Part shown: positions 1-64,000 of the stretch, one piece after another
Numbering within the stretch: position 1 is the first letter of the stretch
Layout of the letters: each line of letters begins with the position of its first letter
Sequence record: MH791414.1
Length of the DNA: 64,000 nucleotides
Reading direction: 5' to 3' (one strand)
Position numbers and translations under genes: made by a program
Notes under the pieces: model-generated
What the model saw: the letters and a program-made list of their open reading frames with translations, nothing else
What the model was told of the DNA's origin: nothing
The model's database searches: none

Positions 1-49
1 ACTGTTTGTCAAATCGCCGAAATATAACAAATCTAAAAAGTCTAGACTA

Positions 50-763
50 ATGTTCATGGTCATCAAACGTTCTGTTTGGGATGAGATGGTCTTTGCTGGG
101 TACGAATATCAGGCTAAAGCGTGGAATAGCGATTATTACACTAAGAGTATCAAACTAATCAATAAAGCTTTTGATAAAATATCAGATATGGAAGTCCTAT
201 CAAAAGAAGAATTGGAATCAAAAGCGAATACTAAGTTTGAGAAGATGAAAAACCTACTTGAAGAAGATTTTTCGGATCTTGGTGTTGGATTGGAATATTT
301 TATTGGTAGAACTGGTTGTTTGGGTGTATACTCTGATGTTGTTAATACGTCGTATGATTGTCCATTTGATACATCAAATCAAACCGAAAATTCTGTTCGG
401 GTTGTTGCAAAAAACAGAGATTTGTTTTATGATCTAAAAGCTGTAATTTCAACAATGCAAATGTTGAACATCGAATTTTACCCACAAATGTACGGTCGTC
501 AAAGTTACAACCATGCAGATCATGCAAAGCTTATGTGTAAATTGCAGCTTGCGGGTCATAATAATGACCTTAATACTATTGGCTATATGGATTGTAATTT
601 CCGTGTTCGTGTGAAGAAAGATAAACTAGATCAGTTTTGTTCTGACAAAAATTGGAATTCAAAAGAACCGGATTTAAAGCTTGACAATGGAAAGTACGTT
701 GTGATAGAATCTAAGTACGGTGAATTGAATGATTACCGAGATGTAGAAATCGTAAGTATTTGA
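50..763 (+). CDS. hypothetical protein
   Basis: 237-aa ORF, phage-like codon usage, no recognised motif. Confidence 0.7.
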   Translation: MFMVIKRSVWDEMVFAGYEYQAKAWNSDYYTKSIKLINKAFDKISDMEVLSKEELESKANTKFEKMKNLLEEDFSDLGVGLEYFIGRTGCLGVYSDVVNTSYDCPFDTSNQTENSVRVVAKNRDLFYDLKAVISTMQMLNIEFYPQMYGRQSYNHADHAKLMCKLQLAGHNNDLNTIGYMDCNFRVRVKKDKLDQFCSDKNWNSKEPDLKLDNGKYVVIESKYGELNDYRDVEIVSI

Positions 764-796
764 GTTAAATCATGCATTTGGGGTGAAAATAGTAGC

Positions 797-804
797 CCTA
801 AATA
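797..804 (+). promoter_or_regulatory. late promoter CCTAAATA
   Basis: One of 8 identical intergenic CCTAAATA boxes; directly upstream of tRNA-Ser. Confidence 0.7.
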
Positions 805-811
805 ATATTAT

Positions 812-904
812 GGTAGGTTGGCAGAGGTGGATTATTGCAACGGTCTTGAAAACCGTCGGCGGGAGAAATCTCGTCCGTGGGTTCGAATCCCACACCTACC
901 TCCA
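812..904 (+). tRNA. tRNA-Ser(TGA)
   Basis: Cloverleaf, anticodon arm ACGGT-CTTGAAA-ACCGT, long variable arm, GTTCGAATC, encoded CCA. Confidence 0.95.
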
Positions 905-908
905 AAAT

Positions 909-1001
909 GCGCGAGTGGCGAAGTTGGTTGAAACGCATCGGACTTAAAATCCGATACTGCATAATGGCACACCGTGGGTTCGATTCCCACCTCGCGTACC
1001 A
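909..1001 (+). tRNA. tRNA-Leu(TAA)
   Basis: Anticodon arm TCGGA-CTTAAAA-TCCGA, long variable arm, CCA end. Confidence 0.95.
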
Positions 1002-1010
1002 TAATTAAAT

Positions 1011-1110
1011 GGTTCTGCCCTTACTAATTTAGAGCGAGATAAGCCCTCGCAGATGGTGATGGTAATCCGCAAGAAGACCATAAACAAAGGCTAATTGGTG
1101 AGAACCACCA
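1011..1110 (+). ncRNA. 100-nt small RNA with tRNA-like acceptor stem and ACCA end
   Basis: GGTTCT/AGAACC terminal stem then ACCA; long inner stem; GCGAG/CTCGC hairpin. Confidence 0.6.
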
Positions 1111-1161
1111 ATGGGGATCGCGACAGAATCATTTAATTATGGATTATTTTGGAATTTTATT

Positions 1162-1503
1162 ATGAATAAATTACAACGGGAAACTTATCAAAAAGACGTT
1201 TCTTTTCTTGTAAGGAAAGGTTTGACAATTCAACAAGCTTCTCTTGTTGTAAAACAAACAAAGCCTGAATATGATATGCAAGAAAATATCTATCGATATT
1301 TTAACAAAGACAACAAGGAAACTTATGTGATCCAACGTTTGGGTAAATGTTGTGGTCCATGGCTGAGTGTAAGTTGTCGAAAACTCAACAAAAAAGGTTT
1401 TATTAAGTTTGATTTTTCTGATATAATCTATGTTGAGTATATGGGTATGAAAGTCGAGGCTCATAGAGTCATTTTTGGGAATGTACCAAATGTTATCGTT
1501 TAA
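1162..1503 (+). CDS. hypothetical protein
   Basis: Track ORF 1111..1503; ATG at 1162 preferred because 1111 abuts the small RNA. Confidence 0.65.
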   Translation: MNKLQRETYQKDVSFLVRKGLTIQQASLVVKQTKPEYDMQENIYRYFNKDNKETYVIQRLGKCCGPWLSVSCRKLNKKGFIKFDFSDIIYVEYMGMKVEAHRVIFGNVPNVIV

Positions 1504-1654
1504 AGAATATATTTCTTTGGAAGAAAAAATTGAACATAGAAATGGAAAATGGTATGTTATGGATTCTACTGGTTCTAAGGAATTGGGTGAACATGACTCC
1601 AAAGAAAAAGCCGTTGCTCAACTTCAAGCCATAGAAATAAACAAACATAAATAA
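1490..1654 (+). CDS. 54-aa protein with capsid-targeting-like leader (MLSFKEYISLEE), putative internal head protein
   Basis: Translated by hand: MLSFKEYISLEEKIEHRNGKWYVMDSTGSKELGEHDSKEKAVAQLQAIEINKHK; below the track length cutoff. Confidence 0.65.
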   Translation: MLSFKEYISLEEKIEHRNGKWYVMDSTGSKELGEHDSKEKAVAQLQAIEINKHK

Positions 1655-1662
1655 TTCACTCC

Positions 1663-1670
1663 CCTAAATA
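1663..1670 (+). promoter_or_regulatory. late promoter CCTAAATA
   Basis: Intergenic, upstream of tRNA-Asn. Confidence 0.7.
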
Positions 1671-1707
1671 TTTGTGTTACAATAGAAAATATAAAATCTT
1701 CTTTGGC

Positions 1708-1784
1708 GGTTCGTTAGCTCAGTTGGTTAGAGCGCCCGCCTGTTAAGTGGAAGGTCGTGGGTTCAAGTCCCACACGAACCGCCA
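1708..1784 (+). tRNA. tRNA-Asn(GTT)
   Basis: GGTTCGT/ACGAACC acceptor, loop CTGTTAA, GCCA end. Confidence 0.93.
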
Positions 1785-1798
1785 AAGAGGATTTTAAT

Positions 1799-1939
1799 CG
1801 CTTGTTGAACGTGGGAAAATAGCAAAATCAGGGAAAGTTGTGCACGACGGAACCTTAAAGTAGCTTTCTAAGTACCTGTTGTCTGGCAGTTCACACATAC
1901 GTATATTTGTGATGGGTTCGAGACCCTAACAAGCGTCCT
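1799..1939 (+). ncRNA. about 140-nt tRNA-like RNA (T4 rnaC/species-1-like candidate)
   Basis: CGCTTGTT/AACAAGCG terminal stem, T-arm GGGTTCGAGACCC, inner helix GGAAAGTTG/TAGCTTTCT. Confidence 0.6.
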
Positions 1940-1945
1940 AATTCT

Positions 1946-2026
1946 GGAGACTTTGGTGTATGGCGCACGGTACGTTATAAACCAGCGTACAAGAAACTCC
2001 CGTTCGAATCGGTAGGGTCTCCCCTA
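1946..2026 (+). pseudogene. degenerate tRNA or tRNA mimic, anticodon undefined
   Basis: GGAGACT/GGTCTCC acceptor and GTTCGAATC T-loop, but 11-nt anticodon loop, mismatched T-stem and CCT end. Confidence 0.55.
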
Positions 2027-2047
2027 AATTCTTATAATTTAAAAGAG

Positions 2048-2374
2048 GTTGTCTATGTCGTCGCTAAACGCAAGCCGCTTGGGCGGAAAGGAAAAAATTC
2101 GGTTTATGTAAGTGGATACACCACTGATAATAAACCAGTAGTTTGTAACGTATTTTATCAATCCGAAACAAACGGAATACCGCTTGATATTCTCATCGAG
2201 ACTCTGTATAATTCGGGATATGTCATTGATTGGATTACATTCATAAATGATGCTTTAAATGTTAAGTGGAAGAAAGAAACTATATTCAAGAAGATAAAAT
2301 ACGCTTTTGACGATATAGATATCGAAAACAAAGAAAATACTCTAGATAAAATATCTACCTATCTAGACCTATGA
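2048..2374 (+). CDS. small protein with AlaRS-like ETNGIPLD motif; no in-frame ATG
   Basis: Open frame VVYVVAKRKPLGRKGKNSVYVSGYTTDNKPVVCNVFYQSETNGIPLDILIETL...; the SD-linked ATG at 2055 is out of frame. Confidence 0.55.
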   Translation, partial: VVYVVAKRKPLGRKGKNSVYVSGYTTDNKPVVCNVFYQSETNGIPLDILIETLYNSGYVIDWITFINDALNVKWKKETIFKKIKYAFDDIDIENKENTLDKISTYLDL

Positions 2375-2386
2375 GTTGTCATAGGT

Positions 2387-2459
2387 GTGACCATAGTAGT
2401 AATCGATAGCTATCCGGATTGTGACTCCGGGGGTACGGGTTTGAGTCCCGTTGGTCACC
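2387..2459 (+). tRNA. tRNA-His(GTG), CCA not encoded
   Basis: CCGGA-TTGTGAC-TCCGG anticodon arm, C73 discriminator, followed by CCT. Confidence 0.85.
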
Positions 2460-2481
2460 CCTATGACAATTTAAAACAATT

Positions 2482-2567
2482 GGGTGTGTAACCGGTAATT
2501 GGTAGCCGCACGGTCTGTAAAACCGTTCCCTCTGGGACTGATGGTTCGAGTCCATCCACACCCACCA
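2482..2567 (+). tRNA. tRNA-Tyr(GTA)
   Basis: ACGGT-CTGTAAA-ACCGT, variable arm, ACCA. Confidence 0.95.
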
Positions 2568-2568
2568 C

Positions 2569-2644
2569 GCTGAATTAGCTCATCTGGTAGAGCGACGGTC
2601 TTGTAATCCGTAGGTGGTCCGTTCGAGTCGGACATTCAGCACCA
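2569..2644 (+). tRNA. tRNA-Thr(TGT)
   Basis: GCTGAAT/ATTCAGC acceptor, loop CTTGTAA, ACCA. Confidence 0.92.
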
Positions 2645-2650
2645 ATTTCC

Positions 2651-2727
2651 GGTCCCTTAGCTCAGTTGGTTAGAGCAACCGACTCATAATCGGTGGGTCG
2701 CTGGTTCGAGTCCAGCAGGGATCACCA
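2651..2727 (+). tRNA. tRNA-Ile2/Met(CAT)
   Basis: Loop CTCATAA; body resembles enterobacterial lysidine tRNA-Ile2 as recalled. Confidence 0.9.
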
Positions 2728-2748
2728 GATTTAAAAGGAAAATAATTT

Positions 2749-2988
2749 GTGAAAATGGAATATGTCGGTGATAATAGATTGAAATCGTTTCACGTAAATT
2801 CACCGGATGAATTATTCTCATATAAGCATATTGGATTTTCGAAATGGGATCTTGAAATATTATCATCTAAGATATCAAAAATAGATGTGGTTTATTGGTC
2901 TGATACCCCACCTTGGATAAAAGAAGATAAAATATCTTGGAGTATTGACAAAGATCGTCTGGTTGATTACATTAATAAGCTGTTATGA
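2749..2988 (+). CDS. hypothetical protein within tRNA cluster
   Basis: 79-aa ORF with AAGGA SD. Confidence 0.65.
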   Translation: MKMEYVGDNRLKSFHVNSPDELFSYKHIGFSKWDLEILSSKISKIDVVYWSDTPPWIKEDKISWSIDKDRLVDYINKLL

Positions 2989-3080
2989 GTCCCACAGCTT
3001 TCAAAATTATCAAATGGGATGTTGATGCGCGTATGTAGCCGGGTTATAATGACCAAGATTCATGAAGGGTAAAAGACTAC

Positions 3081-3088
3081 CCTAAATA
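3081..3088 (+). promoter_or_regulatory. late promoter CCTAAATA
   Basis: Immediately upstream of initiator tRNA. Confidence 0.7.
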
Positions 3089-3092
3089 TCTG

Positions 3093-3166
3093 TGCGGGGT
3101 CGAGAAGTGGTGTCTCATGGGACTCATTATCCCACTACGCAGGTTCGAATCCTGCCTCCGCTTCCA
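3093..3166 (+). tRNA. tRNA-fMet(CAT)
   Basis: 1:72 mismatch and three G:C pairs in anticodon stem (TGGGA/TCCCA), which are initiator identity elements. Confidence 0.88.
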
Positions 3167-3170
3167 AATT

Positions 3171-3242
3171 CGGTGTGTAACTCAGTCGGTTAGAGGACGG
3201 GCAACTTGCCCGTTGGTCGCGGGTTCGAGTCCCGTCACACCA
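3171..3242 (+). pseudogene. tRNA mimic with collapsed anticodon loop
   Basis: Normal D- and T-arms; anticodon arm ACGGGC-AACTT-GCCCGT (6 bp stem, 5-nt loop, no U33). Confidence 0.6.
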
Positions 3243-3268
3243 AATAGTTTTATTATGAGGTTTTTATT

Positions 3269-3463
3269 ATGTCTTCAATTAAAAATATAGTTGAAAACTG
3301 GACTGTTGGTGAAGGGATCATTCATTGGAAGAATAAAACTTCTAGTTTAGTGGTTTTTGGATTTGCTCCAAACGGAGAACCTGCCTTTAAGTTCAAAGGA
3401 AAAGAAAGATTGACATCAATACGTCAGGTAGAAAAATCTATTTTATCTGCAAAATTGATTTAA
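3269..3463 (+). CDS. hypothetical protein
   Basis: 64-aa ORF, GAGG SD. Confidence 0.65.
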   Translation: MSSIKNIVENWTVGEGIIHWKNKTSSLVVFGFAPNGEPAFKFKGKERLTSIRQVEKSILSAKLI

Positions 3464-3469
3464 TAAAAT

Positions 3470-3545
3470 GCGTCGTTAGTTCAGTTGGTAGAACACCGGA
3501 CTTTTAATCCGGGGGTCACTGGTTCGAGCCCAGTACGGCGTACCA
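3470..3545 (+). tRNA. tRNA-Lys(TTT)
   Basis: CCGGA-CTTTTAA-TCCGG, ACCA. Confidence 0.95.
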
Positions 3546-3551
3546 AATTTC

Positions 3552-3628
3552 GGGGGATTAGCTCAGTTGGAATGAGCGACTGGTTTGCAACCAGTAGGTC
3601 ATCGGTTCGAGCCCGATATCCTCCACCA
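3552..3628 (+). tRNA. tRNA-Ala(TGC)
   Basis: ACTGG-TTTGCAA-CCAGT; G3:U70 identity pair. Confidence 0.95.
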
Positions 3629-3639
3629 AATAATTTCAA

Positions 3640-3714
3640 GCCTGTATGGTGTTAATGGTAACATGTCGTCCTTCCAAGTCGAAGTTCCGGGTTCGAGTCC
3701 CGATTCAGGCTCCA
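3640..3714 (+). tRNA. tRNA-Gly(TCC)
   Basis: Loop CTTCCAA, U73 discriminator, CCA. Confidence 0.9.
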
Positions 3715-3828
3715 AAAGAAATAAGGCATAGGGCTCTAGATTCCTAGTCAGTTTCTCACCCCTAGTTGCTGCATATACCCCGACTTTTCCGTGACTGGTG
3801 TAAAAAGGTTTGGGTAAACGTATTAAAT

Positions 3829-3907
3829 CCGCGTGTAGGCTAGTCAGGTCGAGGTCGTCTGGTTTGGGACCAGAAAGTCGGGTGTTCGAATCACCCCACG
3901 CGGACCA
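3829..3907 (+). tRNA. tRNA-Pro(TGG)
   Basis: TCTGG-TTTGGGA-CCAGA, ACCA. Confidence 0.93.
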
Positions 3908-4558
3908 AATTCTATAGAGTGAGTAACCGGTTGCAAACGGACTCATAAAGTCGTCAAACCTTAGTACCCTCTCCCGAAAATATCGGTGATGCGACTAAAA
4001 TGAAGGCGCAAATTGAGAATTTATTTTCACAAAGCTATTGCTTCTGGATTTAAATTCTCAGATACTCTTAATTTGAGCGGGTTACTGGTCATCCCCTCGT
4101 AAAACAATATCAAAATCTTAGTGGTTCGGTCGCGACATATGAACCAAGAGTATCTGAGAATTTAAGTTTAAAAGAACTTCCTTCGGGAATGGGGTACATA
4201 GACGGGGCGCACCCCATTGTACCGACGCTTTAAGTAGCCCGTGCGAGAGACTAAAAAGCTGACCCTACCCTCTCCCAGTAATGGTGATGGAGCTTCCTTT
4301 CCTGTAATAAGGTTCCAGTCCGTGACGGGTAAAAGGTTACATAAGGAGAATTGCTTGTGAATGACCACTGATTCAAGCCAACACATAAGCGCGTCTATCA
4401 TGACGATAAATAGGCTTAGATTCCCGTAAGGGCCTAAGCGTAAAAGTAACGAGCAAGACCGTCTTACAGGCGTAGCCCATTGGGGTGATGATGTTTGTAT
4501 GTTTGGGCTCGGGTAGCCAATGCTATTAAGTCTGGTGATGGTGCGACCAGATCTTTTC
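3908..4558 (+). ncRNA. candidate large structured ncRNA (about 650 nt, ROOL/GOLLD-like class)
   Basis: No sense ORF; perfect 20-bp helix, UUCG and GNRA tetraloop hairpins, many further stems; between tRNA-Pro and tRNA-Trp. Confidence 0.7.
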
Positions 4559-4559
4559 T

Positions 4560-4634
4560 AGGGTGTTAGTATAGCGGTATTATGCCGGATTCCAAATCCG
4601 TGCGACTGGGGTTCGAATCCTCAACACCCTGCCA
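4560..4634 (+). tRNA. tRNA-Trp(CCA)
   Basis: AGGGTGT/ACACCCT acceptor, loop TTCCAAA, GCCA. Confidence 0.92.
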
Positions 4635-4657
4635 AATTTTAATGAGATGATTATATT

Positions 4658-4876
4658 ATGAAAATTGTTCGTAAGAATGGTGATGAAATTATTTTTCATA
4701 CACAGGTTAGTAAATTCTATGGCGTTATTAAAGAAGGTGTTCTTTATGTTGGTACATCTCCGACAACTAAACCATCTGTAGAAAGTTCTGTGTTTATTAT
4801 AAATATGGATGATGTAGCTTATTTCCATGAAAGAAATGAAAACCAATTTGATTACTATTTCGCCCCTAATAAGTAA
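4658..4876 (+). CDS. hypothetical protein
   Basis: 72-aa ORF between tRNAs. Confidence 0.65.
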   Translation: MKIVRKNGDEIIFHTQVSKFYGVIKEGVLYVGTSPTTKPSVESSVFIINMDDVAYFHERNENQFDYYFAPNK

Positions 4877-4934
4877 TTTTGGATGATCTTGTTACTTTGT
4901 ACAAAGAAGCGTAAGTAACGGAAAAACCGTCTTA

Positions 4935-5010
4935 GGTGGATTAGCTCAGTAGGTAGAGCAAACGACCGATAATCGTTTGGTCGCTGGTTCAAGTCCAGCA
5001 TTCACCACCA
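4935..5010 (+). tRNA. tRNA-Ile(GAT)
   Basis: AACGA-CCGATAA-TCGTT (C at position 33), ACCA. Confidence 0.88.
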
Positions 5011-5016
5011 AATTCA

Positions 5017-5104
5017 GGAGAAGTGGATGAGCGGTTTAAATCGCTCCCCTGCTAAGGGAGTAAACCGAAAGGTTTCGAGAGTTCGAATCTCTCTTTCTCC
5101 GCCA
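5017..5104 (+). tRNA. tRNA-Ser(GCT)
   Basis: CTCCC-CTGCTAA-GGGAG, long variable arm, GCCA. Confidence 0.95.
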
Positions 5105-5110
5105 AATATA

Positions 5111-5187
5111 GAGGATGTAGTAGAGTTGGTTAATATTCCAGCCTGTCACGTTGGAGATCGCGGGTTCGAGCCCCGTCATCCTCGCCA
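5111..5187 (+). tRNA. tRNA-Asp(GTC)
   Basis: CCAGC-CTGTCAC-GTTGG, GCCA. Confidence 0.95.
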
Positions 5188-5243
5188 AATTAGGCCCATC
5201 TCAGCCTTTAATGAGACGTAGAAACTAACCAAAAGGAAATGAT

Positions 5244-5495
5244 ATGAGTCGAACAATTCGCCGTCGTAGTTTTTCAAAGGCACTTGCGGAAATCTGGGAT
5301 CATGTTGTAATTACAAGAGAACAGAAATTGAGAAAGACAAAAACATTGGATAGTGAAGCAAAGGACCGTCAAAATCAAATTCGTCGTTCAGAAACGGTTC
5401 GCCTGAAGAAAGATATCATGGAAGGAAAAGAAGTGTTTCCAGCCAATGATAAATATTCGAAGGTAAAGGTTAACTCTGGTTATCAATATTGTTGA
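5244..5495 (+). CDS. small basic protein (MSRTIRRR N-terminus)
   Basis: 83 aa, AAGGA SD, Arg/Lys rich. Confidence 0.75.
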   Translation: MSRTIRRRSFSKALAEIWDHVVITREQKLRKTKTLDSEAKDRQNQIRRSETVRLKKDIMEGKEVFPANDKYSKVKVNSGYQYC

Positions 5496-5770
5496 GGTTT
5501 TTATGTTCCGTGAGGAAGATTGGTTTTAAGTGTATAGTCCCGCATAAAACGGGACAACGGCGTCAAACTTTAACGAGCCGAGGGGAAAGGTGATCCCCTG
5601 TTAAAGTCACTAGACGAAAAGAATCCATATAGACCCCATCATATGGATCCGTTTATAGGGGATGGAATGACCCACCATTTATATAAGGGTTGGCGTCCGA
5701 CACCAAGGGCGTCTTTTTGGAAAAAGGGCATACGTTACCATTTGGCTGTGGGCGTATGCCCTTTTTCTAT
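5494..5770 (+). ncRNA. candidate structured ncRNA (about 270 nt) ending in a 14-bp hairpin
   Basis: At least six helices found by eye; no ORF longer than 8 codons seen from the SD-linked ATG. Confidence 0.55.
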
Positions 5771-5771
5771 C

Positions 5772-5779
5772 CCTAAATA
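5772..5779 (+). promoter_or_regulatory. late promoter CCTAAATA
   Basis: Intergenic copy. Confidence 0.65.
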
Positions 5780-5876
5780 TATTTGTAGAGATAATATCGA
5801 ATAGACTCACCCCAAAATATGACAGTGAAGCATTCTTGATTATCTTTTTATAATAATAAAAACGTGTATACCATTT

Positions 5877-5900
5877 GGGCTAGGGAACTAGCCCTTTATT
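5877..5900 (+). terminator. hairpin/terminator GGGCTAG-GGAA-CTAGCCC-TTTATT
   Basis: 7-bp stem, GNRA loop, T-rich tail. Confidence 0.5.
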
Positions 5901-5915
5901 GATTTGGAGATATTT

Positions 5916-6125
5916 ATGGCTAAAAGTATTCACGAAAAGTCTCATGCTAGAGAAGGTCGTGGTGGCGCTAATACCGGTAATGAAAAATGGTATAAATCGC
6001 CGTTGTGGGATAAAGTTGAAGCAAAACAAATCCCTCTGGATGCAAAACCGGATGCTCTTTTTAAAGAGAAAGAAGGTGAAGATATTAAAGAAAAGCAAAA
6101 GCGGGCCTTTATGTTTGCTTATTAA
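5916..6125 (+). CDS. hypothetical protein
   Basis: GGAG SD before ATG 5916 (track start 5904). Confidence 0.7.
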   Translation: MAKSIHEKSHAREGRGGANTGNEKWYKSPLWDKVEAKQIPLDAKPDALFKEKEGEDIKEKQKRAFMFAY

Positions 6126-6140
6126 AAAGGAAAATAAGAT

Positions 6141-6677
6141 ATGTTAGTATCGAAATTAGATCTTTGTAGAGATCTTTATGACCAAGTTTGTAAAATGGCA
6201 TTGTGTATTCATTCTGATATAAAGGACGACCAAAATAGATTGGTCTTCCCCCCAGTTGAATATCAACAAGAATTTGCGTGTTTGTCTATTGATTTAGGAC
6301 GACAGACTGGAAAAACAACTTTTATCGTTGAGTCACTTTTAAAAAATCCAAATTCCATTGCTATAGTAAATAAAGAGATTTGGGTTAGAGAATATGAACA
6401 TATAGAACCGAGTTTGAAGGGTCGTGTATTCAGTCCATCTGGATTTATTAATAAGTTTTATTCTCGCGGATCTACTGAACATGTTGTTTTTGGTAGGAAT
6501 ATACCAAAACATGACATTGTGTTTTTAGATGAGCCATATTTCTTTTGTACACAAGGTCAAATGAATTACACAAATCGGGAGCACTGTACGTATCCGTCCA
6601 AAATGTCCCTAAAATCTCTAATTTTATATGCATCATACCAGTTTGGTGCAGTTAACGTAATGGTTGGAATGAAATGA
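6141..6677 (+). CDS. P-loop NTPase-like protein
   Basis: Walker A-like GRQTGKTT and Walker B-like VFLDE. Confidence 0.65.
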   Translation: MLVSKLDLCRDLYDQVCKMALCIHSDIKDDQNRLVFPPVEYQQEFACLSIDLGRQTGKTTFIVESLLKNPNSIAIVNKEIWVREYEHIEPSLKGRVFSPSGFINKFYSRGSTEHVVFGRNIPKHDIVFLDEPYFFCTQGQMNYTNREHCTYPSKMSLKSLILYASYQFGAVNVMVGMK

Positions 6678-7075
6678 AATTAATAATGAAGTATGATATG
6701 AAACGGATCTCGGATAAAGTATCGAAATTCGTTACATTGGGTTTGGTATCAGTTGCTCGAATCCATTATCTACATCTTACTACAAATAGTTACCCTAGAC
6801 ACATGGCTCTGGACGAGTTCTATAAAGAGTTCCCAGATGGTTACTTAGATAGGGTCGCAGAGAGTGCTTTAGCAAACACTCTAACCCTAACCTATACCGA
6901 ACCTCAACTATCCAATATGGATGCGTTAGAAGTGCTTCAGGGGCTGTATAATGAAGGGGTTGAACTTCTGGAACTACTGGAAGGTAAGAGGGAATTCAAA
7001 GGTACGGTGAATTGTATTGAGGATTCTTTAGAATTCATTAAACTTGTGATATACAAAGTGAAAAGATTCAACTAA
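6674..7075 (+). CDS. ferritin/Dps-like four-helix protein
   Basis: HYLHLTTNSYPRHMALDEFY...LDRVAE motif typical of phage ferritin-like proteins. Confidence 0.6.
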   Translation: MKLIMKYDMKRISDKVSKFVTLGLVSVARIHYLHLTTNSYPRHMALDEFYKEFPDGYLDRVAESALANTLTLTYTEPQLSNMDALEVLQGLYNEGVELLELLEGKREFKGTVNCIEDSLEFIKLVIYKVKRFN

Positions 7076-7099
7076 AAAGGCTCCTTCGGGAGCCTTTTT
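7074..7099 (+). terminator. rho-independent terminator GGCTCC-TTCG-GGAGCC-T5
   Basis: UUCG hairpin plus T tract. Confidence 0.9.
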
Positions 7100-7105
7100 G
7101 TTTTC

Positions 7106-7113
7106 CCTAAATA
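7106..7113 (+). promoter_or_regulatory. late promoter CCTAAATA
   Basis: Between terminator and kinase gene. Confidence 0.75.
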
Positions 7114-7148
7114 CCAAGAGGTATAAATTTAATTTAAGGAAACTAAAA

Positions 7149-8000
7149 ATGAAACGATTTAAAGATTTCGTACTTGAAGAAAAGCTGATGGTCTTCGGTA
7201 AGAAAGCATACCCTCAATTTAATAACGTATTGATTCTAGCCGGTGGTGCTGCTTCTGGTAAAGGTTTTGTTACTCAAAAGCTTATTGGTATGGAAGGTAT
7301 TACACTCGATGTGGATAGAGTAAAAGAGTTGGCAATGGCTTCAACTCGTCTTGCTGCACGTATTAAGAAAGAAACTGGTCATGATATTAAATCCATGAAC
7401 CTGAAGAATCCTGAAGATGTTGCAACCTTACATAATCTGCTTGCCTCTGAATTCAAAGTAACAAAGAACATGGATAAACGTGTATTTAATGGGGTTCTTG
7501 CTGCTCCATCAGATCGTAAACCGAATCTTATCTTTGATGTGACTTTAAAAGAAATGGGTAAGATGGCTCAAATTGCTAAACAAATCCAAGATCTTGGATA
7601 TGATAAAAAGAATATTCATATTTGTTGGGTAATGAATGACGTTCATGTTGCTATCGAACAGAATAAAACAAGATCTAGAACGGTTCCTTTGGAGATCTTG
7701 ATTGGTACACATGAAGGTGCGGCACTAACTTTCAAAACCTTAATGGCTATGGGTGAAGGCGCAAGGAATTATGCAGATGGTGATTGGTATATATCTTTTA
7801 ACAAAGCAGGTATTGATACCAATTGGAAAACCTCTGGTAAAGGTGGTGGATATATGATGGATGCGAATTACATGAAGGTTAAATCTCAAGGTAAAGCCCC
7901 AATGAAAGCATCTGAACTCGATCAAGCGGTAATTAAAAAGATTACTGATTACACACCTAACCCTGAAACTTGGGGTATGTTGATGAAACCTAACAAGTAA
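7149..8000 (+). CDS. P-loop nucleotide kinase (zeta-toxin/AAA_33-like) with capsid-targeting-like leader
   Basis: GGAASGKG Walker A, LIFDVT; AAGGA SD; begins MKRFKDFVLEE. Confidence 0.75.
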   Translation: MKRFKDFVLEEKLMVFGKKAYPQFNNVLILAGGAASGKGFVTQKLIGMEGITLDVDRVKELAMASTRLAARIKKETGHDIKSMNLKNPEDVATLHNLLASEFKVTKNMDKRVFNGVLAAPSDRKPNLIFDVTLKEMGKMAQIAKQIQDLGYDKKNIHICWVMNDVHVAIEQNKTRSRTVPLEILIGTHEGAALTFKTLMAMGEGARNYADGDWYISFNKAGIDTNWKTSGKGGGYMMDANYMKVKSQGKAPMKASELDQAVIKKITDYTPNPETWGMLMKPNK

Positions 8001-8041
8001 ATAGTAATGGGGAATTCTCCCCATTTTTGGAGAAAAATAAA

Positions 8042-8818
8042 ATGGCTATTGTTTATTACAAAGCAGGTGAAGCGGTTGCGATGTCTTCAACCAATTCCGA
8101 AGTTGGAACCACATATGTGTGGAAAAAAGGCACTAGTGTCATTTCCGGTCAGACAGGGAAAGATTTTTCTATTTCTGCGATGGCTGAAGGTGATATCGGC
8201 GTTTATACTGTTGAAGCAACCCCAACGGCTGGGGATCCGGTTACAGATACATTCTCGATTGGTTTGGTATCCCTGAATGATGGTGGTTTGACCCCATCAA
8301 CCGTACAAGTCACAGAAGGTCAGGCTATCAATTTGACCACTAATTTTTCTGTGTCTTTTAATCCTACCCCAGATTCTACACAGGCTAGTGATTATTCGCT
8401 TCAATACCAATGGAAAAAGCAAACTACCAACGTACCTAGCGCGACAAGTAAAGATTTGACTATTGCAACTTCTGTGGTTGCTGACTCGGGGACTTATAAT
8501 ATTCAAGTAAACTTGATGAAAAGTTCTTCTGTCTACGTTACATCAACTAGAAAGGTTGCTGACGTTACAGTTTCCGCAGTTGTTCCAGCTCCCTTATGGT
8601 ACGTCATTCCACTTGAATATCGTAATACTAGCTTTACTTGGATTGGATATTGGGTACTTGATGAAATCATGGCAACACCCGGTTGGTTTGCTGACCATAG
8701 CACAATGAAATATAAGGATGAAATTGCGCTTATCGTATCCGCATTCAACGAATACGGTGATTGTTTGCTTATGGAATCTCGAAATGGACGGATCCTTAAA
8801 GTTAGTGATCTGAAATAA
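8042..8818 (+). CDS. hoc: Hoc head outer capsid protein with Ig domains
   Basis: Ig-like repeats plus C-terminal capsid-binding domain with WIGYWVLDEI and ESRNG motifs as in T4 Hoc. Confidence 0.88.
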   Translation: MAIVYYKAGEAVAMSSTNSEVGTTYVWKKGTSVISGQTGKDFSISAMAEGDIGVYTVEATPTAGDPVTDTFSIGLVSLNDGGLTPSTVQVTEGQAINLTTNFSVSFNPTPDSTQASDYSLQYQWKKQTTNVPSATSKDLTIATSVVADSGTYNIQVNLMKSSSVYVTSTRKVADVTVSAVVPAPLWYVIPLEYRNTSFTWIGYWVLDEIMATPGWFADHSTMKYKDEIALIVSAFNEYGDCLLMESRNGRILKVSDLK

Positions 8819-8821
8819 TAA

Positions 8822-8844
8822 TAGGCTCCTTCGGGAGCCTTTTT
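8822..8844 (+). terminator. terminator GGCTCC-TTCG-GGAGCC-T5
   Basis: Same hairpin as at 7074. Confidence 0.9.
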
Positions 8845-8849
8845 CATTT

Positions 8850-8857
8850 CCTAAATA
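8850..8857 (+). promoter_or_regulatory. late promoter CCTAAATA
   Basis: Between terminator and ParB-like gene. Confidence 0.75.
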
Positions 8858-8876
8858 AAAATAAAAGGATTCACCA

Positions 8877-9305
8877 ATGTTGTATAAAAAAAGTTTAGGT
8901 ATAGAACGGCATAACATGCCACAAATAGAAGCTAAAAACGTCCCAATTTTTCTAGAATGGTTGATGATACAGACTAGTAAACCATGGAAAAAAGAGGCGG
9001 TTCGGGTAGGTTCTTTACTTCCTACTCAAAAAGAATATAATCCAGAAAAAGTAAAAAATATGATGAATGCACCCGATGAAGTTTTGACAAAACCAATTAT
9101 AGTTTCTTCTGATAACTATATTTTGGATGGACATCACAGATATAGTGCTATGCTAGAGAAAAACCCATTTATGAATTTTGAGATCTTCCGGGTTGACTTG
9201 GATATCAAAGAACTGTTAGAATACGCCGACAGATTTCCTTTGACCTTCAAAAAAGGGTTAAATGAAAAAATTAGTTTCTTACAGTTCCAAAAGAGGTTTA
9301 TTTGA
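8877..9305 (+). CDS. ParB/sulfiredoxin-fold protein
   Basis: LLPTQ...PIIVSSDNYILDGHHR signature. Confidence 0.8.
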   Translation: MLYKKSLGIERHNMPQIEAKNVPIFLEWLMIQTSKPWKKEAVRVGSLLPTQKEYNPEKVKNMMNAPDEVLTKPIIVSSDNYILDGHHRYSAMLEKNPFMNFEIFRVDLDIKELLEYADRFPLTFKKGLNEKISFLQFQKRFI

Positions 9306-9874
9306 TGGCTAGTTTGCACTTTCATTATGCAGCGATGAATTCTGGTAAGTCTACTCACTTGCTACAAGTTGCACACAATTACGAAGAACGTAACATGAAT
9401 GTTCTCGTTATAAAACCAATTATCGATACAAGGGATGGAGATACCGTATCAGCCCGGATTGGTATCTCAAGACCAGCAATTATGGTATCTGAGAAAGAAA
9501 ATTTGACAGACCTTTATCTTAGCTATAGAATCGGGAAAAAAATTGATTGTATTTTGGTTGATGAAGCACAATTCTTGACTAAAGCCCAAGTATATCAACT
9601 CGGAAATATAGTGGATTGGTATGGTGTACCTGTGATGTGCTATGGTCTTCTTTCCGATTCAAACGGTGAACTTTTTCCCGGATCCGCAGCTTTGACCGTT
9701 TTAGCAGAAAAGAAGGTGGAACATAAGACCATCTGTTGGTGTGGGAAAAAAGCTACTATGAACATGCGTATTGATGAAGCAGGAAACAAAGTGATTGGTG
9801 AACAGGTTTGTATTGGTGGTAACGACAGATATGTTTCTGTGTGTCGTGAACATTGGTCCTCTGGTAAGTCGTAA
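9305..9874 (+). CDS. tk: thymidine kinase
   Basis: AMNSGKST P-loop, LVDEAQF, CYGL, Zn-site CWC...CREH. Confidence 0.97.
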   Translation: MASLHFHYAAMNSGKSTHLLQVAHNYEERNMNVLVIKPIIDTRDGDTVSARIGISRPAIMVSEKENLTDLYLSYRIGKKIDCILVDEAQFLTKAQVYQLGNIVDWYGVPVMCYGLLSDSNGELFPGSAALTVLAEKKVEHKTICWCGKKATMNMRIDEAGNKVIGEQVCIGGNDRYVSVCREHWSSGKS

Positions 9875-9903
9875 AAAGGATCCCCTTGTGGGGATCCTTT
9901 TTT
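9873..9903 (+). terminator. terminator AGGATCCCC-TTGT-GGGGATCCT-T
   Basis: 9-bp stem plus T tract. Confidence 0.9.
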
Positions 9904-9904
9904 C

Positions 9905-9933
9905 TTGACAACTGTAAAAAATTAGTTTAATCT
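9905..9933 (+). promoter_or_regulatory. sigma70-type early promoter
   Basis: TTGACA-17-TAATCT. Confidence 0.6.
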
Positions 9934-9955
9934 ACCAAGACAAATGGAGGTATCT

Positions 9956-10444
9956 ATGAGTAATAAGAAATATATTAAGTCGTTAGGTCACAACGAGGTT
10001 GTAAAATGTTTGGGGTTTCCTTTTGGTATTCTGGATCATTTTCCTGCTAGGTCATATTGGCATCCAGAAACTAGAGGATATAAGACAAAAATTTTTCCAC
10101 CAGTTGTTTGCTTTACAGATGCTCTTTGGGCAGTTAGGCTTTTTGAAAAACGACTTAGAAAAGTAGGATATAAGCTTGATGGTTTCTATACCTTGGATTT
10201 TTCTGTTCTGTCTATGAATGACTGTGAATTTGATTATAAATATCATAACAGTATTGGATTCACATATAGACATGATATAGATAAAATTCTCATTCGACTG
10301 ATTGTTGACGGCGAACCTATCTGTGTGAGATACTTAGGCCAGAATCGAGAATTTCTAAATATTTTTCAGAATTTTGGTGTGTTTAACCAACCACCAGACG
10401 AAATTATTAAATTTGTACAAGATTGTAGAGATAATGTTAAATGA
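9956..10444 (+). CDS. hypothetical protein
   Basis: GGAGG SD before ATG 9956. Confidence 0.7.
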   Translation: MSNKKYIKSLGHNEVVKCLGFPFGILDHFPARSYWHPETRGYKTKIFPPVVCFTDALWAVRLFEKRLRKVGYKLDGFYTLDFSVLSMNDCEFDYKYHNSIGFTYRHDIDKILIRLIVDGEPICVRYLGQNREFLNIFQNFGVFNQPPDEIIKFVQDCRDNVK

Positions 10445-10767
10445 GATACACAAGAGAAGTCACAGTAACAAAAACCTATGAAGTTAGCATCGAAGATTTT
10501 GTAAACTACCACCTTCGAGAGATCCGACCATACGAAGATGTATATGACTTTTATGTTTCTTCTAATAATGGGTTTATCAGTCGATGTTTTTCATTGAAAA
10601 AATCGTTGTTCTCCTCTTATGATTGTGATATATTGGATTTTGAACCTAGCTCTTGTACAGAAGGATATAAAACAAAATATCCTGAAAATTACGAGAAACA
10701 CAAGAAAGTATGTCAAGTGTTGATTGAAGTGTTTAACAAAAACAAAAAACTAGTTGGAGAAGAATGA
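10441..10767 (+). CDS. hypothetical protein, paralog of 30460..30744
   Basis: Shared EIRPYxDxYDF...FSLxKSLFS. Confidence 0.75.
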   Translation: MRYTREVTVTKTYEVSIEDFVNYHLREIRPYEDVYDFYVSSNNGFISRCFSLKKSLFSSYDCDILDFEPSSCTEGYKTKYPENYEKHKKVCQVLIEVFNKNKKLVGEE

Positions 10768-11372
10768 TGTCAAGTGGAAAAGCAACTTTGCGGTCTACCG
10801 CAAAACATGCACGACGTCAAGCACAAAACCGTCGTTGTATTAAAAAGTTTTTGTTGGGGGTTGGCCTAACTGGGAAATCCGAAGGCTTGAAGGATCTACA
10901 TAGCTATTTTGATTCTGGTCATATTTCGTGGCGAATTCGACATATCAAGAAAAAACTAATAGAACATTTAAATTGTAACAATTTTGGTGCAAGTGAATTG
11001 CAGTTTAAATTTGTTAAGGCGAGTTATTCGGCGGAGGGTTCCGACACATGGCATTTTGTTGTATTGCCAGATAACCACAAACGGTTTGGTAATTTTCTAA
11101 ACTCCCTTAATATTCGGTGGTCTTTTAAAGGGTATGGGCAAGAGATAATTATCCCCATTATTCAGGAATTGGAAGATAAACCAGTAAAATACCGTCAACC
11201 AAAAATCGAAATCTCCGTAGGTGTTGTTGGGGATAGTGTGGTCTCTCTGATGAAACACATCGACGAACTATCTATATTGAAAGTTGATCTTAGTCAAAAG
11301 ATGGTGCGTGTTGATAACGACATTCGTATTGCAAAACAAAAATTGTCTAAAATTATGACGAAATATCTATAA
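10764..11372 (+). CDS. hypothetical protein
   Basis: 202 aa, ATGA overlap with upstream gene. Confidence 0.7.
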   Translation: MMSSGKATLRSTAKHARRQAQNRRCIKKFLLGVGLTGKSEGLKDLHSYFDSGHISWRIRHIKKKLIEHLNCNNFGASELQFKFVKASYSAEGSDTWHFVVLPDNHKRFGNFLNSLNIRWSFKGYGQEIIIPIIQELEDKPVKYRQPKIEISVGVVGDSVVSLMKHIDELSILKVDLSQKMVRVDNDIRIAKQKLSKIMTKYL

Positions 11373-11378
11373 ATACTG

Positions 11379-11407
11379 TTTACATCGATACACCTTTGAT
11401 GTAATAT
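11379..11407 (+). promoter_or_regulatory. sigma70-type early promoter
   Basis: TTTACA-17-TAATAT. Confidence 0.7.
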
Positions 11408-11435
11408 GGATTTGTTGATTAGGAACGGAGAAGAT

Positions 11436-11774
11436 ATGAAAACCATCGACTGTAAAGACCCATATGTTGAGTTTTACCATGGTTCTTGTACCAAGGCGTT
11501 GAAAGGAAACATGCTTCTCCCACCAGAAATGACCGAAACTATCTCTGAGAAGGGTAGAAAGAAAAACCTAGACCGGGTATTTTTTACCAAAGACCGTGGA
11601 CTTGCAAAGGTTTATGCTCGTAGGGCGGCCCGCTCTATCGGTGGTGAACCTACATTGTTTCGTGTTGTTTGTCCTGTAGATACTGTTTTTATGTCTGAAA
11701 CTCCGGGTGCAACTGTGTATCATGCAGCTTGGGCCTTTGTTGAACAAATCCCATTCGGAAAACTGAGCGATTAA
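11436..11774 (+). CDS. Arr-like ADP-ribosyltransferase fold protein
   Basis: FYHGS...VFFT..LAKVYA...GEPTLFRV matches the H-Y ART pattern of rifampin ART Arr. Confidence 0.65.
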   Translation: MKTIDCKDPYVEFYHGSCTKALKGNMLLPPEMTETISEKGRKKNLDRVFFTKDRGLAKVYARRAARSIGGEPTLFRVVCPVDTVFMSETPGATVYHAAWAFVEQIPFGKLSD

Positions 11775-11784
11775 GGAAATTATT

Positions 11785-12159
11785 ATGGAATTCAAACTTG
11801 ACGATTCGAATCTGGTTATTAACCATCTGTTTCTGGACCAGTCCGACGAAATTTTGGAAAAGATCCGAGAAACCCGAAATAAAGACATTAAAGATGAACC
11901 TTTCAAGCTTTCTATCCTGATCAATGGTGTTCAAATTGAGCACGTTCAATCATATGAAGACTTCATGAAGTATCAATACGAAGTGATGGAAAACCGCATC
12001 AAGAAAGATTATGGTGTTGAACACTTTGATCGCCGGGTGCGTGAAGCCGCCGAACAACTTATCAAGCAGAAGTTTGGTGATTTGATGAACAAAATGTACG
12101 ATTTTGAAAATTCTGTTGATTTTTGCAACGATGTAATTCAAAAAGAGTGGGGGATGTGA
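11785..12159 (+). CDS. hypothetical protein
   Basis: 124 aa, AAGGA SD. Confidence 0.7.
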   Translation: MEFKLDDSNLVINHLFLDQSDEILEKIRETRNKDIKDEPFKLSILINGVQIEHVQSYEDFMKYQYEVMENRIKKDYGVEHFDRRVREAAEQLIKQKFGDLMNKMYDFENSVDFCNDVIQKEWGM

Positions 12160-12665
12160 TGAAAAAGCTTTATGTAGAAAAATCAGTAATGAAAGAAGTA
12201 CAAGGGAGTATGGTTGAAGAGGGATGCGGATTTAACTATAAATCAACACGTCTAGTTGTGTCTGTTATTAAAAAAACTCAGGGTGTAGTATCGCAACTTA
12301 TCGCATCTAATACAGGGATAACTATTATTCTAGATCAGATTAATTCAGCTGGAGGTGTTCGTGTTTCTGAATATACTTCAAATGGGTCTGTTTCTGATGT
12401 AACTGATATATCTATGTTTGGGATGACCTTACTGAACGGAGATCTGTTTACAAAAAAACAAGAGAAAGTGACTGAATTTAGGCAGCTTCAAATCGGCGAC
12501 GTTCTCACTATTGGTGTCCGTAGAAACAAAAACCCAAAAGATATTTCCGTTTCCTTTATTGGTCAGGATGGTTCTGCTTTCGCGACGGATTGTAATGGTA
12601 AATCATACTTCATCAATAGAAACGACCGGGATCAACTAAAATCTCTGAAATTGAAATTGATGTAA
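12159..12665 (+). CDS. hypothetical protein
   Basis: Start at MKKLYV overlapping upstream stop. Confidence 0.7.
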   Translation: MKKLYVEKSVMKEVQGSMVEEGCGFNYKSTRLVVSVIKKTQGVVSQLIASNTGITIILDQINSAGGVRVSEYTSNGSVSDVTDISMFGMTLLNGDLFTKKQEKVTEFRQLQIGDVLTIGVRRNKNPKDISVSFIGQDGSAFATDCNGKSYFINRNDRDQLKSLKLKLM

Positions 12666-12673
12666 TAAATTGT

Positions 12674-12703
12674 TTGACACGTCCAATCACTATCTGATAT
12701 TCT
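12674..12703 (+). promoter_or_regulatory. sigma70-type early promoter
   Basis: TTGACA followed by TATTCT. Confidence 0.55.
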
Positions 12704-12733
12704 CTATCTCGTAAACAAACAAGAGGATTTATC

Positions 12734-13303
12734 ATGAAAAAAGATACTATTGTTAAACTGAACCCGAACTCGATGTGGGCTGACGGTACGGCTGAAAATC
12801 CGTTAGATACTACCGGTCGGGTCACTCAAAACTGTAGTAGTTGGGTCTATGTTCAGTGGGATAACGGTTGTGAAAACGTATATGATGATATCGATCTGAT
12901 CGTTTTGTCTGAACCGGTCGAAACCGTGAACCTCCCGGTTGTCGAGCAGGATTACGGAAGCGGGAAATTTAACGACGATTTTGTCAAGTCTGTCATGAAA
13001 GAAATCGAAGAATATCACAAACAATATCTGGTAGATCATCCTCATGACTGGGATTGTGTTGGTTGGGCAAATGTTTGTGTCGAGTTCGGTCGTAAACGCA
13101 AGCTTAAACAACAAATCCTCGATCTTGGTTTTGAAATTGCATTCAAAACCGGTACAGAAACTGTACTAAATCCTAAATTCAAGGTCCCGAATTGTGGTCA
13201 TCAATCAATGACTTATAACGAGGACCGATATCGGATCATCTGTAAAGAAATAAATAACATCGTCGGTGAAAAAGTCGCCTACATTAAATCTTATATGGAC
13301 TAA
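12734..13303 (+). CDS. hypothetical two-domain protein (N-terminal VQWDNG module)
   Basis: GAGGA SD, 189 aa. Confidence 0.75.
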   Translation: MKKDTIVKLNPNSMWADGTAENPLDTTGRVTQNCSSWVYVQWDNGCENVYDDIDLIVLSEPVETVNLPVVEQDYGSGKFNDDFVKSVMKEIEEYHKQYLVDHPHDWDCVGWANVCVEFGRKRKLKQQILDLGFEIAFKTGTETVLNPKFKVPNCGHQSMTYNEDRYRIICKEINNIVGEKVAYIKSYMD

Positions 13304-13306
13304 AAT

Positions 13307-13834
13307 ATGGAAACAAAACAATTTAAATTCAAAAGTTTAGAAGCCCGGAAAAAATTCAAGTCTGCGGGGAAAACCAACCAATTCATTCTGGATAATTATT
13401 TTAAAATCGGTATTCTGAACCTCAGTTTCACCGAGTTGCTTAACGCACCCCAACGTGGTTTTATCAATCATTTTATTGACAAGGATGGTAATGAAGTGAT
13501 TGACGATATTAATGTAATTGATATCGATGAATTTACAGAACTGTTTGAAGAAAAACCGGAATCCAAATCGAAAGTTGGGTCTCCTGAAAAAGGTGTTCTT
13601 GATGAGGATCTATTGTTTCAGCATATTTCACGAGAGCTAGGAACTGAACCTTTACAAAAATCTCAAGAACCGTTTAAGAGTTCCGTTCTTATTGAAGCCC
13701 CATTGAAACCGATTAATTGGTCCCTAGAAAAGGCTATTATGGAGATGGTTCTTAGGGAATATAAAACAGCTGGTGATATGGATATCCGTATTACCATTAA
13801 AAATGGTAAGGTGGAATACAGTGTTAAACTCTAA
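13307..13834 (+). CDS. hypothetical protein with N-terminal FKS module
   Basis: KFKSLEARKKF, see paralog family finding. Confidence 0.7.
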   Translation: METKQFKFKSLEARKKFKSAGKTNQFILDNYFKIGILNLSFTELLNAPQRGFINHFIDKDGNEVIDDINVIDIDEFTELFEEKPESKSKVGSPEKGVLDEDLLFQHISRELGTEPLQKSQEPFKSSVLIEAPLKPINWSLEKAIMEMVLREYKTAGDMDIRITIKNGKVEYSVKL

Positions 13835-13850
13835 CGATCTACCAGAAAGG

Positions 13851-14105
13851 ATGTTAGTACGAGGTCGATATGAATTTCGATCTCTTGAAGCTAGGTATGA
13901 CTACCGGACTCGCACCATACAAAATCGTTTTAATTATGAATTGCTAAAAGATGGTTTCCGGATTTTTCATATCGACGAAGACGAAAATGTAATTGCGATT
14001 TGTAGTTTGGATGATGTTCATGGCGAGCGTCCTTTCTATTTGAACGATGGGACGGTTTTTATTAATCGTTCTGAGAGTGTGTTGTTTATTAGGAAAATTG
14101 AATGA
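13851..14105 (+). CDS. hypothetical protein (FRS variant of FKS module)
   Basis: AAGG SD, YEFRSLEAR. Confidence 0.6.
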   Translation: MLVRGRYEFRSLEARYDYRTRTIQNRFNYELLKDGFRIFHIDEDENVIAICSLDDVHGERPFYLNDGTVFINRSESVLFIRKIE

Positions 14106-14389
14106 ACCTAAAACATATCAAAATATTGTGTCGTAATTTCGGTAGAGACGCCGAAATTATTTTGAACAACGAAAAACACATGGGATTTAAGGATTGGAGT
14201 TACGATTTCGTTACTCTTGACGAAAGTCGAGAGGAAGAATTCAATAACAATACGGTAAATTTTTATTTTATCTCCGGTGGGAATACAATTTTCCATCCTG
14301 TCAACTTGGTCGTTTTGGATAGTTCACCAGACTGGGTTGTTGGTGAGTTTTATAAAGAGATCCACGAATATAATAAAGGTATGAAATGA
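14102..14389 (+). CDS. hypothetical protein
   Basis: ATGA overlaps on both sides. Confidence 0.65.
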   Translation: MNLKHIKILCRNFGRDAEIILNNEKHMGFKDWSYDFVTLDESREEEFNNNTVNFYFISGGNTIFHPVNLVVLDSSPDWVVGEFYKEIHEYNKGMK

Positions 14390-14883
14390 AAATTAAATAT
14401 ATCTCCGGTGATATGATTGATATGATGAAAGATCCGGAATGGCTAAAAGTCCCGACAATTTTTGTTCATGGTTGTAATTGTCATACAGCAATGAATTCTG
14501 GTATTGCGGGTGGTATTTCGAAATTTTTCCCTGAAGCCCCAGAAGCAGACCGTCTTTATCAAAAGTTGTTCAAACAAAAAGATGGAACCGTTTCTATGGA
14601 TATGCTTGGATTATATAGTTGGATTCCACTTGAATATGGTTCTAAACTTGTAAATCTATACACCCAATATTTCCCCGGTCCAGATCTTCGTTTAGAAGCT
14701 TTAGAAGAAGGGTTTATTAATATTGCGTCAGATTATGGATATGATGGATATCGTTTAGTCTTTCCAAAAATCGGTGCAGGTATTGCCGGTGGTGATTGGG
14801 AAGTAATTTCAAAGGTTATCGAGAATACATTGGACGATGACGATTTTGAAGAAGTCATTTGTGTTGAATGGGATAAACGATGA
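14386..14883 (+). CDS. macrodomain ADP-ribose hydrolase (T4 tk.4-like)
   Basis: GDM...VHGCNC..MNSGIA...FPKIGAGIAGGDW. Confidence 0.9.
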   Translation: MKIKYISGDMIDMMKDPEWLKVPTIFVHGCNCHTAMNSGIAGGISKFFPEAPEADRLYQKLFKQKDGTVSMDMLGLYSWIPLEYGSKLVNLYTQYFPGPDLRLEALEEGFINIASDYGYDGYRLVFPKIGAGIAGGDWEVISKVIENTLDDDDFEEVICVEWDKR

Positions 14884-15059
14884 CCCACAACCCAACAGAA
14901 TTAGAGGTCATCTATGCGGAGATGTATGAAAGTTTGTTGTTGAGGCTAGGAAGACCATACGCCGATATAGAAATGATATTGATCCTTCAACACGAAGGCT
15001 TATCTTCAACCGAGTCAATTAAAGTAGTTGAGTACGTTAGGAAAGTGAACGGGATTTAA
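14880..15059 (+). CDS. 59-aa hypothetical protein
   Basis: Hand-translated MTHNPTELEVIYAEMYES..., ATGA overlap. Confidence 0.55.
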   Translation: MTHNPTELEVIYAEMYESLLLRLGRPYADIEMILILQHEGLSSTESIKVVEYVRKVNGI

Positions 15060-15070
15060 TATATCTCTCA

Positions 15071-15104
15071 AAGGCTCCAACCTAAATAAGGTTGGAGCCT
15101 TTTT
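15071..15104 (+). terminator. terminator whose loop carries the late promoter
   Basis: AAGGCTCCAACC-TAAATAA-GGTTGGAGCCTT-TTT. Confidence 0.8.
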
Positions 15105-15124
15105 GTTTTTGGAGATTAAATTAA

Positions 15125-15505
15125 ATGACAGCTGGATATAAAGTGGTTGCTTTTCTTTTCCTATTGTCAATTGTCGGTGGTGGTGGATACTACATGTTCC
15201 ATAGAATAGAGCAACAGGCTATTACCATCGGAGAGATGACACAACAGATTGAAAACTATACAACACGAATAACCGCCCTAGAAACGTCTATAAGCGATTT
15301 TAAAACCAAGTCGTCCGAGTATAACAAGGAGACGGAGAAATCGAATAGGGAGCTTTCTGTGAGGCTTGATAAGCTAGATAAAAATGTACAACGAGGTAAA
15401 GACGCGATCAAGGCAAAACCAAAACTGGTTGAGAAACTGATCCAGAAAGATTACATGGACTTTAGCCAGCGTATGGATTGTTTAACGTTGGAGAAATGTA
15501 AATGA
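15125..15505 (+). CDS. inner-membrane spanin (Rz-like)
   Basis: N-terminal TM then coiled coil, C-terminal Cys; overlaps a lipoprotein gene. Confidence 0.8.
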   Translation: MTAGYKVVAFLFLLSIVGGGGYYMFHRIEQQAITIGEMTQQIENYTTRITALETSISDFKTKSSEYNKETEKSNRELSVRLDKLDKNVQRGKDAIKAKPKLVEKLIQKDYMDFSQRMDCLTLEKCK

Positions 15506-15804
15506 AAAAAATTATAATAGCACTTTCTATACTGGTTTTATCTGCATGTTCTTCTACGCCAGTGGAACCCGCAAAAGATTTAGTCTATCACCCAACAAGA
15601 CCGGTCCCGGTTAAAACTTATGTTCCTAATTGGGTGGTGGTTGCTGATGGGGATAAAACAGTTGTGGGTATGACCTATGAAGAGAGTTTAAAATATAGAG
15701 CTTGGTTGGAGAAATTGGGAAATTATATAGATTCACAAAATAAAATGTTGTGCGTTTATAGAGAGGAATTAAAAGAAGACCAATGTAAAAAGGCTCCAAA
15801 ATAG
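15502..15804 (+). CDS. outer-membrane spanin lipoprotein (Rz1-like)
   Basis: Lipobox LSAC, Pro-rich linker. Confidence 0.8.
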   Translation: MKKIIIALSILVLSACSSTPVEPAKDLVYHPTRPVPVKTYVPNWVVVADGDKTVVGMTYEESLKYRAWLEKLGNYIDSQNKMLCVYREELKEDQCKKAPK

Positions 15805-15814
15805 GAGCCTTTTT
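15787..15814 (+). terminator. terminator GGCTCC-AAAATA-GGAGCC-T5
   Basis: Hairpin plus T tract at end of o-spanin gene. Confidence 0.8.
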
Positions 15815-15819
15815 AATTA

Positions 15820-15827
15820 CCTAAATA
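15820..15827 (+). promoter_or_regulatory. late promoter CCTAAATA
   Basis: Upstream of tail fibre gene. Confidence 0.8.
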
Positions 15828-15862
15828 ATAAGGTAAAATGATTTCAATTAGAGGATTTAGAG

Positions 15863-18800
15863 ATGGCAGATCTTAAGAGTTCATCCACGGCTGGGGGTGG
15901 GTTAGTCTGGACACAGACCAATTTACCATTTTCCCCACAGGATATTAAGCTGTTTTATGATGGTAAAGAAATTATAGATAATACAAACAACCAAACAATT
16001 GGTGGTAATAAAAACTTCACTGGTACTTTGACTTATAAAACACCGTCTTCGTCTAATGAAGTTGCAATAAAAAGTTATGTGGACGGCTTGAATAGTACAT
16101 CTGTTAAATCCGTCAATGGTACTCTACCAATAGTTGTTACTACTGGGGTTAACCCGACTGTATCTATTAATAACGCGACTCAAAGCGCCCATGGTGCTAT
16201 GAGCAAAGAAGACAAGGTTAAACTAGACGGTCTTCCTGTACGTGCGGTAAACCGCGACGGCGATACAATGACTGGTAACCTAGGGTTGGTAAATTTAACT
16301 GCTACTGGGATGGTTACTGCTACCACTGGGTTAATTAATGCTGACGCAGATTATGGTCAAAGAATGGTCCTTTCTGGTTCGACTGGCTATTTCCAATCTG
16401 GTAAAAAAGACCGTAATCTTGATGACCAAAGAATGATGTTTTCTGGATATCTTGGGGTTCCTCTGAGTTATTCCGCAACAATGATGAAGGATGGCGTTAA
16501 CCCTATCGTTCGTTGGGGGTCTGCGAGTTATGATATTCTTCACCGTGGTAACCTACCTTCGGCAGAAGATATCAAAGCAATGGCAGTATATGACCGTCCA
16601 ACCGGTGATGATTGTAACAACGCAACGATGCCGGGTAACTATGGTATCTTTGCGAACACAGCAAATACACCTTTTGGAAGTGGTCCTAGTGGTTCTACCC
16701 TTCTTGTAACTAAATGGGGTAATGGCGCTAACGCACAAATTTTCTTCTCGTATACATCCGACCGGGTTTTCATTCGTCGTCAATATATCGGTGTTTGGCA
16801 GGCATGGACAGAAGTTTATACCTCTGCAAACAAACAACCTGTTGGTGGTATGGGTCTTGGTGTTGGTGACAGTCCAAACGCAATTACTGTAACCGGTGGG
16901 GTCCGAGACTTCAACCTAGTTAAGACAACTGGTGTGTTTACCGTAGATGGTAACTGGTCAAACGGTGTTGATAATTCACCTACTGCATCTTCACATACTG
17001 GTATGGTTGAAGTAAAACAACGTGCATTTGATAATATGACTATTCAGACATTCTATTATCACATCAATGTTGCAGATACAACAACTCAACGTGCATATAC
17101 TCGGATTTGGCAGAATGCATCTACCGGTTGGAGTGCGTGGATTCCTACTGGTGTTTGGGAACAAGTAAACACCTATAGAACTGGTATTCTGAGACACAAC
17201 AACGCGACTAACGACGATTCAGTTTATCCTTATGTATCTTATACTAAGGAAAAGTATCGTGATGGTGTTGCTGCTGGTATTGGATATGTTATTGGAGAAA
17301 TAGGTTTTCGGGCTGGTTCAGCTAATAGATACGACCCACACTCTGGGGATCAATTGGCTAGAATCTTAGGTCAAGCGTATAACACAACAACAACCGGTCA
17401 ATATGAAGGTGGACTATTCCTCGCATCCAGATATAGAAACACAGATGGGACAGTTGGTGACACTAGTACATTCTTATTAAGTCGTTCTGTTGGTGCGGAA
17501 CTGACTCATGCAGGAAAGAAAGTTCAAATTAATACTGGGGTTGTTAGTGCAGAGAAATATATCTCAAATTCTTCTGGGTATGCTTTGCAATATGCAAACA
17601 ACTCACAACAAGGGATCTATTTCGATAACAGAACTATTATTGGTGGTTCGTCGGTTGGGACTGACGGTGTTATTATTCGTCCAAATGGTTCGGGAACAAT
17701 TACCGGGGAAACCGTATTTAATGCGAACGGTACTATTTCCAATAACCAAGCTCCGACTTTAGCAATGCACTTAACCAATAAGGCATATGTTGATAGCGTT
17801 GCTCTTGGTGGATTTAGTTCTATTATCGGATTGAAAGATGCAGATAACCTAAATGATATAAAGACTGCTGGGATTTATAGCCAAACCGCAAACGTAAAAG
17901 CGTTAACTAGCTTGAACTATCCAGTACAAAAAGCTGGTAACTTAATCGTTACTACTTCCGCTGGGGTAATTCAAAAATATTGGGTATATAACTCGTCTGA
18001 GGTTTGGTCTCGCGCTCAATATTCGACCGGTGATTGGAAACCGTGGTATAGGGATTATAACGAAGAGTTTAAACCTACTTCTGCTGATGTTGGGGCTTTG
18101 TCTTTAACTGGTGGAACTGTTACCGGTGATGTTAGATTTAATTCTGGTAACACAACTAGACTATCTCTTGGTGGTGGATCTGATTATTACGTAGAACGTT
18201 CGCCATCTGGTTTAACATTAGCTTCTGGTACTATTAATCCGAAGGTTAGAGTTGATAACACTGATTATGATATCTATCATGTTGGGAATAAACCATCACT
18301 AACTGAATTGGGTTTGCAATATACCATACCTAGTGCGGGTGGTACTCCAATTTATGTTAGATTGGCTACTGTCGGTAGCACTGATTCAAGTATATCATTC
18401 TCGATTTACGGATTGGGTGACTTTGGTCAGGCGAAACGCGCAACTTATGATGTTAACGTTTCAACCAGATCCGACGGTATAATAGTTGCGGTGAACTCTC
18501 TTGATGTCGATGCACTTTATAACCAAAAACCGAAATTCTATTACAGGAAAGTAGGATCCCTGTTTGAAGTGTGGCTTAAAACACCTAACTATAACGCCAC
18601 ATCTACATTAACTAGATTAGATGGAAGTAGTAATAATATCAAGGTTGACTCGGTTACACAAACAGAACCGACTGGTCTTACAGAAGTAACTATAAACCAG
18701 ATATACACCACTCGGTTTGCTCCAACTGCGAATGCTGTAGGTGCTCTACCGATTACAGGTGGTACTGTTACTGGTCAACTGGGATTAAGTGCAACTTATA

Positions 18801-20464
18801 ACGGATCAAGTGTAAATGCGCAAATCGCTCATATAGGTTCTGATGCAAGTCAATCCCTGTTTATTCGAAACATGCGTGAACACAATACAGCTACATGGAT
18901 TTGGGAAAAAGTATATAGCGGTAGCTTATACTACTCAACCGGGATCAACGGTGGTGGTCAAGCCAAAATAAGAATGAACGTGACTGGATCTGGTGATATT
19001 TATCTAGGAAATGCAGATAAACGTGTCTACCACGAAGGTTATGAGACTACTCCCGCAAAAATTGGTGCTTACACCAAAGCCGAAACCGATAGTCTTCTGG
19101 GTTCCGCAGGTAGAAAAACGGTAGAAGTTAGTAAACCTTCTGGAATCACAGCGAACCATTATGTTCCAGTAGTCTTGACTAGCTTGAAAAACCGTGAACA
19201 TGTTTATATCAATACTCGTTCCTCGGGTGGAACTGACCCAATGAACAACTGTTCATTTAATGGTATAGTTCGTTCTGGGGGGTGGGGTGATGGTGGTAGT
19301 TATGTAACCGGTCAATTCACCATTTTTCATACTAGTGAACGGGCTCTACACTCAGTGTATGGCGGTACAGAAGGTGATGGATTTGTTGCGTTCTATGTAC
19401 ACGAAAAAGCATTCCCAATAACAGTTATTGTTGATGGTGATGTCGGCGTGGCAACTGCTGCATCTGTGTCGGCGGGGACTTCAATTTTCACAGCATCTGC
19501 CGACCCAGCAACTGGTAATACTAAAGCCACAATGCTTGCACAATGGGCGGACGGTGGTGGATTCTACCAAGGTTCTTCACGAACCCCATCATTTCAAACT
19601 ATGAACACCGAATTGGACAAGAAATTGGACAAGACTGGTGGAACCGTAACTGGAAATCTTTCTGTTAATACACAATTGACAGTAGGTAATAGCGTTATTT
19701 GTGGTGGTGTGACATCTGATAGTTGGTTGCGAACAAATGGCGACAATGGTTGGTACAGTGAAAAATGGGGTGGTGGAATTCATATGTCGGATGCTCAATG
19801 GATCCGGACATATGGAGGCAAGAAACTTCACGTTGCTAACCCAGATGGAAACGCAATCAATACAGATGGTGGCATTAACGCTGCTAAGGGTTTGACTCTT
19901 GGTGGTGGTGCTGTAGTTGGTGGCAGTATAAACGTCACAGGGGGTTATATGTCACTGACAAGCTCCAATAACACCCTATTGGAATTCCATACACCGGGTG
20001 TATCCGCAGCGATGATTTATAAAGGACCAGAGGGTAACCTTCGGTTTGTCACGTCAAACGGTTCTGGTGGTGAAACCTTATTGCGAATGCAAATTGACAC
20101 AGGCGGAAACGTCGTTACTTCCGGTTCTATAAATAGTAGTGGTTACTTGCTCGAAGCCGGTCAACGTGTTTACTCTCCAAATAACCAAGTCCCAGACGGC
20201 GTTATTATGCGAGCAGTTACAAACGCTGGCGGAAATATGGCAGTCGGGTCATATGCCATGATCACGGTTAAAGCCAACCTTGGTCCACTGGGTCCGGGTA
20301 CTGTCTTACAAGGGACACAGATCCAATTTTCTAACGCAGAAGGTACTAACTTTGTTGCTTGTAACTATGGACAGTGGAGATTGATGGGGGTGTCAAGAGC
20401 ACAATCACAAAACTCTGATGGTTGGGGTTCTTGGAACGTCACACTTGCACAACGCATTACTTAA
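15863..20464 (+). CDS. 36: long tail fibre distal subunit, gp36-like N-terminus fused to gp37-like shaft and tip
   Basis: MADLKSSSTAGGGLVW resembles T4 gp36 start; repeated xGGTVTG motifs and three knob-like modules. Confidence 0.85.
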   Translation: MADLKSSSTAGGGLVWTQTNLPFSPQDIKLFYDGKEIIDNTNNQTIGGNKNFTGTLTYKTPSSSNEVAIKSYVDGLNSTSVKSVNGTLPIVVTTGVNPTVSINNATQSAHGAMSKEDKVKLDGLPVRAVNRDGDTMTGNLGLVNLTATGMVTATTGLINADADYGQRMVLSGSTGYFQSGKKDRNLDDQRMMFSGYLGVPLSYSATMMKDGVNPIVRWGSASYDILHRGNLPSAEDIKAMAVYDRPTGDDCNNATMPGNYGIFANTANTPFGSGPSGSTLLVTKWGNGANAQIFFSYTSDRVFIRRQYIGVWQAWTEVYTSANKQPVGGMGLGVGDSPNAITVTGGVRDFNLVKTTGVFTVDGNWSNGVDNSPTASSHTGMVEVKQRAFDNMTIQTFYYHINVADTTTQRAYTRIWQNASTGWSAWIPTGVWEQVNTYRTGILRHNNATNDDSVYPYVSYTKEKYRDGVAAGIGYVIGEIGFRAGSANRYDPHSGDQLARILGQAYNTTTTGQYEGGLFLASRYRNTDGTVGDTSTFLLSRSVGAELTHAGKKVQINTGVVSAEKYISNSSGYALQYANNSQQGIYFDNRTIIGGSSVGTDGVIIRPNGSGTITGETVFNANGTISNNQAPTLAMHLTNKAYVDSVALGGFSSIIGLKDADNLNDIKTAGIYSQTANVKALTSLNYPVQKAGNLIVTTSAGVIQKYWVYNSSEVWSRAQYSTGDWKPWYRDYNEEFKPTSADVGALSLTGGTVTGDVRFNSGNTTRLSLGGGSDYYVERSPSGLTLASGTINPKVRVDNTDYDIYHVGNKPSLTELGLQYTIPSAGGTPIYVRLATVGSTDSSISFSIYGLGDFGQAKRATYDVNVSTRSDGIIVAVNSLDVDALYNQKPKFYYRKVGSLFEVWLKTPNYNATSTLTRLDGSSNNIKVDSVTQTEPTGLTEVTINQIYTTRFAPTANAVGALPITGGTVTGQLGLSATYNGSSVNAQIAHIGSDASQSLFIRNMREHNTATWIWEKVYSGSLYYSTGINGGGQAKIRMNVTGSGDIYLGNADKRVYHEGYETTPAKIGAYTKAETDSLLGSAGRKTVEVSKPSGITANHYVPVVLTSLKNREHVYINTRSSGGTDPMNNCSFNGIVRSGGWGDGGSYVTGQFTIFHTSERALHSVYGGTEGDGFVAFYVHEKAFPITVIVDGDVGVATAASVSAGTSIFTASADPATGNTKATMLAQWADGGGFYQGSSRTPSFQTMNTELDKKLDKTGGTVTGNLSVNTQLTVGNSVICGGVTSDSWLRTNGDNGWYSEKWGGGIHMSDAQWIRTYGGKKLHVANPDGNAINTDGGINAAKGLTLGGGAVVGGSINVTGGYMSLTSSNNTLLEFHTPGVSAAMIYKGPEGNLRFVTSNGSGGETLLRMQIDTGGNVVTSGSINSSGYLLEAGQRVYSPNNQVPDGVIMRAVTNAGGNMAVGSYAMITVKANLGPLGPGTVLQGTQIQFSNAEGTNFVACNYGQWRLMGVSRAQSQNSDGWGSWNVTLAQRIT

Positions 20465-20470
20465 TTAATT

Positions 20471-20493
20471 AGGCTCCTTCGGGAGCCTTATTT
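20471..20493 (+). terminator. GGCTCC-TTCG-GGAGCC hairpin with weak T tract
   Basis: Between fibre and lysozyme genes. Confidence 0.65.
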
Positions 20494-20506
20494 CAAGGGG
20501 TTTTAT

Positions 20507-21007
20507 ATGTTAGAGAAAATGCTTAAATTTGATGAGGGTAGTAAGCTAGTAGTTTATTGGGACACCGAAGGATATCCCACTATTGGTATTGGACATCTCA
20601 TTTTGAAATTAAAAACCAAGGATATGGGGTTGATCAACAAAGAACTAAGTTCCCATGTTGGTAGACCTATATCAAATGGAAAAATAACTGAAGAAGAACA
20701 AAGTATGTTGTTCTCAAAAGACCTAGAAGTTGTTAGGTCTTCAATGAAGAAATACGACAATCTCTGGTCTACCTATGTCGGATTGGATGACGTAAGAAAA
20801 ACCGCACTCGAAAATATGGTTTTCCAAATGGGAGCCAAGGGTGTTAACGGGTTTCCTTCCATGCTTCGTGCTATGAGGTCCAAAAGCTGGTCTGAGGCAA
20901 AGAAACATGCTCTTGATAGTGCATGGTCTAGACAAACACCAAATCGGGCTAAGAGAGTTACAGACGTTATTGAGACGGGAACATACAAAGGTTATCCGTT
21001 CGTATAA
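20507..21007 (+). CDS. e: T4-type lysozyme (GH24), probable endolysin
   Basis: DEG..YWDTEGYPTIGIGHL catalytic E-D-T triad; TPNRAKRV. Confidence 0.93.
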   Translation: MLEKMLKFDEGSKLVVYWDTEGYPTIGIGHLILKLKTKDMGLINKELSSHVGRPISNGKITEEEQSMLFSKDLEVVRSSMKKYDNLWSTYVGLDDVRKTALENMVFQMGAKGVNGFPSMLRAMRSKSWSEAKKHALDSAWSRQTPNRAKRVTDVIETGTYKGYPFV

Positions 21008-21009
21008 AC

Positions 21010-21040
21010 AAAAAGGGATCCCAATATGGGATCCCTTTTT
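21010..21040. terminator. bidirectional terminator between convergent blocks
   Basis: AAAAAGGGATCCCA-AT-ATGGGATCCCTTTTT. Confidence 0.9.
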
Positions 21041-21311
21041 ATTCTGCAACCATACAATCGATCATATCGCTGATCTTGCCTGCATCAAATTCTTTTAGAG
21101 CTTCTTTTATTTGGTAATCTGTCATGCTCTTTAGCATGATTTTAAAATTGTGTTGTGTTAGTGGTTTCCCCCGGATAGTGGTGAAACCAAGTTCGTTTAG
21201 AAAATCAATAAATCCGGTTTGTGTATCTAAAATGTCTTCACAGTCGTACTTTACGAGAATGGATGCAGTTGCAACAATATCTTTTAGAATTTCTACTTTT
21301 GTATTACTCAT
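21039..21311 (-). CDS. asiA: anti-sigma70 factor AsiA
   Basis: IVATASILVKYDCEDIL...FIDFLNELG aligns with T4 AsiA; 90 aa. Confidence 0.92.
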   Translation of the reverse strand: MSNTKVEILKDIVATASILVKYDCEDILDTQTGFIDFLNELGFTTIRGKPLTQHNFKIMLKSMTDYQIKEALKEFDAGKISDMIDCMVAE

Positions 21312-21550
21312 ATTTTATACATCTTATCTCTTAGGATCACATCTGTTCGTTCTCGAACATCACCCATAAATCTTGCGGTTTTACCATCTTCAAATAAGAT
21401 AACACTTACTTGGGAATCTGATATTTTATTTTTTTGTATCGACACCTTGACAGATTTCATAACATAATCTTTCAAGTTTATGTGTATTGGTTTCATCTCG
21501 GGGGAAAGTCCAGATACAATACCACCCCCGAATATAATATATTCTTCCAT
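21308..21550 (-). CDS. hypothetical protein
   Basis: MEEYIIFGGG..., TAATG coupling with upstream gene. Confidence 0.65.
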   Translation of the reverse strand: MEEYIIFGGGIVSGLSPEMKPIHINLKDYVMKSVKVSIQKNKISDSQVSVILFEDGKTARFMGDVRERTDVILRDKMYKI

Positions 21551-21672
21551 TACCAATCCCTTTCGTTTTTATTTTTGTGTTTTTTGCCCCGAACCCGATT
21601 GGTTTCTTTCTTTTTATCACTCATAACAGAAGGGCGATTGAAATTATGTTTAGCTACTGGGTTTATATTCAT
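21550..21672 (-). CDS. 40-aa basic protein (NPVAKHNFN...KHK)
   Basis: AAGGA SD, upstream TTGCAT-17-GACTAT promoter; hand-translated. Confidence 0.7.
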   Translation of the reverse strand: MNINPVAKHNFNRPSVMSDKKKETNRVRGKKHKNKNERDW

Positions 21673-21772
21673 AACCAATATTCCTTTTTGTTAGTTTATA
21701 TAGTTAGTTGGGTGAGGTCTCCCCCACCCGATATGAATATAGTCTCATATATTCAGATTTTATGCAAGTGGT

Positions 21773-22222
21773 TTATACCGGAAGAATCCAATATACACCA
21801 CAAAACAAAAGAGATACCAACACAATAACAGTCACCAACGCAGCAACGAACAGAAAATTCAAAACTTTGTTCTTGACTTTTCGGTCATCTTCGGTTAGGT
21901 CTTCCCATTTAGTAATAGACCCTTCAATGTCTTTTTCTCCGTCCATTGCACTTTCAATAAACAGAAGGCATATAGGATTCGAATACGCCTTACCAAGGAT
22001 CCCTACGCGCTCTTTAGTGAGCTGTTCTAATTGAAACCATTGGAAAAGGGCTAGTGCAATCGAACCAAGAACAATCGGAGGATACATTGTGGAAGCGAAT
22101 ACAGATGCAATTGCGGCCACAATGAAAAACAACCCCCACGAATGGAGAGCAGTCGAACCAATTTTATTTTTTTCTTCTTGGATCCGAAGTTTAACCTTCG
22201 TCAGTCGAGTAGTAGATACCAT
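21773..22222 (-). CDS. membrane protein (3 predicted TM segments)
   Basis: Hydrophobic stretches, GAGG SD. Confidence 0.7.
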   Translation of the reverse strand: MVSTTRLTKVKLRIQEEKNKIGSTALHSWGLFFIVAAIASVFASTMYPPIVLGSIALALFQWFQLEQLTKERVGILGKAYSNPICLLFIESAMDGEKDIEGSITKWEDLTEDDRKVKNKVLNFLFVAALVTVIVLVSLLFCGVYWILPV

Positions 22223-22252
22223 TTTATTTTTTCCTCAGTTGTAAAACCGTAT

Positions 22253-23605
22253 TTAGGCTTTATCTTTCTTCAGTGTGTCTTTCAATACAGTCAAGTCCTT
22301 GATGTATTCTTTTTTGGAATTTGTGGTTTTCCAGTATTCCAGCTCTTTTATTGTTTTGGATAGTTCGTTTTCCAGTTTGGTTATTTCATCGGAAGTCATA
22401 TTGAATATAGGCATACCAACGACTTTATCAGAAAACGGCTTCAATTCAACATCAAATGATTGTTCAACTTGGTTGATAAGACCTTTTTTATTTTGAGTAA
22501 AATCATATTTACCATTTCGAGCGTTGGTAATAAACAATGACTTTGCTTTCAATTCTGGGATCTGTTTAGATAGCTTATCAATCATGTTTTCGATTCTTCG
22601 ATCAATCACGGTAACCCGATAATCAACAAAATCCTTGATAAGTTCTGATGTGGTATCGTAAATTCTTAGATCCATTTCTTTTTTAACCATATCAGAATTC
22701 GGTCCGATAGTGGTCAAATCCATATTCAAATTCTCTCTTAGACAGAATTTGTCCATGATATTTTCGTGGGAAGTATCGAAATCTCGCTTGAGAGTCACCC
22801 GGAAGGTAAAACACCCGTCGCCATCAACCTCATCGAAACTTACAACTTGTTCAGACTCGATTAGTTTATTGAGTACAGATACATATTTGATCCGGTCGAA
22901 AGACAAAGGAATCTCTTTAATAAGAAGCTTGGTTTTCCCTTGAAGTTCGTATAACCCTTCGATAGTCCATTGCCCATCATCTGGGGTATTAACATTACCG
23001 ATAAATGACGGAAATTTAATCTTCGGGTTCTTACAATCACCAGTCTTTACATATGAAATACATTCATCAATTACACTGAAAATATCATGTGGTGGTATAT
23101 TACATGCGTAAGCCGTAGCAATACCAACAATCCCATTAATCAAAACAAACGGAATAATTGGATAATAAAATTTCGGGATTGTATAAGATGTAATTTCATG
23201 CGGTAAAACAATATCAGTATCTTTGAAAATGATATCGAAATTTTTATTCAACCGACTATGAATATATCGGGGTTCTGCCGCATCTCTGATAGCACGAGAG
23301 CCAAAGTTACCTTCACCCTCAAGGATTGGATAATTGTTGTTCCAATCATTGGCAAGAAGGGCAGCCGCACCAAACGCACTTGATGCACCATGGTTATATC
23401 CATATTCGCTGATAACACCACAAAGATATTCGTTTTTCTTAAATACGTTTCCTGCGTTTTGGATCGCAGAATACAAAACAAATCTCTGTGATGGTTTGAG
23501 TCCGTCGATGAGTGACGGAAGGGCACGGTTTACAATCGTATAAAATGTATATTCTTTCGCTTCATTTTCAATATATGAGCTAACTTCTCTTACTACTTTT
23601 TTCAT
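22253..23605 (-). CDS. 52: DNA topoisomerase II medium subunit
   Basis: RALPSLIDGLKPSQR, YNHG, GNFGSR, AEPRYI active-site Tyr. Confidence 0.97.
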   Translation of the reverse strand: MKKVVREVSSYIENEAKEYTFYTIVNRALPSLIDGLKPSQRFVLYSAIQNAGNVFKKNEYLCGVISEYGYNHGASSAFGAAALLANDWNNNYPILEGEGNFGSRAIRDAAEPRYIHSRLNKNFDIIFKDTDIVLPHEITSYTIPKFYYPIIPFVLINGIVGIATAYACNIPPHDIFSVIDECISYVKTGDCKNPKIKFPSFIGNVNTPDDGQWTIEGLYELQGKTKLLIKEIPLSFDRIKYVSVLNKLIESEQVVSFDEVDGDGCFTFRVTLKRDFDTSHENIMDKFCLRENLNMDLTTIGPNSDMVKKEMDLRIYDTTSELIKDFVDYRVTVIDRRIENMIDKLSKQIPELKAKSLFITNARNGKYDFTQNKKGLINQVEQSFDVELKPFSDKVVGMPIFNMTSDEITKLENELSKTIKELEYWKTTNSKKEYIKDLTVLKDTLKKDKA

Positions 23606-23611
23606 ATTACC

Positions 23612-24022
23612 TCAACTTGCTAGACGTCCGTGGATGATAAACTTTCCTCGAACTTTGCTGATCAATTCGTGACCATTGTTCATTTGTCCATATTCTTCCA
23701 TTTTTAGAAGATTACGGATCTGACTGTATTTCATGAAATACAGTTTAACAGATTTTCCGCTTTGGAGATAACTATTTACTTCTTGCGCTTGTTTTGTTCT
23801 TGGACGGCGGATCCGGATCATTGTCTCACCAAACCCCCGTTGTCTTTGTTGGTTCCCCACGTGGGTTGCATATACAACAGAACTATTTGGGGCAGATATG
23901 AAGTAAAACCCTTGGGTTGTGATATCCCCGATCTCATCTAAATTCAAGCCATTGAAGTTACCAACAACCACCGCACCATGTTTAACTAGTTCTTTCGTAG
24001 TCAAATTCTTTTTCATGGTCAA
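23612..24022 (-). CDS. ndd: nucleoid disruption protein Ndd
   Basis: TTKELVKHGAVVVG, GFYF, VGNQQRQRGF match T4 Ndd; syntenic with 52. Confidence 0.85.
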   Translation of the reverse strand: MTMKKNLTTKELVKHGAVVVGNFNGLNLDEIGDITTQGFYFISAPNSSVVYATHVGNQQRQRGFGETMIRIRRPRTKQAQEVNSYLQSGKSVKLYFMKYSQIRNLLKMEEYGQMNNGHELISKVRGKFIIHGRLAS

Positions 24023-24237
24023 TCCTCTATCTTCTCGATTCTAGAAAAACTATGTTCTCCAAATGCCTTAAATATTGGATGCTCAATGCGTTGAAAGTTA
24101 ACAATGATCGAGTTCCCACAAGATGACATTTTGAACGGCATAGACCAATGAGTAAAATGTTTTTTAAATGTATCAAAGTATGGACCATTACAATGATCGA
24201 TGAAATCCTGTTTACTTTTAAAGCGATACGTGTTCAT
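24019..24237 (-). CDS. hypothetical protein (FKS module)
   Basis: YRFKSKQDF. Confidence 0.65.
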   Translation of the reverse strand: MNTYRFKSKQDFIDHCNGPYFDTFKKHFTHWSMPFKMSSCGNSIIVNFQRIEHPIFKAFGEHSFSRIEKIED

Positions 24238-24486
24238 TTACTCACCTTCACGAAAAAACATACCATTCTTTACCAGAACATGATTGAGGTTATAGATAAT
24301 AAAGCCCCGAGTCTCATAAGGGGTAACAACCCGATATTCAACATCTTTCGAATCGTGGTTAACGTGGAAAGAATAAACCCAATCCTTAACCTTCAATTGC
24401 AAACTAGTAAAACCGGGGACAAACGGCATTACTTCTTTGTATCCTTCACTCTTTTTGATACTAACAAACTCTTTTACTGAAATCAT
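24238..24486 (-). CDS. hypothetical protein
   Basis: AAGGA SD. Confidence 0.65.
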   Translation of the reverse strand: MISVKEFVSIKKSEGYKEVMPFVPGFTSLQLKVKDWVYSFHVNHDSKDVEYRVVTPYETRGFIIYNLNHVLVKNGMFFREGE

Positions 24487-24512
24487 AGGTAAATCCTTCC
24501 TCTATGGTGCTT

Positions 24513-24694
24513 TAAATCAATTCTCTACCACAAGACGATACATTGTTCATGTCTAGGCAAGAATTGATTATACATTGAATGGTGAGCTATAGCGAGCCAC
24601 GCGCTTGCGCGACTCACTTCGTTCGTATTTCTAACTGTAGATCTTCTATATAAATACTTATAGGGAATTTATAATTTGATTACAGATGAAACTA
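24513..24694. repeat. composite intergenic repeat, copy 1
   Basis: AATCAATTCT inverted repeat, GC box and 26-bp AT core shared with 61916-62116. Confidence 0.9.
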
Positions 24695-25171
24695 ACCAAT
24701 CACTTTCTTTACAAGAGCACCATCAAACAGCAATCCTTTTTGTTGAGCTGCCTTCTTACAGGCTCCCATCACTTGACCGATGTTTGAACCCACATTGAGT
24801 TGGCTAATGACCTCTTTGATGTGTTCTTCATCGAACACTTTCGGGAGATAGGACCCTAGCAGTTCACGTTCAATCATCAAGTCTGTGAATTTGATGTCAG
24901 TTTTAAGAATATCCATCACTTCTTGATTGGTCATATCGTTTGATACGGATACAACCCGTTTACGGATCTCGGTAACTGCTTCGTCAATGTTTTTAACGAA
25001 TTTACGAATAACCGCTTGAACTTGCTCGTCAGTTACTACCTGATTACCGGAAGGACTTGCTTCACCAATCAGGGTTGTTAGAGCGTTGATACGAACTTTC
25101 CCGTAATGGGTCGAACGATCTTCAGATTTGCGGAATGCGATTTGGTCTTTTTTGATTTTTTCAAGCAGCAT
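24692..25171 (-). CDS. GatB/YqeY domain protein
   Basis: LLEKIKKDQ...LTTLIGE...IRKFVK...YLPK...IGQVMG. Confidence 0.85.
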   Translation of the reverse strand: MLLEKIKKDQIAFRKSEDRSTHYGKVRINALTTLIGEASPSGNQVVTDEQVQAVIRKFVKNIDEAVTEIRKRVVSVSNDMTNQEVMDILKTDIKFTDLMIERELLGSYLPKVFDEEHIKEVISQLNVGSNIGQVMGACKKAAQQKGLLFDGALVKKVIG

Positions 25172-25418
25172 TTAATACACCTTTCATATATTGGATAGTT
25201 GATTTGAGGGTTTCCAGATCTTCTTTACAAGAGTTGTTTTCAACCCAAGCAATAAACGCTAAAACCTCTTGGGCTTCCATAACGTTCAAAGATTTTTTAT
25301 GCATCGCTCGGTTGTATACCGCTTCGATTGCATATTCAGAAGGATTCGCGATACAAACCCATTCTCGATAACGTGGGTAAAGTTCGTAAAACTCATGCAT
25401 GTTCAGACGAATAATCAT
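25161..25418 (-). CDS. hypothetical protein
   Basis: GAGGA SD before MIIRL. Confidence 0.65.
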   Translation of the reverse strand: MIIRLNMHEFYELYPRYREWVCIANPSEYAIEAVYNRAMHKKSLNVMEAQEVLAFIAWVENNSCKEDLETLKSTIQYMKGVLNAA

Positions 25419-25486
25419 GGTATTTTCCTCTTTGTTTTGATTCGAGACTAATTTAACTCTAATTCTGTTCTGTGTCAAATCTTTTC

Positions 25487-25870
25487 TTATCGGATGGAAA
25501 TGAAGCCATAAACACCAGAAGATGAACCGACAGACATCGCGGCCTTCCAATTGTCGATATGACCACGAACATACTTAGAGGCCGATTTCCAACCATTACC
25601 TTTATGGATATTACCGTTTTCCATATCAACAAACCAAACCATAGATCCTGTGGTTTCTTCTCGACCATAATCATGCATCACGATTCGGGCGAACTTGCGG
25701 CCTATTTGATAGGAATAGGAACGACGATTCAGGTTAGCTTCGATGAAGGATTCAACATGTTTTTCGTCATAACGAGCCCGCATTTCGGGAAGAACCCGAT
25801 TAAACCAGTTGTCTTCAGAGAAGGAATTCATTTCAGCAACCATGGTTTCGATTTTGTTCAGCATAATCAT
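25487..25870 (-). CDS. conserved phage early protein (GRKF...FVD..G.IHK..GWK motif)
   Basis: First gene after early promoter and leader motif. Confidence 0.7.
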   Translation of the reverse strand: MIMLNKIETMVAEMNSFSEDNWFNRVLPEMRARYDEKHVESFIEANLNRRSYSYQIGRKFARIVMHDYGREETTGSMVWFVDMENGNIHKGNGWKSASKYVRGHIDNWKAAMSVGSSSGVYGFISIR

Positions 25871-25883
25871 TCTCCTAATGGGG

Positions 25884-25930
25884 TCTCGTTTCAACAGGGA
25901 TAGTATCTCACAGCCCGGTTATTCGATCAA
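25884..25930 (-). promoter_or_regulatory. early promoter plus GAAACGAGA leader
   Basis: TTGATC-17-GATACT then GTTGAAACGAGA. Confidence 0.7.
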
Positions 25931-26230
25931 GCATTTTTCCACAAAAGTTTTAGCCAATTTGAGTTCTGACACAATGACATCAAAGTAAGCTTGGCGGATG
26001 TCCGGATCTTTTATATCGAATACTTCATTTTTTGTTACGAGTTCATACTTATCAAACATGTTACTGGCCCGGAGTAGGGCTTGAAACACAAAAGTATGAT
26101 TTTCGAAGTATGGTCCGGAATTCAGGGCCATCATTGCCGGACCAAAACAATCATTTGAACCCTTAAATTGAAATTCTTTCTCGAAGGTACAAATTGCGAT
26201 ATTGATCTTACTAATAATTTCTGATTTCAT
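25919..26230 (-). CDS. hypothetical protein
   Basis: AAGGA SD before MKSEII. Confidence 0.65.
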   Translation of the reverse strand: MKSEIISKINIAICTFEKEFQFKGSNDCFGPAMMALNSGPYFENHTFVFQALLRASNMFDKYELVTKNEVFDIKDPDIRQAYFDVIVSELKLAKTFVEKCLIE

Positions 26231-26298
26231 AGAAATATCCTTGATTTTGTGTGTTTTCTTTTCCAACAACCCACATGTTAGCAAAACAACAGTATAAG

Positions 26299-26517
26299 TC
26301 AACGTTTTAAATCAACTTTTTCGCAGATTTCTTTATACCGGGTTTTGAGACAGTTCAACCAATGGTTATGAAGCGGGTCATTCTTGCCTGACAGATGTTC
26401 ATCCAACATGTCTGTTAGAAGTTGAAAATTGTCCAGAATGTAAGCTTGGTCCTCGATAGAAATAGGATTAAAGCTGATTCCTTGATTTTTAGAGAAAATC
26501 CGGTTTGGTTGTGTCAT
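26299..26517 (-). CDS. hypothetical protein
   Basis: ATGA overlap. Confidence 0.6.
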   Translation of the reverse strand: MTQPNRIFSKNQGISFNPISIEDQAYILDNFQLLTDMLDEHLSGKNDPLHNHWLNCLKTRYKEICEKVDLKR

Positions 26518-26873
26518 TTTGTCACCCCGAGATATCGTTTAACTGCTTCTTTCTCTTGATCACTCAGAGAATTGAAGGCATTAATTGCGTTTTGTTCTTC
26601 GGTGGTAACCAGCTTTTCGATCTTGATGATTTGGGTTACTTCATAACTACCATTATCGAATGTATTATAATCATCTTCACCGAAAACTTTATAAGTCGAA
26701 ACCATATCATATTGTGAAGTGTTACGAACATTAATTGTTTTGACAATAAAATAGTCCACATTTCGTGGAACCATATTGTTGTCAATACACCACTGGATAG
26801 CGGAGCTTACTTTTCCATCAAAATATCCAAGATTGTGGACTTCTTCACCAATTTGGCAAGACATAAAAAACAT
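26514..26873 (-). CDS. hypothetical protein, paralog of 52389..52733
   Basis: LGYFD..VS.A.Q.CID and C-terminal helix shared. Confidence 0.75.
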   Translation of the reverse strand: MFFMSCQIGEEVHNLGYFDGKVSSAIQWCIDNNMVPRNVDYFIVKTINVRNTSQYDMVSTYKVFGEDDYNTFDNGSYEVTQIIKIEKLVTTEEQNAINAFNSLSDQEKEAVKRYLGVTK

Positions 26874-26882
26874 ATGATCTCC

Positions 26883-27194
26883 TTAAAATTCGGTTTTTAA
26901 AACGAGACACCCGTCATCGTCTTTCCAGTCGCCTGATTCAACAAGCACACTATAACATTGATCACAGATAGTATGCAAGGTAGAATCGCTATTTTCTAAA
27001 AAATTAGACCGATGTTCTTCACAAAAATACTTATCACAGCTGATTTCGTCTTCTCCATGCATACCACCACATGCATAACTCAATCCACGGTTAATTTTCT
27101 TATTACACCCCGGATGGTCACACGTACCCTCATGAACATACCCGATTGGACGTCCGTTTTTATCTAAACCACAATCACCCCAACTCATAATCAA
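26883..27194 (-). CDS. Cys/His-rich putative zinc-binding protein
   Basis: CDHPGC, CGGMHG, FCEEH, CDQC. Confidence 0.7.
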   Translation of the reverse strand: MIMSWGDCGLDKNGRPIGYVHEGTCDHPGCNKKINRGLSYACGGMHGEDEISCDKYFCEEHRSNFLENSDSTLHTICDQCYSVLVESGDWKDDDGCLVLKTEF

Positions 27195-27295
27195 TACCTC
27201 TTATAAATAACCCACATTAAAATTAGAAAAGCAACAGTTCCAGCTATAATATTTAAGAATGTCACCTCAACCATTGTAAGGATAAAATGTGTCAT

Positions 27296-27511
27296 TCATT
27301 TCTTCCTTTTTCCAATCAAATCCATATCTCGTAAAGCTGTTTCAGCCTTCCATTTCAAGGAAACATACGCACTGTGATGATCTTCATCGTAATCCCTAGT
27401 ATATTCCATGATCTCTTTTAGAGCTTTTCTGGCTACACCAAGGCGGGCCTTGGTGATGTTTACTCCGATACAGATCCTACGCTGTTTAAGTTTTTCTGAT
27501 GCAGTCATCAT
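27296..27511 (-). CDS. hypothetical protein
   Basis: AAGGA SD. Confidence 0.65.
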   Translation of the reverse strand: MMTASEKLKQRRICIGVNITKARLGVARKALKEIMEYTRDYDEDHHSAYVSLKWKAETALRDMDLIGKRKK

Positions 27512-27520
27512 AAGTTCCTT

Positions 27521-27823
27521 TTATGAAAAATAAATTGCTGCTCTGATATTCAAGGAAGCCATATCAAGACAAATACCAACCCAGTCCTCCTCGTAGATAT
27601 CACCACGTTCAAAGGTGTTCATTGCTTTTTCTATCTCGCGCAATGCTGAATCGATATGTCCTCTGACTTCATCTTGTCCATAATTGACGGAAATGTACAC
27701 ATCAGAAAGAGAGATCATCAACTGATTAAAATCTTCACTGGTGGCCTGTTCTTTGCTCAGTTTCACACCCAACAATTTTACAGAATTGAAAATATTACGC
27801 AGTGAGTCGGCAATAATAGTCAT
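27521..27823 (-). CDS. hypothetical protein
   Basis: GAGGA SD, follows early promoter. Confidence 0.7.
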   Translation of the reverse strand: MTIIADSLRNIFNSVKLLGVKLSKEQATSEDFNQLMISLSDVYISVNYGQDEVRGHIDSALREIEKAMNTFERGDIYEEDWVGICLDMASLNIRAAIYFS

Positions 27824-27893
27824 AAGAAATCCTCTTTTCGATTTATTATCTCAACAAATCTATTGTCTCACGAAGGAGACACTAGATCAATAC

Positions 27894-28133
27894 TCAATTC
27901 ACGATTTTTTCAACAATTTCAAAGAAACAGTTTTCGGTTTCGATGTGGATAGTGAAATCTTCCCCGATATCCCAAAATTCCCCACAAACTTGTACATCAA
28001 ATGGGTTCATACCAACCTTATTTGCCATCAATTGGTTGTGACTGTATGAACAACCTCCCAGAACGACATCCATAGCGATAAACTGCTCTTGGGCTTTTTC
28101 GTTTTTGAATTTAATGCAAAGTTTGGTAGTCAT
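27894..28133 (-). CDS. FKS-family protein
   Basis: IKFKNEKA...SHN...GMNPF, shared with 48203 and 51398. Confidence 0.75.
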   Translation of the reverse strand: MTTKLCIKFKNEKAQEQFIAMDVVLGGCSYSHNQLMANKVGMNPFDVQVCGEFWDIGEDFTIHIETENCFFEIVEKIVN

Positions 28134-28215
28134 AACTATATTCCTTTTTGATATTGGGGTTATCCCCTACACGAGTAATATTACTATAGAGGAATTTTAT
28201 ATGCAACAGATTTTA

Positions 28216-28464
28216 TTAGATTTCTTGAAAAAGATAGCTTTTTTGGTATTGCTGATGTGTGTGGGTAGTATCTACATCTGGAAATAGTGTGATAGTGAGG
28301 CTGTCAACACCTTTTACTTTTCTTGCCTTTGGAGGAACTACTGAATCAAGCTCCTTCCTGATCTCGGCGATATCTTTATCAACAGACCCGGTTCCTCGGC
28401 CAGCAGAAACAGAAATGACTGATTTTTCTAGATCGTTACGATAATAAGAACTGATATAAAGCAT
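28216..28464 (-). CDS. hypothetical protein
   Basis: TAATG coupling. Confidence 0.55.
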   Translation of the reverse strand: MLYISSYYRNDLEKSVISVSAGRGTGSVDKDIAEIRKELDSVVPPKARKVKGVDSLTITLFPDVDTTHTHQQYQKSYLFQEI

Positions 28465-28805
28465 TATTCACCTTCCTTGTTGTCAACGAACCCAGATACA
28501 TCGGCCTGTTGTAACCAACCCCATTCGCTAGAACCGACACACATCACAATTCCACCATCGAGAACCATATAAACATCGGTTGAACAAAGGTCAAACCCAA
28601 CATCAGAAACAACTGTCTCTTCATCAGAATTTTGTTGGAAATAGCAGTATCGAACAAAAACTTTCTTTACATTCGGGAAAAACTTTTGGATAGAAGCCAA
28701 AGCCTTTTCACTATTAACAAACTTATAGTTTTTTACATCCTTATCGATTTCAGATGTAAAAAATTCATCTACGTTCATTAAATCAATCATTATTAACTTC
28801 CTCAA
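28464..28805 (-). CDS. hypothetical protein
   Basis: 113-aa ORF in operon. Confidence 0.65.
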   Translation of the reverse strand: MRKLIMIDLMNVDEFFTSEIDKDVKNYKFVNSEKALASIQKFFPNVKKVFVRYCYFQQNSDEETVVSDVGFDLCSTDVYMVLDGGIVMCVGSSEWGWLQQADVSGFVDNKEGE

Positions 28806-28895
28806 TAAAAATATTGGATGGACAAGACTTGTTGGGATATTGGTGATCGACCGATTTACAACGATAATACCAGCTAGATTTATTAATGATCATCT

Positions 28896-29279
28896 TTATT
28901 CTTTTTTCCAGTTGATAATTAGGTTATCCAAAGTCTTCATTGACCTATCTTTGTGATTATAACCTATATGATCGTAAAAATCCCATACACTATCGAAGTA
29001 AATTTCTTGGTCTCGATAATAATTCTCTTTACCAATCACCGAATTCATTTTTTCATTATCTAAAGCCTCGCACCGATCATGACGATCAAACACACCAGTT
29101 TTAATTAAACCTTTAGAATAGAAATGATCATTCCAACGATCTAAAATTCTATTTACAAAGCTTTCGATTGATGTTAGTTGACGATACCATCCACCTTTAG
29201 GGTGACCATCATAGATACGGATTTTATAAAGTTGAGTTACTGGATGATCGTAAAATTTGTATGTATATACTTTATCCAT
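28896..29279 (-). CDS. hypothetical protein
   Basis: 127-aa ORF in operon. Confidence 0.7.
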   Translation of the reverse strand: MDKVYTYKFYDHPVTQLYKIRIYDGHPKGGWYRQLTSIESFVNRILDRWNDHFYSKGLIKTGVFDRHDRCEALDNEKMNSVIGKENYYRDQEIYFDSVWDFYDHIGYNHKDRSMKTLDNLIINWKKE

Positions 29280-29678
29280 TTAATACCTTATCTTTGAATA
29301 TGAAACCACCCCAACCGATTCCCAAAATAGTTGAGACCAAGAATATCCAGTATATGCCCAATATTTTTTATCACCAACTTTGATTAGGTTTACCAGCTCC
29401 GATCCTATTTTAGCACCACGGTGTTCCTCTTTAACGTAGCACATGACAAAGTTTGTGTATCCATTCATGATACCACGTGTTGCCAACCCAACAGGAACAC
29501 CGTCGATATATTTTACCGCAACTTTGGTGATAATTCTCTCACTACGTTTTATAACACGATTAAAAAACCCTTTGAGACTCCATCCATCAACGTACATTTT
29601 ATTGTCAAGTAGATATTGACAAATATCTTTAACGTGTGGACCAGTATAAACCTTTACATCACCATAGTTAACGATCAT
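29280..29678 (-). CDS. GNAT-family acetyltransferase
   Basis: Motif A CYVKEEHRGAKIGSELV and motif B-like FWESVG. Confidence 0.7.
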   Translation of the reverse strand: MIVNYGDVKVYTGPHVKDICQYLLDNKMYVDGWSLKGFFNRVIKRSERIITKVAVKYIDGVPVGLATRGIMNGYTNFVMCYVKEEHRGAKIGSELVNLIKVGDKKYWAYTGYSWSQLFWESVGVVSYSKIRY

Positions 29679-29679
29679 T

Positions 29680-29904
29680 TTACGCCTCGTAATTCAGAAT
29701 GTCTTGGATATCTGCCGATTCGATACCAACACCGAAGTTGTCTTTTTCGCAGTATCCATGAATTTCCATCTCAAGGTCGGAATCATAATAGCTGTAATAG
29801 TCCATAATTTTCCCGTTAGTAAGGGTGATGCGGATCACATCATCCATACTAGCATCCATATGTGCGAAGTTTTTTACACCATGAAGAGTTTTAATCATTG
29901 TCAT
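29680..29904 (-). CDS. hypothetical protein
   Basis: GAGG SD. Confidence 0.65.
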   Translation of the reverse strand: MTMIKTLHGVKNFAHMDASMDDVIRITLTNGKIMDYYSYYDSDLEMEIHGYCEKDNFGVGIESADIQDILNYEA

Positions 29905-29961
29905 TTCCTCAGTTCGTTTCGATATAGGTATTATGGACTACCTAAAAATAAAGATCAAGTA

Positions 29962-30159
29962 TTATTTTACTTCACCACAACACCAGATATCTTGTGTCTC
30001 GGTATCATCTCGGACGATATCCAGTTCACTCCAATTGTCCGTTTTCTTTGCGATTTCAATAGCTTCCTCTTCTGAGTTGGCATAGACATAAGAAGTTTTA
30101 TGACCTCTTACGTATCCACTGATTTCTTTACGAACCTCGTATTCTTTCATTTTTCCCAT
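29962..30159 (-). CDS. hypothetical protein (ANSEEEAIEIA motif)
   Basis: 65 aa. Confidence 0.65.
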   Translation of the reverse strand: MGKMKEYEVRKEISGYVRGHKTSYVYANSEEEAIEIAKKTDNWSELDIVRDDTETQDIWCCGEVK

Positions 30160-30160
30160 G

Positions 30161-30463
30161 TTACATATCCTTTACATATTTTTTCAGCATGTTGTTTGGT
30201 TGCCAAGCTCGACCATGTTCCCGGTCTTTCAGATCCATATATCCCTCTTCGGTCAATGCGACCATTTTAAAATCGCCAGCAGAAGAAAATTCAGAACCGT
30301 TTTCGGTGGACCACACATGACCTTGGTCTCGTGTCGCCATTTCAATACCCTTTTGTTTTTCCAAACAAACGATAAATCCGTCTGGACGGCAACCCCAACC
30401 CCGTTCGTATTCTGTTACATCTGCTACGTAACCAATGTATTGTAAATTCTGGTTCATTATCAT
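30161..30463 (-). CDS. hypothetical protein (EYERGWG motif)
   Basis: 100 aa. Confidence 0.7.
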   Translation of the reverse strand: MIMNQNLQYIGYVADVTEYERGWGCRPDGFIVCLEKQKGIEMATRDQGHVWSTENGSEFSSAGDFKMVALTEEGYMDLKDREHGRAWQPNNMLKKYVKDM

Positions 30464-30744
30464 TTCCCCTTATAGTTACTTTCGATAACATCAATGATAT
30501 GCTTAACCATATCACGATTTGTATCTTTTTCCAAACTAAAATTACTGATATCCATAGAAAATAATGATTTTGGTAGGGAGAATTTCCGAGCCAACAACCC
30601 AGACCCATATGGTCCTTGAATAAAGAAATCGTAATCGTCTTTATAAGGTCTGATCTCTTTCAAATACACCTTTACAAATTTTTTAACTGATATTTCAATA
30701 GTTTTGGCATACTCTACACGATATGTATGATGAATCATCTTCAT
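30460..30744 (-). CDS. hypothetical protein, paralog of 10441..10767
   Basis: EIRPYKDDYDF. Confidence 0.7.
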   Translation of the reverse strand: MKMIHHTYRVEYAKTIEISVKKFVKVYLKEIRPYKDDYDFFIQGPYGSGLLARKFSLPKSLFSMDISNFSLEKDTNRDMVKHIIDVIESNYKGK

Positions 30745-30995
30745 AGGTTGAATCCTTCTGGGAAGTTAACAAACACTGGTTTGACGCAATCAGCACCTTT
30801 CATCATCGCGCTACATGCGACCCGACCAACCAGCTTATAAAGGTTCGATTTAAAATTGTCTTTATTGCAACCGATTGTAGATTTACATTTTAAATCATTA
30901 ATTTCCCAAAAACAATATAAAATGTGAGTCTCCCCGGTCCTTTCGACCCGACCGGGGTTTGCATTACGACTAAAAATTTCAAGAGTTACCATCAA
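30741..30995 (-). CDS. hypothetical protein
   Basis: ATGA overlaps. Confidence 0.6.
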   Translation of the reverse strand: MMVTLEIFSRNANPGRVERTGETHILYCFWEINDLKCKSTIGCNKDNFKSNLYKLVGRVACSAMMKGADCVKPVFVNFPEGFNL

Positions 30996-31708
30996 TAAAA
31001 CTCCGCAGTTACGATTTCACACAGTGGACTGACCCCATTCCAATCGTTCAAATAAATTGATGTGTCAACGCCACAACCCGGATCTAGACGGATTCCGGTT
31101 TGTTCTGTGAACTTCTTATATTTGTTTGATGGTTCCTTGTCACAAAACGACTGTACACCGCTATATTTGAACCCGGCGCTTTGTTGGGGGATAATGAACA
31201 CCCCAAATTCAGAAACCTTACTAGCGGCCTCTATGAGCTTGTATTCGAATTCAGCCCCAGTATAAACACCCTTATATCCCGATGTATTGATATTACCAAA
31301 TGGTGGGTTACTAATACAAAAATCAAACCGGTCTGATGTTTCGTCACAATACGACAACGCATCACCTTGAATCCAATTGGCATGAGGTACAACCCGTTTG
31401 CCAACTTCCAGATAGTCGTGGTTCAATTCTACACAAGTAATCTCGTTGTCGTATAGCCAAAAGGACAATCCACCTATACCAGCACATAGGTCCAATACAG
31501 TACGGTCTGAGTTTACTTCGATCATTGCATCCCGAGCAAGCATCGGGGGAGTAAAGAAAGCACCAGCCAGCCCGTTCATTTGGGTTGCCCCTTCCTGATA
31601 GTTCTCAAGAATAAAAAATCGTTCATCCCATGTCAATACTCGGTCTGAATGAACCAGATCTAGGGCCTGATTATGGAGTTTTAAAAGAGCTTTGCTGATT
31701 TTAGCCAT
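30992..31708 (-). CDS. orphan SAM-dependent methyltransferase (N6-adenine type)
   Basis: FFTP, motif I LDLCAGIG, motif IV NPPF. Confidence 0.85.
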   Translation of the reverse strand: MAKISKALLKLHNQALDLVHSDRVLTWDERFFILENYQEGATQMNGLAGAFFTPPMLARDAMIEVNSDRTVLDLCAGIGGLSFWLYDNEITCVELNHDYLEVGKRVVPHANWIQGDALSYCDETSDRFDFCISNPPFGNINTSGYKGVYTGAEFEYKLIEAASKVSEFGVFIIPQQSAGFKYSGVQSFCDKEPSNKYKKFTEQTGIRLDPGCGVDTSIYLNDWNGVSPLCEIVTAEFY

Positions 31709-31710
31709 CG

Positions 31711-32010
31711 TTACTTACTCCAACGTTTCGGTGCTGGGCAGATTTCTTGTACCGGGCATTGATCACAATAACCACTGGTATACATGACTTCTTTGCCCGG
31801 CGTTTCCACTTCTTCCCATTGATCATCTGGAATTTCTTCATTCAGAACACAACCCCAGATTTGGGCTTCCTTGTTACCCCAATAAAACACAGGCATTGTG
31901 TTTGCGATCTTGGTACAAAGCTTTTGAAGTTTCGATTTGCTCAACGCAATACCGTATTCTTGTTTTGCTTTCAATTCTTTATATTCTTCTTCAGACAGTA
32001 CATATTGCAT
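31711..32010 (-). CDS. hypothetical protein with Cys cluster
   Basis: YCDQCPVQEIC. Confidence 0.7.
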   Translation of the reverse strand: MQYVLSEEEYKELKAKQEYGIALSKSKLQKLCTKIANTMPVFYWGNKEAQIWGCVLNEEIPDDQWEEVETPGKEVMYTSGYCDQCPVQEICPAPKRWSK

Positions 32011-32247
32011 TTAAATAAACTCCAATTTTAGAAAAGTACCACGTAGATGTTCTACGTTTCGACCACCCATAGCAGGAACGGAAAGATATGGATCCCATTT
32101 GATACCATACATAACTCGTTCTGGAACAGCCACAACAGAGATTGAACGGACCTCTGGCTTTTTATCTGTGCCTGAATTCCAGAGATACAGACCGGGTTCT
32201 GTAGGGTGGATTGTTGTGAAATCTTTCAGATTGATATTCATTAACAA
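32011..32247 (-). CDS. hypothetical protein
   Basis: PTEPGLYLW motif. Confidence 0.6.
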   Translation of the reverse strand: MLMNINLKDFTTIHPTEPGLYLWNSGTDKKPEVRSISVVAVPERVMYGIKWDPYLSVPAMGGRNVEHLRGTFLKLEFI

Positions 32248-32669
32248 TGAATCCTTACCTTAGAGACAGAATCTTTTAGGGATTCAAACGTATCGACCAA
32301 TAAAGAACCATTCCATGGAACTTGATGATAAAGAAAGACATCAACATAAGTATCTTCCATATCGTCTGTGTAATAATTCTTTGTTTCGAACCGATAAGTA
32401 TCCCCATCAATTTCTAGAGTACCGGTAATCCCGTCTTCGTACAAGTGTTTCCAACGATTAAAATCATCAGACTCAACCCCATACTCTAAAGACACCAAAT
32501 CATCACCAAATTCCATCTGAAATTCTGTACGATAATATTCTTTATTCGTATCAAGGTCAATAATTTTTCCCTGCCGACGAACCACATATTTTGTTGATCC
32601 GTCCTTCATCTTGAGGGTGTAATGACCGATTGTGATACGGCTTACAATATCGTTCAATGTGATATTCAT
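32241..32669 (-). CDS. hypothetical protein
   Basis: 142 aa in operon. Confidence 0.7.
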   Translation of the reverse strand: MNITLNDIVSRITIGHYTLKMKDGSTKYVVRRQGKIIDLDTNKEYYRTEFQMEFGDDLVSLEYGVESDDFNRWKHLYEDGITGTLEIDGDTYRFETKNYYTDDMEDTYVDVFLYHQVPWNGSLLVDTFESLKDSVSKVRIHC

Positions 32670-32920
32670 AGATGTTTACTCCGAAAATTATTCCATACGA
32701 TAGCAGACAAATTGTCTGGGTGGTTGGGGTCATGGTTTACACCATCAAGGATATAATCTGTATTTTCTTCATAATCAACCCACAGATTGGTTGCATTACG
32801 AAGAACCATCAGATTTACCGAGTCGTATTTGATTGCGATCTTGATGTCTTCTGGATTTTCGATTAGTTGTGTTTCCAACCAATCCATTACACGTCTATAT
32901 CGAGATTGAATGTTAGACAT
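32666..32920 (-). CDS. hypothetical protein
   Basis: ATGA overlap. Confidence 0.65.
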   Translation of the reverse strand: MSNIQSRYRRVMDWLETQLIENPEDIKIAIKYDSVNLMVLRNATNLWVDYEENTDYILDGVNHDPNHPDNLSAIVWNNFRSKHL

Positions 32921-33251
32921 ATGCGTTATACCCTCGAATTAAAGATTTAAGAAGAATATAGATTTTCAATTTTGCATGACCTATCGTATCAACCGGGTGC
33001 CAATACATATCATAAAATGGGTTGCTGGATCCGGTTGTATAATAATCTATATCCGCACTTTGAATAACTTCCCTAGCAACAAAATATTTTTCTTTTTTGT
33101 CGTCTCCAACAAATTTGAAAATATCAAATCCTTTTATACATATCACAAGCCCGGTAGCTCTTTTGTCTATGTAAGTACCATGCAATGGGTCGTTATCGTT
33201 TTTTGTTTTATATATTTTGGGTTTGTGGGTTAATGCAGGATAGTAATTCAC
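32913..33251 (-). CDS. hypothetical protein
   Basis: 112 aa in operon. Confidence 0.65.
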   Translation of the reverse strand: MNYYPALTHKPKIYKTKNDNDPLHGTYIDKRATGLVICIKGFDIFKFVGDDKKEKYFVAREVIQSADIDYYTTGSSNPFYDMYWHPVDTIGHAKLKIYILLKSLIRGYNAYV

Positions 33252-33478
33252 TTCGAGATCCCATCTTGAATAGTTTTACGAAGAGATTCCTTACATTCTT
33301 CGCTTTGTTCGTTACCACACCAAATTTGTTCAGCAACACCCTTCACGCCGTTTTGTTTTACTTCGGTATATGCAACGTATGCGATATAACCTTGTACCCC
33401 GATGGTAGCAATGATCATCAGAAATACGAAGCCAAAGAAGAAAGGGAACATATTGAACGGGAATTCACTTTTACGCAT
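33248..33478 (-). CDS. small membrane protein
   Basis: Single long hydrophobic segment, GAGGA SD. Confidence 0.7.
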   Translation of the reverse strand: MRKSEFPFNMFPFFFGFVFLMIIATIGVQGYIAYVAYTEVKQNGVKGVAEQIWCGNEQSEECKESLRKTIQDGISK

Positions 33479-33637
33479 GTTTTAGTCCTCATTAATTTAT
33501 ATAAAGATAGTATCAGTTATTTTTGTTTCTTACAAGTGGTTCTTCGAATCCCACCGCGTTTTGTGATCTCGATACCACTTAGGTCATTTTCTTTGTTATC
33601 TTCAATGAATTTAATCATGTCTTTTGATAACAAAAAC

Positions 33638-34093
33638 TTAACAAGAAGTTTTGAGAGTATCGTTTTCATATACTGTAATGACACCTCGTGTGGTGGCGAA
33701 TTTAAATACAGGGTCTCTGTCACCATCCGTATCTAAAATAACATTAAGGATCTTACCACCGAATTCTGCACCATCTTCATCGTCAGGGACATCCCCATGA
33801 AATTTTGACGATACAAAAATTTTACCAATATATTTTTCTCGGAGGATATCACAAATTCGCGACTCTTCGTGTTCGACCAATACCCTGTATTGACCATTGG
33901 CTGAAATAGAAATTTCTTTCCCAGACCAATTATCTTGTTCATGGACATTTTCCGTCTTAGCCACATAATTAAAGACATCGGTATGTGGACCTTCATATTT
34001 TTCAATTTTGGTGATGGTAACAGCTCGGTCAGACCAAGGGAGGATCCGCATCCCCACGGTCAATTCACTACCCAAAATTAGTTTTGTTTTCAT
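33638..34093 (-). CDS. hypothetical protein
   Basis: GAGGA SD. Confidence 0.7.
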   Translation of the reverse strand: MKTKLILGSELTVGMRILPWSDRAVTITKIEKYEGPHTDVFNYVAKTENVHEQDNWSGKEISISANGQYRVLVEHEESRICDILREKYIGKIFVSSKFHGDVPDDEDGAEFGGKILNVILDTDGDRDPVFKFATTRGVITVYENDTLKTSC

Positions 34094-34362
34094 TTTACAA
34101 TCCTCAAATAAACACGGTTGATATGTTCAGAAACTTTATCACCGAAGGCCGCAGACAGAGTAAAGGATAACACGCGCTCTTTATTAATATGAGCTTTCAT
34201 CCATTCTTCCCGAATTTTATAAACATCTTGAGATACGTCAGGGTCTGTCATAAACCAAAGCAGACATTGCCGGTCCCCTTCCATAATAACCTCGTCTGGC
34301 TTCAGAAAGCGAACCTTTTTCTTCATACCACCGATTTTCATTTTGAATACGTCATAAATCAT
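34090..34362 (-). CDS. hypothetical protein
   Basis: AAGGA SD. Confidence 0.65.
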   Translation of the reverse strand: MIYDVFKMKIGGMKKKVRFLKPDEVIMEGDRQCLLWFMTDPDVSQDVYKIREEWMKAHINKERVLSFTLSAAFGDKVSEHINRVYLRIVK

Positions 34363-34418
34363 AAAATATTTTCCTTATTCAGACTGTATATATAAAATAA
34401 TACTGTTTTTGTTTTCTG

Positions 34419-34664
34419 TCAACCGATATCTTGAAGAATCATCACTTTTCGGTTCTTCGGATCCGCATGTACATCATAATAACCCTTGTACTGACCTTCT
34501 GTTACGTAGTACATACAATCAAAACGTTCAAATGGTATTCCATTAGTGCGGAAATAGGTTTCTGCAACTTCGTTAGAGTGACCTCGCAGCCAATTGAGAG
34601 TGATAACGTATGCATTGGTTGGGAGAAGGGTCATAGTAGGTTCCTCAATTAAACCATGGGTCAT
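34419..34664 (-). CDS. hypothetical protein
   Basis: 81 aa. Confidence 0.6.
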   Translation of the reverse strand: MTHGLIEEPTMTLLPTNAYVITLNWLRGHSNEVAETYFRTNGIPFERFDCMYYVTEGQYKGYYDVHADPKNRKVMILQDIG

Positions 34665-34848
34665 TTATGATGTTTTCTGTAATCTCTTGTATTTCTTTGA
34701 TCTGATTTTCTACGTCATCTAGAAGACTTTGGAATTCTTTACGCTCCCACGATTCTAAGTCACAACTCAGTGCAGATCTGTAGTATACAGCCTTTCCATT
34801 GAGAGTTTCAAGCTTTTTCATGTTCAAATTTACGTAATGATTTCCCAT
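34645..34848 (-). CDS. hypothetical protein
   Basis: Start trimmed to MGNHYV. Confidence 0.55.
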   Translation of the reverse strand: MGNHYVNLNMKKLETLNGKAVYYRSALSCDLESWERKEFQSLLDDVENQIKEIQEITENIINDPWFN

Positions 34849-34856
34849 ACAACACC

Positions 34857-35099
34857 TTACATAGAGAGGTAGGAAGAAACGAAGTAGTAAACACCGTAAT
34901 ACCAAACACATTCGGTAATGATACCGATTACCGGTTGCGTCATTTGCAATTTACCATCACCAAAAACCTTGTTGTGGATCACAATCAGTCGGATTATTGG
35001 AGAATTCCAATAAAGGAACAGGCCAATGAAAACGAAAAACAGTGAAACACATTCCATTGTAGACAGGGTAAACAGCCAAGCGTTGATAGATTCAAACAT
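34857..35099 (-). CDS. membrane protein
   Basis: Two hydrophobic segments, GAGGA SD. Confidence 0.65.
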   Translation of the reverse strand: MFESINAWLFTLSTMECVSLFFVFIGLFLYWNSPIIRLIVIHNKVFGDGKLQMTQPVIGIITECVWYYGVYYFVSSYLSM

Positions 35100-35111
35100 A
35101 ATAATTTCCTC

Positions 35112-35462
35112 TTAAGATTTTTGGTTCATTGAGATAAAAACGTTGATAATCGCACGACCGATATTTTCACAGTGGGATTCATGTTCGTACCGGCTGATAC
35201 TACCAGAAATGTCGTCATACCAGACACCACTATAAGCGAAAGATTCTCCGTCGTCAAGGTTCACAGAGATTTTAAATTCTTTCATGACCTCAAACGGGTT
35301 ACTTACGTAGTCGTAAACTGGGAACTCAGTACCATCCAGTTCATATACAACATAACGGTTATCGTCTGAAATTACCCAATTATCCAGACCATACACAATC
35401 TGTGTGGCAACGGCGTTTGCTTTTTTATCGGACATTGATTCGATTTCTTTCATGTTCATCAT
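35112..35462 (-). CDS. hypothetical protein
   Basis: GGAG SD, after TTGACA-17-GATACT promoter. Confidence 0.7.
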   Translation of the reverse strand: MMNMKEIESMSDKKANAVATQIVYGLDNWVISDDNRYVVYELDGTEFPVYDYVSNPFEVMKEFKISVNLDDGESFAYSGVWYDDISGSISRYEHESHCENIGRAIINVFISMNQKS

Positions 35463-35526
35463 TATTTCTCCATATTGTTTGTTTCGCTTCATGTGTAGTA
35501 TCTCAAAACATAATAGTTGTGTCAAC

Positions 35527-35552
35527 AAAAAAATCGCCCGAAGGCGATTTTT
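35527..35552 (-). terminator. terminator AAAAATCGCC-CGAA-GGCGATTTTT
   Basis: Perfect hairpin with A/T tails. Confidence 0.85.
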
Positions 35553-35925
35553 ATAGAATAACAATCATAACGAAAATGATTGCATAATGCGTCATGTGAT
35601 GTAGGAATTGATCGCAGCCCAACATATGCCAAAACTTAGCGTTTTGTGGGGTTAGATCACGACTCGATACCACTTTCATCCTATCCACAAGTACATGTAA
35701 AATGAAGTCGGCTACAGCCAAACAAACCGCCGCGAATGGATTCATTGTATATGCGCCGACAATCAGGAATGTGAAAAATGCATGTACACCACCGTGTGCA
35801 GATAGAGGGAGAGCCCACCCCTTTTCTTTAAATTTACCCAACATGTAATTTCCTTGCCAGAAATAATCCGCAAGTAAATGTTTCAGTTGAAAAAATACCA
35901 GAAGTAGAAAAATATCAAAAATCAT
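35551..35925 (-). CDS. DUF3307-type membrane protein
   Basis: KHLLADYFWQ, HGGVH, H..VD, DQFLHH. Confidence 0.8.
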   Translation of the reverse strand: MIFDIFLLLVFFQLKHLLADYFWQGNYMLGKFKEKGWALPLSAHGGVHAFFTFLIVGAYTMNPFAAVCLAVADFILHVLVDRMKVVSSRDLTPQNAKFWHMLGCDQFLHHMTHYAIIFVMIVIL

Positions 35926-35937
35926 TTTTAAAAATCC

Positions 35938-36201
35938 TTAAAATAAATGTGTTAACCTAATATCCTGAACTGGATGTTCTATTTTATCGAAACAAACGTT
36001 GAGATCTTTATCAACTATCAATGTTTGATTCGATATACTCTCATGGTGAGAAATAATGAAATATCCATTAGAAATCAAATCCTTATATTTTGATTCTGTA
36101 ATTAGGTCTATGTAACCTGACCAAAACCCAGAATCTCTATTTTTAAGACGACTTGGTTTATAATGAGATAATAGAAATTGTTTTAATCTATCTTTCCCCA
36201 T
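35938..36201 (-). CDS. hypothetical protein
   Basis: 87 aa. Confidence 0.6.
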   Translation of the reverse strand: MGKDRLKQFLLSHYKPSRLKNRDSGFWSGYIDLITESKYKDLISNGYFIISHHESISNQTLIVDKDLNVCFDKIEHPVQDIRLTHLF

Positions 36202-36608
36202 TTCTTCCCCAAATTATGATTTTCCCTAACACTTTTAACCGGCGATCTAAACGGGTCCATCATGTTAGAGATTTCCCCAATGATCATACCTTCTGCGACT
36301 AGAGGATGTTGTGTATACCACCAACGAGTTTTTTTGTAGAAATCAATATAACTAACACCACACCAATAATGGATTATATGGTTAACGGCTGGATGTTCAT
36401 TATTTTTGTAAATGAACACATGCCCCTTTTTATCGTTAAAACACACAGAAAACCCTTTAGAATCATAGAAATTTCTGATAAAAGGCCATTCGTTTTCAAT
36501 GATTTTCTTATATCGTTTTTCTATAAAATAATTAGTAATGTATGAAATAGAAAATAAAATTAAAAATAAAGATCCCCAAAATAAAATGATAGCTAAAATT
36601 TCACTCAT
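36183..36608 (-). CDS. N-terminally membrane-anchored protein
   Basis: Hydrophobic N-terminus. Confidence 0.65.
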   Translation of the reverse strand: MSEILAIILFWGSLFLILFSISYITNYFIEKRYKKIIENEWPFIRNFYDSKGFSVCFNDKKGHVFIYKNNEHPAVNHIIHYWCGVSYIDFYKKTRWWYTQHPLVAEGMIIGEISNMMDPFRSPVKSVRENHNLGKKWGKID

Positions 36609-36620
36609 TGGTTTATCCCT

Positions 36621-36818
36621 TTAATAGTCTTGGTAGATCGTTTCGGCGATATTTTTATCATCTTTATTTCTGAAATGATAAATCAAACCGGGCGTGAACA
36701 TTGTCGAACTATCTCCCTCGGATTCTTCAACTGTGAACTCGATACCAAGAAATCTTAATTCCGATGAAAATTTTTCAGAATCACAGTTCCAATAATCAAA
36801 CCAAATGTCATAGGTCAT
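36621..36818 (-). CDS. hypothetical protein
   Basis: ATGA overlap. Confidence 0.6.
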   Translation of the reverse strand: MTYDIWFDYWNCDSEKFSSELRFLGIEFTVEESEGDSSTMFTPGLIYHFRNKDDKNIAETIYQDY

Positions 36819-37030
36819 TGATTGTCCTTCATTTTCTTTTGAAATGCAATAATATCATCATGAGTTGGCATTACAACATCACAGTTAGTAATGTATCCTA
36901 TGGAATCTCTATTGTCAACGAGCAAAATCCTAGCACTACCAACAGGTAAATATTTCCACCCGTTCAAATCAAGAAACTCATCAACGAAATCCTCTTTGTT
37001 CTCTGCTTCAATTTTTACGATTTCGCTCAT
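36815..37030 (-). CDS. hypothetical protein
   Basis: GAGGA SD. Confidence 0.6.
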   Translation of the reverse strand: MSEIVKIEAENKEDFVDEFLDLNGWKYLPVGSARILLVDNRDSIGYITNCDVVMPTHDDIIAFQKKMKDNQ

Positions 37031-37520
37031 CTCGGATCCTCTGAACCATACCTGTTACACCAACTTCAAGGTCGGAACAAATATAAGAAGGGAGGTCATC
37101 ATCGTATAAGGTCAAAAGATATCCATAACTTACAGTTAGAGTCACTTCCTTTCCGTTTATTTCGCTAATGAAAGAATCACCATGAGTGAATCCTTTAACT
37201 TCGAATGATAATGTTTCTTGATTCGACTCGTCCTCATGATGAGCCGTTACGATTGAACCAATCTCTAGTTTTTCTCGTTCACCGAATGTATACAAGCATC
37301 CATCTATAAATGCATATTTCCATTGTGTGGTGTTGCAATGAGCTAGATCTGTTCGATATGAATAGCTATGAATAGAGTCGAATTTTAGTTCAATTCCGTT
37401 TTCTAATTTGATTTGTCCATACATCGGATTCAAACCAATAATTTTCGATACTTCTTTTCCTGTATCAAAAAGGTCACCAACAGCCAATTTTTTCCAAGTG
37501 TTCTTTTTCCAAAAAATCAT
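37008..37520 (-). CDS. hypothetical protein
   Basis: 170 aa. Confidence 0.7.
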   Translation of the reverse strand: MIFWKKNTWKKLAVGDLFDTGKEVSKIIGLNPMYGQIKLENGIELKFDSIHSYSYRTDLAHCNTTQWKYAFIDGCLYTFGEREKLEIGSIVTAHHEDESNQETLSFEVKGFTHGDSFISEINGKEVTLTVSYGYLLTLYDDDLPSYICSDLEVGVTGMVQRIRDERNRKN

Positions 37521-37873
37521 TTGTGATTCCTCAATTCGTTAATAGTTTCTTCCAGATTATCAATTTGACCTCGAAGATTTTCCCTTTCCCAAAAATGGTC
37601 AACACCGGTCATATGTTCGATGTTAAATGTTTCCTCGATATTCTGGTCGAGAAGACGAATTTCGTTGTAAAGAGCGATAATCTTTTCTTGATTAGGGTGT
37701 CCGACTTCGATAAACCGGCGAGGTATGAACTGAATTTTCATATCAACCAGATAAACAAGATCTCCATTCATTAGGCTAATATATTGTTGTACTTTATATT
37801 TTTCACCAACAACCAGAACACTTTCCATTTCAAGATTGTTAACGCAAATTACCTCTTGATTCTCTTTAAACAT
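37517..37873 (-). CDS. hypothetical protein
   Basis: AGGAG SD. Confidence 0.7.
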   Translation of the reverse strand: MFKENQEVICVNNLEMESVLVVGEKYKVQQYISLMNGDLVYLVDMKIQFIPRRFIEVGHPNQEKIIALYNEIRLLDQNIEETFNIEHMTGVDHFWERENLRGQIDNLEETINELRNHK

Positions 37874-37884
37874 AACAGACTCCT

Positions 37885-38064
37885 TTACTTAGTTTTGGAC
37901 ATTGCAAACATGATTGCAGCACGACCAATGGCGGTTTTCTCGTTGATCTGACGACCACACCATTCAACCTTAGCATCGAAGGAATCGAATGTCATCTTCT
38001 GATCTTCGATGTGGGTGTTGAAGAACTCTGCGACGGCCTGTTTGAACTGGTTGCTAACAATCAT
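37885..38064 (-). CDS. hypothetical protein
   Basis: AGGAG SD before MIVSNQF. Confidence 0.6.
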   Translation of the reverse strand: MIVSNQFKQAVAEFFNTHIEDQKMTFDSFDAKVEWCGRQINEKTAIGRAAIMFAMSKTK

Positions 38065-38116
38065 GATTCTCTCCTTCGTTGGTACAGGGGTATATTCGCA
38101 TACCCCATACACAGTG

Positions 38117-38455
38117 TCAAGAAATATTTTTCTTATGAAACCGAATTTCTTGATAAACCCGATCCAAAAATGTAGTTTGAAGATATTGGATATTATCAAC
38201 AAGTTTAAACCTAGATGGCTCATTACAAGCTTCTAGATAACGATTTACTACGTCTTGAGGGTTTTCTTCTGGTTCTTCTGCAAAGTCGATTTCGCAATCC
38301 AAAAATACGTTTCCGTTTTGTCGGTCATATACATAAACGACATCACCATACATAAACCAACCTACATCACCAATTGTGATCTTGTAAATGTAATGTTCTA
38401 AGAAATGCATAGAACGAATGGTGAGAGAAGAAATGATAGTAGAAAATTTTTTCAT
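38117..38455 (-). CDS. hypothetical protein
   Basis: Start trimmed to MKKFST, ATGA overlap. Confidence 0.55.
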   Translation of the reverse strand: MKKFSTIISSLTIRSMHFLEHYIYKITIGDVGWFMYGDVVYVYDRQNGNVFLDCEIDFAEEPEENPQDVVNRYLEACNEPSRFKLVDNIQYLQTTFLDRVYQEIRFHKKNIS

Positions 38456-38946
38456 CGAACTGTCTCCACAAAACGAGCTGGGATCTCTTGGACTTGATAT
38501 TCTTCGCTGTTCCACCAGATATGAATGGATTCAACTACTCGGATAAATTCGTAATAGTCGTAATCAACTGCACGTCCTGTGATATTTTTAATGATACAAC
38601 TCTTGATTTTCTCTCGGTTTGGTACTTCTTCATTCTCATCAATACTATAAATATCAATAGACAAAAATCGACTGAACTGAGAAGAGTATTGAAAATTCTT
38701 TTCCAAAATATCAACAAGTTCAATTACAAGACTATCATCAAATTCAGAGTTACCATGACCGGGCTCTTGCCAGTCATGGCGACTATTAAACAGAGGACGG
38801 ATCAGTTTGAAGAACTCCACATCATCACTAGTCAATCCAGTATGATGAATAGTCCCATAGTTATCCCCATCGTTTTCCCAACTCTCAATACCTACCACAT
38901 AACCCCGAGGGATCACCGTCCCAATAGGCAAAACCAATTTTTCCAT
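38452..38946 (-). CDS. conserved hypothetical protein (SWENDGDNY motif)
   Basis: Motif recalled from T4-like phage ORFs. Confidence 0.7.
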   Translation of the reverse strand: MEKLVLPIGTVIPRGYVVGIESWENDGDNYGTIHHTGLTSDDVEFFKLIRPLFNSRHDWQEPGHGNSEFDDSLVIELVDILEKNFQYSSQFSRFLSIDIYSIDENEEVPNREKIKSCIIKNITGRAVDYDYYEFIRVVESIHIWWNSEEYQVQEIPARFVETVR

Positions 38947-38950
38947 TATT

Positions 38951-39235
38951 TTATTCCTTTACAATTTCAAGATCTTCTAGAACAATCTCGGTTTCAAACG
39001 GTAGATTACAGCCGATTGTGATGTAGTTTCCGAATGTACGCATAATGCTATGCATTTGGTCACGATATACCATACCATTTTCTCGGATGGATTCGACCCG
39101 TTTGATGAAGTATTCCCGATATTTGTCATTTGGGAACTGCTCATAAAATTCCATCCAGTTTTTCTCTAGGATTTCAAGACCAAAGTCGGTTAGGGTTACG
39201 GTTGCATAGCTATTGACGTTAAAAATCGCTTTCAT
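38951..39235 (-). CDS. hypothetical protein
   Basis: GAGGA SD. Confidence 0.7.
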   Translation of the reverse strand: MKAIFNVNSYATVTLTDFGLEILEKNWMEFYEQFPNDKYREYFIKRVESIRENGMVYRDQMHSIMRTFGNYITIGCNLPFETEIVLEDLEIVKE

Positions 39236-39245
39236 ATTAATTTCC

Positions 39246-39707
39246 TCAATCGTTTATTTTAAGATACAACCCATCTTGCAACAAATCTAGCACCGTGTCA
39301 ACTACTTCCCGTTGAACATCTTCAACAGAACCCTTCAGAAAGCCTTTCCAGCCTTCTTGACCGACTGTCCCCATACTGATATCAATCGACCAAGTATCTT
39401 TGTTAAATCGAGTTATAGAGACGTTGTGATTGTCCATATGGAAAGGACGATATACATAATTTACGTAATAGGTTTCTTTTGTTGCATTGTTATCTTTAAC
39501 CCATTCTGGATCCCGAGAGAAATGAATCGCCGCTCGAATAGATTCCTTTTGGCAACTCTTTTCGAACTCTTCTTGTTCTCCCCAAGAATCCATAGCCGAT
39601 TCGATCTCAGACTCAATCATATCTCCAACACGTTTTGATAATGCTGGGTCGATATCATCGATAATCCGGATCAACTCATCAACTCTCATGTTATGTTGAA
39701 GATACAT
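39246..39707 (-). CDS. hypothetical protein
   Basis: AAGGA SD. Confidence 0.7.
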   Translation of the reverse strand: MYLQHNMRVDELIRIIDDIDPALSKRVGDMIESEIESAMDSWGEQEEFEKSCQKESIRAAIHFSRDPEWVKDNNATKETYYVNYVYRPFHMDNHNVSITRFNKDTWSIDISMGTVGQEGWKGFLKGSVEDVQREVVDTVLDLLQDGLYLKIND

Positions 39708-39716
39708 ATAAATCCT

Positions 39717-40175
39717 TTATTCTGAAATTTTGTATTTTAAACCAAAAACCACAACGTTAGGTAGAACATCAACGATAACATCGAATTTATCTATCGGTGT
39801 GTGGAATGTTGTTTCAATTGCTACTAGAGGAAGTAACCCACCACCAATATCAACTCCGTTGTAGTATCTTTTTCCATCGTTGTATATTGTACCTTTTTTA
39901 TATCCAGATGCAATACCAAACCGATATCCAATATCAAAATATTCCGATTCACAGAAGTTATCGGAATATGATATTTGAACTGATTTAGAATCGATAGAGT
40001 TTTTATCAACATAAATCACAGAAATATTGTCTACTTGGATACCAACCGATGGATGTATTTCATTTTGTCCAGAGTCCTTGTAATGTTTACTAACACCACC
40101 AAGGATAAGGTTTATTTCTTTAGCGTATACACCAAAAGACGATAAAGAAGCTAATAATAGAGCCATGGATTTCAT
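39717..40175 (-). CDS. PagP-like outer-membrane beta-barrel protein
   Basis: Signal peptide; SKH..NEIHPSVG, KNS, LLPLVAI, C-terminal strand VVFGLKYKI parallel PagP motifs. Confidence 0.65.
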   Translation of the reverse strand: MKSMALLLASLSSFGVYAKEINLILGGVSKHYKDSGQNEIHPSVGIQVDNISVIYVDKNSIDSKSVQISYSDNFCESEYFDIGYRFGIASGYKKGTIYNDGKRYYNGVDIGGGLLPLVAIETTFHTPIDKFDVIVDVLPNVVVFGLKYKISE

Positions 40176-40232
40176 GGTATTCTCCTTTTGTTTGTCTCCT
40201 AGAAGGATACCACAAATATAAAATACTGCAAA

Positions 40233-40499
40233 TTATTTTTGCTCTTTTTCTTTGAGTGGTGTACCAAAATCGAATTGCATTTCTTTTTCTTTTTTGGATT
40301 TATAACGAGCGTATGCCGGTTGAATAATAAGCAAACTTAAGATAGTAAAAATAAGGATCCATCCAAGCCAAGGCCAACTTAGAAGAGGATACCACCCTGT
40401 AATCGAGTTCAAAGCCCCAAAAATAAAAGCCAAGATCATATGATTGTATTTTACAATGAAATCCATAATTAAATTCTCACTATCAGTATTGAATAACAA
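40233..40499 (-). CDS. membrane protein
   Basis: Two hydrophobic segments. Confidence 0.6.
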   Translation of the reverse strand: MLFNTDSENLIMDFIVKYNHMILAFIFGALNSITGWYPLLSWPWLGWILIFTILSLLIIQPAYARYKSKKEKEMQFDFGTPLKEKEQK

Positions 40500-40692
40500 A
40501 AAATTTCAAATCAGACCAACTATTAAAATACAAATCTTCAAGTTCGTCCGACCAAACATCATCATTTTCATCATATTCGTAATAAATCCCATCTTTTGCA
40601 AGAATGGATACCCCAAATGGGAAATTGTTCGAAATTCCGGTTACTACGAAATAACCATCTGTTGGGATTTTTTTCACTTCTTTAAGTTTCAT
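40483..40692 (-). CDS. hypothetical protein
   Basis: TAATG coupling. Confidence 0.6.
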   Translation of the reverse strand: MKLKEVKKIPTDGYFVVTGISNNFPFGVSILAKDGIYYEYDENDDVWSDELEDLYFNSWSDLKFFVIQY

Positions 40693-41162
40693 TAGAATTG
40701 ATTTCCTTCTGAGTCTACGCGAAGAGATTCGCTTTTACCATAAAAATTGTCACCAGATACAAACCCAGCAGAAACGACCACCACGTTTGAACGAACACCA
40801 ACACATTTAGCAATCCGACGGACAACCAACGGCATATCTGCATGTGTAAAATCTTTAGAGAATATTACAACCGTACCACATAGGAACTTAACAAACTTCA
40901 TCTCATTACGCGGACGGGTATCTACAAATTGAACATCAAAAATTTCTTCTGAACTTGGGCGGAACCAATTAAAATATTGGTCGTACAGTTTTACAACTCC
41001 GAGTGTGTTATGGACATCATCTTGTTGTTCTTCTGTCAAATCGTCAGGTGTGTTCAGTTCGATGTACAAATAACCCGGTGTACTATAGTCGTAACGGAAA
41101 TCTTCACGGTCAATCTTAAATTTCAGTTTCATATTGTTTTCCTCATGATTTATCTTGATCAT
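40692..41162 (-). CDS. hypothetical protein (C-terminal SAGF...GKSESL module)
   Basis: 156 aa. Confidence 0.65.
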   Translation of the reverse strand: MIKINHEENNMKLKFKIDREDFRYDYSTPGYLYIELNTPDDLTEEQQDDVHNTLGVVKLYDQYFNWFRPSSEEIFDVQFVDTRPRNEMKFVKFLCGTVVIFSKDFTHADMPLVVRRIAKCVGVRSNVVVVSAGFVSGDNFYGKSESLRVDSEGNQF

Positions 41163-41191
41163 ACAGTAGACACATCCCTATGTCTACAAGT

Positions 41192-41773
41192 TTATTCTAG
41201 TTCATCCAATTTATACAAATTTTCATACAAATCAGATTTTCTTGTAGAACTAAAATTTAGTTTATATGCTTTGGAATTGTATTCACAAATCACTTTTGTG
41301 TAATACAGATTACATTCTGGTCTATTGTCACCAGCAGACCCCTTTTCCATTACGCTAGTGGATTCAGATATCTTTTTAACGATACCAGCTTTAACTGCTG
41401 CGTTGAATGTGTCTGATTCTTGAAATGGAAATATGTCACTACCAAAGGAATTAATATACTCATGGTAGTACATCCAATGCATTCCACGCTCAATTGAGTT
41501 CTCTACATGGTCAATATAAAGAATCGGTTTGAGAGGATTTCCAAGGTCATCAAAAACGTCCCATTCCCCATCGTCAGACATTACAAGAGGTTCAATGTGA
41601 ACGTCTTCTGGTTTATATTTCTTCATGCCTTTAGGTAATGCAACTCGAACAATACCAAATTTTAGATCATCCGAAACAAAATCATAAGAGTAAGACCGCT
41701 CCCAGTAGTTTATTTCCAAACCAACAATGGGGAGAGGATCAACACCAATTTCGTAAACATTGATTGTTCTCAT
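41192..41773 (-). CDS. hypothetical protein
   Basis: Start trimmed to MRTINV, ATGA overlap. Confidence 0.7.
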   Translation of the reverse strand: MRTINVYEIGVDPLPIVGLEINYWERSYSYDFVSDDLKFGIVRVALPKGMKKYKPEDVHIEPLVMSDDGEWDVFDDLGNPLKPILYIDHVENSIERGMHWMYYHEYINSFGSDIFPFQESDTFNAAVKAGIVKKISESTSVMEKGSAGDNRPECNLYYTKVICEYNSKAYKLNFSSTRKSDLYENLYKLDELE

Positions 41774-42117
41774 TTCTTCAGTTCCGGAATGCAATAGAAA
41801 TCATTACCCATTGAAGTCTCAATAGTAAAACTCATCTGCCCCAATTCCTTAGCTAGAAGAATGGCGAGTTCCTTAGCATCTTGATAGATCAGATATTCTT
41901 GTTTGGGGAATCGTGGGTAGTTGATGAAACGCGCTACAAAGCCACGCTCACGCCCACCAGTGTAAACATACTCGACTTCAGTAAACTGAACACATTGGCC
42001 CTTTAGGGTCCATTTAGATGCAATATTTTTAGCTTGCTCGATCGGACCAGCCATATGAATACTTGCGAAATAGTTCCCACAAGTATTAGTTTCTTTAAAT
42101 ACAAGTTCCATTAACAT
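41770..42117 (-). CDS. conserved phage protein (INYPRFP motif)
   Basis: YVYTGGRE..INYPRFP. Confidence 0.7.
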   Translation of the reverse strand: MLMELVFKETNTCGNYFASIHMAGPIEQAKNIASKWTLKGQCVQFTEVEYVYTGGRERGFVARFINYPRFPKQEYLIYQDAKELAILLAKELGQMSFTIETSMGNDFYCIPELKK

Positions 42118-42311
42118 AACTCCAAATTGGTATAATACACAGGTTCAACAACACCTAACACACCATTATCCCATTCAACTTGAAAGACCGGAATATCTTT
42201 CGTGTCATCCACATAAACAACCGTACCCTTATAAGTCTTACGGGAATTCCAAACCCGAGCATTCATCAGATCGAATACGGTTGTTGCATAATCTTTAACA
42301 AATTTACTCAT
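42111..42311 (-). CDS. small protein with VEWDNG module
   Basis: 66 aa. Confidence 0.6.
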   Translation of the reverse strand: MSKFVKDYATTVFDLMNARVWNSRKTYKGTVVYVDDTKDIPVFQVEWDNGVLGVVEPVYYTNLELC

Positions 42312-42819
42312 TGGACCCCCGAAAAACTACTTCTCGCGCACCTGTGATCATGTTTATGGAGAATACTTCAAAAATATTCGGATCCTTATCAAATTTGTTA
42401 TTTTCTACCAAGTATTCGATTTCTTTTTTGGTGAACCGCTTACCAGAAGAAACCGGGGAATTGAACTCAATACTACCATAACCATAATTTTCATCGAAGA
42501 TGCCACAAACTAGCCCGCTTTTCTTCAAACAATTAAGCATATAGATCCGGGTGTTTAAAGTTTTTTCTTCCAACAGTTCATTGATGTGAGTTTTAATAGC
42601 CTCGACCATTACATCAAAATTTGTAATGTTTCGTCCACCGGTTAACTCTCGGATCTTTAAAGTCAGCTGGTTATCTTCTGGTACACTGAACAACCGCCAA
42701 TCGTCGGTAATGTCAGACCAAGAAATATAGAACATCATGGAACCATCAACCCAAACCGATTCTTGGAAGAGACCAAAAAGACCATTGGTGTTTTTCATTT
42801 TACGGATTTCGATATTCAT
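42304..42819 (-). CDS. hypothetical protein
   Basis: GAGGA SD. Confidence 0.7.
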   Translation of the reverse strand: MNIEIRKMKNTNGLFGLFQESVWVDGSMMFYISWSDITDDWRLFSVPEDNQLTLKIRELTGGRNITNFDVMVEAIKTHINELLEEKTLNTRIYMLNCLKKSGLVCGIFDENYGYGSIEFNSPVSSGKRFTKKEIEYLVENNKFDKDPNIFEVFSINMITGAREVVFRGSNE

Positions 42820-42842
42820 AATAATTTCCTCTTATTAAAAAC

Positions 42843-43289
42843 TCACAGACTTTCCCAATCTTTCACAGCTTGGTTGAACTCTTCTTCACCATAACCGGTT
42901 TTCGTCCAGTTTTCTTTGATGAAATCGACCGTCAGCTCGCTACTCAAACATTCAACAGAAGCAATTACAAACTCTGCACGTGTCATGGTCTCAGGACTTT
43001 CATAAAGAATCCCATCAACCAAAGCTACAATATCATAAGGCTCATCAACACGCAATCCTAGAGCCCATTTTCTTGGTTGCAATTTGAAGGGTGGAAAGAA
43101 CCAAACATCACCATGGATATTGATAAACAGAGTACCGGAGACGTCTTTAAAAGAGTCTGCGGTTTTATCAGCACAACCACTGGTAAATTCGTAATCTGTA
43201 TCGATTCGGATCTTGTTCAACAAGTCACGAATAACAGATTTCGATTCCATGGCCTTATATTCTTCGTAAACTTCTTTGATGGTTTTCAT
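42843..43289 (-). CDS. hypothetical protein
   Basis: AAGGA SD. Confidence 0.7.
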   Translation of the reverse strand: MKTIKEVYEEYKAMESKSVIRDLLNKIRIDTDYEFTSGCADKTADSFKDVSGTLFINIHGDVWFFPPFKLQPRKWALGLRVDEPYDIVALVDGILYESPETMTRAEFVIASVECLSSELTVDFIKENWTKTGYGEEEFNQAVKDWESL

Positions 43290-43297
43290 AAAATTCC

Positions 43298-43642
43298 TTA
43301 TTTGGTTTGGTTCAGACGGTTCAGTTTCAGAGCGGACTTCATTTCAGACTTCTTGAAAGAGTAATGAACAGAACCATCATCAAAAGTAGTTTTCTTAACA
43401 GTCACTTTCAGCTGGTCACCAACTTTAGCGTAGCAACCCAAGCAGTTGGTAGCCTTCTCGGAAACGATACGGTTGTTGATTTCAACACCTTCAGAAGTGG
43501 TCACACTAACACGCTGACTGTCGCTGAACTTCTTAACGAACTTGGTAACAGTCACAGTGTCAACGAAAGAAACTTCGCTAACTTCTTTCTTGCAACCAAC
43601 CAGAACGAACAAAGCAATCAGGGCAATCAGTACGTGTTTCAT
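43298..43642 (-). CDS. lipoprotein, paralog family L
   Basis: Lipobox LVGC; first gene after early promoter. Confidence 0.85.
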   Translation of the reverse strand: MKHVLIALIALFVLVGCKKEVSEVSFVDTVTVTKFVKKFSDSQRVSVTTSEGVEINNRIVSEKATNCLGCYAKVGDQLKVTVKKTTFDDGSVHYSFKKSEMKSALKLNRLNQTK

Positions 43643-43663
43643 AATCTTTTCCTCAGTTAGGTA

Positions 43664-43710
43664 TCTCGTTTCGATGTAGATATAATACCATAACCAAGAA
43701 TCAGATCAAC
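43664..43710 (-). promoter_or_regulatory. early promoter plus ATCGAAACGAGA leader
   Basis: TTGATC-16-TATTAT. Confidence 0.7.
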
Positions 43711-44012
43711 TACTTTTGTAAAAAATCTTTGATCTGATATCGGTCAACTTCATAAGAAATGCTACCATCGTTCCAAACTCGTTTAGTAACATCAACACGA
43801 AACATATCACCAGCTTTAGCAAAACAACCACTACATCGTTTAGCTACATATTGGTCAATAACAATACCATCAGATGTTTTCAATTCAATCCGCTGATGTT
43901 TTGCTCTCTTAACAAAATGAGTAACAACTACAGTATCTTTATAGGTCTCACCCGAAACTGGAATACAACCAACCAGCATTAAAGCAACAACACCAACAAC
44001 CAACCTTTTCAT
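43710..44012 (-). CDS. lipoprotein, paralog family L
   Basis: Lipobox LVGC; DTVVVTHFV. Confidence 0.85.
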   Translation of the reverse strand: MKRLVVGVVALMLVGCIPVSGETYKDTVVVTHFVKRAKHQRIELKTSDGIVIDQYVAKRCSGCFAKAGDMFRVDVTKRVWNDGSISYEVDRYQIKDFLQK

Positions 44013-44015
44013 AAA

Positions 44016-44210
44016 TCAATCCTCAAAATACCAGCATGGATGATTATCATGGAAATCAACCGGGACACCCCATTCACCAGATACATCATGACAAACATTG
44101 GAATCTTTCTTGTAGAAACCAATAGCATCACAGGCCGGTGCTCCCGCGTAACGAAGAACATAGAACTTGGTATGATTCGGAACATCTTTAAATTCACATA
44201 CTCTTTTCAT
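44016..44210 (-). CDS. hypothetical protein
   Basis: AAGGA SD (duplicated). Confidence 0.65.
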   Translation of the reverse strand: MKRVCEFKDVPNHTKFYVLRYAGAPACDAIGFYKKDSNVCHDVSGEWGVPVDFHDNHPCWYFED

Positions 44211-44242
44211 AACAGTTCCTTACTCTTTTCATAACAGTTCCT
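44199..44242. repeat. 22-bp tandem duplication of SD and start codon
   Basis: TACTCTTTTCATAACAGTTCCT x2. Confidence 0.95.
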
Positions 44243-44523
44243 TAAGAAATCTTTCCAGCTTGATAAGCGTCGTAAGCATCCAGCCAATCATCACGATCAA
44301 GACCATGACCATCAGCAACCAGAATCACACCTTCAAGCGGTTTCCAATAAGAAGAATCATGAATCAAATCTTCCACCTTATCCCAACAACCATTTTCAAT
44401 AAAGATAGCCAGCTTTTGATGGTTAGTCCGATTCAATTCGCTCGGAGTAGTGCGAGTACGTTCACCACAAGCACCAACAAACGCATCAGGATTGCTTTTA
44501 ATATAGTCAAGAATAGTTTTCAT
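44242..44523 (-). CDS. hypothetical protein
   Basis: GGAG SD. Confidence 0.7.
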   Translation of the reverse strand: MKTILDYIKSNPDAFVGACGERTRTTPSELNRTNHQKLAIFIENGCWDKVEDLIHDSSYWKPLEGVILVADGHGLDRDDWLDAYDAYQAGKIS

Positions 44524-44526
44524 AAT

Positions 44527-44838
44527 TTACTCCAAGTCAATATCCCAAACACATACTTTAACAAATTGCTCGCCGATTTCCCAAGAAGAATAGAAACCAT
44601 TTTCTTGAAACTTGGGGATAAGATGATTGCGAATGAAATCATATATAGACACACAGTTATTCAGTTCTCTATCAATCAACCCTTCAATATAAAGAACAGA
44701 GATACCAAGGTCTAGCACTTCATTGGTAGCCATACCACAAACATGATCATTATAGAGCACATTAACGAACTCTACAATATTCTTTTCGCGATCCTGTTTC
44801 TTCTTACGAACATGTTCTTTCAATTCAGCAGCATTCAT
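44527..44838 (-). CDS. hypothetical protein, paralog of 56770..57099
   Basis: MNAAEL...LIP.F..NGF. Confidence 0.7.
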   Translation of the reverse strand: MNAAELKEHVRKKKQDREKNIVEFVNVLYNDHVCGMATNEVLDLGISVLYIEGLIDRELNNCVSIYDFIRNHLIPKFQENGFYSSWEIGEQFVKVCVWDIDLE

Positions 44839-44842
44839 AATC

Positions 44843-45178
44843 TTAACCCCCAAACACATTATCAAAATCAGGATGTTCCCAACCTTGAACTTTCTCTTTA
44901 TCTATATTAACAAGACCAATGATATCAGCGCAACACTTTTCGATATATTCTTTATCATCAGTCCAGAACTCAACCATCACCCAAGTAGTAGTAGAAGCCG
45001 GATCCCATCCTTGAAGAAACATCTTATCCTTAACATATCCACGAACCTTCCACATATCATCATGACTAAGGCCAAGAATCTGGATATTGAAATTCTTATC
45101 ACTCATCTCAAATTTACCATAGATAGCAGCAATAACAACACCATTCTTTGCATCACGGAAGTTATAGAGCTTATGCAT
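44843..45178 (-). CDS. hypothetical protein
   Basis: 111 aa. Confidence 0.7.
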   Translation of the reverse strand: MHKLYNFRDAKNGVVIAAIYGKFEMSDKNFNIQILGLSHDDMWKVRGYVKDKMFLQGWDPASTTTWVMVEFWTDDKEYIEKCCADIIGLVNIDKEKVQGWEHPDFDNVFGG

Positions 45179-45182
45179 AATC

Positions 45183-45479
45183 TTAATCCTTGTAGTTAAT
45201 TTGACACTTCAGAACATAAACCATCGGAGCTTGATAATTCTCATCACAGAAGTCGAAATCATCATAGCAAAGTTCTTGGACAAGCTCAATAGAGTGAATG
45301 TCTTTAATGAGAGAAAAATCACGCGCTACTTTCTTCAAAGAATCCACAGAACCCTTGATAACCAACATGGCCGTTTCTTCCAGATACATACCAAAAACAG
45401 ATTTGATATCATACCCACGAGATTTCAACAGAACTTCCATTTCTTTAGCAGTAGTACGGATTGCGTTTTGAATAGTCAT
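45183..45479 (-). CDS. hypothetical protein
   Basis: First gene after early promoter. Confidence 0.7.
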   Translation of the reverse strand: MTIQNAIRTTAKEMEVLLKSRGYDIKSVFGMYLEETAMLVIKGSVDSLKKVARDFSLIKDIHSIELVQELCYDDFDFCDENYQAPMVYVLKCQINYKD

Positions 45480-45750
45480 CTTGTTTTCTCCCTCTCAGTT
45501 AGTAAGTACATGGTACACCACCACCAAAAAGGATGCAAACATTTTATTTAAAGAATCAAACATTCGCTTTTGATAATCAAACATTTTCAAATTTCGGTAT
45601 TCGATAAGAATTCCATATAATGGTGATAAATTGTAAATATTTGTTAAAAGAAACCCACAAATGACGCGGGTTAGAGCGATTTTGTTTGAATTTATGTTAA
45701 TACAAGAAAAACGCACTAAAATGGTGCAAAACCCCTCGCTACACCGATTG

Positions 45751-45945
45751 TCAATTTACAACGGGTGAAAACATCACGTATCCATTGTTATAGATAGTCA
45801 AAGTTCCACTATCGTCCTCAAAAGCGAAATAATCCTCAGATCCAGTGAGTGGAACATATGCAACGCCGGGAACATCTCTAATCGCTGCAACTAGCTCAAC
45901 TACACAAGATCCCTTGTGAGATTCGTAAACAGTTTGGATATTCAT
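45751..45945 (-). CDS. hypothetical protein, paralog of 46099..46332
   Basis: IxTVY...EDDSGxL. Confidence 0.7.
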   Translation of the reverse strand: MNIQTVYESHKGSCVVELVAAIRDVPGVAYVPLTGSEDYFAFEDDSGTLTIYNNGYVMFSPVVN

Positions 45946-46098
45946 TTGCTTTCCCTCGATTCCCTCGATTCAATCTTACCTTCCCACCACCGGGTTACGG
46001 GCATCTGGTCACTATGGCGTCGCTTCTTGTTCTGCTCTCGTTCTTTGGCTTTCTTCATCTGGTATTGGAAGAAATAATCGCTATTAAATTCAGACATA

Positions 46099-46332
46099 TT
46101 ATTTCCTTATGATACAAGTTTTGGGGGTGAAATCAAATTCACCATCGATAAACACCCGGAGAGATCCGCTATCATCCTCATAGGTAAACGCGAGGGGTGA
46201 TTCACAATTAGCAATAGCCAGCGTTACCTTGTTACCCTTGGAGGATAGGCGCTCGATTGCTTCGATGAGATTCTTAACTGGATTAATAGAACCACCAGCA
46301 ACGAAATTATTGTAAACGGTTTCGATACTCAT
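46099..46332 (-). CDS. hypothetical protein, paralog of 45751..45945
   Basis: IxTVY...EDDSGxL. Confidence 0.7.
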   Translation of the reverse strand: MSIETVYNNFVAGGSINPVKNLIEAIERLSSKGNKVTLAIANCESPLAFTYEDDSGSLRVFIDGEFDFTPKTCIIRK

Positions 46333-46335
46333 ATT

Positions 46336-46593
46336 TTATTCCCCTTCAATATCGAAGTAATTACGTTCACTCATGAACACAAAAGCACCCCAACCGTTGT
46401 TGGTGTCGTTGATAGTACCATCGTCATTCAGAATGATTTCTTCCCCGTTACCGTCTACCAGTTCGATAGTCCCATTGAAACAGTTTACCGCTTCGTGGGG
46501 AGCGTCTTTCATGTATTCTGCGATAGCTTGGTTAGCACGACCCAGACTAGCGAATTCTATTCGGGCTTGGACTGATTTAAATTTGATTTGCAT
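46336..46593 (-). CDS. FKS-family protein
   Basis: MQIKFKSVQARIEF...ERNYFD. Confidence 0.75.
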   Translation of the reverse strand: MQIKFKSVQARIEFASLGRANQAIAEYMKDAPHEAVNCFNGTIELVDGNGEEIILNDDGTINDTNNGWGAFVFMSERNYFDIEGE

Positions 46594-46599
46594 TGGTTA

Positions 46600-46806
46600 T
46601 TACTCCATGGTGTCTACAATGTCAAAGAAAACTTCTACGTCTTTCTTAGAGATAACAAACTGCTCGTTTTCATAATCTTGACCATTATCCTTAACCCAGA
46701 ACGGGAGAAGGCCATAGGTTTCAGAAAGAGGAACAGCCATCTGACCGTTTGTATATGCCATAAGGTTGATATGGTCTTGAGATTTGAACTGGATTTTAAT
46801 CTGCAT
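46600..46806 (-). CDS. FKS-family protein
   Basis: IQFKSQDH...FFD. Confidence 0.7.
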   Translation of the reverse strand: MQIKIQFKSQDHINLMAYTNGQMAVPLSETYGLLPFWVKDNGQDYENEQFVISKKDVEVFFDIVDTME

Positions 46807-46815
46807 GATATCCCC

Positions 46816-47016
46816 TTACTTGATGATGTCAAAGTGTTTGAGGGATTCTTCGTCTATGACAAAGAAAGACAAACCAGCAACGTTAGCAATGAAACCATAC
46901 GGGGCTTCGATTACATCAAACCAACCATCACCCATCGCGTTAGCGAGGATATCGAATTTAGGATGCAACCCGGAGAACAGTTTCGCGTCTTCAACAGATT
47001 TAAATTTGACTTTCAT
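46816..47016 (-). CDS. FKS-family protein
   Basis: MKVKFKSVEDAKLF...KHFD. Confidence 0.75.
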   Translation of the reverse strand: MKVKFKSVEDAKLFSGLHPKFDILANAMGDGWFDVIEAPYGFIANVAGLSFFVIDEESLKHFDIIK

Positions 47017-47025
47017 AATATCCCC

Positions 47026-47268
47026 TTAGAAATTCTTAACAACGATATGAGTAATGGAATCACCAAAAGATTCTAACGCTTTACGAGTGGACATACAACC
47101 CATTTCCACCACAGAACCATCTTCTTTTTTGATGGATACGTTAACCACGAAGTCCATACCACCAGAAGTCAGTTCACCCTTCATGGTGATGGTGCCTTCA
47201 GTGGAAGTACATACCAGAGTTTGATTCCCGAGCATGTTATTCAGACGATTGCGAAGTTTGGTATTCAT
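47026..47268 (-). CDS. hypothetical protein
   Basis: GAGGG SD before MNTKLR. Confidence 0.7.
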   Translation of the reverse strand: MNTKLRNRLNNMLGNQTLVCTSTEGTITMKGELTSGGMDFVVNVSIKKEDGSVVEMGCMSTRKALESFGDSITHIVVKNF

Positions 47269-47584
47269 GGTTAGTCCCTCTCGTTTCGATAGAGAGGATT
47301 TCATCCTCTCGAAGAATCGCACCGCGATTCGATATGGATATAATACCAGAACCAGATTACCGCGCAACTACTTTTTCAAAGTATTTTCCATATTCCGGAT
47401 TGAATGTTTTTGTACAACCCGCGAGATGTAACCATCATGGTAATCCATTTATTACCCTGACAATATTTCACCACAAGCCCCTTGCGAGTCACAGACAGAG
47501 TGCCAATCCAATGATAGTTCCCACACTGGTTAGACCCAATCCCATAGACAACACACAGGAATATGACTCGAATAATGGAGATCA

Positions 47585-47745
47585 TACTAACCCTCTACTA
47601 TCTCAGCAGAACCAAATTCTACTCGGACCATCATATCAGACAGACTGGACATACAGGGTTCACCAGATTCATAAACCCCGTCATATTCCCCGGTAAAGGT
47701 AATGAGTTGTTCACCTTCTTTAATTTTGACCATTGAGTATTTCAT
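47585..47745 (-). pseudogene. small gene with apparent 1-nt frameshift
   Basis: MKYSMVKI continues as EGEQLITFTGEYDG...EIVEG in another frame. Confidence 0.4.
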
Positions 47746-47747
47746 GA

Positions 47748-48152
47748 TTAACGACGCTCCACCTTGGCAACATTTTTCTTGAACTCTTCAACCCGCTTTT
47801 CCATCAGCTCAACATAAGCAACCGGAGCCTTACGGGCTTTAGCAGCATCAAGCTGATCTTCCAAACCGAACACCTCACGGGTGACGTAGAGCTGGGCAAT
47901 GGTTAGGGTATATTTGTCGGCCTGCTCATCAGTCATATCAGCAACAACACCATAGTTCTGACCGTTAGCAATATCAACACCGTGCTCAGGACGGAAATGG
48001 TTACCCAGCATCGCACCAGTATCCGGATGACACAGGGTCATTTGTTTTTTGCCACAAGATTTAACAACAGCGCGGGACCAAGAGAAGGTGCCTTTACCGT
48101 CTACGCTTGCAACCTGAATAACAATCTGACCCTTGGTGAATGCTGCTTTCAT
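47748..48152 (-). CDS. hypothetical early protein
   Basis: AAGGA SD, after promoter and leader motif. Confidence 0.75.
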   Translation of the reverse strand: MKAAFTKGQIVIQVASVDGKGTFSWSRAVVKSCGKKQMTLCHPDTGAMLGNHFRPEHGVDIANGQNYGVVADMTDEQADKYTLTIAQLYVTREVFGLEDQLDAAKARKAPVAYVELMEKRVEEFKKNVAKVERR

Positions 48153-48202
48153 GTCTAGTTCCTTTTCCGTATCTCGTTTCGATAGAGATATAATAACCTA
48201 GA

Positions 48203-48430
48203 CTATTCCCAATGCGCAACCACTTTTTCAAAGTATTTGCTTTCTTCTTTTACTTCGATGGTAAAGTCACCATCAACCGTATCCCACCACCAGCCAGTTG
48301 CATCAACATTAACCGCGAATGGATTCATACCATAACGCTCAACCAGATTTTTGTTGTGGCTGGAATAACCAAGGCTGATACGAGCAAAAGCCTCCATATC
48401 TGATTCAGATTTGAACTTGATAAAAAACAT
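48203..48430 (-). CDS. FKS-family protein
   Basis: IKFKSESD..SHN..YGMNPF..ESKYFE. Confidence 0.75.
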   Translation of the reverse strand: MFFIKFKSESDMEAFARISLGYSSHNKNLVERYGMNPFAVNVDATGWWWDTVDGDFTIEVKEESKYFEKVVAHWE

Positions 48431-48442
48431 AATGACCCCTTA

Positions 48443-48709
48443 TTAATATTGACTTTCTACAGCAGCAACCACACGACCGACATACTTATCGGTAGTCAGC
48501 GCCATATCGATTACCATATCAACAACCTCTTCATTGGCTGCGAAAATGGTTGCGTAGGTATCGACACAGGTAACCGTGCAATGTTTGTTGATTTTGATAA
48601 TCCGGGTATCACCATCCCGCGTGACGTTATCGGGATACATGGCTGCGAGGATGCGCCAAATATTAATATCCAAATCACTGGTATAGAAAACCGGGGAGAT
48701 GTTTTTCAT
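48443..48709 (-). CDS. hypothetical protein
   Basis: AAGGA SD. Confidence 0.7.
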   Translation of the reverse strand: MKNISPVFYTSDLDINIWRILAAMYPDNVTRDGDTRIIKINKHCTVTCVDTYATIFAANEEVVDMVIDMALTTDKYVGRVVAAVESQY

Positions 48710-48718
48710 GACTATTCC

Positions 48719-48946
48719 TTATACGTTAAGAATCTTGATGTCAGAACGATTTTTCATTTCATCTACTTGGGAATTTGCGACCCGAATAGTTTCATTCCGG
48801 GGATACGAAGCACTGAAAGGAATACATTCGGTGGTCAAATATCCCACAACCTTTTCTTTGGCCTTGGAAGGGTTCATAGCATAAACAAGAAAACTTTCCA
48901 TACCATTAACAGTTTTCATCACCACAATATAATAGAAGTAGTTCAT
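48719..48946 (-). CDS. hypothetical protein
   Basis: After early promoter. Confidence 0.7.
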   Translation of the reverse strand: MNYFYYIVVMKTVNGMESFLVYAMNPSKAKEKVVGYLTTECIPFSASYPRNETIRVANSQVDEMKNRSDIKILNV

Positions 48947-49015
48947 AGTTTCCCCTATTCGATATGGATATAATACCCCAGACAGGATTATGAAAGCAAC
49001 AACTATTTCATAGTT

Positions 49016-49240
49016 TTATTCCTTATCCATATCAGCAAGAGACATTGGATCGATTCGGTCAAAAATGAGAATGGTTTTCATATTGTATGGAGTATCGAGA
49101 CCATCAACTTTTTTCATCCAGCAAGGGAATTCCTCTGGTTCATAATAGGTATAGCTTTCTTCCCATACCCCGATAGTAGAAACGAATTCCTCTCGGGTGT
49201 TGAAGTAGGTATAACCCAGAGCTTCCATAATCTTTTTCAT
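49016..49240 (-). CDS. hypothetical protein
   Basis: 74 aa. Confidence 0.65.
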   Translation of the reverse strand: MKKIMEALGYTYFNTREEFVSTIGVWEESYTYYEPEEFPCWMKKVDGLDTPYNMKTILIFDRIDPMSLADMDKE

Positions 49241-49253
49241 AGCCTTACACCTT

Positions 49254-49481
49254 TTACTTGAATTTTACCACTTCGTACTGGTCGGGGTCGATTTGTGTGT
49301 AGATATCTTGGTGGACGTTATCCAACGCATCTTGCATTTTTTTAATATCGCTTTCTGTGTAGATGAAAACTAAACATCCTTCATCATACTCGTCTGCATC
49401 AACAAGATATACACATTCCCCACAAACTTCAAGAACAGCCAGACGGTTTGTGTATTTATTTTTCAGTGCGTAGAGTTTCAT
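49254..49481 (-). CDS. hypothetical protein
   Basis: 75 aa. Confidence 0.65.
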   Translation of the reverse strand: MKLYALKNKYTNRLAVLEVCGECVYLVDADEYDEGCLVFIYTESDIKKMQDALDNVHQDIYTQIDPDQYEVVKFK

Positions 49482-49493
49482 AATTACCCCTTA

Positions 49494-49775
49494 TTAAACC
49501 ATTTCGTTCAGATTCTTGAAAAGAACCTCTACGTAGTTATTCATATCTTTCCAAGAACGGATAGTACGAACATCACGAATGAAACAGAAAGCCACTTTCA
49601 CATCATGGTCACCAGAAGAAACCAGCATATCGTATACCAGATTGTTGGTGTAGTGCAATGCAGTTTTGCACTTAGCCAACTCCTTAGAAGGAAGAGAAAT
49701 ATGATTGAAACCGTCACACGCAAACCCATCGCGAGTCAGAGAAACCAAAGCAGCTTCAGCAATCTTCTTTTTCAT
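49494..49775 (-). CDS. hypothetical protein
   Basis: GAGGA SD after promoter. Confidence 0.7.
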   Translation of the reverse strand: MKKKIAEAALVSLTRDGFACDGFNHISLPSKELAKCKTALHYTNNLVYDMLVSSGDHDVKVAFCFIRDVRTIRSWKDMNNYVEVLFKNLNEMV

Positions 49776-49817
49776 CTTCTTTTCCTTCTCAGTTGGTGTA
49801 CAAGTATAGTAACCCCA

Positions 49818-50234
49818 TTAGCTGGGATATGCAAACACTAATTGAGGTTTATTTTTACGATGGAGTTCAAGAAGTTCCACCAGCAACTTTTCTTGGTGTT
49901 CCCAAATATCCATAGCTGTTTTTGGTGTTTCTCTAACTGTTTTTGGTGTTTCTCTTTGCTGGTAGACCGTAATCTCTTCAATCTCACCATTACCAATCAT
50001 CGCATTGGTGTAGAAGCACCACAAATGAGTATCGCGATCTTCGATATTATAAATCGTCCCGGTATTGATCATCTTGATTGTAGTCGCCCCGGTATAATAT
50101 TCTCGTTTTACGATAGTCAACACTTCGAAAGAAGCACCAACCACCAGTTCAGGGAACTTATCGGACAAGTCTTTGTATTCTTTTCGGATGATATAACTTT
50201 TATGCAACATCTTCATTTTCCTTTTTAGGTTCAA
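49818..50234 (-). CDS. ELVVGASF-family protein with in-frame 21-bp duplication
   Basis: ELVVGASFEV; RETPKTV-RETPKTA. Confidence 0.75.
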   Translation of the reverse strand: MNLKRKMKMLHKSYIIRKEYKDLSDKFPELVVGASFEVLTIVKREYYTGATTIKMINTGTIYNIEDRDTHLWCFYTNAMIGNGEIEEITVYQQRETPKTVRETPKTAMDIWEHQEKLLVELLELHRKNKPQLVFAYPS

Positions 50235-50454
50235 GATACTCCATTACCATATGTTCCGTGTAGAAACACCAGTAGTCTGGATCTGATGTGATGTCGTATA
50301 CGGTCCCAGAATCCATTTTGAGGGTCATAATCCCATCACAACTATGACCATTGGAAGTTCGGATAACTTCGAAAGAAGCACCTACCACCAGTTCACGATA
50401 CCGCTTAGGGAACTCCGGGCAATCTTTTTTAATAGTATAACGCTTATTCAACAT
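50200..50454 (-). CDS. ELVVGASF-family protein
   Basis: ELVVGASFEV...MDSGTVY...WCFYT. Confidence 0.75.
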   Translation of the reverse strand: MLNKRYTIKKDCPEFPKRYRELVVGASFEVIRTSNGHSCDGIMTLKMDSGTVYDITSDPDYWCFYTEHMVMEYLEPKKENEDVA

Positions 50455-50463
50455 GATATCTCC

Positions 50464-50595
50464 TTAAGCGTTCAGCATAGGAATGATAACGAACAGAACA
50501 ACACCCACGATACCAGCACAGATCAAAGTCTCTTTGTGCTTGGAGATTTGGAACTTGATACGCTTAACAGCAAATTCGTAATTGGTCATGGTCAT
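50464..50595 (-). CDS. 43-aa membrane peptide
   Basis: Hand-translated MTMTNYEFAVKRIKFQISKHKETLICAGIVGVVLFVIIPMLNA; GAGGA SD after promoter. Confidence 0.6.
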   Translation of the reverse strand: MTMTNYEFAVKRIKFQISKHKETLICAGIVGVVLFVIIPMLNA

Positions 50596-50653
50596 TTCCT
50601 CTGCTCTGTTTCAATAGGGATATATTACTAATAACGAGAGAACGATACAAGCA

Positions 50654-50977
50654 TTATTTTTTAGAAAGAAGGAAAGTACGCATTTCTTTTTTGACGAAGG
50701 AATAAGTCACTTTACCGTCTTCATAAGTTTTCTTAACGATGGTGAAAGTACCGGTCTGGCCTTTCTTGGCGTTGTAGAACCAGTTGCCTTCCCCTACGTT
50801 GCGCTCGTTCAGCTCGATACCAGATTCGGTTTTGATGCTGATGTGCTGGTCGTACTTCTCGCTAACGTGGACGAATTTGGTAACGGTAGCGGTTTCTACG
50901 AAAGTCTCTGTGTTAACAACTTCGTTACAACCAACCAAACCCATCAGAGCAATCAAGACAACCAGCAGCTTTTTCAT
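50654..50977 (-). CDS. lipoprotein, paralog family L
   Basis: Lipobox LVGC; ETATVTKFV; first gene after promoter. Confidence 0.85.
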   Translation of the reverse strand: MKKLLVVLIALMGLVGCNEVVNTETFVETATVTKFVHVSEKYDQHISIKTESGIELNERNVGEGNWFYNAKKGQTGTFTIVKKTYEDGKVTYSFVKKEMRTFLLSKK

Positions 50978-51054
50978 CTCTATATCCTTTTCGTCTCTCG
51001 TTTCGATGTGGATATAATACTAAAGGGCTCGTCAGATAACAAGCCCTTTTTGAA

Positions 51055-51387
51055 TTAAATTGGTTTATTTTTACGATGGAATTCCAGTTCTGCGATCAGT
51101 TCCTTCTCCCGCTTCTCCCAACGCATAAGCTTGTTATACTTCTTATCTGGGATTAGGTATTCCCCTACCATGGAATCAGTGTAGAAGGCCCACATAGGCC
51201 ATCGACCATCTTCTGCATTATACACAGTACCACTATCCATAGTGATTATTGTAGCCCCCTTGGTAAGACACGAATTCCACACAATCGCTTCTTCGTTCAC
51301 TGTGAATGAAGCACCAACAACCAGTTCAGGAAAGAAATCTTCAAAATTTTCATTAACCTTCTTGACCGTGTAGCGTTTACCCTTCAT
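51055..51387 (-). CDS. ELVVGASF-family protein
   Basis: Start trimmed to MKGKRY. Confidence 0.75.
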   Translation of the reverse strand: MKGKRYTVKKVNENFEDFFPELVVGASFTVNEEAIVWNSCLTKGATIITMDSGTVYNAEDGRWPMWAFYTDSMVGEYLIPDKKYNKLMRWEKREKELIAELEFHRKNKPI

Positions 51388-51397
51388 ACAATCCCCC

Positions 51398-51655
51398 TTA
51401 CTCAGAAATGATATCGAAATATTTTGATTCGAGTTTAACATCAATAGCGAACTCACAACCACCAGTTTCTGGATTCGTGATATCCCACCATCGACCATCA
51501 TGGACAACATCAATCTGGATAACACCCATACCATATTCTTCAACAAACAATTTATTGTGTTCGGTTACGTTAGTAATCTCATTGCAATTAATATCACAAA
51601 ATTCTTTCATCGCTTCTTCTGACTTGAAACGGATCTTCATGCAACATACTCCCAT
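51398..51655 (-). CDS. FKS-family protein
   Basis: IRFKSEEA..HN..YGM..ESKYFD. Confidence 0.75.
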   Translation of the reverse strand: MGVCCMKIRFKSEEAMKEFCDINCNEITNVTEHNKLFVEEYGMGVIQIDVVHDGRWWDITNPETGGCEFAIDVKLESKYFDIISE

Positions 51656-52095
51656 TCACCAGAACAATCATTTATGATCTTGTAGGTGTGTCCATAGTCC
51701 TTGATGGTTTCTGCAATCAGGTTAATGATCTCTTCATCACTTCCCCAATGACCCAGAGAGAAGATGATTTTATCATCACTCTCGTTCACTTCCTTATAGT
51801 CAAACCCACAATGGGTGTACATGTGAAGGCAGCGAGTTTTTCCATCATAACTAAACTTGAAAATGAAGTGTTGAAAATCTGGACTATGAATATCAACAAC
51901 ACAACTCAACTTTTCCCAAGGGTCTTTAATATCTTTGTTGTTGTTGTATTCGATGGAGTTACGACATCCAGCGTCTTCAACTACCTTCTTAGCATACTTC
52001 TGTACGAGTGCGCTAAGAGCCTTGTACACCTTATTCCCGATCTCGGTTGCCTTCAGACCAGCATCAACAACAAATACATTAGAACTATTCTTCAT
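51637..52095 (-). CDS. hypothetical protein
   Basis: AAGGA SD. Confidence 0.7.
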   Translation of the reverse strand: MKNSSNVFVVDAGLKATEIGNKVYKALSALVQKYAKKVVEDAGCRNSIEYNNNKDIKDPWEKLSCVVDIHSPDFQHFIFKFSYDGKTRCLHMYTHCGFDYKEVNESDDKIIFSLGHWGSDEEIINLIAETIKDYGHTYKIINDCSGEWEYVA

Positions 52096-52106
52096 GATAT
52101 TTTTCC

Positions 52107-52379
52107 TTAAATCCAGTTTACATGACCGATACGTTGGTGGAAACCAGTACCGAAAGATTTTACCACATCAAGAAACTCGAACCAATCTCTCATTCCATCA
52201 TACATTTCATTTTTGTTGGTGTAAACAACTTTAATGCAATTTCCACCAAATCCCTCATGGTTCATTTTTACCAAGTGGAAGTTACCAACCACTTTAGCGA
52301 ACTCCGGGGAACCTTTAATAAGATTATCATATTGTTCTTTGGAAGTCATCCCAGCAAAAGAGATTTCATAAATTTTCAT
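52107..52379 (-). CDS. hypothetical protein
   Basis: 90 aa. Confidence 0.65.
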   Translation of the reverse strand: MKIYEISFAGMTSKEQYDNLIKGSPEFAKVVGNFHLVKMNHEGFGGNCIKVVYTNKNEMYDGMRDWFEFLDVVKSFGTGFHQRIGHVNWI

Positions 52380-52388
52380 ATTCTACCC

Positions 52389-52733
52389 TTACTTGTTTGC
52401 GAGAAATTTCTTGATGGCTTCTTGTTCTTCTGACGTCATGTTTTTGAATTGTTCAATAGCCTTGTGTTGCTCGGTAGAAACCGCATTAGCAACACTACCA
52501 GTGTGATGTTTGATGTAACTCTGGCTTACTTCGTAAAACACATAACCCTGCTCATCAAAGAACACTTTGGTACTCGATACCATCGGAGTTTCAACCCGTA
52601 CAGGTTTAATAACATAAACGTCGATTGAGTCACCCTTGGAGATCATTCCCCGGTCGATACAGTATTGAACTGCTTCGGATACACCATTATCAAAATAACC
52701 AAGAACCTTACCTTTATTCTCAATGCGTACCAT
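52389..52733 (-). CDS. hypothetical protein, paralog of 26514..26873
   Basis: LGYFDNGVSEAVQYCID. Confidence 0.75.
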   Translation of the reverse strand: MVRIENKGKVLGYFDNGVSEAVQYCIDRGMISKGDSIDVYVIKPVRVETPMVSSTKVFFDEQGYVFYEVSQSYIKHHTGSVANAVSTEQHKAIEQFKNMTSEEQEAIKKFLANK

Positions 52734-52785
52734 TATGATTTTTCCTTATGGGTTAACTTTCAGATTTTTCAGGGCAGCGACCCGT

Positions 52786-53115
52786 TTAAGCTCGCGCATC
52801 TCTGATTCGTACTGATAAGACCGTCTCTGATTCGTACTGATAAGACCGATGGAGAGCTTTTACCCGCGCTTTCTCCAATGCCTTAATTTCTTTCTTGGTA
52901 GAGATATTGTTGAAGATTTCAACACAAGGTTTGCTTGGTTCATTCAGGAAAATAGTACGAACCTTCCCATTACTATCTCGACTGAAACCAAGATGGAACC
53001 CATCAAAGAAAACGATATTCTGAGAATCACCAAAGATATCACCGGTTGGGTGGTTTTCCATATATTGGATCATCTCAGAGGCTTTGGGATCGATTTTACG
53101 AAAGAGTCCGAACAT
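52786..53115 (-). CDS. hypothetical protein, C-terminus frameshifted by a 25-bp duplication
   Basis: GGAG SD before MFGLFRK. Confidence 0.7.
   Translation of the reverse strand: MFGLFRKIDPKASEMIQYMENHPTGDIFGDSQNIVFFDGFHLGFSRDSNGKVRTIFLNEPSKPCVEIFNNISTKKEIKALEKARVKALHRSYQYESETVLSVRIRDARA
52799..52848. repeat. 25-bp tandem duplication
   Basis: TCTCTGATTCGTACTGATAAGACCG x2. Confidence 0.95.
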
Positions 53116-53126
53116 ATTATCTCCTT

Positions 53127-53471
53127 TTAGATATTCCAAAGTTTGTTGATGGTTTCTTTGTGTTTATTCAGAAACTCGATAAATTCATCCACTTCATGTT
53201 CTTCGATAGATTTGATGAAATGGGGAGAGAAAGCACCTTTACGCTGATGGATCATAAACACTTGGGCGTAGTAACCACCATGATCATCTTCGTCGTGCTT
53301 CACATCCCAGCGAAACACAAGATTCATATCGACGTCCGCATCTTTGAACTCGTTCAGGAAATCGGTCATAGTTTCCCATCTGATATTCCACGAAGAATCA
53401 CTATAATTCTCAATAGAACAGTAGTAAGGATGGTGTTTGGAAATATCGAAGACCGATTCGAGTTTGGTCAT
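53127..53471 (-). CDS. hypothetical protein
   Basis: AAGGA SD. Confidence 0.7.
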   Translation of the reverse strand: MTKLESVFDISKHHPYYCSIENYSDSSWNIRWETMTDFLNEFKDADVDMNLVFRWDVKHDEDDHGGYYAQVFMIHQRKGAFSPHFIKSIEEHEVDEFIEFLNKHKETINKLWNI

Positions 53472-53654
53472 GGTAATTTTCCTTATATTGTATTAGCCAA
53501 ATCGGCGATTAAAGCGGTTGATGATATTACGTACTTTATTTGGGTGGCATTTGTAGAATCGAACGGGTTCTGCATCTACCAGTTCCAAACTAACAACGTA
53601 ACCAAGCTTTGGTGTATGCCCTTCAAGGTAGAGTCGCTTTTTCATATCATCCCC

Positions 53655-53879
53655 TTAGTGAGCCAGAGTTTTCATTTTCTTGGTGACGATGGTAACGGCC
53701 TTGCAACCGTTCTTGCGAACACCGCGACCAACGGACAGGGTTTTGTTCCCGGTAGAGTTCACATCTACAGTACGAGCCCAACGCTTATCGGCCTGAGTAC
53801 CGTTATCAGTCATTTTACCAAAACCAGCAACACGAGCAGCAGAACGAGTGGCGAAGAAGATTTGTGCAGTCATGGTCAT
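53655..53879 (-). CDS. small basic early protein (FATRSAAR...KRW)
   Basis: AAGGA SD after promoter and leader motif. Confidence 0.7.
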   Translation of the reverse strand: MTMTAQIFFATRSAARVAGFGKMTDNGTQADKRWARTVDVNSTGNKTLSVGRGVRKNGCKAVTIVTKKMKTLAH

Positions 53880-53940
53880 TTCCTTTTTCAATAAGAGGGG
53901 GTTTCGTTTCAACAAGGACAGTATTACATTAACGGGGTAC

Positions 53941-54258
53941 TTAGTCAACACGACTTTTCAGAAAATTCTCATATTTTTCGAGTTCTTCATAAATCTTTTG
54001 AGATACGAACCCAATACTTGATTTGCTATTTTTCTGAATCGTACCAATTACCCGGACATAACGGGAGGTTGAGAACATCCAACCCAAATCCGGATCCGTA
54101 CCATACAGAAGAGTGAGGATCATAGCTGTGTTGTTACGGCCTTGGATATTACCCTTCACCAAATCGTTGAGTTCCTTACGAACTTCCTTGGTCAAGGCAA
54201 CCAGTTCCATCGGGATACCAAATTCGCTATTTTTCAGAACTTCGTTATTCATGGTCAT
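53941..54258 (-). CDS. hypothetical protein
   Basis: AAGGA SD. Confidence 0.7.
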   Translation of the reverse strand: MTMNNEVLKNSEFGIPMELVALTKEVRKELNDLVKGNIQGRNNTAMILTLLYGTDPDLGWMFSTSRYVRVIGTIQKNSKSSIGFVSQKIYEELEKYENFLKSRVD

Positions 54259-54262
54259 TTCC

Positions 54263-54520
54263 TTATTTCAGAAGGGAGTTGATTTCTTGCATATCGTCTT
54301 TCAGAGACGGGAACCAGTATTGAGCCGGGAAGCAATTCAGGAAGTCCATATAGGCCCGGATAACTTCGATACACTCTTCTACGTCACCACGGTAGATTAC
54401 TTCACAAGCCCAATCATAGTCAACACCAACAACGTTAGTTGCCTGATCATACACTTCGTCAGTGATTTGATGTTCAGCAACGTTAACCAGTTTCTTAGCA
54501 AGAGAAGCGATATGAGACAT
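54263..54520 (-). CDS. hypothetical early protein
   Basis: After TTGACT promoter and GAAACGAGA leader. Confidence 0.7.
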   Translation of the reverse strand: MSHIASLAKKLVNVAEHQITDEVYDQATNVVGVDYDWACEVIYRGDVEECIEVIRAYMDFLNCFPAQYWFPSLKDDMQEINSLLK

Positions 54521-54588
54521 GATTTTTTCCTTTTGGTATCTCGTTTCAACAAAGACAGTATTACACAGGCCGGGTATGGAGTCAACTA

Positions 54589-54852
54589 TTAAAAATAATA
54601 TTCTTTCATCTCATAGTTGATTTTGTGTGTATCGGCCAGACCTTTCAAAATCTCAACACTGGTTTCGTTGGCGGTGGTTACGAAATCTTTGTAGCTCGGT
54701 TCCAACAGGACAATATTAACGCCATTAACACAAATGCGGTATTCCATTTCGGTGAATCCGATATCTCCATCATAGTGACGGGTTTCGTAATAACCAATAT
54801 TAAGAATTTGCAGAAGTTCGAAGAAGTCTTGCATATCAAAGCGAATGTACAT
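54589..54852 (-). CDS. hypothetical early protein
   Basis: AGGAG SD after hairpin promoter. Confidence 0.7.
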   Translation of the reverse strand: MYIRFDMQDFFELLQILNIGYYETRHYDGDIGFTEMEYRICVNGVNIVLLEPSYKDFVTTANETSVEILKGLADTHKINYEMKEYYF

Positions 54853-54932
54853 AGTAATCTCCTAATGGAATTGGGGAGTGTCCCCGGAACAAAGATAGTG
54901 TCTCATAGTTCCGGGGAATGTGTCAACTATTT

Positions 54933-55364
54933 TTATCGATCATCATCCAACATCCACACATCATCCACAACAGGACCTACCCAGATACCAAAGATATCGA
55001 AATCATCAAATACCCGTTCTTTTTTGGGGAGGGTATTTACATACTCACACCAACGAACAGCAGCTTTATAGCTGTAGAAAGTACGGTTGGTGGAGTTCAT
55101 GTGTGGAAGGTGGATACCAGAATCTGACAAGCTGAAATTATCTTCGTAATAATTCTTACCCGAAATACGACTATAACCCTCGCTATGTGGGCGACGATAA
55201 TTAACCCACAAAGTCCCATTCAGACAGGAACCTTTTTTCTTGTAGACATAGGGCCGAGATGTGATGGTCATTTTTTGAATATGGGCAGCCGGACCAAATC
55301 CACATACACGATAAACAGTTTGACCAGCGCGAAGTGATTTAACAGTTACTTTACCTTTAGCCAT
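54933..55364 (-). CDS. hypothetical basic protein
   Basis: AGGAG SD. Confidence 0.7.
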   Translation of the reverse strand: MAKGKVTVKSLRAGQTVYRVCGFGPAAHIQKMTITSRPYVYKKKGSCLNGTLWVNYRRPHSEGYSRISGKNYYEDNFSLSDSGIHLPHMNSTNRTFYSYKAAVRWCEYVNTLPKKERVFDDFDIFGIWVGPVVDDVWMLDDDR

Positions 55365-55578
55365 GATATTTCTCCTTAGATAGCGGGTTTAGCTTTTGCG
55401 TGATACACACCAGTATATTTTTCTTGGGTCTTTTTAACCGCGTCGTCCAGATCCAAAGCCCATACGTATTCATATAAAACTTTACCAGCAAAAGCGTTTT
55501 GGATTTTGAATGAAACGATAAAGCAACTCTTTTTCATGTTATCCCCTAGAAATTTTCTCAATCAACACAGCTAGTGTC

Positions 55579-55794
55579 TCATGCCTGTTTGTACTCGTCA
55601 AGCATCTTTTTAATCTCCATCAACAAATTCAGTTCCAGTTTGGAGATCTGTTCTGGGGTCAAAAACAGGTCTGGTGTGTCGGTTGTGTATTCTCCATTAA
55701 CATGGATTCCCGCGACAAACCCCAAATGTGTACCAGAATCCCATTTGGAGCTAACCACTAGACGTTCGTTATTTCCGATATTCAAAGAAAACAT
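55579..55794 (-). CDS. hypothetical protein
   Basis: AGGAG SD. Confidence 0.65.
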   Translation of the reverse strand: MFSLNIGNNERLVVSSKWDSGTHLGFVAGIHVNGEYTTDTPDLFLTPEQISKLELNLLMEIKKMLDEYKQA

Positions 55795-55803
55795 AATAAC
55801 TCC

Positions 55804-56127
55804 TTATTTCACTTCGATTGATACGATGATCGCACTACCCATGGAACCTGACCAGACGGCGGACACACCTTCAATGGTGTTGATACCACTTACCAGATTT
55901 TGTACATTCTCAGCGGGTTGGTCAAATTTAAAGTCAATATAAATTTTATGAATACCGGTTTCCAGAACCTGATTGTACATTGCGAAATTGAACTCACGAT
56001 ATGCATCAGTCAGATCTGTTTTGCGGAAGATAGCTGTTTTGTTAATATCAACCTTGCGAATGGCCTTGCGTACCCTGACAACTTCGTGGTGTGCCTTGTT
56101 TGATGTTTCTGTAATGAATTCAGCCAT
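55804..56127 (-). CDS. hypothetical protein
   Basis: GAGGA SD after promoter. Confidence 0.7.
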   Translation of the reverse strand: MAEFITETSNKAHHEVVRVRKAIRKVDINKTAIFRKTDLTDAYREFNFAMYNQVLETGIHKIYIDFKFDQPAENVQNLVSGINTIEGVSAVWSGSMGSAIIVSIEVK

Positions 56128-56218
56128 GATATTTTCCTCTTCTTTGTTTCAAGAAACTGTGTTTCGATACGAGTAATATACTAAAGGGCTTACCCGAAAG
56201 CAAGCCCACTTTTGGAAA

Positions 56219-56785
56219 TTAAGCCTTTTCTTTCCATTTAGCGATTTTCTTTTCCATAGTAGAGAGGAAAAGCTTCTCGATCTCTTTCGGTTCCATATCA
56301 CCACAAGAGAGTGCGAACATATCCATAGCAGCGATAGCCAGATCTACAGCTTCACCAGCAATACCGTCCTTACCACGTTTTTTATAAGACAGACCGTTTT
56401 CAATCTGAACCTCGACCGACAGCTCTCCGAGTTCTTCAACACACTTGGACATAACATAATCGTATGTGCGTTTTGGACTATCGAACGGTAGACCAAGACT
56501 AACCGATGTTTCGAAGATAGAGGACAAAGCTGGTTCTTTTTCGTTCGCTTCTTCCACAAGTTCAAGAATAACATCTTCGTCTTTTGGAGCGGCAAAACAC
56601 CAAGCACCATGATCATAGTATGGATTAATGGCGACACCCTGATAACTAGCGTCTCGGGTGTAGAGATAACCAACTTCGTCTATGTAATGACATGTGACAA
56701 TAGAACCAGCGGAAACACCATAGACATCACAAAAACTTGGCTTTGCATACACAACGCGGTATTTTTTATTCAGTTCGTATTCCAT
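56219..56785 (-). CDS. MazG-like NTP pyrophosphohydrolase fused to an N-terminal beta-rich domain
   Basis: KCVEELGEL...GEAVDL MazG metal-binding pattern. Confidence 0.75.
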   Translation of the reverse strand: MEYELNKKYRVVYAKPSFCDVYGVSAGSIVTCHYIDEVGYLYTRDASYQGVAINPYYDHGAWCFAAPKDEDVILELVEEANEKEPALSSIFETSVSLGLPFDSPKRTYDYVMSKCVEELGELSVEVQIENGLSYKKRGKDGIAGEAVDLAIAAMDMFALSCGDMEPKEIEKLFLSTMEKKIAKWKEKA

Positions 56786-57099
56786 TTAAACATTACCTCT
56801 AACTGTTTATTGACGGTGATCTCGATACTCTCATATACACACTTGGCGTCGAAGCCGTTTTTCTTAAATTCTGGGATCAAATACTGTCGGATAAAATCCC
56901 AACGACCGATTGTTACTTCCGGACCTACGTCAAAGAGGAAGTTATCAACATCTCGGGATTCTACCATATGGGATGTTACTTCCATATCCAACATTTCTTT
57001 TACTATCTGGTCATATAAAGTTTTGCTTAATGTTGGAAGGTCTTTTTCTCGTTCTTTCTGATTGATATCAATCTGTTTAACTAACTCAGCTGCGTTCAT
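56770..57099 (-). CDS. hypothetical protein, paralog of 44527..44838
   Basis: MNAAEL...LIPEFKKNGF. Confidence 0.7.
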   Translation of the reverse strand: MNAAELVKQIDINQKEREKDLPTLSKTLYDQIVKEMLDMEVTSHMVESRDVDNFLFDVGPEVTIGRWDFIRQYLIPEFKKNGFDAKCVYESIEITVNKQLEVMFKWNTN

Positions 57100-57238
57100 A
57101 TTTTATTCCTCATTTAAAAATTTTTGATAACTCACTCAAAGGGTTTTTTGTGACAAAAACTTCTCCGGGGTATCCAGATTCATTAATATGTTTTTTATCT
57201 ATATGGTATTCTTTTCGACTCTTAACGTCATAACCTAA

Positions 57239-57784
57239 TCATCTAAAAACCCTTAAAAGTCCCCCTAGTTTATATTCCAACACGAATTTAAATCCGTGCA
57301 GTTCGTACAGTTTTTCTTTCTTTGTTTTAATTTTAATACAAACAAAACTATAATCTTTTGGGATTTTTATATCTTTTTTATGGTCTGGGATAATTTTTAA
57401 TTTGGATTTCAATAATGGTGTATCACCCGAATAAATTTGATATTCCGATTTCTTATATTCTTCTTCAGTTTGACAAATTTTAATTTCAACTTCTTCAAAC
57501 GGTCTAGTGTTTAGTGTTGTTTTTGGGAATAGGTAACAATCGAATTTATGTTTATATGAATCCAAACTATTGAATACAAATGCTAATGTATCTTCTGAAT
57601 ATTTTTCTGTTACCTCAAAATACGGGAGTTTCAAATTTGGGATTTTCCAACCTCCCGGAATTTTTAATAATCCGGAGTGAAATTGAATCCCATTATTCAC
57701 TTTGTTATTGTGTTTATTAACAAAATGTTGTATGGAGATATGCATAATCCCGGCTAATGCAATTACGACTGATAAAATATCCAT
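57239..57784 (-). CDS. AT-rich membrane-anchored hypothetical protein
   Basis: Hydrophobic N-terminus, 181 aa. Confidence 0.6.
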   Translation of the reverse strand: MDILSVVIALAGIMHISIQHFVNKHNNKVNNGIQFHSGLLKIPGGWKIPNLKLPYFEVTEKYSEDTLAFVFNSLDSYKHKFDCYLFPKTTLNTRPFEEVEIKICQTEEEYKKSEYQIYSGDTPLLKSKLKIIPDHKKDIKIPKDYSFVCIKIKTKKEKLYELHGFKFVLEYKLGGLLRVFR

Positions 57785-57803
57785 AAAGCTACCACTCTTT
57801 AAA

Positions 57804-58037
57804 TTATCCTTTTACAATATATTTCACATCAATTTCGTCATAGCCAAGAATTCGACAATAACAATCAAGATCTGCAACTATCCATTCTTGTATTCCACAA
57901 TCTTGATCTTCGTAATCCCACACATGCAAAACACCATCGATATACTTGAAACTATCGCTATGTAGTTCGTCTTCCCATTCCCATACCATAACAAATGCAC
58001 CATTTTGGGGCATTTCTTTAATGATTTTCATTCTCAA
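57804..58037 (-). CDS. hypothetical protein
   Basis: GAGG SD. Confidence 0.65.
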   Translation of the reverse strand: MRMKIIKEMPQNGAFVMVWEWEDELHSDSFKYIDGVLHVWDYEDQDCGIQEWIVADLDCYCRILGYDEIDVKYIVKG

Positions 58038-58186
58038 TTACCTCAATTACAGAACACGGAATAAACCCATCTTCTACCATACGACCAAACACCCCCGGAT
58101 TTTCGATTGACTCTTTCAAACGCTGTTTGAAATACTCATCGGGCATATTCATCAGTTCGTTGAAAGCATCTTCAATAGCCTGATCT

Positions 58187-58684
58187 TTAGTTTTCATTGA
58201 TAATATAATCCTCGATTTTAACTAGTGTGTCAAACCATTGTTTATCGATAGTTACGTTACGAATAGTTGCGGTTCCAAACCCTTTCTTATCATCAACCCA
58301 ATACCCATAACTAGAATGCGGACGATTAACAAAAGCAAAAACCATACCACCCGGATTCATAGCCAACCAACCAGATTTGTATTTGGTTGGGACATCAACA
58401 ACACCATCGTGAAATTGTACCTTCATCGGTGGGTCTCTTTCAACCTCACTTTGGTGTAGGTCATTACCCAGACTTTGATACAGTTCGAACAAGCTATCTT
58501 GTGCTCGGAGCAAAAGAGATGCATGGGGCTTAACTGCAACATGCACGTCGCTTATGTCTTCTCGATCAACAGAACCGAGAAGACTTTCCATCATGATCCG
58601 GATTGAATGTACCCGGTCCAAAGCAACCAGAATAACATCAGGGGATTGATGTTTCATTTCTTCACTCATTTCATAATTCCTCAA
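58187..58684 (-). CDS. two-domain hypothetical protein
   Basis: C-terminal VP..Y..GW module shared with 60010..60279. Confidence 0.7.
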   Translation of the reverse strand: MRNYEMSEEMKHQSPDVILVALDRVHSIRIMMESLLGSVDREDISDVHVAVKPHASLLLRAQDSLFELYQSLGNDLHQSEVERDPPMKVQFHDGVVDVPTKYKSGWLAMNPGGMVFAFVNRPHSSYGYWVDDKKGFGTATIRNVTIDKQWFDTLVKIEDYIINEN

Positions 58685-59535
58685 TCGTGTTTCTTAGGAC
58701 GTTGAATCACAGTTTGCTTAACGCCTTTGTATTCTTCGTGGTCCTTTATACTGAAGGACATCACAGCACTGCTACCCTTAACCGGGATGGACTTCAGAGA
58801 AGATCCCATGTATTTGTAGGTCCGACCCTCAGAATCAATCATGAGTGCGAGATATACATCATAATCACCGTAGAACTGGGCAGGTTTGATACACATTTCA
58901 AACGTGGTGGTCAGCTCAACTTTTTTGACTCGCTCACCAACAGAACCAAAGTATTCATTCTTCTGGTTCTTTTTGAATTCGAAGTCAGCAATACCATTTT
59001 CAATGGCAGTGCGTTGAGCTTGGGACATGGAACAGTAATGGATGCAGGACTCGATGATCTCTTCAATCCACTCGTAACCAGTAGCCAGACCAGCAGTAAA
59101 CAATTCGATATGAGCTTCACGATAAGAACCGCGTTTCATATCCCATTCTTCCTGTGCGGCTTTCTGAGCCATTTCTTTGTCAGTCAGACCACCATTACGC
59201 GCACGTTCCTCGTCGTTGCGCTTGCGCGTTTCTGCGGCCTTCTGTGCGTTGTTGAAAGCTTTACGCTCGGCTTTCACTTCGTCGATCAGCTTGGTGTCGT
59301 TGGTGTAGTTCACACACTCACAACCAACAACAAATTTTTTACCTTCTGCATCATGGATCATGTAGTTATAAATGATACCAGTACCACAAACATGACAGGA
59401 ACCAGCACCATAACCTTGGGGAAGGGCAGCATAATCCTGCATAGTAGCAGTGTCCTTGTTCGGCATCTTGAACATACCAACACAACGGAACGGAGCCTTA
59501 CCAACACCCTGAGATTCCCACTTGTTCATTTCCAT
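58681..59535 (-). CDS. putative zinc-ribbon nucleic-acid-binding protein
   Basis: CHVCGT...VGCECV; C-terminal OB-like segment. Confidence 0.7.
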   Translation of the reverse strand: MEMNKWESQGVGKAPFRCVGMFKMPNKDTATMQDYAALPQGYGAGSCHVCGTGIIYNYMIHDAEGKKFVVGCECVNYTNDTKLIDEVKAERKAFNNAQKAAETRKRNDEERARNGGLTDKEMAQKAAQEEWDMKRGSYREAHIELFTAGLATGYEWIEEIIESCIHYCSMSQAQRTAIENGIADFEFKKNQKNEYFGSVGERVKKVELTTTFEMCIKPAQFYGDYDVYLALMIDSEGRTYKYMGSSLKSIPVKGSSAVMSFSIKDHEEYKGVKQTVIQRPKKHD

Positions 59536-59744
59536 GATTCAATCCTCAAAAAGTTCTGTCCCAATCGACAAAACAAGAATAACCGAAAGTGTGTCATTCG
59601 GTCAACTAGTTTTTTAATCTTTTTTCAATTTCCTGATACTCATTGAAAAACTGGTCATCTGGGATAGAGTCCAACCAAATTTTTGCAGCCTCTAGGCTTG
59701 CTTTGTGAACATCTGACAATGCAGATTCACATTTTTCCTGACTA

Positions 59745-60008
59745 TCAGTCGTTGTTTTCATTTTCATCGACCAAGCTATTAGGATCCAGTGATTTTGACA
59801 TGTAAAAGTATCGGTTTGCTGCCAAATCTCGGGAATCCCCGATTGGTTGCTTCCCTTCTTTGATTTCACGTTTCATACGTTCAAAATGTGAACTTGTCAG
59901 GTTATCAAAGAACCGCCAGAAGTATTTCAGACCGTCAACGATGATCCATTGCATTGGACCGACTTTTAATCCCTGCTCGTCATGCTCGGGTTTCACATAT
60001 AATTCCAT
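59745..60008 (-). CDS. hypothetical protein
   Basis: 87 aa. Confidence 0.6.
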   Translation of the reverse strand: MELYVKPEHDEQGLKVGPMQWIIVDGLKYFWRFFDNLTSSHFERMKREIKEGKQPIGDSRDLAANRYFYMSKSLDPNSLVDENENND

Positions 60009-60009
60009 C

Positions 60010-60279
60010 TTAATTCCCTTTATGTAAGGATTGATTTAACATTTCAATCGGTTGGTATGTGTTTTCTGGGTCTTCCCCTTCAAGATCAACTGTACAAACA
60101 ACAGCTGATTTGTTATCAACCCCCCGATATCTCCATGGGTTATGTTTGTAAACATAAACATACCCATTACTATCAGTCTTCATCCACCCATATTGATATT
60201 CAGACGGGATCTCAATCCACATCCCGTAATACCTAACAAAGAAAGTTGTTTTGACGTTATGTTGATGAATTAGTTTCAT
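60010..60279 (-). CDS. hypothetical protein
   Basis: YGMWIEIPSEYQYGW. Confidence 0.65.
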   Translation of the reverse strand: MKLIHQHNVKTTFFVRYYGMWIEIPSEYQYGWMKTDSNGYVYVYKHNPWRYRGVDNKSAVVCTVDLEGEDPENTYQPIEMLNQSLHKGN

Positions 60280-60287
60280 TCTATTAC

Positions 60288-60935
60288 CTATTGAAGATCG
60301 AAACCCATCTTGCGAGCTTCCCGATATAGGGACTGAAGATTTTGTTCATGTTCACGAGCATTATAAGCCAACCTTTGCAAATTGGTTTCATACCCGCGTC
60401 GTATAGTATCGTACTCATTAACCAGTTGAGACCGGTTATCGTTGACTGTCTTCAAGACTTCACGAACCTTTTGAATTTGGTCTACAATCGATTGATACTT
60501 TTCTCCACCATCCAATTTAAATGTCTGCCCCTCTTGTGGTTTCTTACATTTAATGACCATGGTTAGGGGATACTGTTTATTCCCGCCACTGTAAGACGCG
60601 GTTGAGACCTTGAAGATTTTACTCAAGATTTCGAAAACACCTTTTGCAGAAGCCGCATCTCGAAAAAACATTCGCACACCGTAGTTTTCACATTTGATAT
60701 CGATGTTAGCGAACCGGGACCAAACCATAAAAGTTTTCCAAGATTTTGGGTCATCTGTGTTAATGAATGGAAAAAGGAGAGAAGCAACGGATCTCCCACC
60801 AACACAATACTTTGGTTGACGGACATTGGACAAAAACGCAAATAGGTCATTATTGTTTTTTACATAGGTATGAATTTGGTTAAACCGGTTGGTGATTGCA
60901 ACAGATTTGTCGGTTTTAGTAGTTTTCTTAAACAT
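60288..60935 (-). CDS. hypothetical protein with C-terminal coiled coil
   Basis: AAGGA SD, 215 aa. Confidence 0.75.
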   Translation of the reverse strand: MFKKTTKTDKSVAITNRFNQIHTYVKNNNDLFAFLSNVRQPKYCVGGRSVASLLFPFINTDDPKSWKTFMVWSRFANIDIKCENYGVRMFFRDAASAKGVFEILSKIFKVSTASYSGGNKQYPLTMVIKCKKPQEGQTFKLDGGEKYQSIVDQIQKVREVLKTVNDNRSQLVNEYDTIRRGYETNLQRLAYNAREHEQNLQSLYREARKMGFDLQ

Positions 60936-60946
60936 GATGATTTTCC

Positions 60947-61516
60947 TTAAAGTTTTTTGATTTTTTCAAATACAGAAGAAGATTTTTCTTTCAATTTTTT
61001 AATATCTTCATTGAGGTTACAGTATATACCAAAACTAACCATATTCAAAGGGGTGTTTTCGAAATGAACTGTGTCCTTGTGAACATGACCTTCTTTCCCG
61101 TCTAAGGTAAATTTGATCCAATCAAAATCATACATCAAGTTTTTACATGGTGTCAATACCACATCGTCAACAATGATAGTATAAGTTTTTTCTGGGATTT
61201 CTTCTGGACCATCAACTGCATTAGGTTCGTAGATAGAGAACAGATTGAAAGGACATTCTTCTTGAATAAAAACCCCAACATGGAATTTGTGAAGTTCCAT
61301 TTCGAGTTCATACGCCCGATACCGTTCACTACCATCATAACCAAGAATTGACAGGGCTTGATTGTAACTGATGAGCTGTAGGGGGACCGTTACCTGCTTC
61401 CGGATCCCGTTATAACCTTCAATATCCCAGACAACCGTGTTTTTTGTAAAGGCGTATTCGTATACACATGCAAGCCCGGTTGGGTCTACTTGGTCACACA
61501 ATTCCTGATATTTCAT
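60947..61516 (-). CDS. hypothetical protein
   Basis: 189 aa, ATGA overlap. Confidence 0.75.
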   Translation of the reverse strand: MKYQELCDQVDPTGLACVYEYAFTKNTVVWDIEGYNGIRKQVTVPLQLISYNQALSILGYDGSERYRAYELEMELHKFHVGVFIQEECPFNLFSIYEPNAVDGPEEIPEKTYTIIVDDVVLTPCKNLMYDFDWIKFTLDGKEGHVHKDTVHFENTPLNMVSFGIYCNLNEDIKKLKEKSSSVFEKIKKL

Positions 61517-61893
61517 TTTTGTTCCTTACTAATGTCATTTATGTGGTCTTGAAGCATCTTACCATGAACTGTTTGTGCACCCCAAGCCCCAATCACGTTA
61601 TAATTCCAAAATTTTCGGTTTGATTTTACATACCACAATTCTTTTTGCCATTCGTGAGTTTTTAATGGCACCTTATCAGAAAAACACCGTTGGAGAGGAA
61701 TACTATTTCTCTCGAAATCCATAGCGGCCTTCTCGATTAGTAGTAAGAGGTTATCTTTTTTAGTGTGCCTATTGACAGGTACAGACAGTGATACGGTTTG
61801 GAGAAGAACAGGACAACCCAAGCTATCTATATAAGAGAACTCAGTTGTAATCCGGATAACATCATTACCACCAGTGAAAAAATCTTTAAACAT
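61513..61893 (-). CDS. hypothetical protein
   Basis: AAGGA SD before MFKDFF; the longer track ORF runs into the repeat. Confidence 0.7.
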   Translation of the reverse strand: MFKDFFTGGNDVIRITTEFSYIDSLGCPVLLQTVSLSVPVNRHTKKDNLLLLIEKAAMDFERNSIPLQRCFSDKVPLKTHEWQKELWYVKSNRKFWNYNVIGAWGAQTVHGKMLQDHINDISKEQK

Positions 61894-61915
61894 AACAGTT
61901 CCTTGATTAATTAAC

Positions 61916-62116
61916 ACGAACGAAGTGAGTCGCCGGAGGCGGTTCGCTACGCTCACTATTTCTAATTATAGATCTTCTATATAAATACTTATAGAAACTT
62001 TATAGTTTGATTGCAAGTGAAACTAGATAACTCCTAGGAAGCTCTATAATCAATTCTATCATTTTTGTATACAAACATACTCAGGTAAGACAGAAATTGA
62101 TTGTAGAGCTTCCTAG
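61916..62116. repeat. composite intergenic repeat, copy 2
   Basis: Inverted GC box, 26-bp identical AT core, 22-bp inverted repeat. Confidence 0.9.
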
Positions 62117-62136
62117 AAGCCTTGGTTTTGATATTT

Positions 62137-62391
62137 TCAAGAAACTATCTTCCTACATTCTTTTATGAATGATTCTAGAGAATTTTCTTCTTGACCCTTT
62201 TTCAATTCTTGGGGTTTTACTGGTACACATGGAGGGTGTAAAATTGACATACAACTGGGGTCTAGGTGTTCCCTTACGTCAATTTTGGTTGAAAAAATAG
62301 TACCATCTCCCCCGTCATCTTCAATATAATATTCAACCTGCATTGTCTTTGCATCGTAATGTTTTTTAATGACTTTCATACAATTTGCCAA
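62137..62391 (-). CDS. hypothetical protein
   Basis: 84 aa. Confidence 0.6.
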   Translation of the reverse strand: MANCMKVIKKHYDAKTMQVEYYIEDDGGDGTIFSTKIDVREHLDPSCMSILHPPCVPVKPQELKKGQEENSLESFIKECRKIVS

Positions 62392-62845
62392 CTTTCATGA
62401 GATCTCGACACTTTCTAACGAAATTTTCATATTGGATGTTATGGAGGTTTGATATTTTATTATAAAGTTCTGGGATCCGAGATGACGCATGGTTGTAAAT
62501 CTTAACCCCAAAAACTGCCCCCTTGTAAGAAAAATGCATAACACACAAATTGTCGCCTGATGGTTCTGACATTTTTCTGATATCATTTTTTCTATTCAAA
62601 CGGGCTGTGTTGTACTCGTATCGATAACACTCAAGATATTTTATATCTGACGATGAGTCAACAAATTTCAAAAAATTTTTATCTGCGTTCTGGTTCTCTA
62701 AAAACAGTAATGGTGGTAGAGACCTATTATCTTCTGCGTTCCACCAACTATGATCTGATACATCCTTCCCTAAACCGTAATGTTCCAGTTCTTCAGCTAG
62801 ACCGGAATACCCGCTTCGGATTCTGATACAATCGATGTTTTTCAT
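62366..62845 (-). CDS. hypothetical protein, tandem paralog A
   Basis: MKNID..EEL..GLG..PP.L..FI.KCR. Confidence 0.75.
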   Translation of the reverse strand: MKNIDCIRIRSGYSGLAEELEHYGLGKDVSDHSWWNAEDNRSLPPLLFLENQNADKNFLKFVDSSSDIKYLECYRYEYNTARLNRKNDIRKMSEPSGDNLCVMHFSYKGAVFGVKIYNHASSRIPELYNKISNLHNIQYENFVRKCRDLMKVGKLYESH

Positions 62846-63312
62846 TTCACCATACCCCGACATTTTTTAATAAACCGATCCACTACGTTTTTCTTATTTG
62901 TTTCAATCTGTTTGCAAATTTCGACTGGATCAATAGCATAAGTATCAAATCTAACTGCAAATTTCTCTTTTTTGTATTGATAAACGTGTACCGCGTTACT
63001 GCTCGATGATGGTTTCTTCATCCGTTCAATGTCATTAAGGGAATCGTTCATATTGAAACTACCCCATCGAAATTTTAGACATTCAACAAATTCGATTTCG
63101 TTTTCTTCTGCAAATTCAATAAATTTATCACGGTCATTATAAAAAGAGACATACAGGACTGGCGGAATTGTGTGGTGTGCGATATATCCCGACTTATTTC
63201 TTTCCCATATATTAGAAGGACTTGCATGATTTCCAAGGCCAAATCTGCGAAAACATGAGATTAGTTCTTCTGACAATTTCCCGGTTTCTTCAAGATAATC
63301 AATATTTTTCAT
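62842..63312 (-). CDS. hypothetical protein, tandem paralog B
   Basis: MKNID..EEL..GLG..PP.L..FIKKCR. Confidence 0.75.
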   Translation of the reverse strand: MKNIDYLEETGKLSEELISCFRRFGLGNHASPSNIWERNKSGYIAHHTIPPVLYVSFYNDRDKFIEFAEENEIEFVECLKFRWGSFNMNDSLNDIERMKKPSSSSNAVHVYQYKKEKFAVRFDTYAIDPVEICKQIETNKKNVVDRFIKKCRGMVK

Positions 63313-63324
63313 GGATGGTCTCCT

Positions 63325-63356
63325 AAAAGTAAAGGGGGTTACCTAAGTAACCCCCT
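63325..63356 (-). terminator. terminator AGGGGGTTAC-CTAA-GTAACCCCCT
   Basis: 10-bp stem, T-rich tail on - strand. Confidence 0.8.
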
Positions 63357-63369
63357 CATTTTATCTCTC

Positions 63370-63960
63370 TTATTTCAGGGAGTCAATGTAATTTTGGACT
63401 TCTGCGCTAGTCACTTCAGTTTGCTTGTCACCTTGGAAGGTTTCAATGCGCATCAGAGTTTCGTCGATGTCGATCTTGGTCAGCGCAGACAGTTCAACTA
63501 CATCATCAGCACAAGTGATACCAAGGGCATTCGCGGCTTTAGTTTCACGGATGTATTCCAGTTTAACCGCAAGGTCCATTCGCTGATTGTCCATTTCAAC
63601 AACTGCACCAGCGATTTCAGTCCGCATACCAACAAGGTCATCTGCTTTCTTAATGAGTGCTTCAGCAGTACGACGGAAAAGAATAGCCAGTTTTGCGTGG
63701 GTAGTAACCGGGAGACCTTGTTGGGACAGATAACGAATTTCCTTATCCTTGGCTTCTGCTTGTTTCTGCTTCTCAGATGCCAGTTCCCGCATACGCCGTT
63801 CTTCTCGTTCGGATTTAACAAAGACAGTACGAAGGCGTGTGATTTCATTAATCAGTCGGTCAGCTGCACTTGCGTACTGGTCTTCTACGCTGGTGTTCTT
63901 GGTTACAAAGCTGTTGATCTTGGTGGTGATGAATTTCCACAGGGATTTCAGTGCTTTCAT
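63370..63960 (-). CDS. PspA/IM30-like coiled-coil protein (T4 e.6-like)
   Basis: SVEDQY...LINEITRLR; all-helical 196 aa. Confidence 0.6.
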   Translation of the reverse strand: MKALKSLWKFITTKINSFVTKNTSVEDQYASAADRLINEITRLRTVFVKSEREERRMRELASEKQKQAEAKDKEIRYLSQQGLPVTTHAKLAILFRRTAEALIKKADDLVGMRTEIAGAVVEMDNQRMDLAVKLEYIRETKAANALGITCADDVVELSALTKIDIDETLMRIETFQGDKQTEVTSAEVQNYIDSLK

Positions 63961-64000
63961 TTTTAATTTCCTTTAGTTTTTAGATTTAAGTAAATTATAG

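Follow-up and report, generated by a model that had tools for sequence, protein, structure and literature searches.

A ~230-nt Covarying, Pseudoknotted RNA at the Distal End of the tRNA Operon of Aeromonas Phage Aswh_1 and Its Relatives

Introduction

The tRNA operons of T4-type phages are processed by the host enzymes RNase P and RNase E. In T4, two non-tRNA genes, rnaC (species 1, 139 nt) and rnaD (species 2, 119 nt), lie distally in the tRNA cluster and on the tRNA strand, and we know of no function that has been assigned to RNAs C and D since the 1970s. An equivalent place, after the last tRNA block, exists in the window, i.e., the whole 64,000-nt stretch of DNA analyzed here, whose source is Aeromonas phage Aswh_1 (Straboviridae, Emmerichvirinae): 18 tRNAs are located at 812-5187 on the + strand, and the region at 5537-5768 lies on the same strand at the distal end of the cluster. 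The question raised by this locus is whether the region specifies a functional RNA and, if so, whether that RNA is a product in its own right or a device that controls the genes around it.

Sequences and Models

Seven distinct versions of the RNA were compared: those of Aswh_1/ZPAH1, CC2, the AS-zj group, 65/avDM6 and three metagenomic lineages. A covariance model of the RNA, termed R1, was used for genome searches. Open reading frames (ORFs) were read with no alternative genetic code applied.

Conserved Structure of the RNA

Comparison of the seven sequences indicates that the region at 5537-5768 (+), about 230 nt long, is a genuine structured RNA (Table 1). All seven sequences, representing at least four lineages, keep nine helices, i.e., P0, P1, P2, P3a, P3b, P4, P5, P6 and the terminator hairpin. 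Compensatory double changes are found in 30 of the 45 base pairs registered by hand, and 2 of the 315 cells (45 pairs in seven sequences) are non-canonical. In the model-made alignment A8, 95% of the cells are paired versus 73% in shuffles, with none of 500 shuffles reaching 95%; double changes occur in 22 of its 40 pairs, and slid controls pair at 32-47%. RNAalifold agrees with the helices of the 5' domain. The + strand folds at -101 kcal/mol versus -77.3 +/- 5.1 for shuffles (z = -4.7), and the strand is fixed as + by 13 G.U versus 2 A.C cells. Conservation and covariation of the helices in relatives, which the preliminary description of this region had named as the finding on which its proposal would stand or fall, were thus both observed. 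The comparison supports the proposed discrete, structured RNA at the end of the tRNA operon, as a non-coding RNA of ~230-270 nt whose 3' boundary is an intrinsic terminator.

Table 1. Features of the RNA locus in the Aswh_1 window. Pairs are those of the seven compared sequences; comp., compensatory.
Feature	Position	Strand	Sequence or description	Evidence or status
Upstream ORF	5244-5495	+	83 aa, basic, T4 gp55.5-like	context, outside RNA
Shine-Dalgarno (SD)	5494-5498	+	GAGG(T)	direct check of letters
Minigene	5503-5529	+	8 codons, MFREEDWF, stop TAA	five nucleotide versions
Leader	5520-5536	+	UGGUUUUAAGUGUAUA, A/U-rich, single-stranded, before P0	AAGUGUA(N) conservation
P0 hairpin	5537-5555 (5537-5542/5550-5555)	+	GUCCCG/CGGGAC, 7-nt loop	4/5 pairs comp., 7 sequences
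5' domain	5556-5653	+	P1-P4	covariation, A8, RNAalifold
P1	5556-5560/5649-5653	+		1/5 pairs comp.
P2	5561-5564/5613-5616	+	CGUC/GACG	invariant
P3a	5567-5574/5600-5607	+	ACTTTAAC/GTTAAAGT	5/7 pairs comp.
P3 bulge	5575-5580	+	GAGCCG, 6 nt	
P3b	5581-5586/5594-5599	+	AGGGGA/TCCCCT	5/6 pairs comp.
P3b loop	5587-5593	+	AAGGUGA	
Junction	5608-5612	+	CACUA	
Junction	5617-5622	+	AAAAGA	
P4	5623-5630/5641-5648	+	ATCCATAT/ATATGGAT, loop 5631-5640	7/7 pairs comp.
PK1	5634-5661	+	P4-loop CCCC 5634-5637 with GGGG 5658-5661, directly 5' of P5	likely
P5	5662-5665/5675-5678	+		2/4 pairs comp.
PK2	5662-5691	+	P5-loop GACCC 5669-5673 with GGGUU 5687-5691, strand before P6	supported by covariation
P6 hairpin	5692-5713	+	GGCGUCC/GGGCGUC, loop GACACCAA 5699-5706	6/7 pairs comp.
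Terminator	5721-5768	+	14-bp stem, inner stem CCAU/GUGG, U run (TTTTT)	hairpin kept in all lineages
Terminator apical loop	5742-5747	+	UUGGCU, 6 nt	
PK4	5743-5747 with 5576-5580	+	apical-loop UGGCU with P3-bulge AGCCG	one comp. position; likely
Late-promoter-like box	5772-5779	+	CTAAATAT, after terminator	candidate, T4 type

Direct checking of the letters placed the GAGGT sequence, the minigene ORF, P0, P3a/P3b, P4 and the terminator stem exactly where they had been described, and the hairpins that had been listed are kept in relatives via compensatory changes. The 14-bp stem is present within 5721-5766 and is followed by a T run. Two other pairings had to be replaced. The AGACG/CGTCT helix (5612/5710) has no counterpart in relatives, and the GACG at 5613-5616 pairs with the CGUC at 5561-5564, i.e., in P2. 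The suggested CCATC/GATGG pseudoknot was likewise given up, as GATGG (5661-5665) is mostly the 5' strand of P5 and the conserved partner of the P4 loop is the GGGG at 5658-5661.

About 45 unpaired or junction nucleotides, including the motifs CGGCGUCAAAC, GUCACUAGACGAAAA, UGAYC, AAGG.UU and GACACC, are invariant across lineages whose helices changed completely. Together with the specific tertiary pairings described below, they argue for selection on a precise three-dimensional surface. Ahead of P0, AAGUGUA(N) is found in Aswh_1, 65, CC2 and the metagenomic lineages L027 and L047, including lineages that have no minigene, and not in L024/L031; the leader in which it lies is possibly an entry site for an RNase E-type endonuclease. 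At the other end, a long hairpin topped by a 6-nt apical loop precedes a U run in all lineages; the U run is short or weak in 65 and L047. In Aswh_1, a 53-aa ORF (5643-5804, CUG/ATG frame) is open across part of the RNA and its frame is closed in CC2, 65 and other lineages; since reading frames are not conserved among the lineages, the RNA region is regarded as non-coding. Its indels are not multiples of three, and its substitutions preserve pairs.

Pseudoknots and Long-Range Pairings

Covariation supports PK2 as a classical H-type pseudoknot: the variants GACCC/GGGUU, GACCU/AGGUU and GAUCC/GGAUU provide two compensatory positions, which fall on separate branches, and P5, whose loop it engages, varies as AUGG/CCAU, GUGG/CCAC, GUAG/CUAC and CUGG/CCAG. 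With P5 and P6, PK2 forms a 56-nt module (5658-5713), an H-type pseudoknot followed by a hairpin, located where RNA genes give way to ordinary genes. A candidate P5-loop pairing with the GUCAC of J3/2 was dropped because P3a already uses the GU of GUCAC.

Two further long-range pairings are likely to exist. PK1 is CCCC/GGGG in Aswh_1, CCUC/GAGG in CC2, AS-zj and 65, CCUU/GAGG in L047 and a shortened CCC/GGG in L024/L031, with one compensatory position overall. For PK4, the loop and bulge variants are UUGGCU/AGCCG, UUGACU/AGUCA and UUGGCC/AGCCA. The single compensatory events of PK1, PK2 (position 5) and PK4 share one phylogenetic split and the pairings were found by eye, so that the support for PK1 and PK4 is moderate. 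The CACC of the P6 loop could also kiss the GGUG of the P3b loop (5589-5592) as a candidate PK3; both words are invariant in 7/7 sequences and hence give no covariation signal.

The Upstream Minigene

The 8-codon minigene that had been noticed before P0 is a conserved and probably translated ORF. Its five nucleotide versions (Aswh_1, L036/L043-46, avDM6, 65 and L027) encode MFREEDWF, MIREEDWF or MYREENEGWF and differ mostly by synonymous changes in Arg (CGT/CGC/AGA), Glu and Asp codons and by an in-frame 6-nt indel, and each has an SD 7-11 nt ahead of it. The minigene occurs in Aswh_1/ZPAH1, 65, avDM6, L036, L043-46 and L027 and missing in CC2/AS-zj, L024-L031 and L047, all of which retain the RNA. 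On this comparison, the minigene is a separate conserved unit that is dispensable for the RNA. The translation-coupled regulation that the preliminary description had offered therefore cannot be general, because three lineages with the RNA have no minigene. The consensus peptide, M(F/I/Y)REE(D/NEG)WF, contains single Trp and Phe codons and lacks a run of regulatory codons; the fixed fold that separates the stop codon of the minigene from the terminator is ~190 nt long. That the minigene is the split-off C-terminus of the gp55.5-like protein was rejected, as all members of that family end in ...Y(S/C). Bacterial SSB has a C-terminal tip that consists of an acidic tail with a terminal aromatic residue. 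By a speculative analogy, MFREEDWF, whose tail recalls this tip, could compete for SSB-binding host proteins.

Genomic Context and Distribution

The upstream ORF matches phrog_1774 with E values of 6e-10 to 3e-24 and DUF5499 weakly, and its homologue in phiEa21-4 is annotated as similar to T4 gp55.5. In every lineage, the distance from the stop codon of the ORF taken as translated to P0 is 6-15 nt. Other homologues of the gp55.5-like ORF are found in Felix-O1-like phages of Erwinia and Salmonella, in Aeromonas phages 1233 and MQM1 and in Erwinia phage FBB1; at those loci the gene runs into a plain terminator or another ORF, and R1 finds no RNA. Because these homologues occur without the RNA, the link between the ORF and the RNA is considered positional, and a ribonucleoprotein (RNP) of the RNA with this basic protein was rejected on the same ground.

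The gene downstream differs. In CC2, 65 and L047, it is a 2-TM ORF of 61-67 aa (phrog_16872), while in Aswh_1 and L024-L031 a CC2_363 homologue follows directly after the terminator. The box CTAAATAT located there in Aswh_1 is possibly a late promoter for the following genes, and CTAAATAA or CTAAATAT is also found 3' of the terminator in L024 and L031, i.e., in three lineages in all.

The RNA is present in one copy per genome in Emmerichvirinae. R1 gave no match in the whole genomes of Aeh1, 44RR2.8t, KVP40, T4 and FBB1, in a search whose positive controls worked. The 7 matches of an exact 16-mer search were all due to chance, and two two-block patterns run against IMG/VR and the JGI metagenomes found only 65, CC2, AS-zj and one 65-like contig. 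A degenerate pattern of the P5-P6 module recovered the RNA's own family and 6 R1-negative matches from 2.9 million IMG/VR contigs, and a protein-pattern scan for wider members returned just the three known phages. R1 was also negative for a paralogue in the other structured gap of the window (3908-4558). Local alignment of that gap gave a weak colinear match around GTCGTCAAAC...GGTGAT at 3934-4049, which was judged not significant.

Comparison with Known RNAs

By its sequence and predicted fold, the RNA is a previously undescribed one that matches no described family: an 8-kb scan with Rfam 15 at E up to 1 gave no match in the RNA core, and the element alone from three lineages at E up to 10 gave inconsistent weak matches, mostly to the terminator hairpin. 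Although its position is equivalent to that of T4 rnaC/rnaD, homology to them was rejected, as MAFFT found no block of similarity and R1 was negative in the T4 tRNA region as well as the whole T4 genome. T4 RNA C has a tRNA-like T arm (CCGGGTTCGAATCCCGG) at its 3' end, whereas nothing in the Aswh_1 RNA mimics a T-loop or an acceptor; neither ARAGORN nor the Rfam tRNA model gave a match on 5494-5770, and the sequence contains no GTTCRA loop. In contrast to T4 RNAs C and D, the Aswh_1 RNA is also separated from the last tRNA by an ORF, has its own terminator, is about twice as long and is multiply pseudoknotted. The A1 early leader of T7 carries AAGUCGCACGAAAAA, which resembles the AAGUCACUAGACGAAAAG of the Aswh_1 RNA; R1 with filters off had no match on the T7 early leader.

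Bacterial sRNAs derived from 3' UTRs share the intrinsic terminator of their mRNA and are released by RNase E; most are short and carry a linear seed together with an Hfq module. Like them, the Aswh_1 RNA follows a stop codon, uses the intrinsic terminator of the mRNA and has an A/U-rich strand before its 5' hairpin. Unlike them, it is a closed fold with multiple pseudoknots and no obvious free seed.

Proposed Function and Alternatives

We propose, with a probability of about 0.5, that the region encodes an undescribed, compact non-coding RNA of ~230 nt that is the last product of the tRNA operon, i.e., a stable small RNA ended by a terminator. Upstream promoters of the early or middle type would drive its transcription jointly with that of the tRNAs and the gp55.5-like mRNA, its 3' end would be made by intrinsic termination and it may be released or shortened within the A/U-rich stretch that precedes P0 (UUUUAAGUGUA). 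Protected by P0 and the terminator, it might then accumulate as a stable RNA, much as T4 RNAs C and D and bacterial 3' UTR-derived sRNAs do, and act in trans, with the invariant nucleotides of its junctions and loops offered to a protein or a small ligand. Should the docking of PK4 hold, the fold would include the terminator hairpin, and the functional molecule would be the transcript that ends there. A stand-alone product rather than a switch for one gene is favored because the gene 3' of the terminator differs between lineages, because a late-promoter-like box lies 3' of the terminator in three of them and because inspection of five lineages showed no antiterminator common to them. When four RNA-labelled wastewater runs were compared with 2500-8400 (5,901 letters), the matches were mostly tRNA cross-matches and the libraries are probably DNA; three short contigs lying over or beside the element (one each in runs X8, X11 and X12, with X13 a duplicate of X12) are uninformative on transcript ends and abundance. 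Counter-evidence comes from CC2, 65 and L047, where the small membrane protein has its SD and ATG within ~30 nt 3' of the terminator and no clear promoter is seen; a cis-regulatory leader would have the same layout.

Such a cis-acting leader, similar to a riboswitch or an attenuator, is the strongest competitor, although clearly less probable. It would set the frequency of termination and hence the read-through into the membrane-protein gene and beyond, in response to a ligand, to a protein or to ribosomes that complete translation of the minigene or the gp55.5-like ORF. The layout resembles that of terminating riboswitches and attenuators, in which a folded domain or a short SD-bearing leader ORF precedes an intrinsic terminator and a gene: the conserved domain is of aptamer size, the next SD and ATG follow the terminator within ~30-40 nt in CC2, 65, L047 and L024, 65 and L047 have a short U run, a translated ORF ends just before P0 throughout and docking of the terminator loop in the P3 bulge could tune terminator formation. 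However, the lineages differ in the gene that follows, three of them do without the leader ORF, the terminator loop takes part in the covarying fold and no Rfam riboswitch is matched even at E up to 10. Inspection of five lineages revealed no mutually exclusive antiterminator common to them; the small hairpins that connect P6 with the terminator in Aswh_1 and CC2 are absent in 65, L047 and L024. The hallmarks of attenuators, i.e., a run of regulatory codons and overlapping 1:2/2:3/3:4 hairpins, are not seen here.

It is less probable still, and frankly speculative, that the RNA represents a new functional class, either a self-processing ribozyme or a sensor of a ligand or protein, in which the docked terminator would be integral and MFREEDWF would be a partner or a separate micro-effector. 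We also think it unlikely that the element is a purely protective and insulating 3' end, shielding the gp55.5-like mRNA and the tRNA precursors from 3' exonucleases and insulating the late genes. The position at the 3' end of the operon, the strong terminator and the late-promoter-like box next to it are consistent with that role, but a simple hairpin would suffice for it, and neither ~45 invariant unpaired positions nor specific tertiary pairings would be called for. A new self-cleaving or other catalytic RNA, cutting for instance near P0 or P1 from the tRNA-operon transcript and so setting both where the RNA begins and where the gp55.5-like mRNA ends, is more doubtful again. The architecture is of ribozyme grade, with multiple pseudoknots and ~45 invariant unpaired or junction nucleotides, and its host transcript must be cut into many products; against this, no ribozyme family of Rfam 15 is matched, and host RNase P and RNase E already process such operons. 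Finally, the reading that there is no functional RNA, i.e., a chance structure or a mis-called coding region, is refuted despite the ORF open in Aswh_1, given its closure in other lineages, the indels, the pair-preserving substitutions and the z score.

Implications

Emmerichvirinae thus carry, at the RNA C/D position of the T4 tRNA operon, an unrelated and far more elaborate RNA. The presence of unrelated RNAs at the same place of the operon suggests that the "extra" RNAs of tRNA operons are recurrent and selected in large lytic phages rather than relics. With ~230 nt, an H-type pseudoknot and further tertiary pairings, the RNA falls within the range of complexity of ribozymes, riboswitches and RNP scaffolds. 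The minigene, which is under purifying selection, is among the shortest conserved phage ORFs that are open to testing. Cultured phages (65, CC2 and Aswh_1), a single-copy locus and natural variants with and without the minigene and the downstream ORF make this a tractable system.

Secondary Structure of the RNA

The + strand between 5494 and 5775 is predicted to fold at -101 kcal/mol, compared with -77.3 +/- 5.1 kcal/mol in dinucleotide shuffles (z = -4.7). When seven distinct sequences were registered helix by helix, compensatory double changes were found in 30 of the 45 pairs of helices P0-P6 (4/5 in P0, 1/5 in P1, 0/4 in P2, 5/7 in P3a, 5/6 in P3b, 7/7 in P4, 2/4 in P5 and 6/7 in P6), one-sided variation in 0/45 and non-standard combinations in 2 of 315 cells; CGUC/GACG of P2 is invariant. 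Because 13 cells are G.U and two are A.C, the + strand is the folded strand. In a model-made alignment whose P4 register is imperfect, 95.0% of the pairs are standard, versus 73.3 +/- 2.2% in shuffles, with double changes in 22/40 pairs; 0/500 shuffles matched it in any of five measures, and slid controls gave 32-47%. RNAalifold on four sequences found compensatory changes in 27/69 pairs. The preliminary description had proposed a discrete RNA of about 270 nt or a translation-coupled element. All the motifs it listed are present at their coordinates, and its structured RNA stands, with helices that are conserved and covary in relatives; its CCATC/GATGG pseudoknot and its AGACG/CGTCT helix are not conserved there and fall away.

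Coordinates of features in the window and at other loci
Feature	Locus	Position
18 tRNA genes (ARAGORN, + strand)	window	812-5187
tRNA-Phe, anticodon AAA	window	1947-2024
tRNA-Ser, anticodon ACT	window	3170-3244
Segment weakly resembling P2-P3	window	3934-4049
GTCAAAC recurrence	window	3953
GGTGAT in spacers	window	3985, 4283, 4484, 4534
GGTGAT in P3b loop	window	5589
Conserved block	window	4410-4555
Shared word before tRNA blocks	window	4433-4476, 4902-4945
Upstream 83-aa ORF	window	5244-5495
Minigene (8 codons)	window	5503-5529
The RNA	window	5537-5768
Part matched by blastn	window	5555-5706
Terminator hairpin	window	5721-5768
phrog_16872 ORF	CC2 (L003)	2737-2922
phrog_16872 ORF	phage 65 (L016)	3051-3254
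phrog_16872 ORF	L047	2750-2935
Homing-endonuclease-like ORF	L025	492-1109
Homing-endonuclease-like ORF	L026	1118-1813
Homing-endonuclease-like ORF	L047	427-1095
Unannotated segment	phage 65 (L016)	1758-2500
Early leaders	T7 400-1000 (L052)	99-230, 351-440

Tertiary Pairings and Invariant Nucleotides

Four long-range pairings were spotted by eye. PK2 joins GAYCY of the P5 loop to RGRUU directly 5' of P6, occurs as GACCC/GGGUU, GACCU/AGGUU and GAUCC/GGAUU, covaries at two positions on two different branches and has loop lengths compatible with a classical H-type pseudoknot; P5, PK2 and P6 together form a pseudoknot plus hairpin. PK1 pairs CCYC of the P4 loop with GRGG directly 5' of P5, with one compensatory position, and is only 3 bp long in L024/L031. 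PK4, also with one compensatory position, would pair the 6-nt P3 bulge (AGCCG, AGUCA, AGCCA) with the complementary terminator apical loop (UUGGCU, UUGACU, UUGGCC), which is 6 nt long in every lineage; the intrinsic terminator itself seems to belong to the fold. PK3 would pair GGUG of the P3b loop with CACC of the P6 loop, both invariant. Given that the lone compensatory changes of PK1, of position 5 in PK2 and of PK4 fall on one split (Aswh_1 and L024-L031 versus the rest), and that the pairings were chosen by eye, we rate PK2 as well supported by the sequence comparison; PK1 and PK4 are likely, and PK3 is possible.

Several unpaired stretches, J2/3 (AA), CACUA, AAAA(G/A)A, GGUGA, UGAYC, AAGG.UU and GACACC/UCACC, are invariant while the helices around them are rewritten, which is the signature of a putative specific three-dimensional surface. 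The J3/2-P2 strand reads AAGUCACUAGACGAAAAG.

Genomic Setting

Positions 5190-5920 are 100% identical to Aeromonas phage Aswh_1 (MH791414.1; Straboviridae, Emmerichvirinae, Ishigurovirus) and 99.7% identical to ZPAH1. Downstream of tRNA-Asp, the upstream ORF is followed by the region of the RNA, small ORFs and the late genes, and the gap holding the RNA carries no annotation in any matching record. The upstream ORF belongs to phrog_1774, with a weak DUF5499 match; in phiEa21-4 the homologue carries an annotation of similarity to T4 gp55.5. The RNA was not found after homologues of this ORF in other phages. A CTAAATA(A/T) box lies 3' of the terminator in Aswh_1, L024 and L031.

In CC2, 65 and L047 the terminator is directly followed by an ORF of 61-67 aa with two transmembrane helices (phrog_16872), which is absent from window 5770-5915 (Aswh_1/ZPAH1) and from the L024-L031 lineage. 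Where this ORF is present, three tertiary pairs are in their U.A version and the terminator is nearly identical, which suggests joint inheritance of terminator and ORF as a single block.

Different homing-endonuclease-like ORFs (T5orf172/MUG113, HNH_3) are inserted into the tRNA clusters of metagenomic relatives, on the 5' side of the gp55.5-like gene, a situation paralleled by segB in T4. Phage 65 has ~740 unannotated nt between tRNA-Asp and the gp55.5-like ORF, which hold a copy of the conserved block of the window and an ORF annotated in avDM6 and CC2. GCGTAA(A)AGTAACG...ACCGTCTTA..AGG occurs twice, each time ahead of a tRNA block (once 5' of tRNA-Trp, once 5' of tRNA-Ile), and may act in the operon as a processing signal or a promoter element. 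GGTGAT forms apparent loops of non-coding spacers of the cluster as well as the P3b loop, and GTCAAAC recurs within GTCGTCAAAC...GGTGAT, a segment with weak colinear likeness to P2-P3 and no detection by R1, the covariance model of the RNA. Two ARAGORN calls, tRNA-Phe and tRNA-Ser, have unusual anticodons.

The Minigene

Carriers of the minigene are Aswh_1/ZPAH1, 65, avDM6, L027 (the P0 of which resembles that of CC2) and the 65-like metagenomic contigs L036 and L043-L046.

Nucleotide versions of the minigene
Version	Codons
1	ATG TTC CGT GAG GAA GAT TGG TTT TAA
2	as version 1, GAA for GAG at the fourth codon
3	ATG ATC CGC GAA GAG GAT TGG TTT TAA
4	ATG TTC AGA GAA GAA GAC TGG TTT TAA
5	ATG TAC AGA GAA GAA AAC GAA GGC TGG TTT TAA

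Most differences among the five versions are silent (Arg CGT/CGC/AGA, Glu, Asp). The peptide itself varies at residue 2 (F/I/Y) and, in phage 65, by an Asp to Gly change; the one indel is of 6 nt and in frame, and an SD lies 7-11 nt upstream of every version. Such a pattern indicates that selection acts on the peptide M(F/I/Y)REE(D/NEG)WF. In the octapeptide MFREEDWF, acidic residues lead up to a terminal aromatic one, a pattern resembling the C-terminal end of bacterial SSB (MDFDDDIPF). Only a remnant of the minigene (GAT-TTTTAA) is left in CC2/AS-zj, and nothing of it is present in L024-L031 and L047. Since these three lineages keep the RNA, it does not need the minigene. The stop codon of a translated ORF lies 6-15 nt before P0 in all lineages.

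Distribution and Comparison with Known RNAs

Against 50,697 phage records, blastn found only part of the RNA conserved: 14 records, from CC2-like Aeromonas phages (Ceceduovirus), match it at about 75% identity and leave it unannotated. Phage 65 was added by an exact 16-mer scan of IMG/VR, seven further matches of which were dropped for flanks without similarity. A word search of proteins with the upstream ORF as query led, by way of the contigs encoding its matches, to the metagenomic lineages L024/L025 and L026-L031 and to L027; the downstream ORF led to L047/L048, and a pattern scan of JGI metagenomes to L036. R1, built from four sequences, scored 93-172 bits on lineages outside its training set, found exactly one copy per genome in Aswh_1, CC2 and 65, and had no match in the Aeh1, 44RR2.8t, KVP40, T4 and FBB1 genomes. 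From these searches, the RNA is, as far as seen, limited to Emmerichvirinae, which has two genera, and close uncultured relatives. Identity between lineages is 63-75% in the RNA core and a similar 56-80% in neighbouring coding regions; judged from these alignments, it is the fold and the junctions that are conserved, not the overall sequence.

No Rfam 15 family matched, either in an 8-kb scan with E up to 1 or, for three lineages, with E up to 10 on the isolated element. The RNA has no similarity to T4 rnaC or rnaD, and the papers retrieved describe, by title and abstract, no RNA of this kind in Aeromonas T4-like phages. A degenerate pattern of the P5/PK2/P6 module had true members in IMG/VR only within the RNA's own family. 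The T7 early leaders share the words AAGUCGCACGAAAAA and GCGUCAACC and the exact AAAGGUGAU with the RNA; the topology around these words (hairpin loop and local stem) differs from that of the RNA, and R1 did not match the T7 leader.

The public runs in which the stretch occurs consist of DNA or contigs. Comparison of window 2500-8400 with four RNA-Seq-labelled libraries from wastewater yielded cross-matches to tRNAs and, on or next to the element, three short contigs (one each from X8, X11 and X12, X13 being a duplicate of X12), a result that is uninformative on transcripts.

Discussion

These analyses establish that the distal end of the tRNA operon encodes a strand-specific RNA family, present in single copy and with several pseudoknots, and that some lineages conserve an octapeptide ORF. 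We propose that the RNA would be co-transcribed with the tRNAs, released at the A/U-rich leader before P0 and accumulated in stable form, and that it may act in trans via its invariant surface. A cis-regulatory role is less likely, its main support being the order of terminator, SD and ATG in CC2, 65 and L047; a ribozyme, for which the complexity of the fold speaks, is less likely still. The RNA is a new family of narrow distribution in a known genomic niche.

Follow-up and report, generated by a model that had tools for sequence, protein, structure and literature searches.

Within the last 64,000 bases of its record (MH791414.1; hereafter the window, where record coordinate = window coordinate + 165,730), Aeromonas phage Aswh_1 carries two copies of a composite intergenic element whose GC-rich part is turned around relative to its AT-rich core in one copy, and we asked what this element is. 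Aswh_1 is a 229.7-kb T4-like virus (Straboviridae, subfamily Emmerichvirinae). The duplication reported in the initial annotation of the window holds in every part. An exact 26-mer is found at 24638-24663 and 61969-61994 (0 matches with ≤3 mismatches in 100 shuffles), and the close similarity around it, put at about 70 bp, spans 69 nt at 87% identity (24626-24694 versus 61957-62025). The 18-mer box at 24609-24626 is, as described there, the exact reverse complement of 61916-61933 (0 expected by chance), and the sequences confirm that the remaining GC segment is inverted between the copies as well. Each copy also has the flanking inverted repeat ascribed to it, with a spacer of 35 nt in the first and 39 nt in the second, where the paired arms are much longer (25 nt). 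A modular composite cis-element, not a chance repeat, is supported.

The element is a dispersed family. Because the search of the whole genome and of relatives that had been suggested yielded six copies conserved across two genera, the possibility of an isolated, unconserved pair does not hold. Two of the six Aswh_1 copies lie in the window and the others were found in the remaining genome. Locus A (record 48.3 kb) is upstream of a transglycosylase gene, B (92.4 kb) has a SegE-like GIY-YIG endonuclease gene on one side and the end of tail-fibre gene 35 on the other, C (115.0 kb) is two genes past inh and upstream of a DprA-like gene, and D (158.2 kb) is between genes 54 and 26. Window copy 1 is locus E (190.4 kb), between small − strand genes at 24238-24486 and 24692-25171, and window copy 2 is locus F (227.7 kb), between 61513-61893 and 62137-62379. 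Loci B, C and D adjoin tail-fibre, head or baseplate genes. A tie of the family to the SegE-like homing endonuclease beside copy B was rejected, as nothing connects that gene to the other five copies. The core sequence occurs in 21 phage records, all from Aeromonas phages of Ishigurovirus and Ceceduovirus; none of the 21 annotates the element, and we found no description of it in the portions available to us of the literature on Emmerichvirinae-group Aeromonas phages. Scaling of copy number with genome size was considered by way of AP1 (7 copies, 254 kb) and dropped, as this record connects, at the elements, flanks that belong to different loci and looks mis-assembled.

The element is most plausibly a replication-origin mark or a promoter cassette. 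We rank an origin first and propose, tentatively and at somewhat less than an even chance, that E and F are members of a six-copy dispersed origin-type family in which each copy would be a cassette of promoter, unwinding element and hairpin.

Each copy consists of an AT-rich quasi-palindromic core of 67-80 nt and a GC module of ~45 nt. The core is 67 nt long, or 80 nt in the symmetrised copy B, and its aligned profile runs from TTTCTAATTATA... through an AT-rich centre to ...TTTATAnTTTGATTnCAnnTGAAACTA. It is a nested quasi-palindrome, with outer arms of ~11 nt around an inner TCTATA/TATAGA pair; TATAG-type motifs repeat within it at ~11 bp intervals, and an AATCAA(A/T)T motif recurs in both the core and the accessory inverted repeats. 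Both window cores lie in the forward sense (+ strand), at 24627-24694 in copy E (nhmmer E = 2.3e-17) and 61957-62025 in copy F (nhmmer E = 1.8e-19). The − strand gene at 24692-25171 has its stop codon in the final three bases of the copy E core, and copies F and A have a 67-nt core stretch in common that is 100% identical.

The GC module adjoins the core and contains a central stem in every case, and no GC box occurs away from a core in the genome. It is built from a left box CGAACGnAGTGAG, a short central hairpin and a right box GTTCGCTnCGCTCAC, and is 100% identical among copies B, C, D and F, with B and C pointing in the opposite direction to D and F relative to the core. In copy E, the module (24582-24626) is flipped relative to the core and has an outer GTGAG/CTCAC pair, a CGCGC-TT-GCGCG central stem (24600-24611) and an ACGAAGT mini-hairpin motif on the − strand (24616-24622). 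In copy F, the module (61917-61956) is unflipped, with ACGAAGT in the left box (61920-61926), a CGCC-GGA-GGCG stem (61931-61941) and a right box that reads GCGTAGC on the − strand (61946-61952). The central stem covaries among copies (CGCC/GGCG, CGC/GCG, CGGC/GCCG, CGCGC/GCGCG, CCC/GGG and CATGC/GCATG). Each flanking box carries a GNA triloop in which 'n' marks the central base: one strand has ACGnAGT, occurring as ACGAAGT or ACGTAGT, and the opposite strand has GCGnAGC, occurring as GCGAAGC or GCGTAGC. The boxes thus show the features that define a mini-hairpin, namely a GNA triloop, C:G closure and a free middle base; in phages 65 and avDM6, the closing pair is changed on both sides from C:G to T:A.

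'Mini-hairpin DNA' motifs of the form GCGNAGC are described at the priming sites of phages G4, St-1 and alpha3, at RSF1010 ssiA and at N4 promoters (PMC13037366). The likeness lies in C:G-closed GNA triloops beside small hairpins where priming or transcription starts on unwound DNA; those systems differ in that a dedicated primase or polymerase acts on single-stranded DNA of a phage or plasmid, whereas here the genome is double-stranded and T4-like and the motif is a candidate recognition site. An exceptional thermodynamic hairpin was rejected on nearest-neighbour DNA folding of eight GC module strands, which scored no better than shuffled sequence (z -0.7 to +0.4, about -0.5).

Accessory hairpins with AATCAA(A/T)T arms accompany the element at loci C, E and F. 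The copy E inverted repeat (24515-24569) has 10-nt arms, AATCAATT(CT) at 24515-24524 pairing with (AG)AATTGATT at 24560-24569, separated by the 35-nt spacer, and a longer homologous inverted repeat occupies the locus E position in CC2 and AS-zj. Copy F has a long hairpin (62031-62119) whose 25-nt arms (62031-62055 and 62095-62119) are 92% complementary, enclose the 39-nt loop and contain AATCAATT/AATTGATT. CC2 retains similar arms at locus F, and phage 65 has a hairpin with arms of different sequence; structure, not sequence, is therefore conserved there.

Such structure raises the question of whether the copies encode RNA. A family of small non-coding RNA genes, or a T4-type late promoter in antisense orientation, is in our view highly improbable. 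Covariation of the central GC stem would suit an RNA, and at locus C a CTAAATA motif, kept in all genomes examined, points into the element and could yield a late transcript of ~170-190 nt ending at a hairpin. Against an RNA, the other five loci have no consistent promoter and terminator pair, independent flips of the module would alter the transcript, and Rfam searches with copies E, F and related loci returned nothing better than E = 0.01, the matches seen being plant miRNA models. An elaborate conserved RNA fold was rejected on RNAalifold analysis of ten copies of the same arrangement, in which the consensus was weak on the two strands (-13 and -12 kcal/mol over 117 nt), with only 2 covarying pairs.

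The late-promoter variant fares no better. The initial annotation had pointed out that the core contains the T4 late consensus TATAAATA antisense to local genes, and the octamer is indeed on the + strand with local genes on the − strand; its remark that the late genes of this phage read differently was also borne out. Late promoters in the Aswh_1 group are CTAAATA preceded by C's, (C)CCTAAATA and not TATAAATA, in 10 of the 16 late-gene upstream regions examined (genes 23, 24, 22, 20, 19, 15, 13, wac, 9 and 48). The cores of 65 and avDM6 lack the octamer and have TATTAATATA-type sequence in its place. A functional T4-type late promoter in the core is rejected on both counts.

A different promoter-like signal is constant. 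A sigma-70-like motif occupies a fixed core position on the reverse strand in 21 of 21 copies from 6 phages, with the form (T/G/A/C)TG(C/T/A)AA, 16-17 nt, TATAA(G/T) and 8-10.5 of 12 matches across the 21 copies. In copy E (24657-24685, − strand), it reads CTGTAA (24685 to 24680), a 17-nt spacer and TATAAG (24662 to 24657), with 8 of 12 matches, and faces the GC module and the gene at 24238-24486. In copy F (61988-62016, − strand), TTGCAA (62016 to 62011) and TATAAG (61993 to 61988) are again 17 nt apart, with 9 of 12 matches, and the motif faces the GC module and the gene with its start at 61893; no second promoter-like site lies between it and the start codon. Past the -10-like hexamer, A+T makes up about 85% of the next ~30 nt. 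The motif was missed by a stricter consensus scanner, the region upstream of it is not conserved, the first base of the -35-like hexamer varies, and part of the 'spacer' is more conserved than the hexamer.

This combination of a promoter-like motif and a stem-loop invites comparison with PeSLs (promoter-early stem-loops), established in other T4-like phages, in which a stem-loop accompanies a near-consensus sigma-70-like promoter with AT-rich DNA upstream (PMC2839356, PMC4122927); the papers on PeSLs do not cover Aeromonas phages of the 65/CC2 type and do not describe the element. The core would then be an early promoter, possibly bidirectional, the GC module and hairpins would serve as terminators, attenuators or 5' stabilisers, and repetition would supply homology for modular shuffling, with no role in replication. 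We consider this, the chief alternative to an origin, possible but somewhat unlikely. PeSLs are the closest described kind of element in T4-like phages: those of RB49/phi1, T4/PST and KVP40/nt-1 likewise are repeated intergenic AT-rich promoter-like segments with a stem-loop, which may mediate recombination and ORF gain or loss, and the GC module provides the stem-loop beside the promoter-like motif. Followed in the direction of the gene, the order at loci C, E and F, and in most genomes also at B, is terminator or hairpin, core with its reverse-strand motif, GC module, gene; at C, E and F, the motif faces through the module into that gene, and no other promoter is apparent. PeSLs are associated with indels, and at locus A an extra ORF abuts the core in CC2 and 65-like metagenome contigs, and not in 65 or Aswh_1.

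Several observations, however, do not suit a PeSL. PeSLs are oriented toward the ORF that follows and end in a Shine-Dalgarno sequence and a start codon; at loci A and D, and at B in Aswh_1, the motif is directed away from the downstream gene, and that gene has a promoter of its own. Conservation extends over all 67 nt, beyond the two hexamers. Aswh_1 already has an abundant early-promoter cassette of different sequence (TTGnnn-16/18-TATTATATC, with a leader that is conserved), as well as a canonical family of terminators. A T-run is not a consistent feature of the GC module, whose direction relative to the promoter motif also changes. PeSLs number ~50 per genome and lie in hyperplastic regions, whereas the Aeromonas element has six copies at even intervals, three of which (B, C and D) are next to genes for virion structure. 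Unlike PeSLs, the element also stands in both orientations to genes, and its stem-loop module has conserved flanking boxes and inverts independently.

The orientation of the parts is itself informative. Core orientation at the same locus differs between relatives. At locus B, the GC module keeps its position and direction while the core of Aswh_1 is turned and symmetrised compared with CC2, 65 and avDM6. At locus C, the core keeps its direction and the Aswh_1 GC module is reversed compared with 65, AP1, G2 and AS-yj. Phage 65 has two head-to-head cores at locus D, one with a flipped centre. The mutual inversion of modules first noted between E and F is therefore confirmed at orthologous loci in relatives, and because core and GC module inverted there independently, the 'flipped box' is a general and recurrent evolutionary event. 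Inversion of the core alone (with symmetrisation) at B and of the module alone at C also implies that function is orientation-independent. Template switching or recombination within the quasi-palindromes would explain the inversions. An actively switching unit, one of the options initially raised, is not supported: no recombinase gene was seen near any copy and no crossover site was seen, and no ongoing inversion is visible in ZPAH1, which is 98-99.9% identical to Aswh_1 at compared loci and has the same arrangement at B, C and F.

The loci themselves are old. All six are syntenic, not variable, in 65, CC2, avDM6, G2, AS-yj, AS-zj, AP1 and others, which speaks against the recent mobility within Aeromonas T4-like genomes that had also been suggested. 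Between Aswh_1 and CC2, flanking intergenic DNA is unalignable and cores are 81-93% identical. No empty orthologous sites were found, seeming absences being Ns or poly-A filler in deposited assemblies. Core identity is 0.86 among the copies of phage 65 versus 0.77 between lineages, and 65-specific variants are common to its copies, which suggests that the copies convert one another or co-evolve with a factor; conversion-like multi-base differences separate Aswh_1 and ZPAH1 copies.

Concerted change of this kind, together with quasi-palindromic modules that invert and gain symmetry, is also what a selfish or neutral palindromic repeat (MITE- or PATE-like) would show if it were homogenised by gene conversion, occasionally passed between phages and had no function for the phage. 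A further likeness comes from outside the T4-like phages. None of 185,579 bacterial and archaeal species (one genome each) has the core pattern, and a host-derived repeat was rejected on this ground; metagenome matches to the core are 65-like contigs, and a search with the two-box GC pattern gave four scattered matches. The core is also present in an unrelated phage contig (L033), at the centre of nested inverted repeats and bracketed by 32-nt inverted GC boxes that are 97% complementary, an arrangement seen only there, the T4-like copies having a single module. There it lies in 1.4 kb of non-coding DNA that separates gene clusters of divergent orientation, and two more GC boxes are nearby. 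Over the 14 kb available, L033 has a single protein in common with Aswh_1, a lysozyme. L033 also encodes an anti-repressor-like protein, and its terminase is 29% identical to Vibrio phage terminases. Another phage contig (L074) has a 1.1-kb gap in which 27-nt tandem iterons are flanked by three GC boxes, with SbcC/SbcD-like genes on one side and a helicase-like gene on the other. We count the settings in L033 and L074, like the mini-hairpins known from priming sites, in favour of an origin.

MITEs, such as the Correia elements of Neisseria, are short palindromic non-coding miniature elements. The Aeromonas element resembles them in being short and non-coding with an AT-rich interior, in the GC-rich terminal inverted repeats of the L033 copy and in its presence in unrelated genomes. 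It differs in that the T4-like copies have one GC module, no terminal inverted repeats, no target duplication at their borders and no transposase. The absence of empty sites and the fixation of six positions across two genera over long evolution, while nearby intergenic DNA diverged past alignment, also count against a selfish repeat, as does a spacing more even than such a repeat would be expected to have. We regard this explanation as quite unlikely.

The six copies are 22.6-50.4 kb apart, one per 38 kb, and are more evenly spaced than random points on a circle (minimum gap, P = 0.012; coefficient of variation, P = 0.002; maximum gap, P = 0.003), in a post hoc comparison of six points that other genomes do not replicate because all six loci were inherited together as a single arrangement. 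Three copies (C, D and E) lie <3 kb from the four major strand and GC-skew switch points, a proximity with a chance of ~0.02 by a binomial estimate, likewise post hoc, whose threshold was chosen after seeing the data. The cores are also among the least stable DNA in the genome: of 229,494 60-bp windows, the six fall in the top 0.004-0.07% (z = 3.0-3.6) and rank 2, 4, 5, 8, 14 and 15 among non-overlapping least stable windows (rank 14 for copy E and rank 5 for copy F). In this they match the A+T-rich, low-stability DNA of the unwinding elements in T4-type origins. In a 48-kb T4 segment used as a control, the oriF region is in the top 1.2% and the oriG region in the top 8.6%, so duplex instability fits an unwinding element, is weakly specific and is not diagnostic of origins.

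Even spacing and orientation independence would also suit an array of binding sites for a host or phage DNA-binding protein with a role other than initiation, such as condensation or looping, packaging, or recombination hot spots cut at cruciforms. Conservation of the whole core, TATAG-type motifs ~11 bp apart and the recurring AATCAA(A/T)T agree with such an array, but no candidate protein was found, L033 has only the lysozyme in common with Aswh_1, and in the rest of the genome the AATCAAA 7-mer shows no enrichment at promoters or between genes. We judge it very unlikely. AATCAAA was also rejected as a MotA-box analogue, which would have made the core one of a general class of middle promoters (123 occurrences in the genome, mostly coding, only 14 of them with TAnnnT at 10-13 nt), and no Mot-box analogue was found. 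An IHF-type site (WATCAANNNNTTR) was dismissed by eye, its TTR part being unfitting.

Comparison with T4 clarifies both the appeal and the difficulty of an origin. In the 169 kb of T4, at least five origins are active; oriE, oriF and oriG are near strand-switch points, and oriA and oriC are exceptions (PMC3016281). Like the Aeromonas element, oriF and oriG extend over ~100 bp, with a promoter-like motif followed by very AT-rich, low-stability DNA; there are several per genome, one per 34-38 kb; transcripts are sense (oriF) or antisense (oriG) to neighbours; and some lie near strand switches. The T4 record describes the primer RNA of oriG as antisense to gene 34, so an antisense direction does not count against an origin. 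T4 oriE is comparable in its reliance on an early promoter of the host sigma-70 type, independent of MotA, and in its short phased repeats, for which the TATAG motifs of the core are the counterpart.

There are also differences. T4 origins have no local motif in common, and unrelated DNA can stand in for their unwinding elements (PMC3016281), whereas the Aeromonas copies are near-identical and conserved across genera. Because T4 unwinding elements need no specific sequence, near-identity over 67 nt requires a sequence-specific factor; no candidate for it was found. The promoters of oriF and oriG are MotA-dependent middle promoters and the motif of the Aeromonas element is sigma-70-like; T4 origins have no attached GC hairpin module, and the Aeromonas element is a candidate origin. 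oriE is a single locus with 12-nt direct repeats, iterons without a proven role (undefined according to the T4 review, PMC3016281), whereas the repeats of the Aeromonas element are short, partly inverted and set inside a quasi-palindrome. We do not rate an origin higher because the 67-nt identity is unexplained, the promoter motif is moderate, the hairpins are thermodynamically ordinary and the statistics are post hoc.

From the anatomy, conservation, spacing, instability and orientation independence that we see, we infer transcription, opening, priming and fork initiation at a six-copy origin family as follows. Host RNA polymerase would start at the core promoter early in infection. Transcription and supercoiling would then open the AT core, by the logic of T4 oriF and oriG, whose transcript remains hybridised in an R-loop and acts as the primer. 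Once single-stranded, the GC module could fold on either strand into a small GC hairpin and a GNA-triloop mini-hairpin, and these adjacent hairpins may resist single-strand-binding protein and hold the bubble open or admit helicase-primase. Forks would initiate at ~38-kb intervals on the 230-kb genome. The near-symmetry of core and module would let either orientation function and permit evolutionary flips without loss. The downstream gene at loci C, E and F is probably driven by this promoter as well, as uvsY is by the oriF promoter in T4. A stronger version, in which the element is a sequence-defined portable origin cassette (an AT core with a promoter and mini-hairpin priming signals) that provides a T4-like lineage with six interchangeable origins at even intervals and has moved between unrelated phage families, seems to us unlikely.

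The element copies are the longest dispersed repeats in the genomes of this phage group and coincide with Ns, filler and probable mis-joins in several assemblies, so the element is relevant to the assembly and engineering of Aeromonas phages, which are candidates for aquaculture phage therapy. If it is instead a regulatory or recombination cassette, it would extend the PeSL concept to an orientation-free, evenly spaced element. If the portable cassette were true, it would be the first origin motif common within the T4 superfamily, with the origin as a mobile module. As a conserved element in six copies with an origin-like build, it would offer a whole subfamily of jumbo T4-like phages origin candidates that can be tested directly.

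Several deposited assemblies of relatives are disrupted at the six-copy element. N runs, poly-A filler of 30-odd bases or collapsed sequence lie exactly at element copies, as in AS-sw (piece L047:620-700), AsSzw2 (L048:690-720) and the pieces L023, L011 and L024 (AS-zj), and the few copies reported for these genomes are therefore probably assembly artefacts, caused either by repeat and hairpin problems or by real heterogeneity among reads. The 254-kb AP1 record (MT713136.1) carries junctions at elements as well (L176:1-2927 and L177:1225-2665). In it, the genes on the left of locus B (nrdA and a segE-like gene) are connected through an element with the right-hand side of locus D (gene 26), and further gene fragments are juxtaposed at elements. 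We consider mis-assembly at dispersed repeats the most likely origin of these junctions; real recombination between element copies is a possible but less favoured origin.

An extra small open reading frame (ORF) is present at locus A in CC2 and in 65-like phages from metagenomes, but not in phage 65 or Aswh_1 (sequence piece L013:3640-3700; metagenome contigs L038 and L040). Its Shine-Dalgarno sequence and start codon abut the right end of the core, and this ORF is an indel located exactly at the element border. Copy B adjoins an oppositely oriented, plus-strand gene for a SegE-like GIY-YIG homing endonuclease (L004:41172-42068, record 91172-92068; Pfam PF19835, E = 6e-29), annotated in Aswh_1 only as hypothetical, and no link was found between this gene and the other five copies. 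Another lone plus-strand gene sits within a minus-strand block (piece L003:27525-28487), and its product contains CapR-homology domains, matched in three stretches, together with a DUF723 domain (Pfam, E = 2e-38).

Beyond the T4-like group, the two-box GC pattern (CGAACGnAGTGAG ... GTTCGnTnCnCTCAC) has a single match in each of four genomes, from Halosimplex, Leptospira, Sphingobium and Patescibacteria (L050:5082-5123, L051:2673-2708, L052:4957-4992 and L053:1301-1347), against about 0.06 chance matches expected under our own uniform-composition estimate. Additional GNA-loop boxes occur near these matches, and the Patescibacteria pattern is placed between rpsF and ssb. A phage contig (L074:12050-12472) holds three copies of a 41-nt unit comprising a GC box and hairpin, two direct and one inverted, surrounding a perfect tandem repeat with a 27-nt period and 2.2 copies. 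SbcCD-like genes lie on one side of this region and a helicase-like gene on the other, and it looks like an origin.

The window also contains other repeat families. A minus-strand cassette recurring across 43644-56212 (for example, 43664-43689, 47322-47347, 48172-48197, 48952-48977 and 50996-51021) has no sequence relation to the six-copy element. In this cassette, AT-rich DNA lies upstream of TTGnnn, and after a further 16-18 nt come TATTATATC, a leader, a Shine-Dalgarno sequence and a start codon, in that order. The leader is CATCGAAACGAG-like and conserved between copies, and the cassettes look like Aswh_1's own early-promoter family of the PeSL type. Three neighbouring minus-strand genes have a conserved N-terminal coding segment of 89 nt in common (50122-50210, 50366-50454 and 51299-51387; 63-72% identity), which suggests that the early region holds a small family of paralogous genes.

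Hairpins of the form GGCTCC-TTCG-GGAGCC with T-runs (7074-7106, 8820-8851 and 20468-20499; also 15094-15125 and 15804-15835) are, judged by their sequence, canonical terminators. The late-promoter motif CCTAAATA directly follows several of them. Finally, a cluster of tRNA-like repeats at about 800-5200 has T-arm and acceptor sequences in common (repeat families D1, D3, D4 and D13).

At locus C, a CTAAATA late-promoter motif lies between the GC module and the start of the DprA-like gene, on the opposite strand (L005, about 15025-15040; record 115.03 kb). The motif is conserved in 65, AP1, G2, AS-yj and Aswh_1, with the matching place found in the pieces L043, L044, L045 and L046. Because it is directed into the element, a late transcript, antisense or non-coding, is predicted to cross copy C.

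Follow-up and report, generated by a model that had tools for sequence, protein, structure and literature searches.

The closest described counterparts of the protein reported here are beta-barrels of the bacterial outer membrane, some of which are enzymes. The OmpA-type barrels, e.g. OmpA, OmpX, Ail and Lom, have eight strands, variable loops and polar lumens, and in non-enzymatic barrels the extracellular rim and loops are the most variable parts. Lom of phage lambda is a small phage-encoded barrel with no known enzyme activity. The N-terminus of such barrels is in the periplasm. OMPLA (PldA), which has 12 strands and works with a Ser-His-Asn triad (His142, Ser144, Asn156), and PagL (His126, Ser128, Glu140) are barrel enzymes in which His and Ser are spaced by two residues in one strand, with the third residue in the neighbouring strand. 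PagP of Enterobacterales (PF07017; structures 1THQ, 3GP6 and 1MM4) is a lipid A palmitoyltransferase that takes the palmitate from a phospholipid. It has a signal peptide followed by an eight-stranded barrel, with His33 on extracellular loop 1 and an apolar acyl-chain pocket, the 'hydrocarbon ruler', in the outer half of the lumen. Residues H33, D76 and S77 of PagP are important for function (PMC5740924). An N-terminal amphipathic helix before the barrel is characteristic of PagP and its homologues; it is dispensable for folding and activity and serves as a stability clamp (PMC2887491).

The PagP name is already in use for phage genes. Phage 'PagP-like' genes are mentioned at the annotation level (bioRxiv 10.64898/2026.09.21.753358; PMC10269572), and our literature search found no experimental study of phage PagP-like proteins. 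The protein analysed here, ASwh1_348, matches PHROG 3600, which is annotated as PagP, with an E-value of 1.4e-27 and 97.6 bits (residues 2-150 on positions 159-309 of the 315 in the profile). RefSeq gives the name 'antimicrobial peptide resistance and lipid A acylation protein PagP' to its relatives in Aeromonas phages 65, D3, D6, LAh_8 and AS-gz, Stenotrophomonas phage IME13 and Vibrio phages K566/K567. The phage proteins carrying the PHROG 3600 and RefSeq 'PagP' labels belong to the same family as ASwh1_348, the Aeromonas phage copies being 43-59% identical to it and sharing its motifs. The name on these relatives is a transferred label; none of six of them reaches the Pfam PagP model at an E-value of 10. 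The label in PHROG and RefSeq was thus already known. What is new here is that the family fails the PagP model, has no helix, carries a fixed Asn at the position of Asp76 and is seemingly confined to phages, with PagP still being the nearest fold in two models.

The window, i.e. the whole stretch of 64,000 nucleotides that we analysed, is from Aeromonas phage Aswh_1 (MH791414.1, 100% identity) and is 97% identical to phage ZPAH1. Aswh_1 is a lytic, T4-like phage of A. salmonicida, classified in the genus Ishigurovirus of Straboviridae. ASwh1_348 is labelled 'hypothetical protein' in the Aswh_1 record, and so is the copy in ZPAH1, which is identical across all 459 nt. The 100% identity in ZPAH1, the relatives that tblastn retrieved from 44 phage records and the PHROG 3600 match indicate that ASwh1_348 is no chance ORF. 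In phage avDM6 the synteny of the barrel gene with a neighbouring gene is retained, and the barrel gene (59% identity) is conserved at least as well as its neighbours (37-55%). The eight neighbour genes of ASwh1_348 matched unknown-function families only when searched against PHROG. The gene lies within a long stretch of small minus-strand ORFs with no assigned function, as is typical of the non-structural region of T4-type phages. A role as a component of a defence system was considered and rejected, as PADLOC gave no match. The features of the locus are listed in Table 1.

Table 1. Features of the ASwh1_348 locus, with positions in the window, strand and the basis of each assignment.
Feature	Position	Strand	Basis
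PagP-like barrel CDS ASwh1_348	39717..40175	-	ATG-started ORF, 152 codons + stop; 100% DNA match to MH791414.1
Signal peptide, residues 1-18	40122..40175	-	Sequence read; cleavage by signal peptidase I predicted after A18
Mature protein, residues 19-152, predicted eight-stranded beta-barrel	39720..40121	-	AF2, DSSP strands, Foldseek
Candidate active-site stretch (S29, H31, N38, E39, N59, S60)	39996..40091	-	Conservation in 51 sequences and hhalign pairing
Shine-Dalgarno GGAG	40182..40185	-	From sequence; 6 nt 5' of the ATG
Weak sigma-70-like promoter candidate, TTTGCA-17 nt-TATCCT, 8/12	40204..40232	-	From sequence; just past the stop of the preceding ORF
Sigma-70-like site, TAGACA-17 nt-TATGAT, 10/12	41158..41186	-	Promoter scan; consensus match only

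The N- and C-terminal regions of ASwh1_348 have the features of an exported barrel protein. A first-pass annotation, made from the sequence alone, had noticed a signal peptide ending in VYA and an aromatic C-terminal strand, and both are borne out. Residues M1-A18 contain K2, a hydrophobic core and V-Y-A ahead of the predicted cut, a typical Sec signal peptide, and the last strand bears F144 and Y148. A signal peptide is found in all members of our family alignment (A2), and the AlphaFold2 (AF2) model has a helix at residues 2-11 ahead of the barrel. The C-terminal residue of the relatives is F in 27 of 51 and L in 11 of 51, and ASwh1_348 itself ends in I-S-E. We rejected the possibility of a lipoprotein, as the protein has no lipobox and a lipobox-like motif occurs in just one of the 51 relatives.

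The AF2 model, built with an alignment of 51 relatives, has eight strands (residues 21-31, 40-48, 51-56, 65-76, 80-89, 115-125, 131-137 and 141-149) with a mean pLDDT of 94.1 and a pTM of 0.81. Short periplasmic turns are on one side of the predicted barrel and the loops on the other, including a long extracellular loop L3 of 25 residues (90-114). The distant relative P0055, a protein of a T4-like metagenomic phage with 29% identity to ASwh1_348, was predicted by AF2 to have the same fold with a pLDDT of 86.8. Structure prediction, which had been suggested as a check of the eight-stranded barrel, hence returned that fold for both proteins, and judging from these models it is very probable that the ASwh1_348 protein is an outer-membrane barrel.

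PagP is the nearest known fold to these models. The Foldseek search of the ASwh1_348 model against PDB gave PagP (1THQ) as the top match, with an E-value of 2.4e-4 and TM scores of 0.56/0.58, and Ail (E 6.2e-4) and OmpA (E 1.2e-3) close behind; Ail, OmpA and OmpX reach TM scores of 0.41-0.51 with this model. For the P0055 model the top match is PagP 3GP6 (E 4.6e-6, TM 0.63/0.62), followed by 1THQ (E 6.1e-5), with TM scores of 0.60-0.63 against the PagP structures. Small barrels of the Ail, OmpA and OmpX type have TM scores of 0.28-0.51 and E-values from 6e-4 to 1e-2 across the two models. PagL (2ERV) is not among the best 50 matches of ASwh1_348 and ranks 11th for P0055 with TM scores of 0.39-0.41, and OMPLA is in neither list. 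The comparison with PagP and PagL that had been proposed earlier thus places PagP first for two independent models and PagL poorly or not at all. Membership in the PagL or OMPLA families is rejected by this fold search, and there is no Pfam match to either.

The sequence link to PagP is remote. Neither ASwh1_348 nor the six phage relatives match PF07017 up to an E-value of 10, and three of the 51 relatives match it weakly, the best at E 0.031. Searches with the protein and the family profiles against Pfam, NCBIfam and the PDB chains (to E 10) gave no useful match; one PDB sequence match, to a monobody at E 0.39, was discarded as noise. BLASTP against E. coli PagP gave an E-value of 1.3. A word-indexed protein search returned ASwh1_348 itself only, and the family profile A2 retrieved six proteins, with no bridging sequences to PagP.

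We compared the family with PagP at the profile level, using a PagP alignment (A4) of 18 Enterobacterales sequences and the E. coli K-12 PagP from NC_000913 (accession via PMC4404585) as the reference. The hhalign score between A2 and A4 is 32.6 (E 1e-4), with a probability of 56% in the local and 72% in the global mode over 105-138 columns at ~14% identity. As controls, reversed PagP scored 13.3, column shuffles (n=60) 12.9 +/- 2.9 and block shuffles (n=60) 16.3 +/- 3.9, with one block shuffle as high as 31.9. The order of motifs shared with E. coli PagP, which the first-pass annotation had proposed, was reproduced by hhalign against the fetched K-12 sequence. S29-K30-H31 pairs with T56-W57-H58 of the PagP precursor, placing S29 on Thr31 and H31 on His33 of the mature protein, and H31 meets His33 in the local, global and low-mact runs alike. 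N38-E39 pairs with N72-E73 of the precursor (mature Asn47-Glu48) and K58-N59-S60 with K100-D101-S102 (mature Lys75-Asp76-Ser77), and the C-terminal strands of the family and PagP pair as well. All 13 family columns with at least 80% conservation pair with conserved PagP columns, 12 of them at least 94% and one 67% conserved. Eight of these 13 pairs are identical in residue, and the 13 include His33, Asn47, Glu48, Asp76 (facing Asn) and Ser77. The columns of His33, Ser77, Asn47-Glu48, Gly104, Gly106 and Pro123 are common to PagP and the phage family.

The family also differs from PagP in a number of features. The N-terminal amphipathic helix is absent: the mature protein starts from K19 and strand 1 from residue 21, and the helix region of PagP is unaligned in the global hhalign run. 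The region of loop 1 and the first periplasmic turn is shorter in the phage protein and loop 3 is longer, Asn replaces Asp76, and the gene is phage-borne instead of chromosomal. As there is no match to PF07017, the helix is absent and Asp76 is replaced, ASwh1_348 does not qualify as a member of the PagP family. The initial call of a phage-encoded PagP-like outer-membrane beta-barrel is upheld by the signal peptide, the barrel model, PagP as the top PDB match and the invariant residues on the catalytic columns of PagP, but it does not extend to family membership. Since the PagP helix is dispensable, its absence counts in the question of membership and not in that of mechanism. We consider a true but remote homology to PagP within the small-barrel superfamily to be probable, with PagP as the nearest known branch, mainly by structure and by the coinciding functional columns.

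Polar residues that hardly vary across the family cluster at one end of the predicted barrel. Among the 51 sequences S29 is kept in 49, H31 in 50, N38 in 48, E39 in 43, N59 in 51 and S60 in 49; the other near-invariant residues are G26 (50), G45 (47), G87 (50), G91 (49), Y92 (50) and P116 (47). In the model strand 1 finishes with S29 and H31, strand 2 has N38 and E39 at its top, and loop 2 contains N59 and S60, which would put all six at the extracellular rim when the N-terminus is taken as periplasmic. The variable part of the family is L3. All 51 relatives carry Asn at position 59, and none has Asp. The replacement of Asp by Asn had been taken as a possible sign of altered or lost activity. 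Its constancy across the family speaks against a loss and in favor of a conserved, possibly different, chemistry. The invariance marks Asn59 as a fixed, selected trait of the family and not a recent decay of this copy, and we rejected recent enzyme decay on this ground. Since OMPLA works with a Ser-His-Asn triad, an Asn here would not stand in the way of catalysis, and it is plausible that the phage protein is an active enzyme, perhaps tilted towards hydrolysis.

Judging by strand parity, the lumen of the predicted barrel would be apolar in its outer half and lined with polar and charged residues in its inner half. Across the family, the mean hydropathy is +0.92 for the outer half and -1.91 on the periplasmic side, compared with +1.07 and -1.29 for the aligned residues of PagP, the only protein in this comparison. 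The apolar and small residues of the outer lumen, assigned by strand parity and not from coordinates, suggest an acyl-chain pocket. Such a design would be expected for an enzyme that draws an acyl chain into its barrel.

The family is small and looks restricted to phages. Our HMMER search over 1.84 billion cluster representatives found 59 clusters with E-values below 1e-3, 58 of which are genuine; P0054 (792 aa) is a TPR/NB-ARC false positive. The tblastn relatives are in Aeromonas, Vibrio and Stenotrophomonas phages, and a Foldseek search against predicted viral structures adds Salinibacter and Cellulophaga phages. All the genomic contexts examined are phage-like: small ORFs are closely packed, and T4-type marker domains are present. 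Among 185,579 species-representative bacterial genomes, two pattern scans that were sensitive to close relatives only found no relative. The tblastn search with E. coli PagP gave no match, so that no phage among the 50,697 records searched carries a canonical enterobacterial PagP. The phage-only contexts, the lack of relatives in the bacterial genomes scanned and the lack of E. coli PagP kin in the phage records together make the family look confined to phages and not recently captured from a host.

The gene may be expressed early in infection. The early-type promoter that had been placed directly upstream is not supported at that strength: the candidate there matches 8 of 12 consensus positions, which is under the scan threshold of 9/12, and the scan reported none at this place. 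The best sigma-70-like site nearby on the minus strand is the 10/12 match in Table 1, ~1 kb upstream of the barrel gene and 5' of the three small ORFs preceding it, which makes it a possible operon promoter. The orthologue in Vibrio phage YC carries a textbook -35/-10 pair, and hence expression by the host polymerase, i.e. early, is plausible for the family. As a lead only, we found no site of the 8-base T4-type late-promoter consensus near the gene on the minus strand.

On balance we favor the explanation that ASwh1_348 is an exported, PagP-derived acyl enzyme of the outer membrane that would remodel the outer-leaflet lipids of the infected cell. Its location in the outer membrane, its catalytic activity and substrate, the time at which it acts and what the phage gains from it are inferred. 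That the protein is enzymatically active we regard as somewhat more probable than that it is inert, and that it specifically acylates lipid A is rather doubtful. By ancestry the protein would be a distant phage-borne relative of PagP. Once exported through Sec and cleaved behind A18, it would settle in the outer membrane of the host as a minimal beta-barrel of eight strands. The acyl chain of an outer-leaflet lipid would then enter the lumen laterally, the His/Ser/Asn site would cleave the ester of this chain, and the freed chain would be handed to lipid A or to water, leaving the outer leaflet of the infected cell remodelled. The phage could gain from an altered LPS surface that limits superinfection, with less adsorption, whether productive or wasted, to infected cells and debris and fewer progeny lost to the latter. 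An alternative gain could be a tighter outer membrane or a sturdier envelope until lysis.

A different explanation is that the protein is a non-enzymatic barrel of the OmpA/OmpX/Ail/Lom type with a structural or surface-masking role, e.g. hindering the adsorption of other phages or binding LPS, in which case the likeness to PagP would reflect shared small-barrel ancestry only. The family shares with these proteins the predicted eight-stranded outer-membrane barrel, and lambda Lom provides a phage precedent. When single sequences are compared on the same footing, hhalign scores the family profile at 35.7 against the OmpA barrel (51 columns) and 21.5 against PagP (108 columns), and hmmsearch with the family profile gives 8.8 bits for OmpA and -0.1 bits for PagP. 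The sequence link is thus not exclusive to PagP, as the OmpA barrel scores equally or better over a short local stretch; this stretch, however, spans strands 2-5 only and leaves out the His column. Pfam OMP_b-brl is weakly matched by two of the 51 relatives and not by ASwh1_348, the Foldseek E-values of Ail and OmpA are near that of PagP, and the catalytic Asp of PagP is missing from every member. The TM scores favor PagP, with 0.56-0.63 versus 0.40-0.51 for natural non-PagP barrels over the two models. The near-invariant residues are at the predicted extracellular rim, where carrier and adhesin barrels vary most, and it is L3 that varies instead. Whereas OmpA-type barrels have variable loops and polar lumens, the phage family has invariant polar residues on its loops and, by parity analysis, an apolar outer lumen. 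A non-enzymatic barrel is in our view unlikely.

A further reading, which we also find improbable, is that the protein hydrolyses lipids in the outer membrane and does not act as a transferase. Here a PagP-derived barrel with a Ser-His-Asn (or Glu) set like that of OMPLA or PagL would deacylate lipid A or cleave outer-leaflet phospholipids, without transfer to lipid A. The likeness to these two proteins is one of principle, i.e. barrel enzymes with a Ser/His-based site at the outer-leaflet rim, with Asn as the third residue in OMPLA. In our model S29 and H31, two residues apart, would share one face of strand 1, and the neighbouring strand would carry N38 and E39 at its top, an arrangement that would match the geometry of OMPLA and PagL, but the Ser-x-His order is reversed relative to both. 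The exchange of the PagP Asp for Asn, seen in every one of the 51 members, would suit such a hydrolase; the poor structural match of PagL, its absence from the best 50 matches of ASwh1_348, the absence of OMPLA from both lists and the lack of a Pfam match to either speak against it. Hydrolysis of an ester substrate analogue in vitro has been described for PagP itself (PMC2887491).

The spread of the name calls for caution in annotation. RefSeq phage records increasingly carry 'PagP', a name that stands for antimicrobial peptide resistance, on members of a family that does not reach the Pfam model and is without one catalytic residue, and papers already label phage PagP-like genes as virulence factors from the name alone.

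Returning to the acyl enzyme that we favor, we put forward, tentatively, a broader proposal: a phage-restricted family of minimal outer-membrane lipid enzymes derived from the PagP fold, with a fixed His/Ser/Asn set and no helix, which would remodel the outer leaflet in infected cells. With the same reserve, we speculate that it may be used by lytic phages of Gram-negative hosts, among them Aeromonas and Vibrio, to acylate or deacylate lipid A or to consume surface phospholipids. Temperate phages alter the O-antigen, and we know of no lytic phage with a demonstrated effect on lipid A or on the lipid composition of the outer leaflet. If the proposal is true, it would amount to superinfection exclusion or envelope control at the level of lipids, which to our knowledge has not yet been described for virulent phages. 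A conserved barrel seen in phage contexts only and having an enzyme-like rim would be a compact candidate for such control. In fish pathogens targeted by phage therapy, its action may affect phage adsorption, outer-membrane permeability and the sensitivity to cationic peptides.

RefSeq labels phage relatives of the predicted PagP-like barrel protein (ASwh1_348) as 'antimicrobial peptide resistance and lipid A acylation protein PagP'. This name is given to family members with no match to Pfam PagP at E 10, a level that none of six phage relatives reached. A 2026 preprint treats such phage 'PagP' genes as candidate virulence factors, with the name as the basis (bioRxiv 10.64898/2026.09.21.753358).

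The start of the barrel gene is overlapped by an inverted repeat with a stem of 5-7 bp (window 40162-40178), which covers the start codon and gives a terminator-like call on both strands. In the mRNA this repeat might mask the start codon; alternatively, it may have arisen by chance. The orthologue in Vibrio phage YC is preceded by sigma-70-like -35 and -10 elements of perfect consensus with 17-nt spacing (locus L006:1340-1431), and the motifs make the promoter evidence better for this orthologue than for the barrel gene of the window.

The gene directly upstream encodes a strongly hydrophobic protein for which two membrane segments are likely, and its copy in the related phage ZPAH1 is identical. 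This neighbour was not found beside the barrel-gene orthologue in phage avDM6. Aswh_1 and ZPAH1 show zero base differences in the barrel gene and its two direct neighbours, while the gene at window 38951-39235 (-) differs from its ZPAH1 counterpart (locus L022:2141-2425) at 43 of 285 nt and in 17 amino acids. This divergence is a mosaic patch with sharp borders. Elsewhere in the window, the longest ORF, of 1533 aa, exceeds all others by a wide margin and is encoded on the other strand from the run of small ORFs.

Features located in the window
Feature	Position	Strand	Basis
Upstream neighbour of barrel gene, 77 aa, phrog_25646	40233-40466	-	ORF and PHROG match, family annotated 'unknown function'
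ORF, 1533 aa	15863-20464	+	ORF length
tRNA genes, 18, clustered	812-5187	+	ARAGORN
tRNA-Phe(AAA), unusual anticodon	1947-2024	+	ARAGORN
tRNA-Ser(ACT), unusual anticodon	3170-3244	+	ARAGORN

The barrel-gene copies in two other Aeromonas phages may be truncated. The copy in phage 65 (matches H31/H32) aligns over only 72% of the query barrel protein and that in phage 25 (H35/H36) over only 53%; the annotated phage 65 protein is also shorter, at 137 aa. If these copies are truncated, the barrel gene would be dispensable in some lineages.
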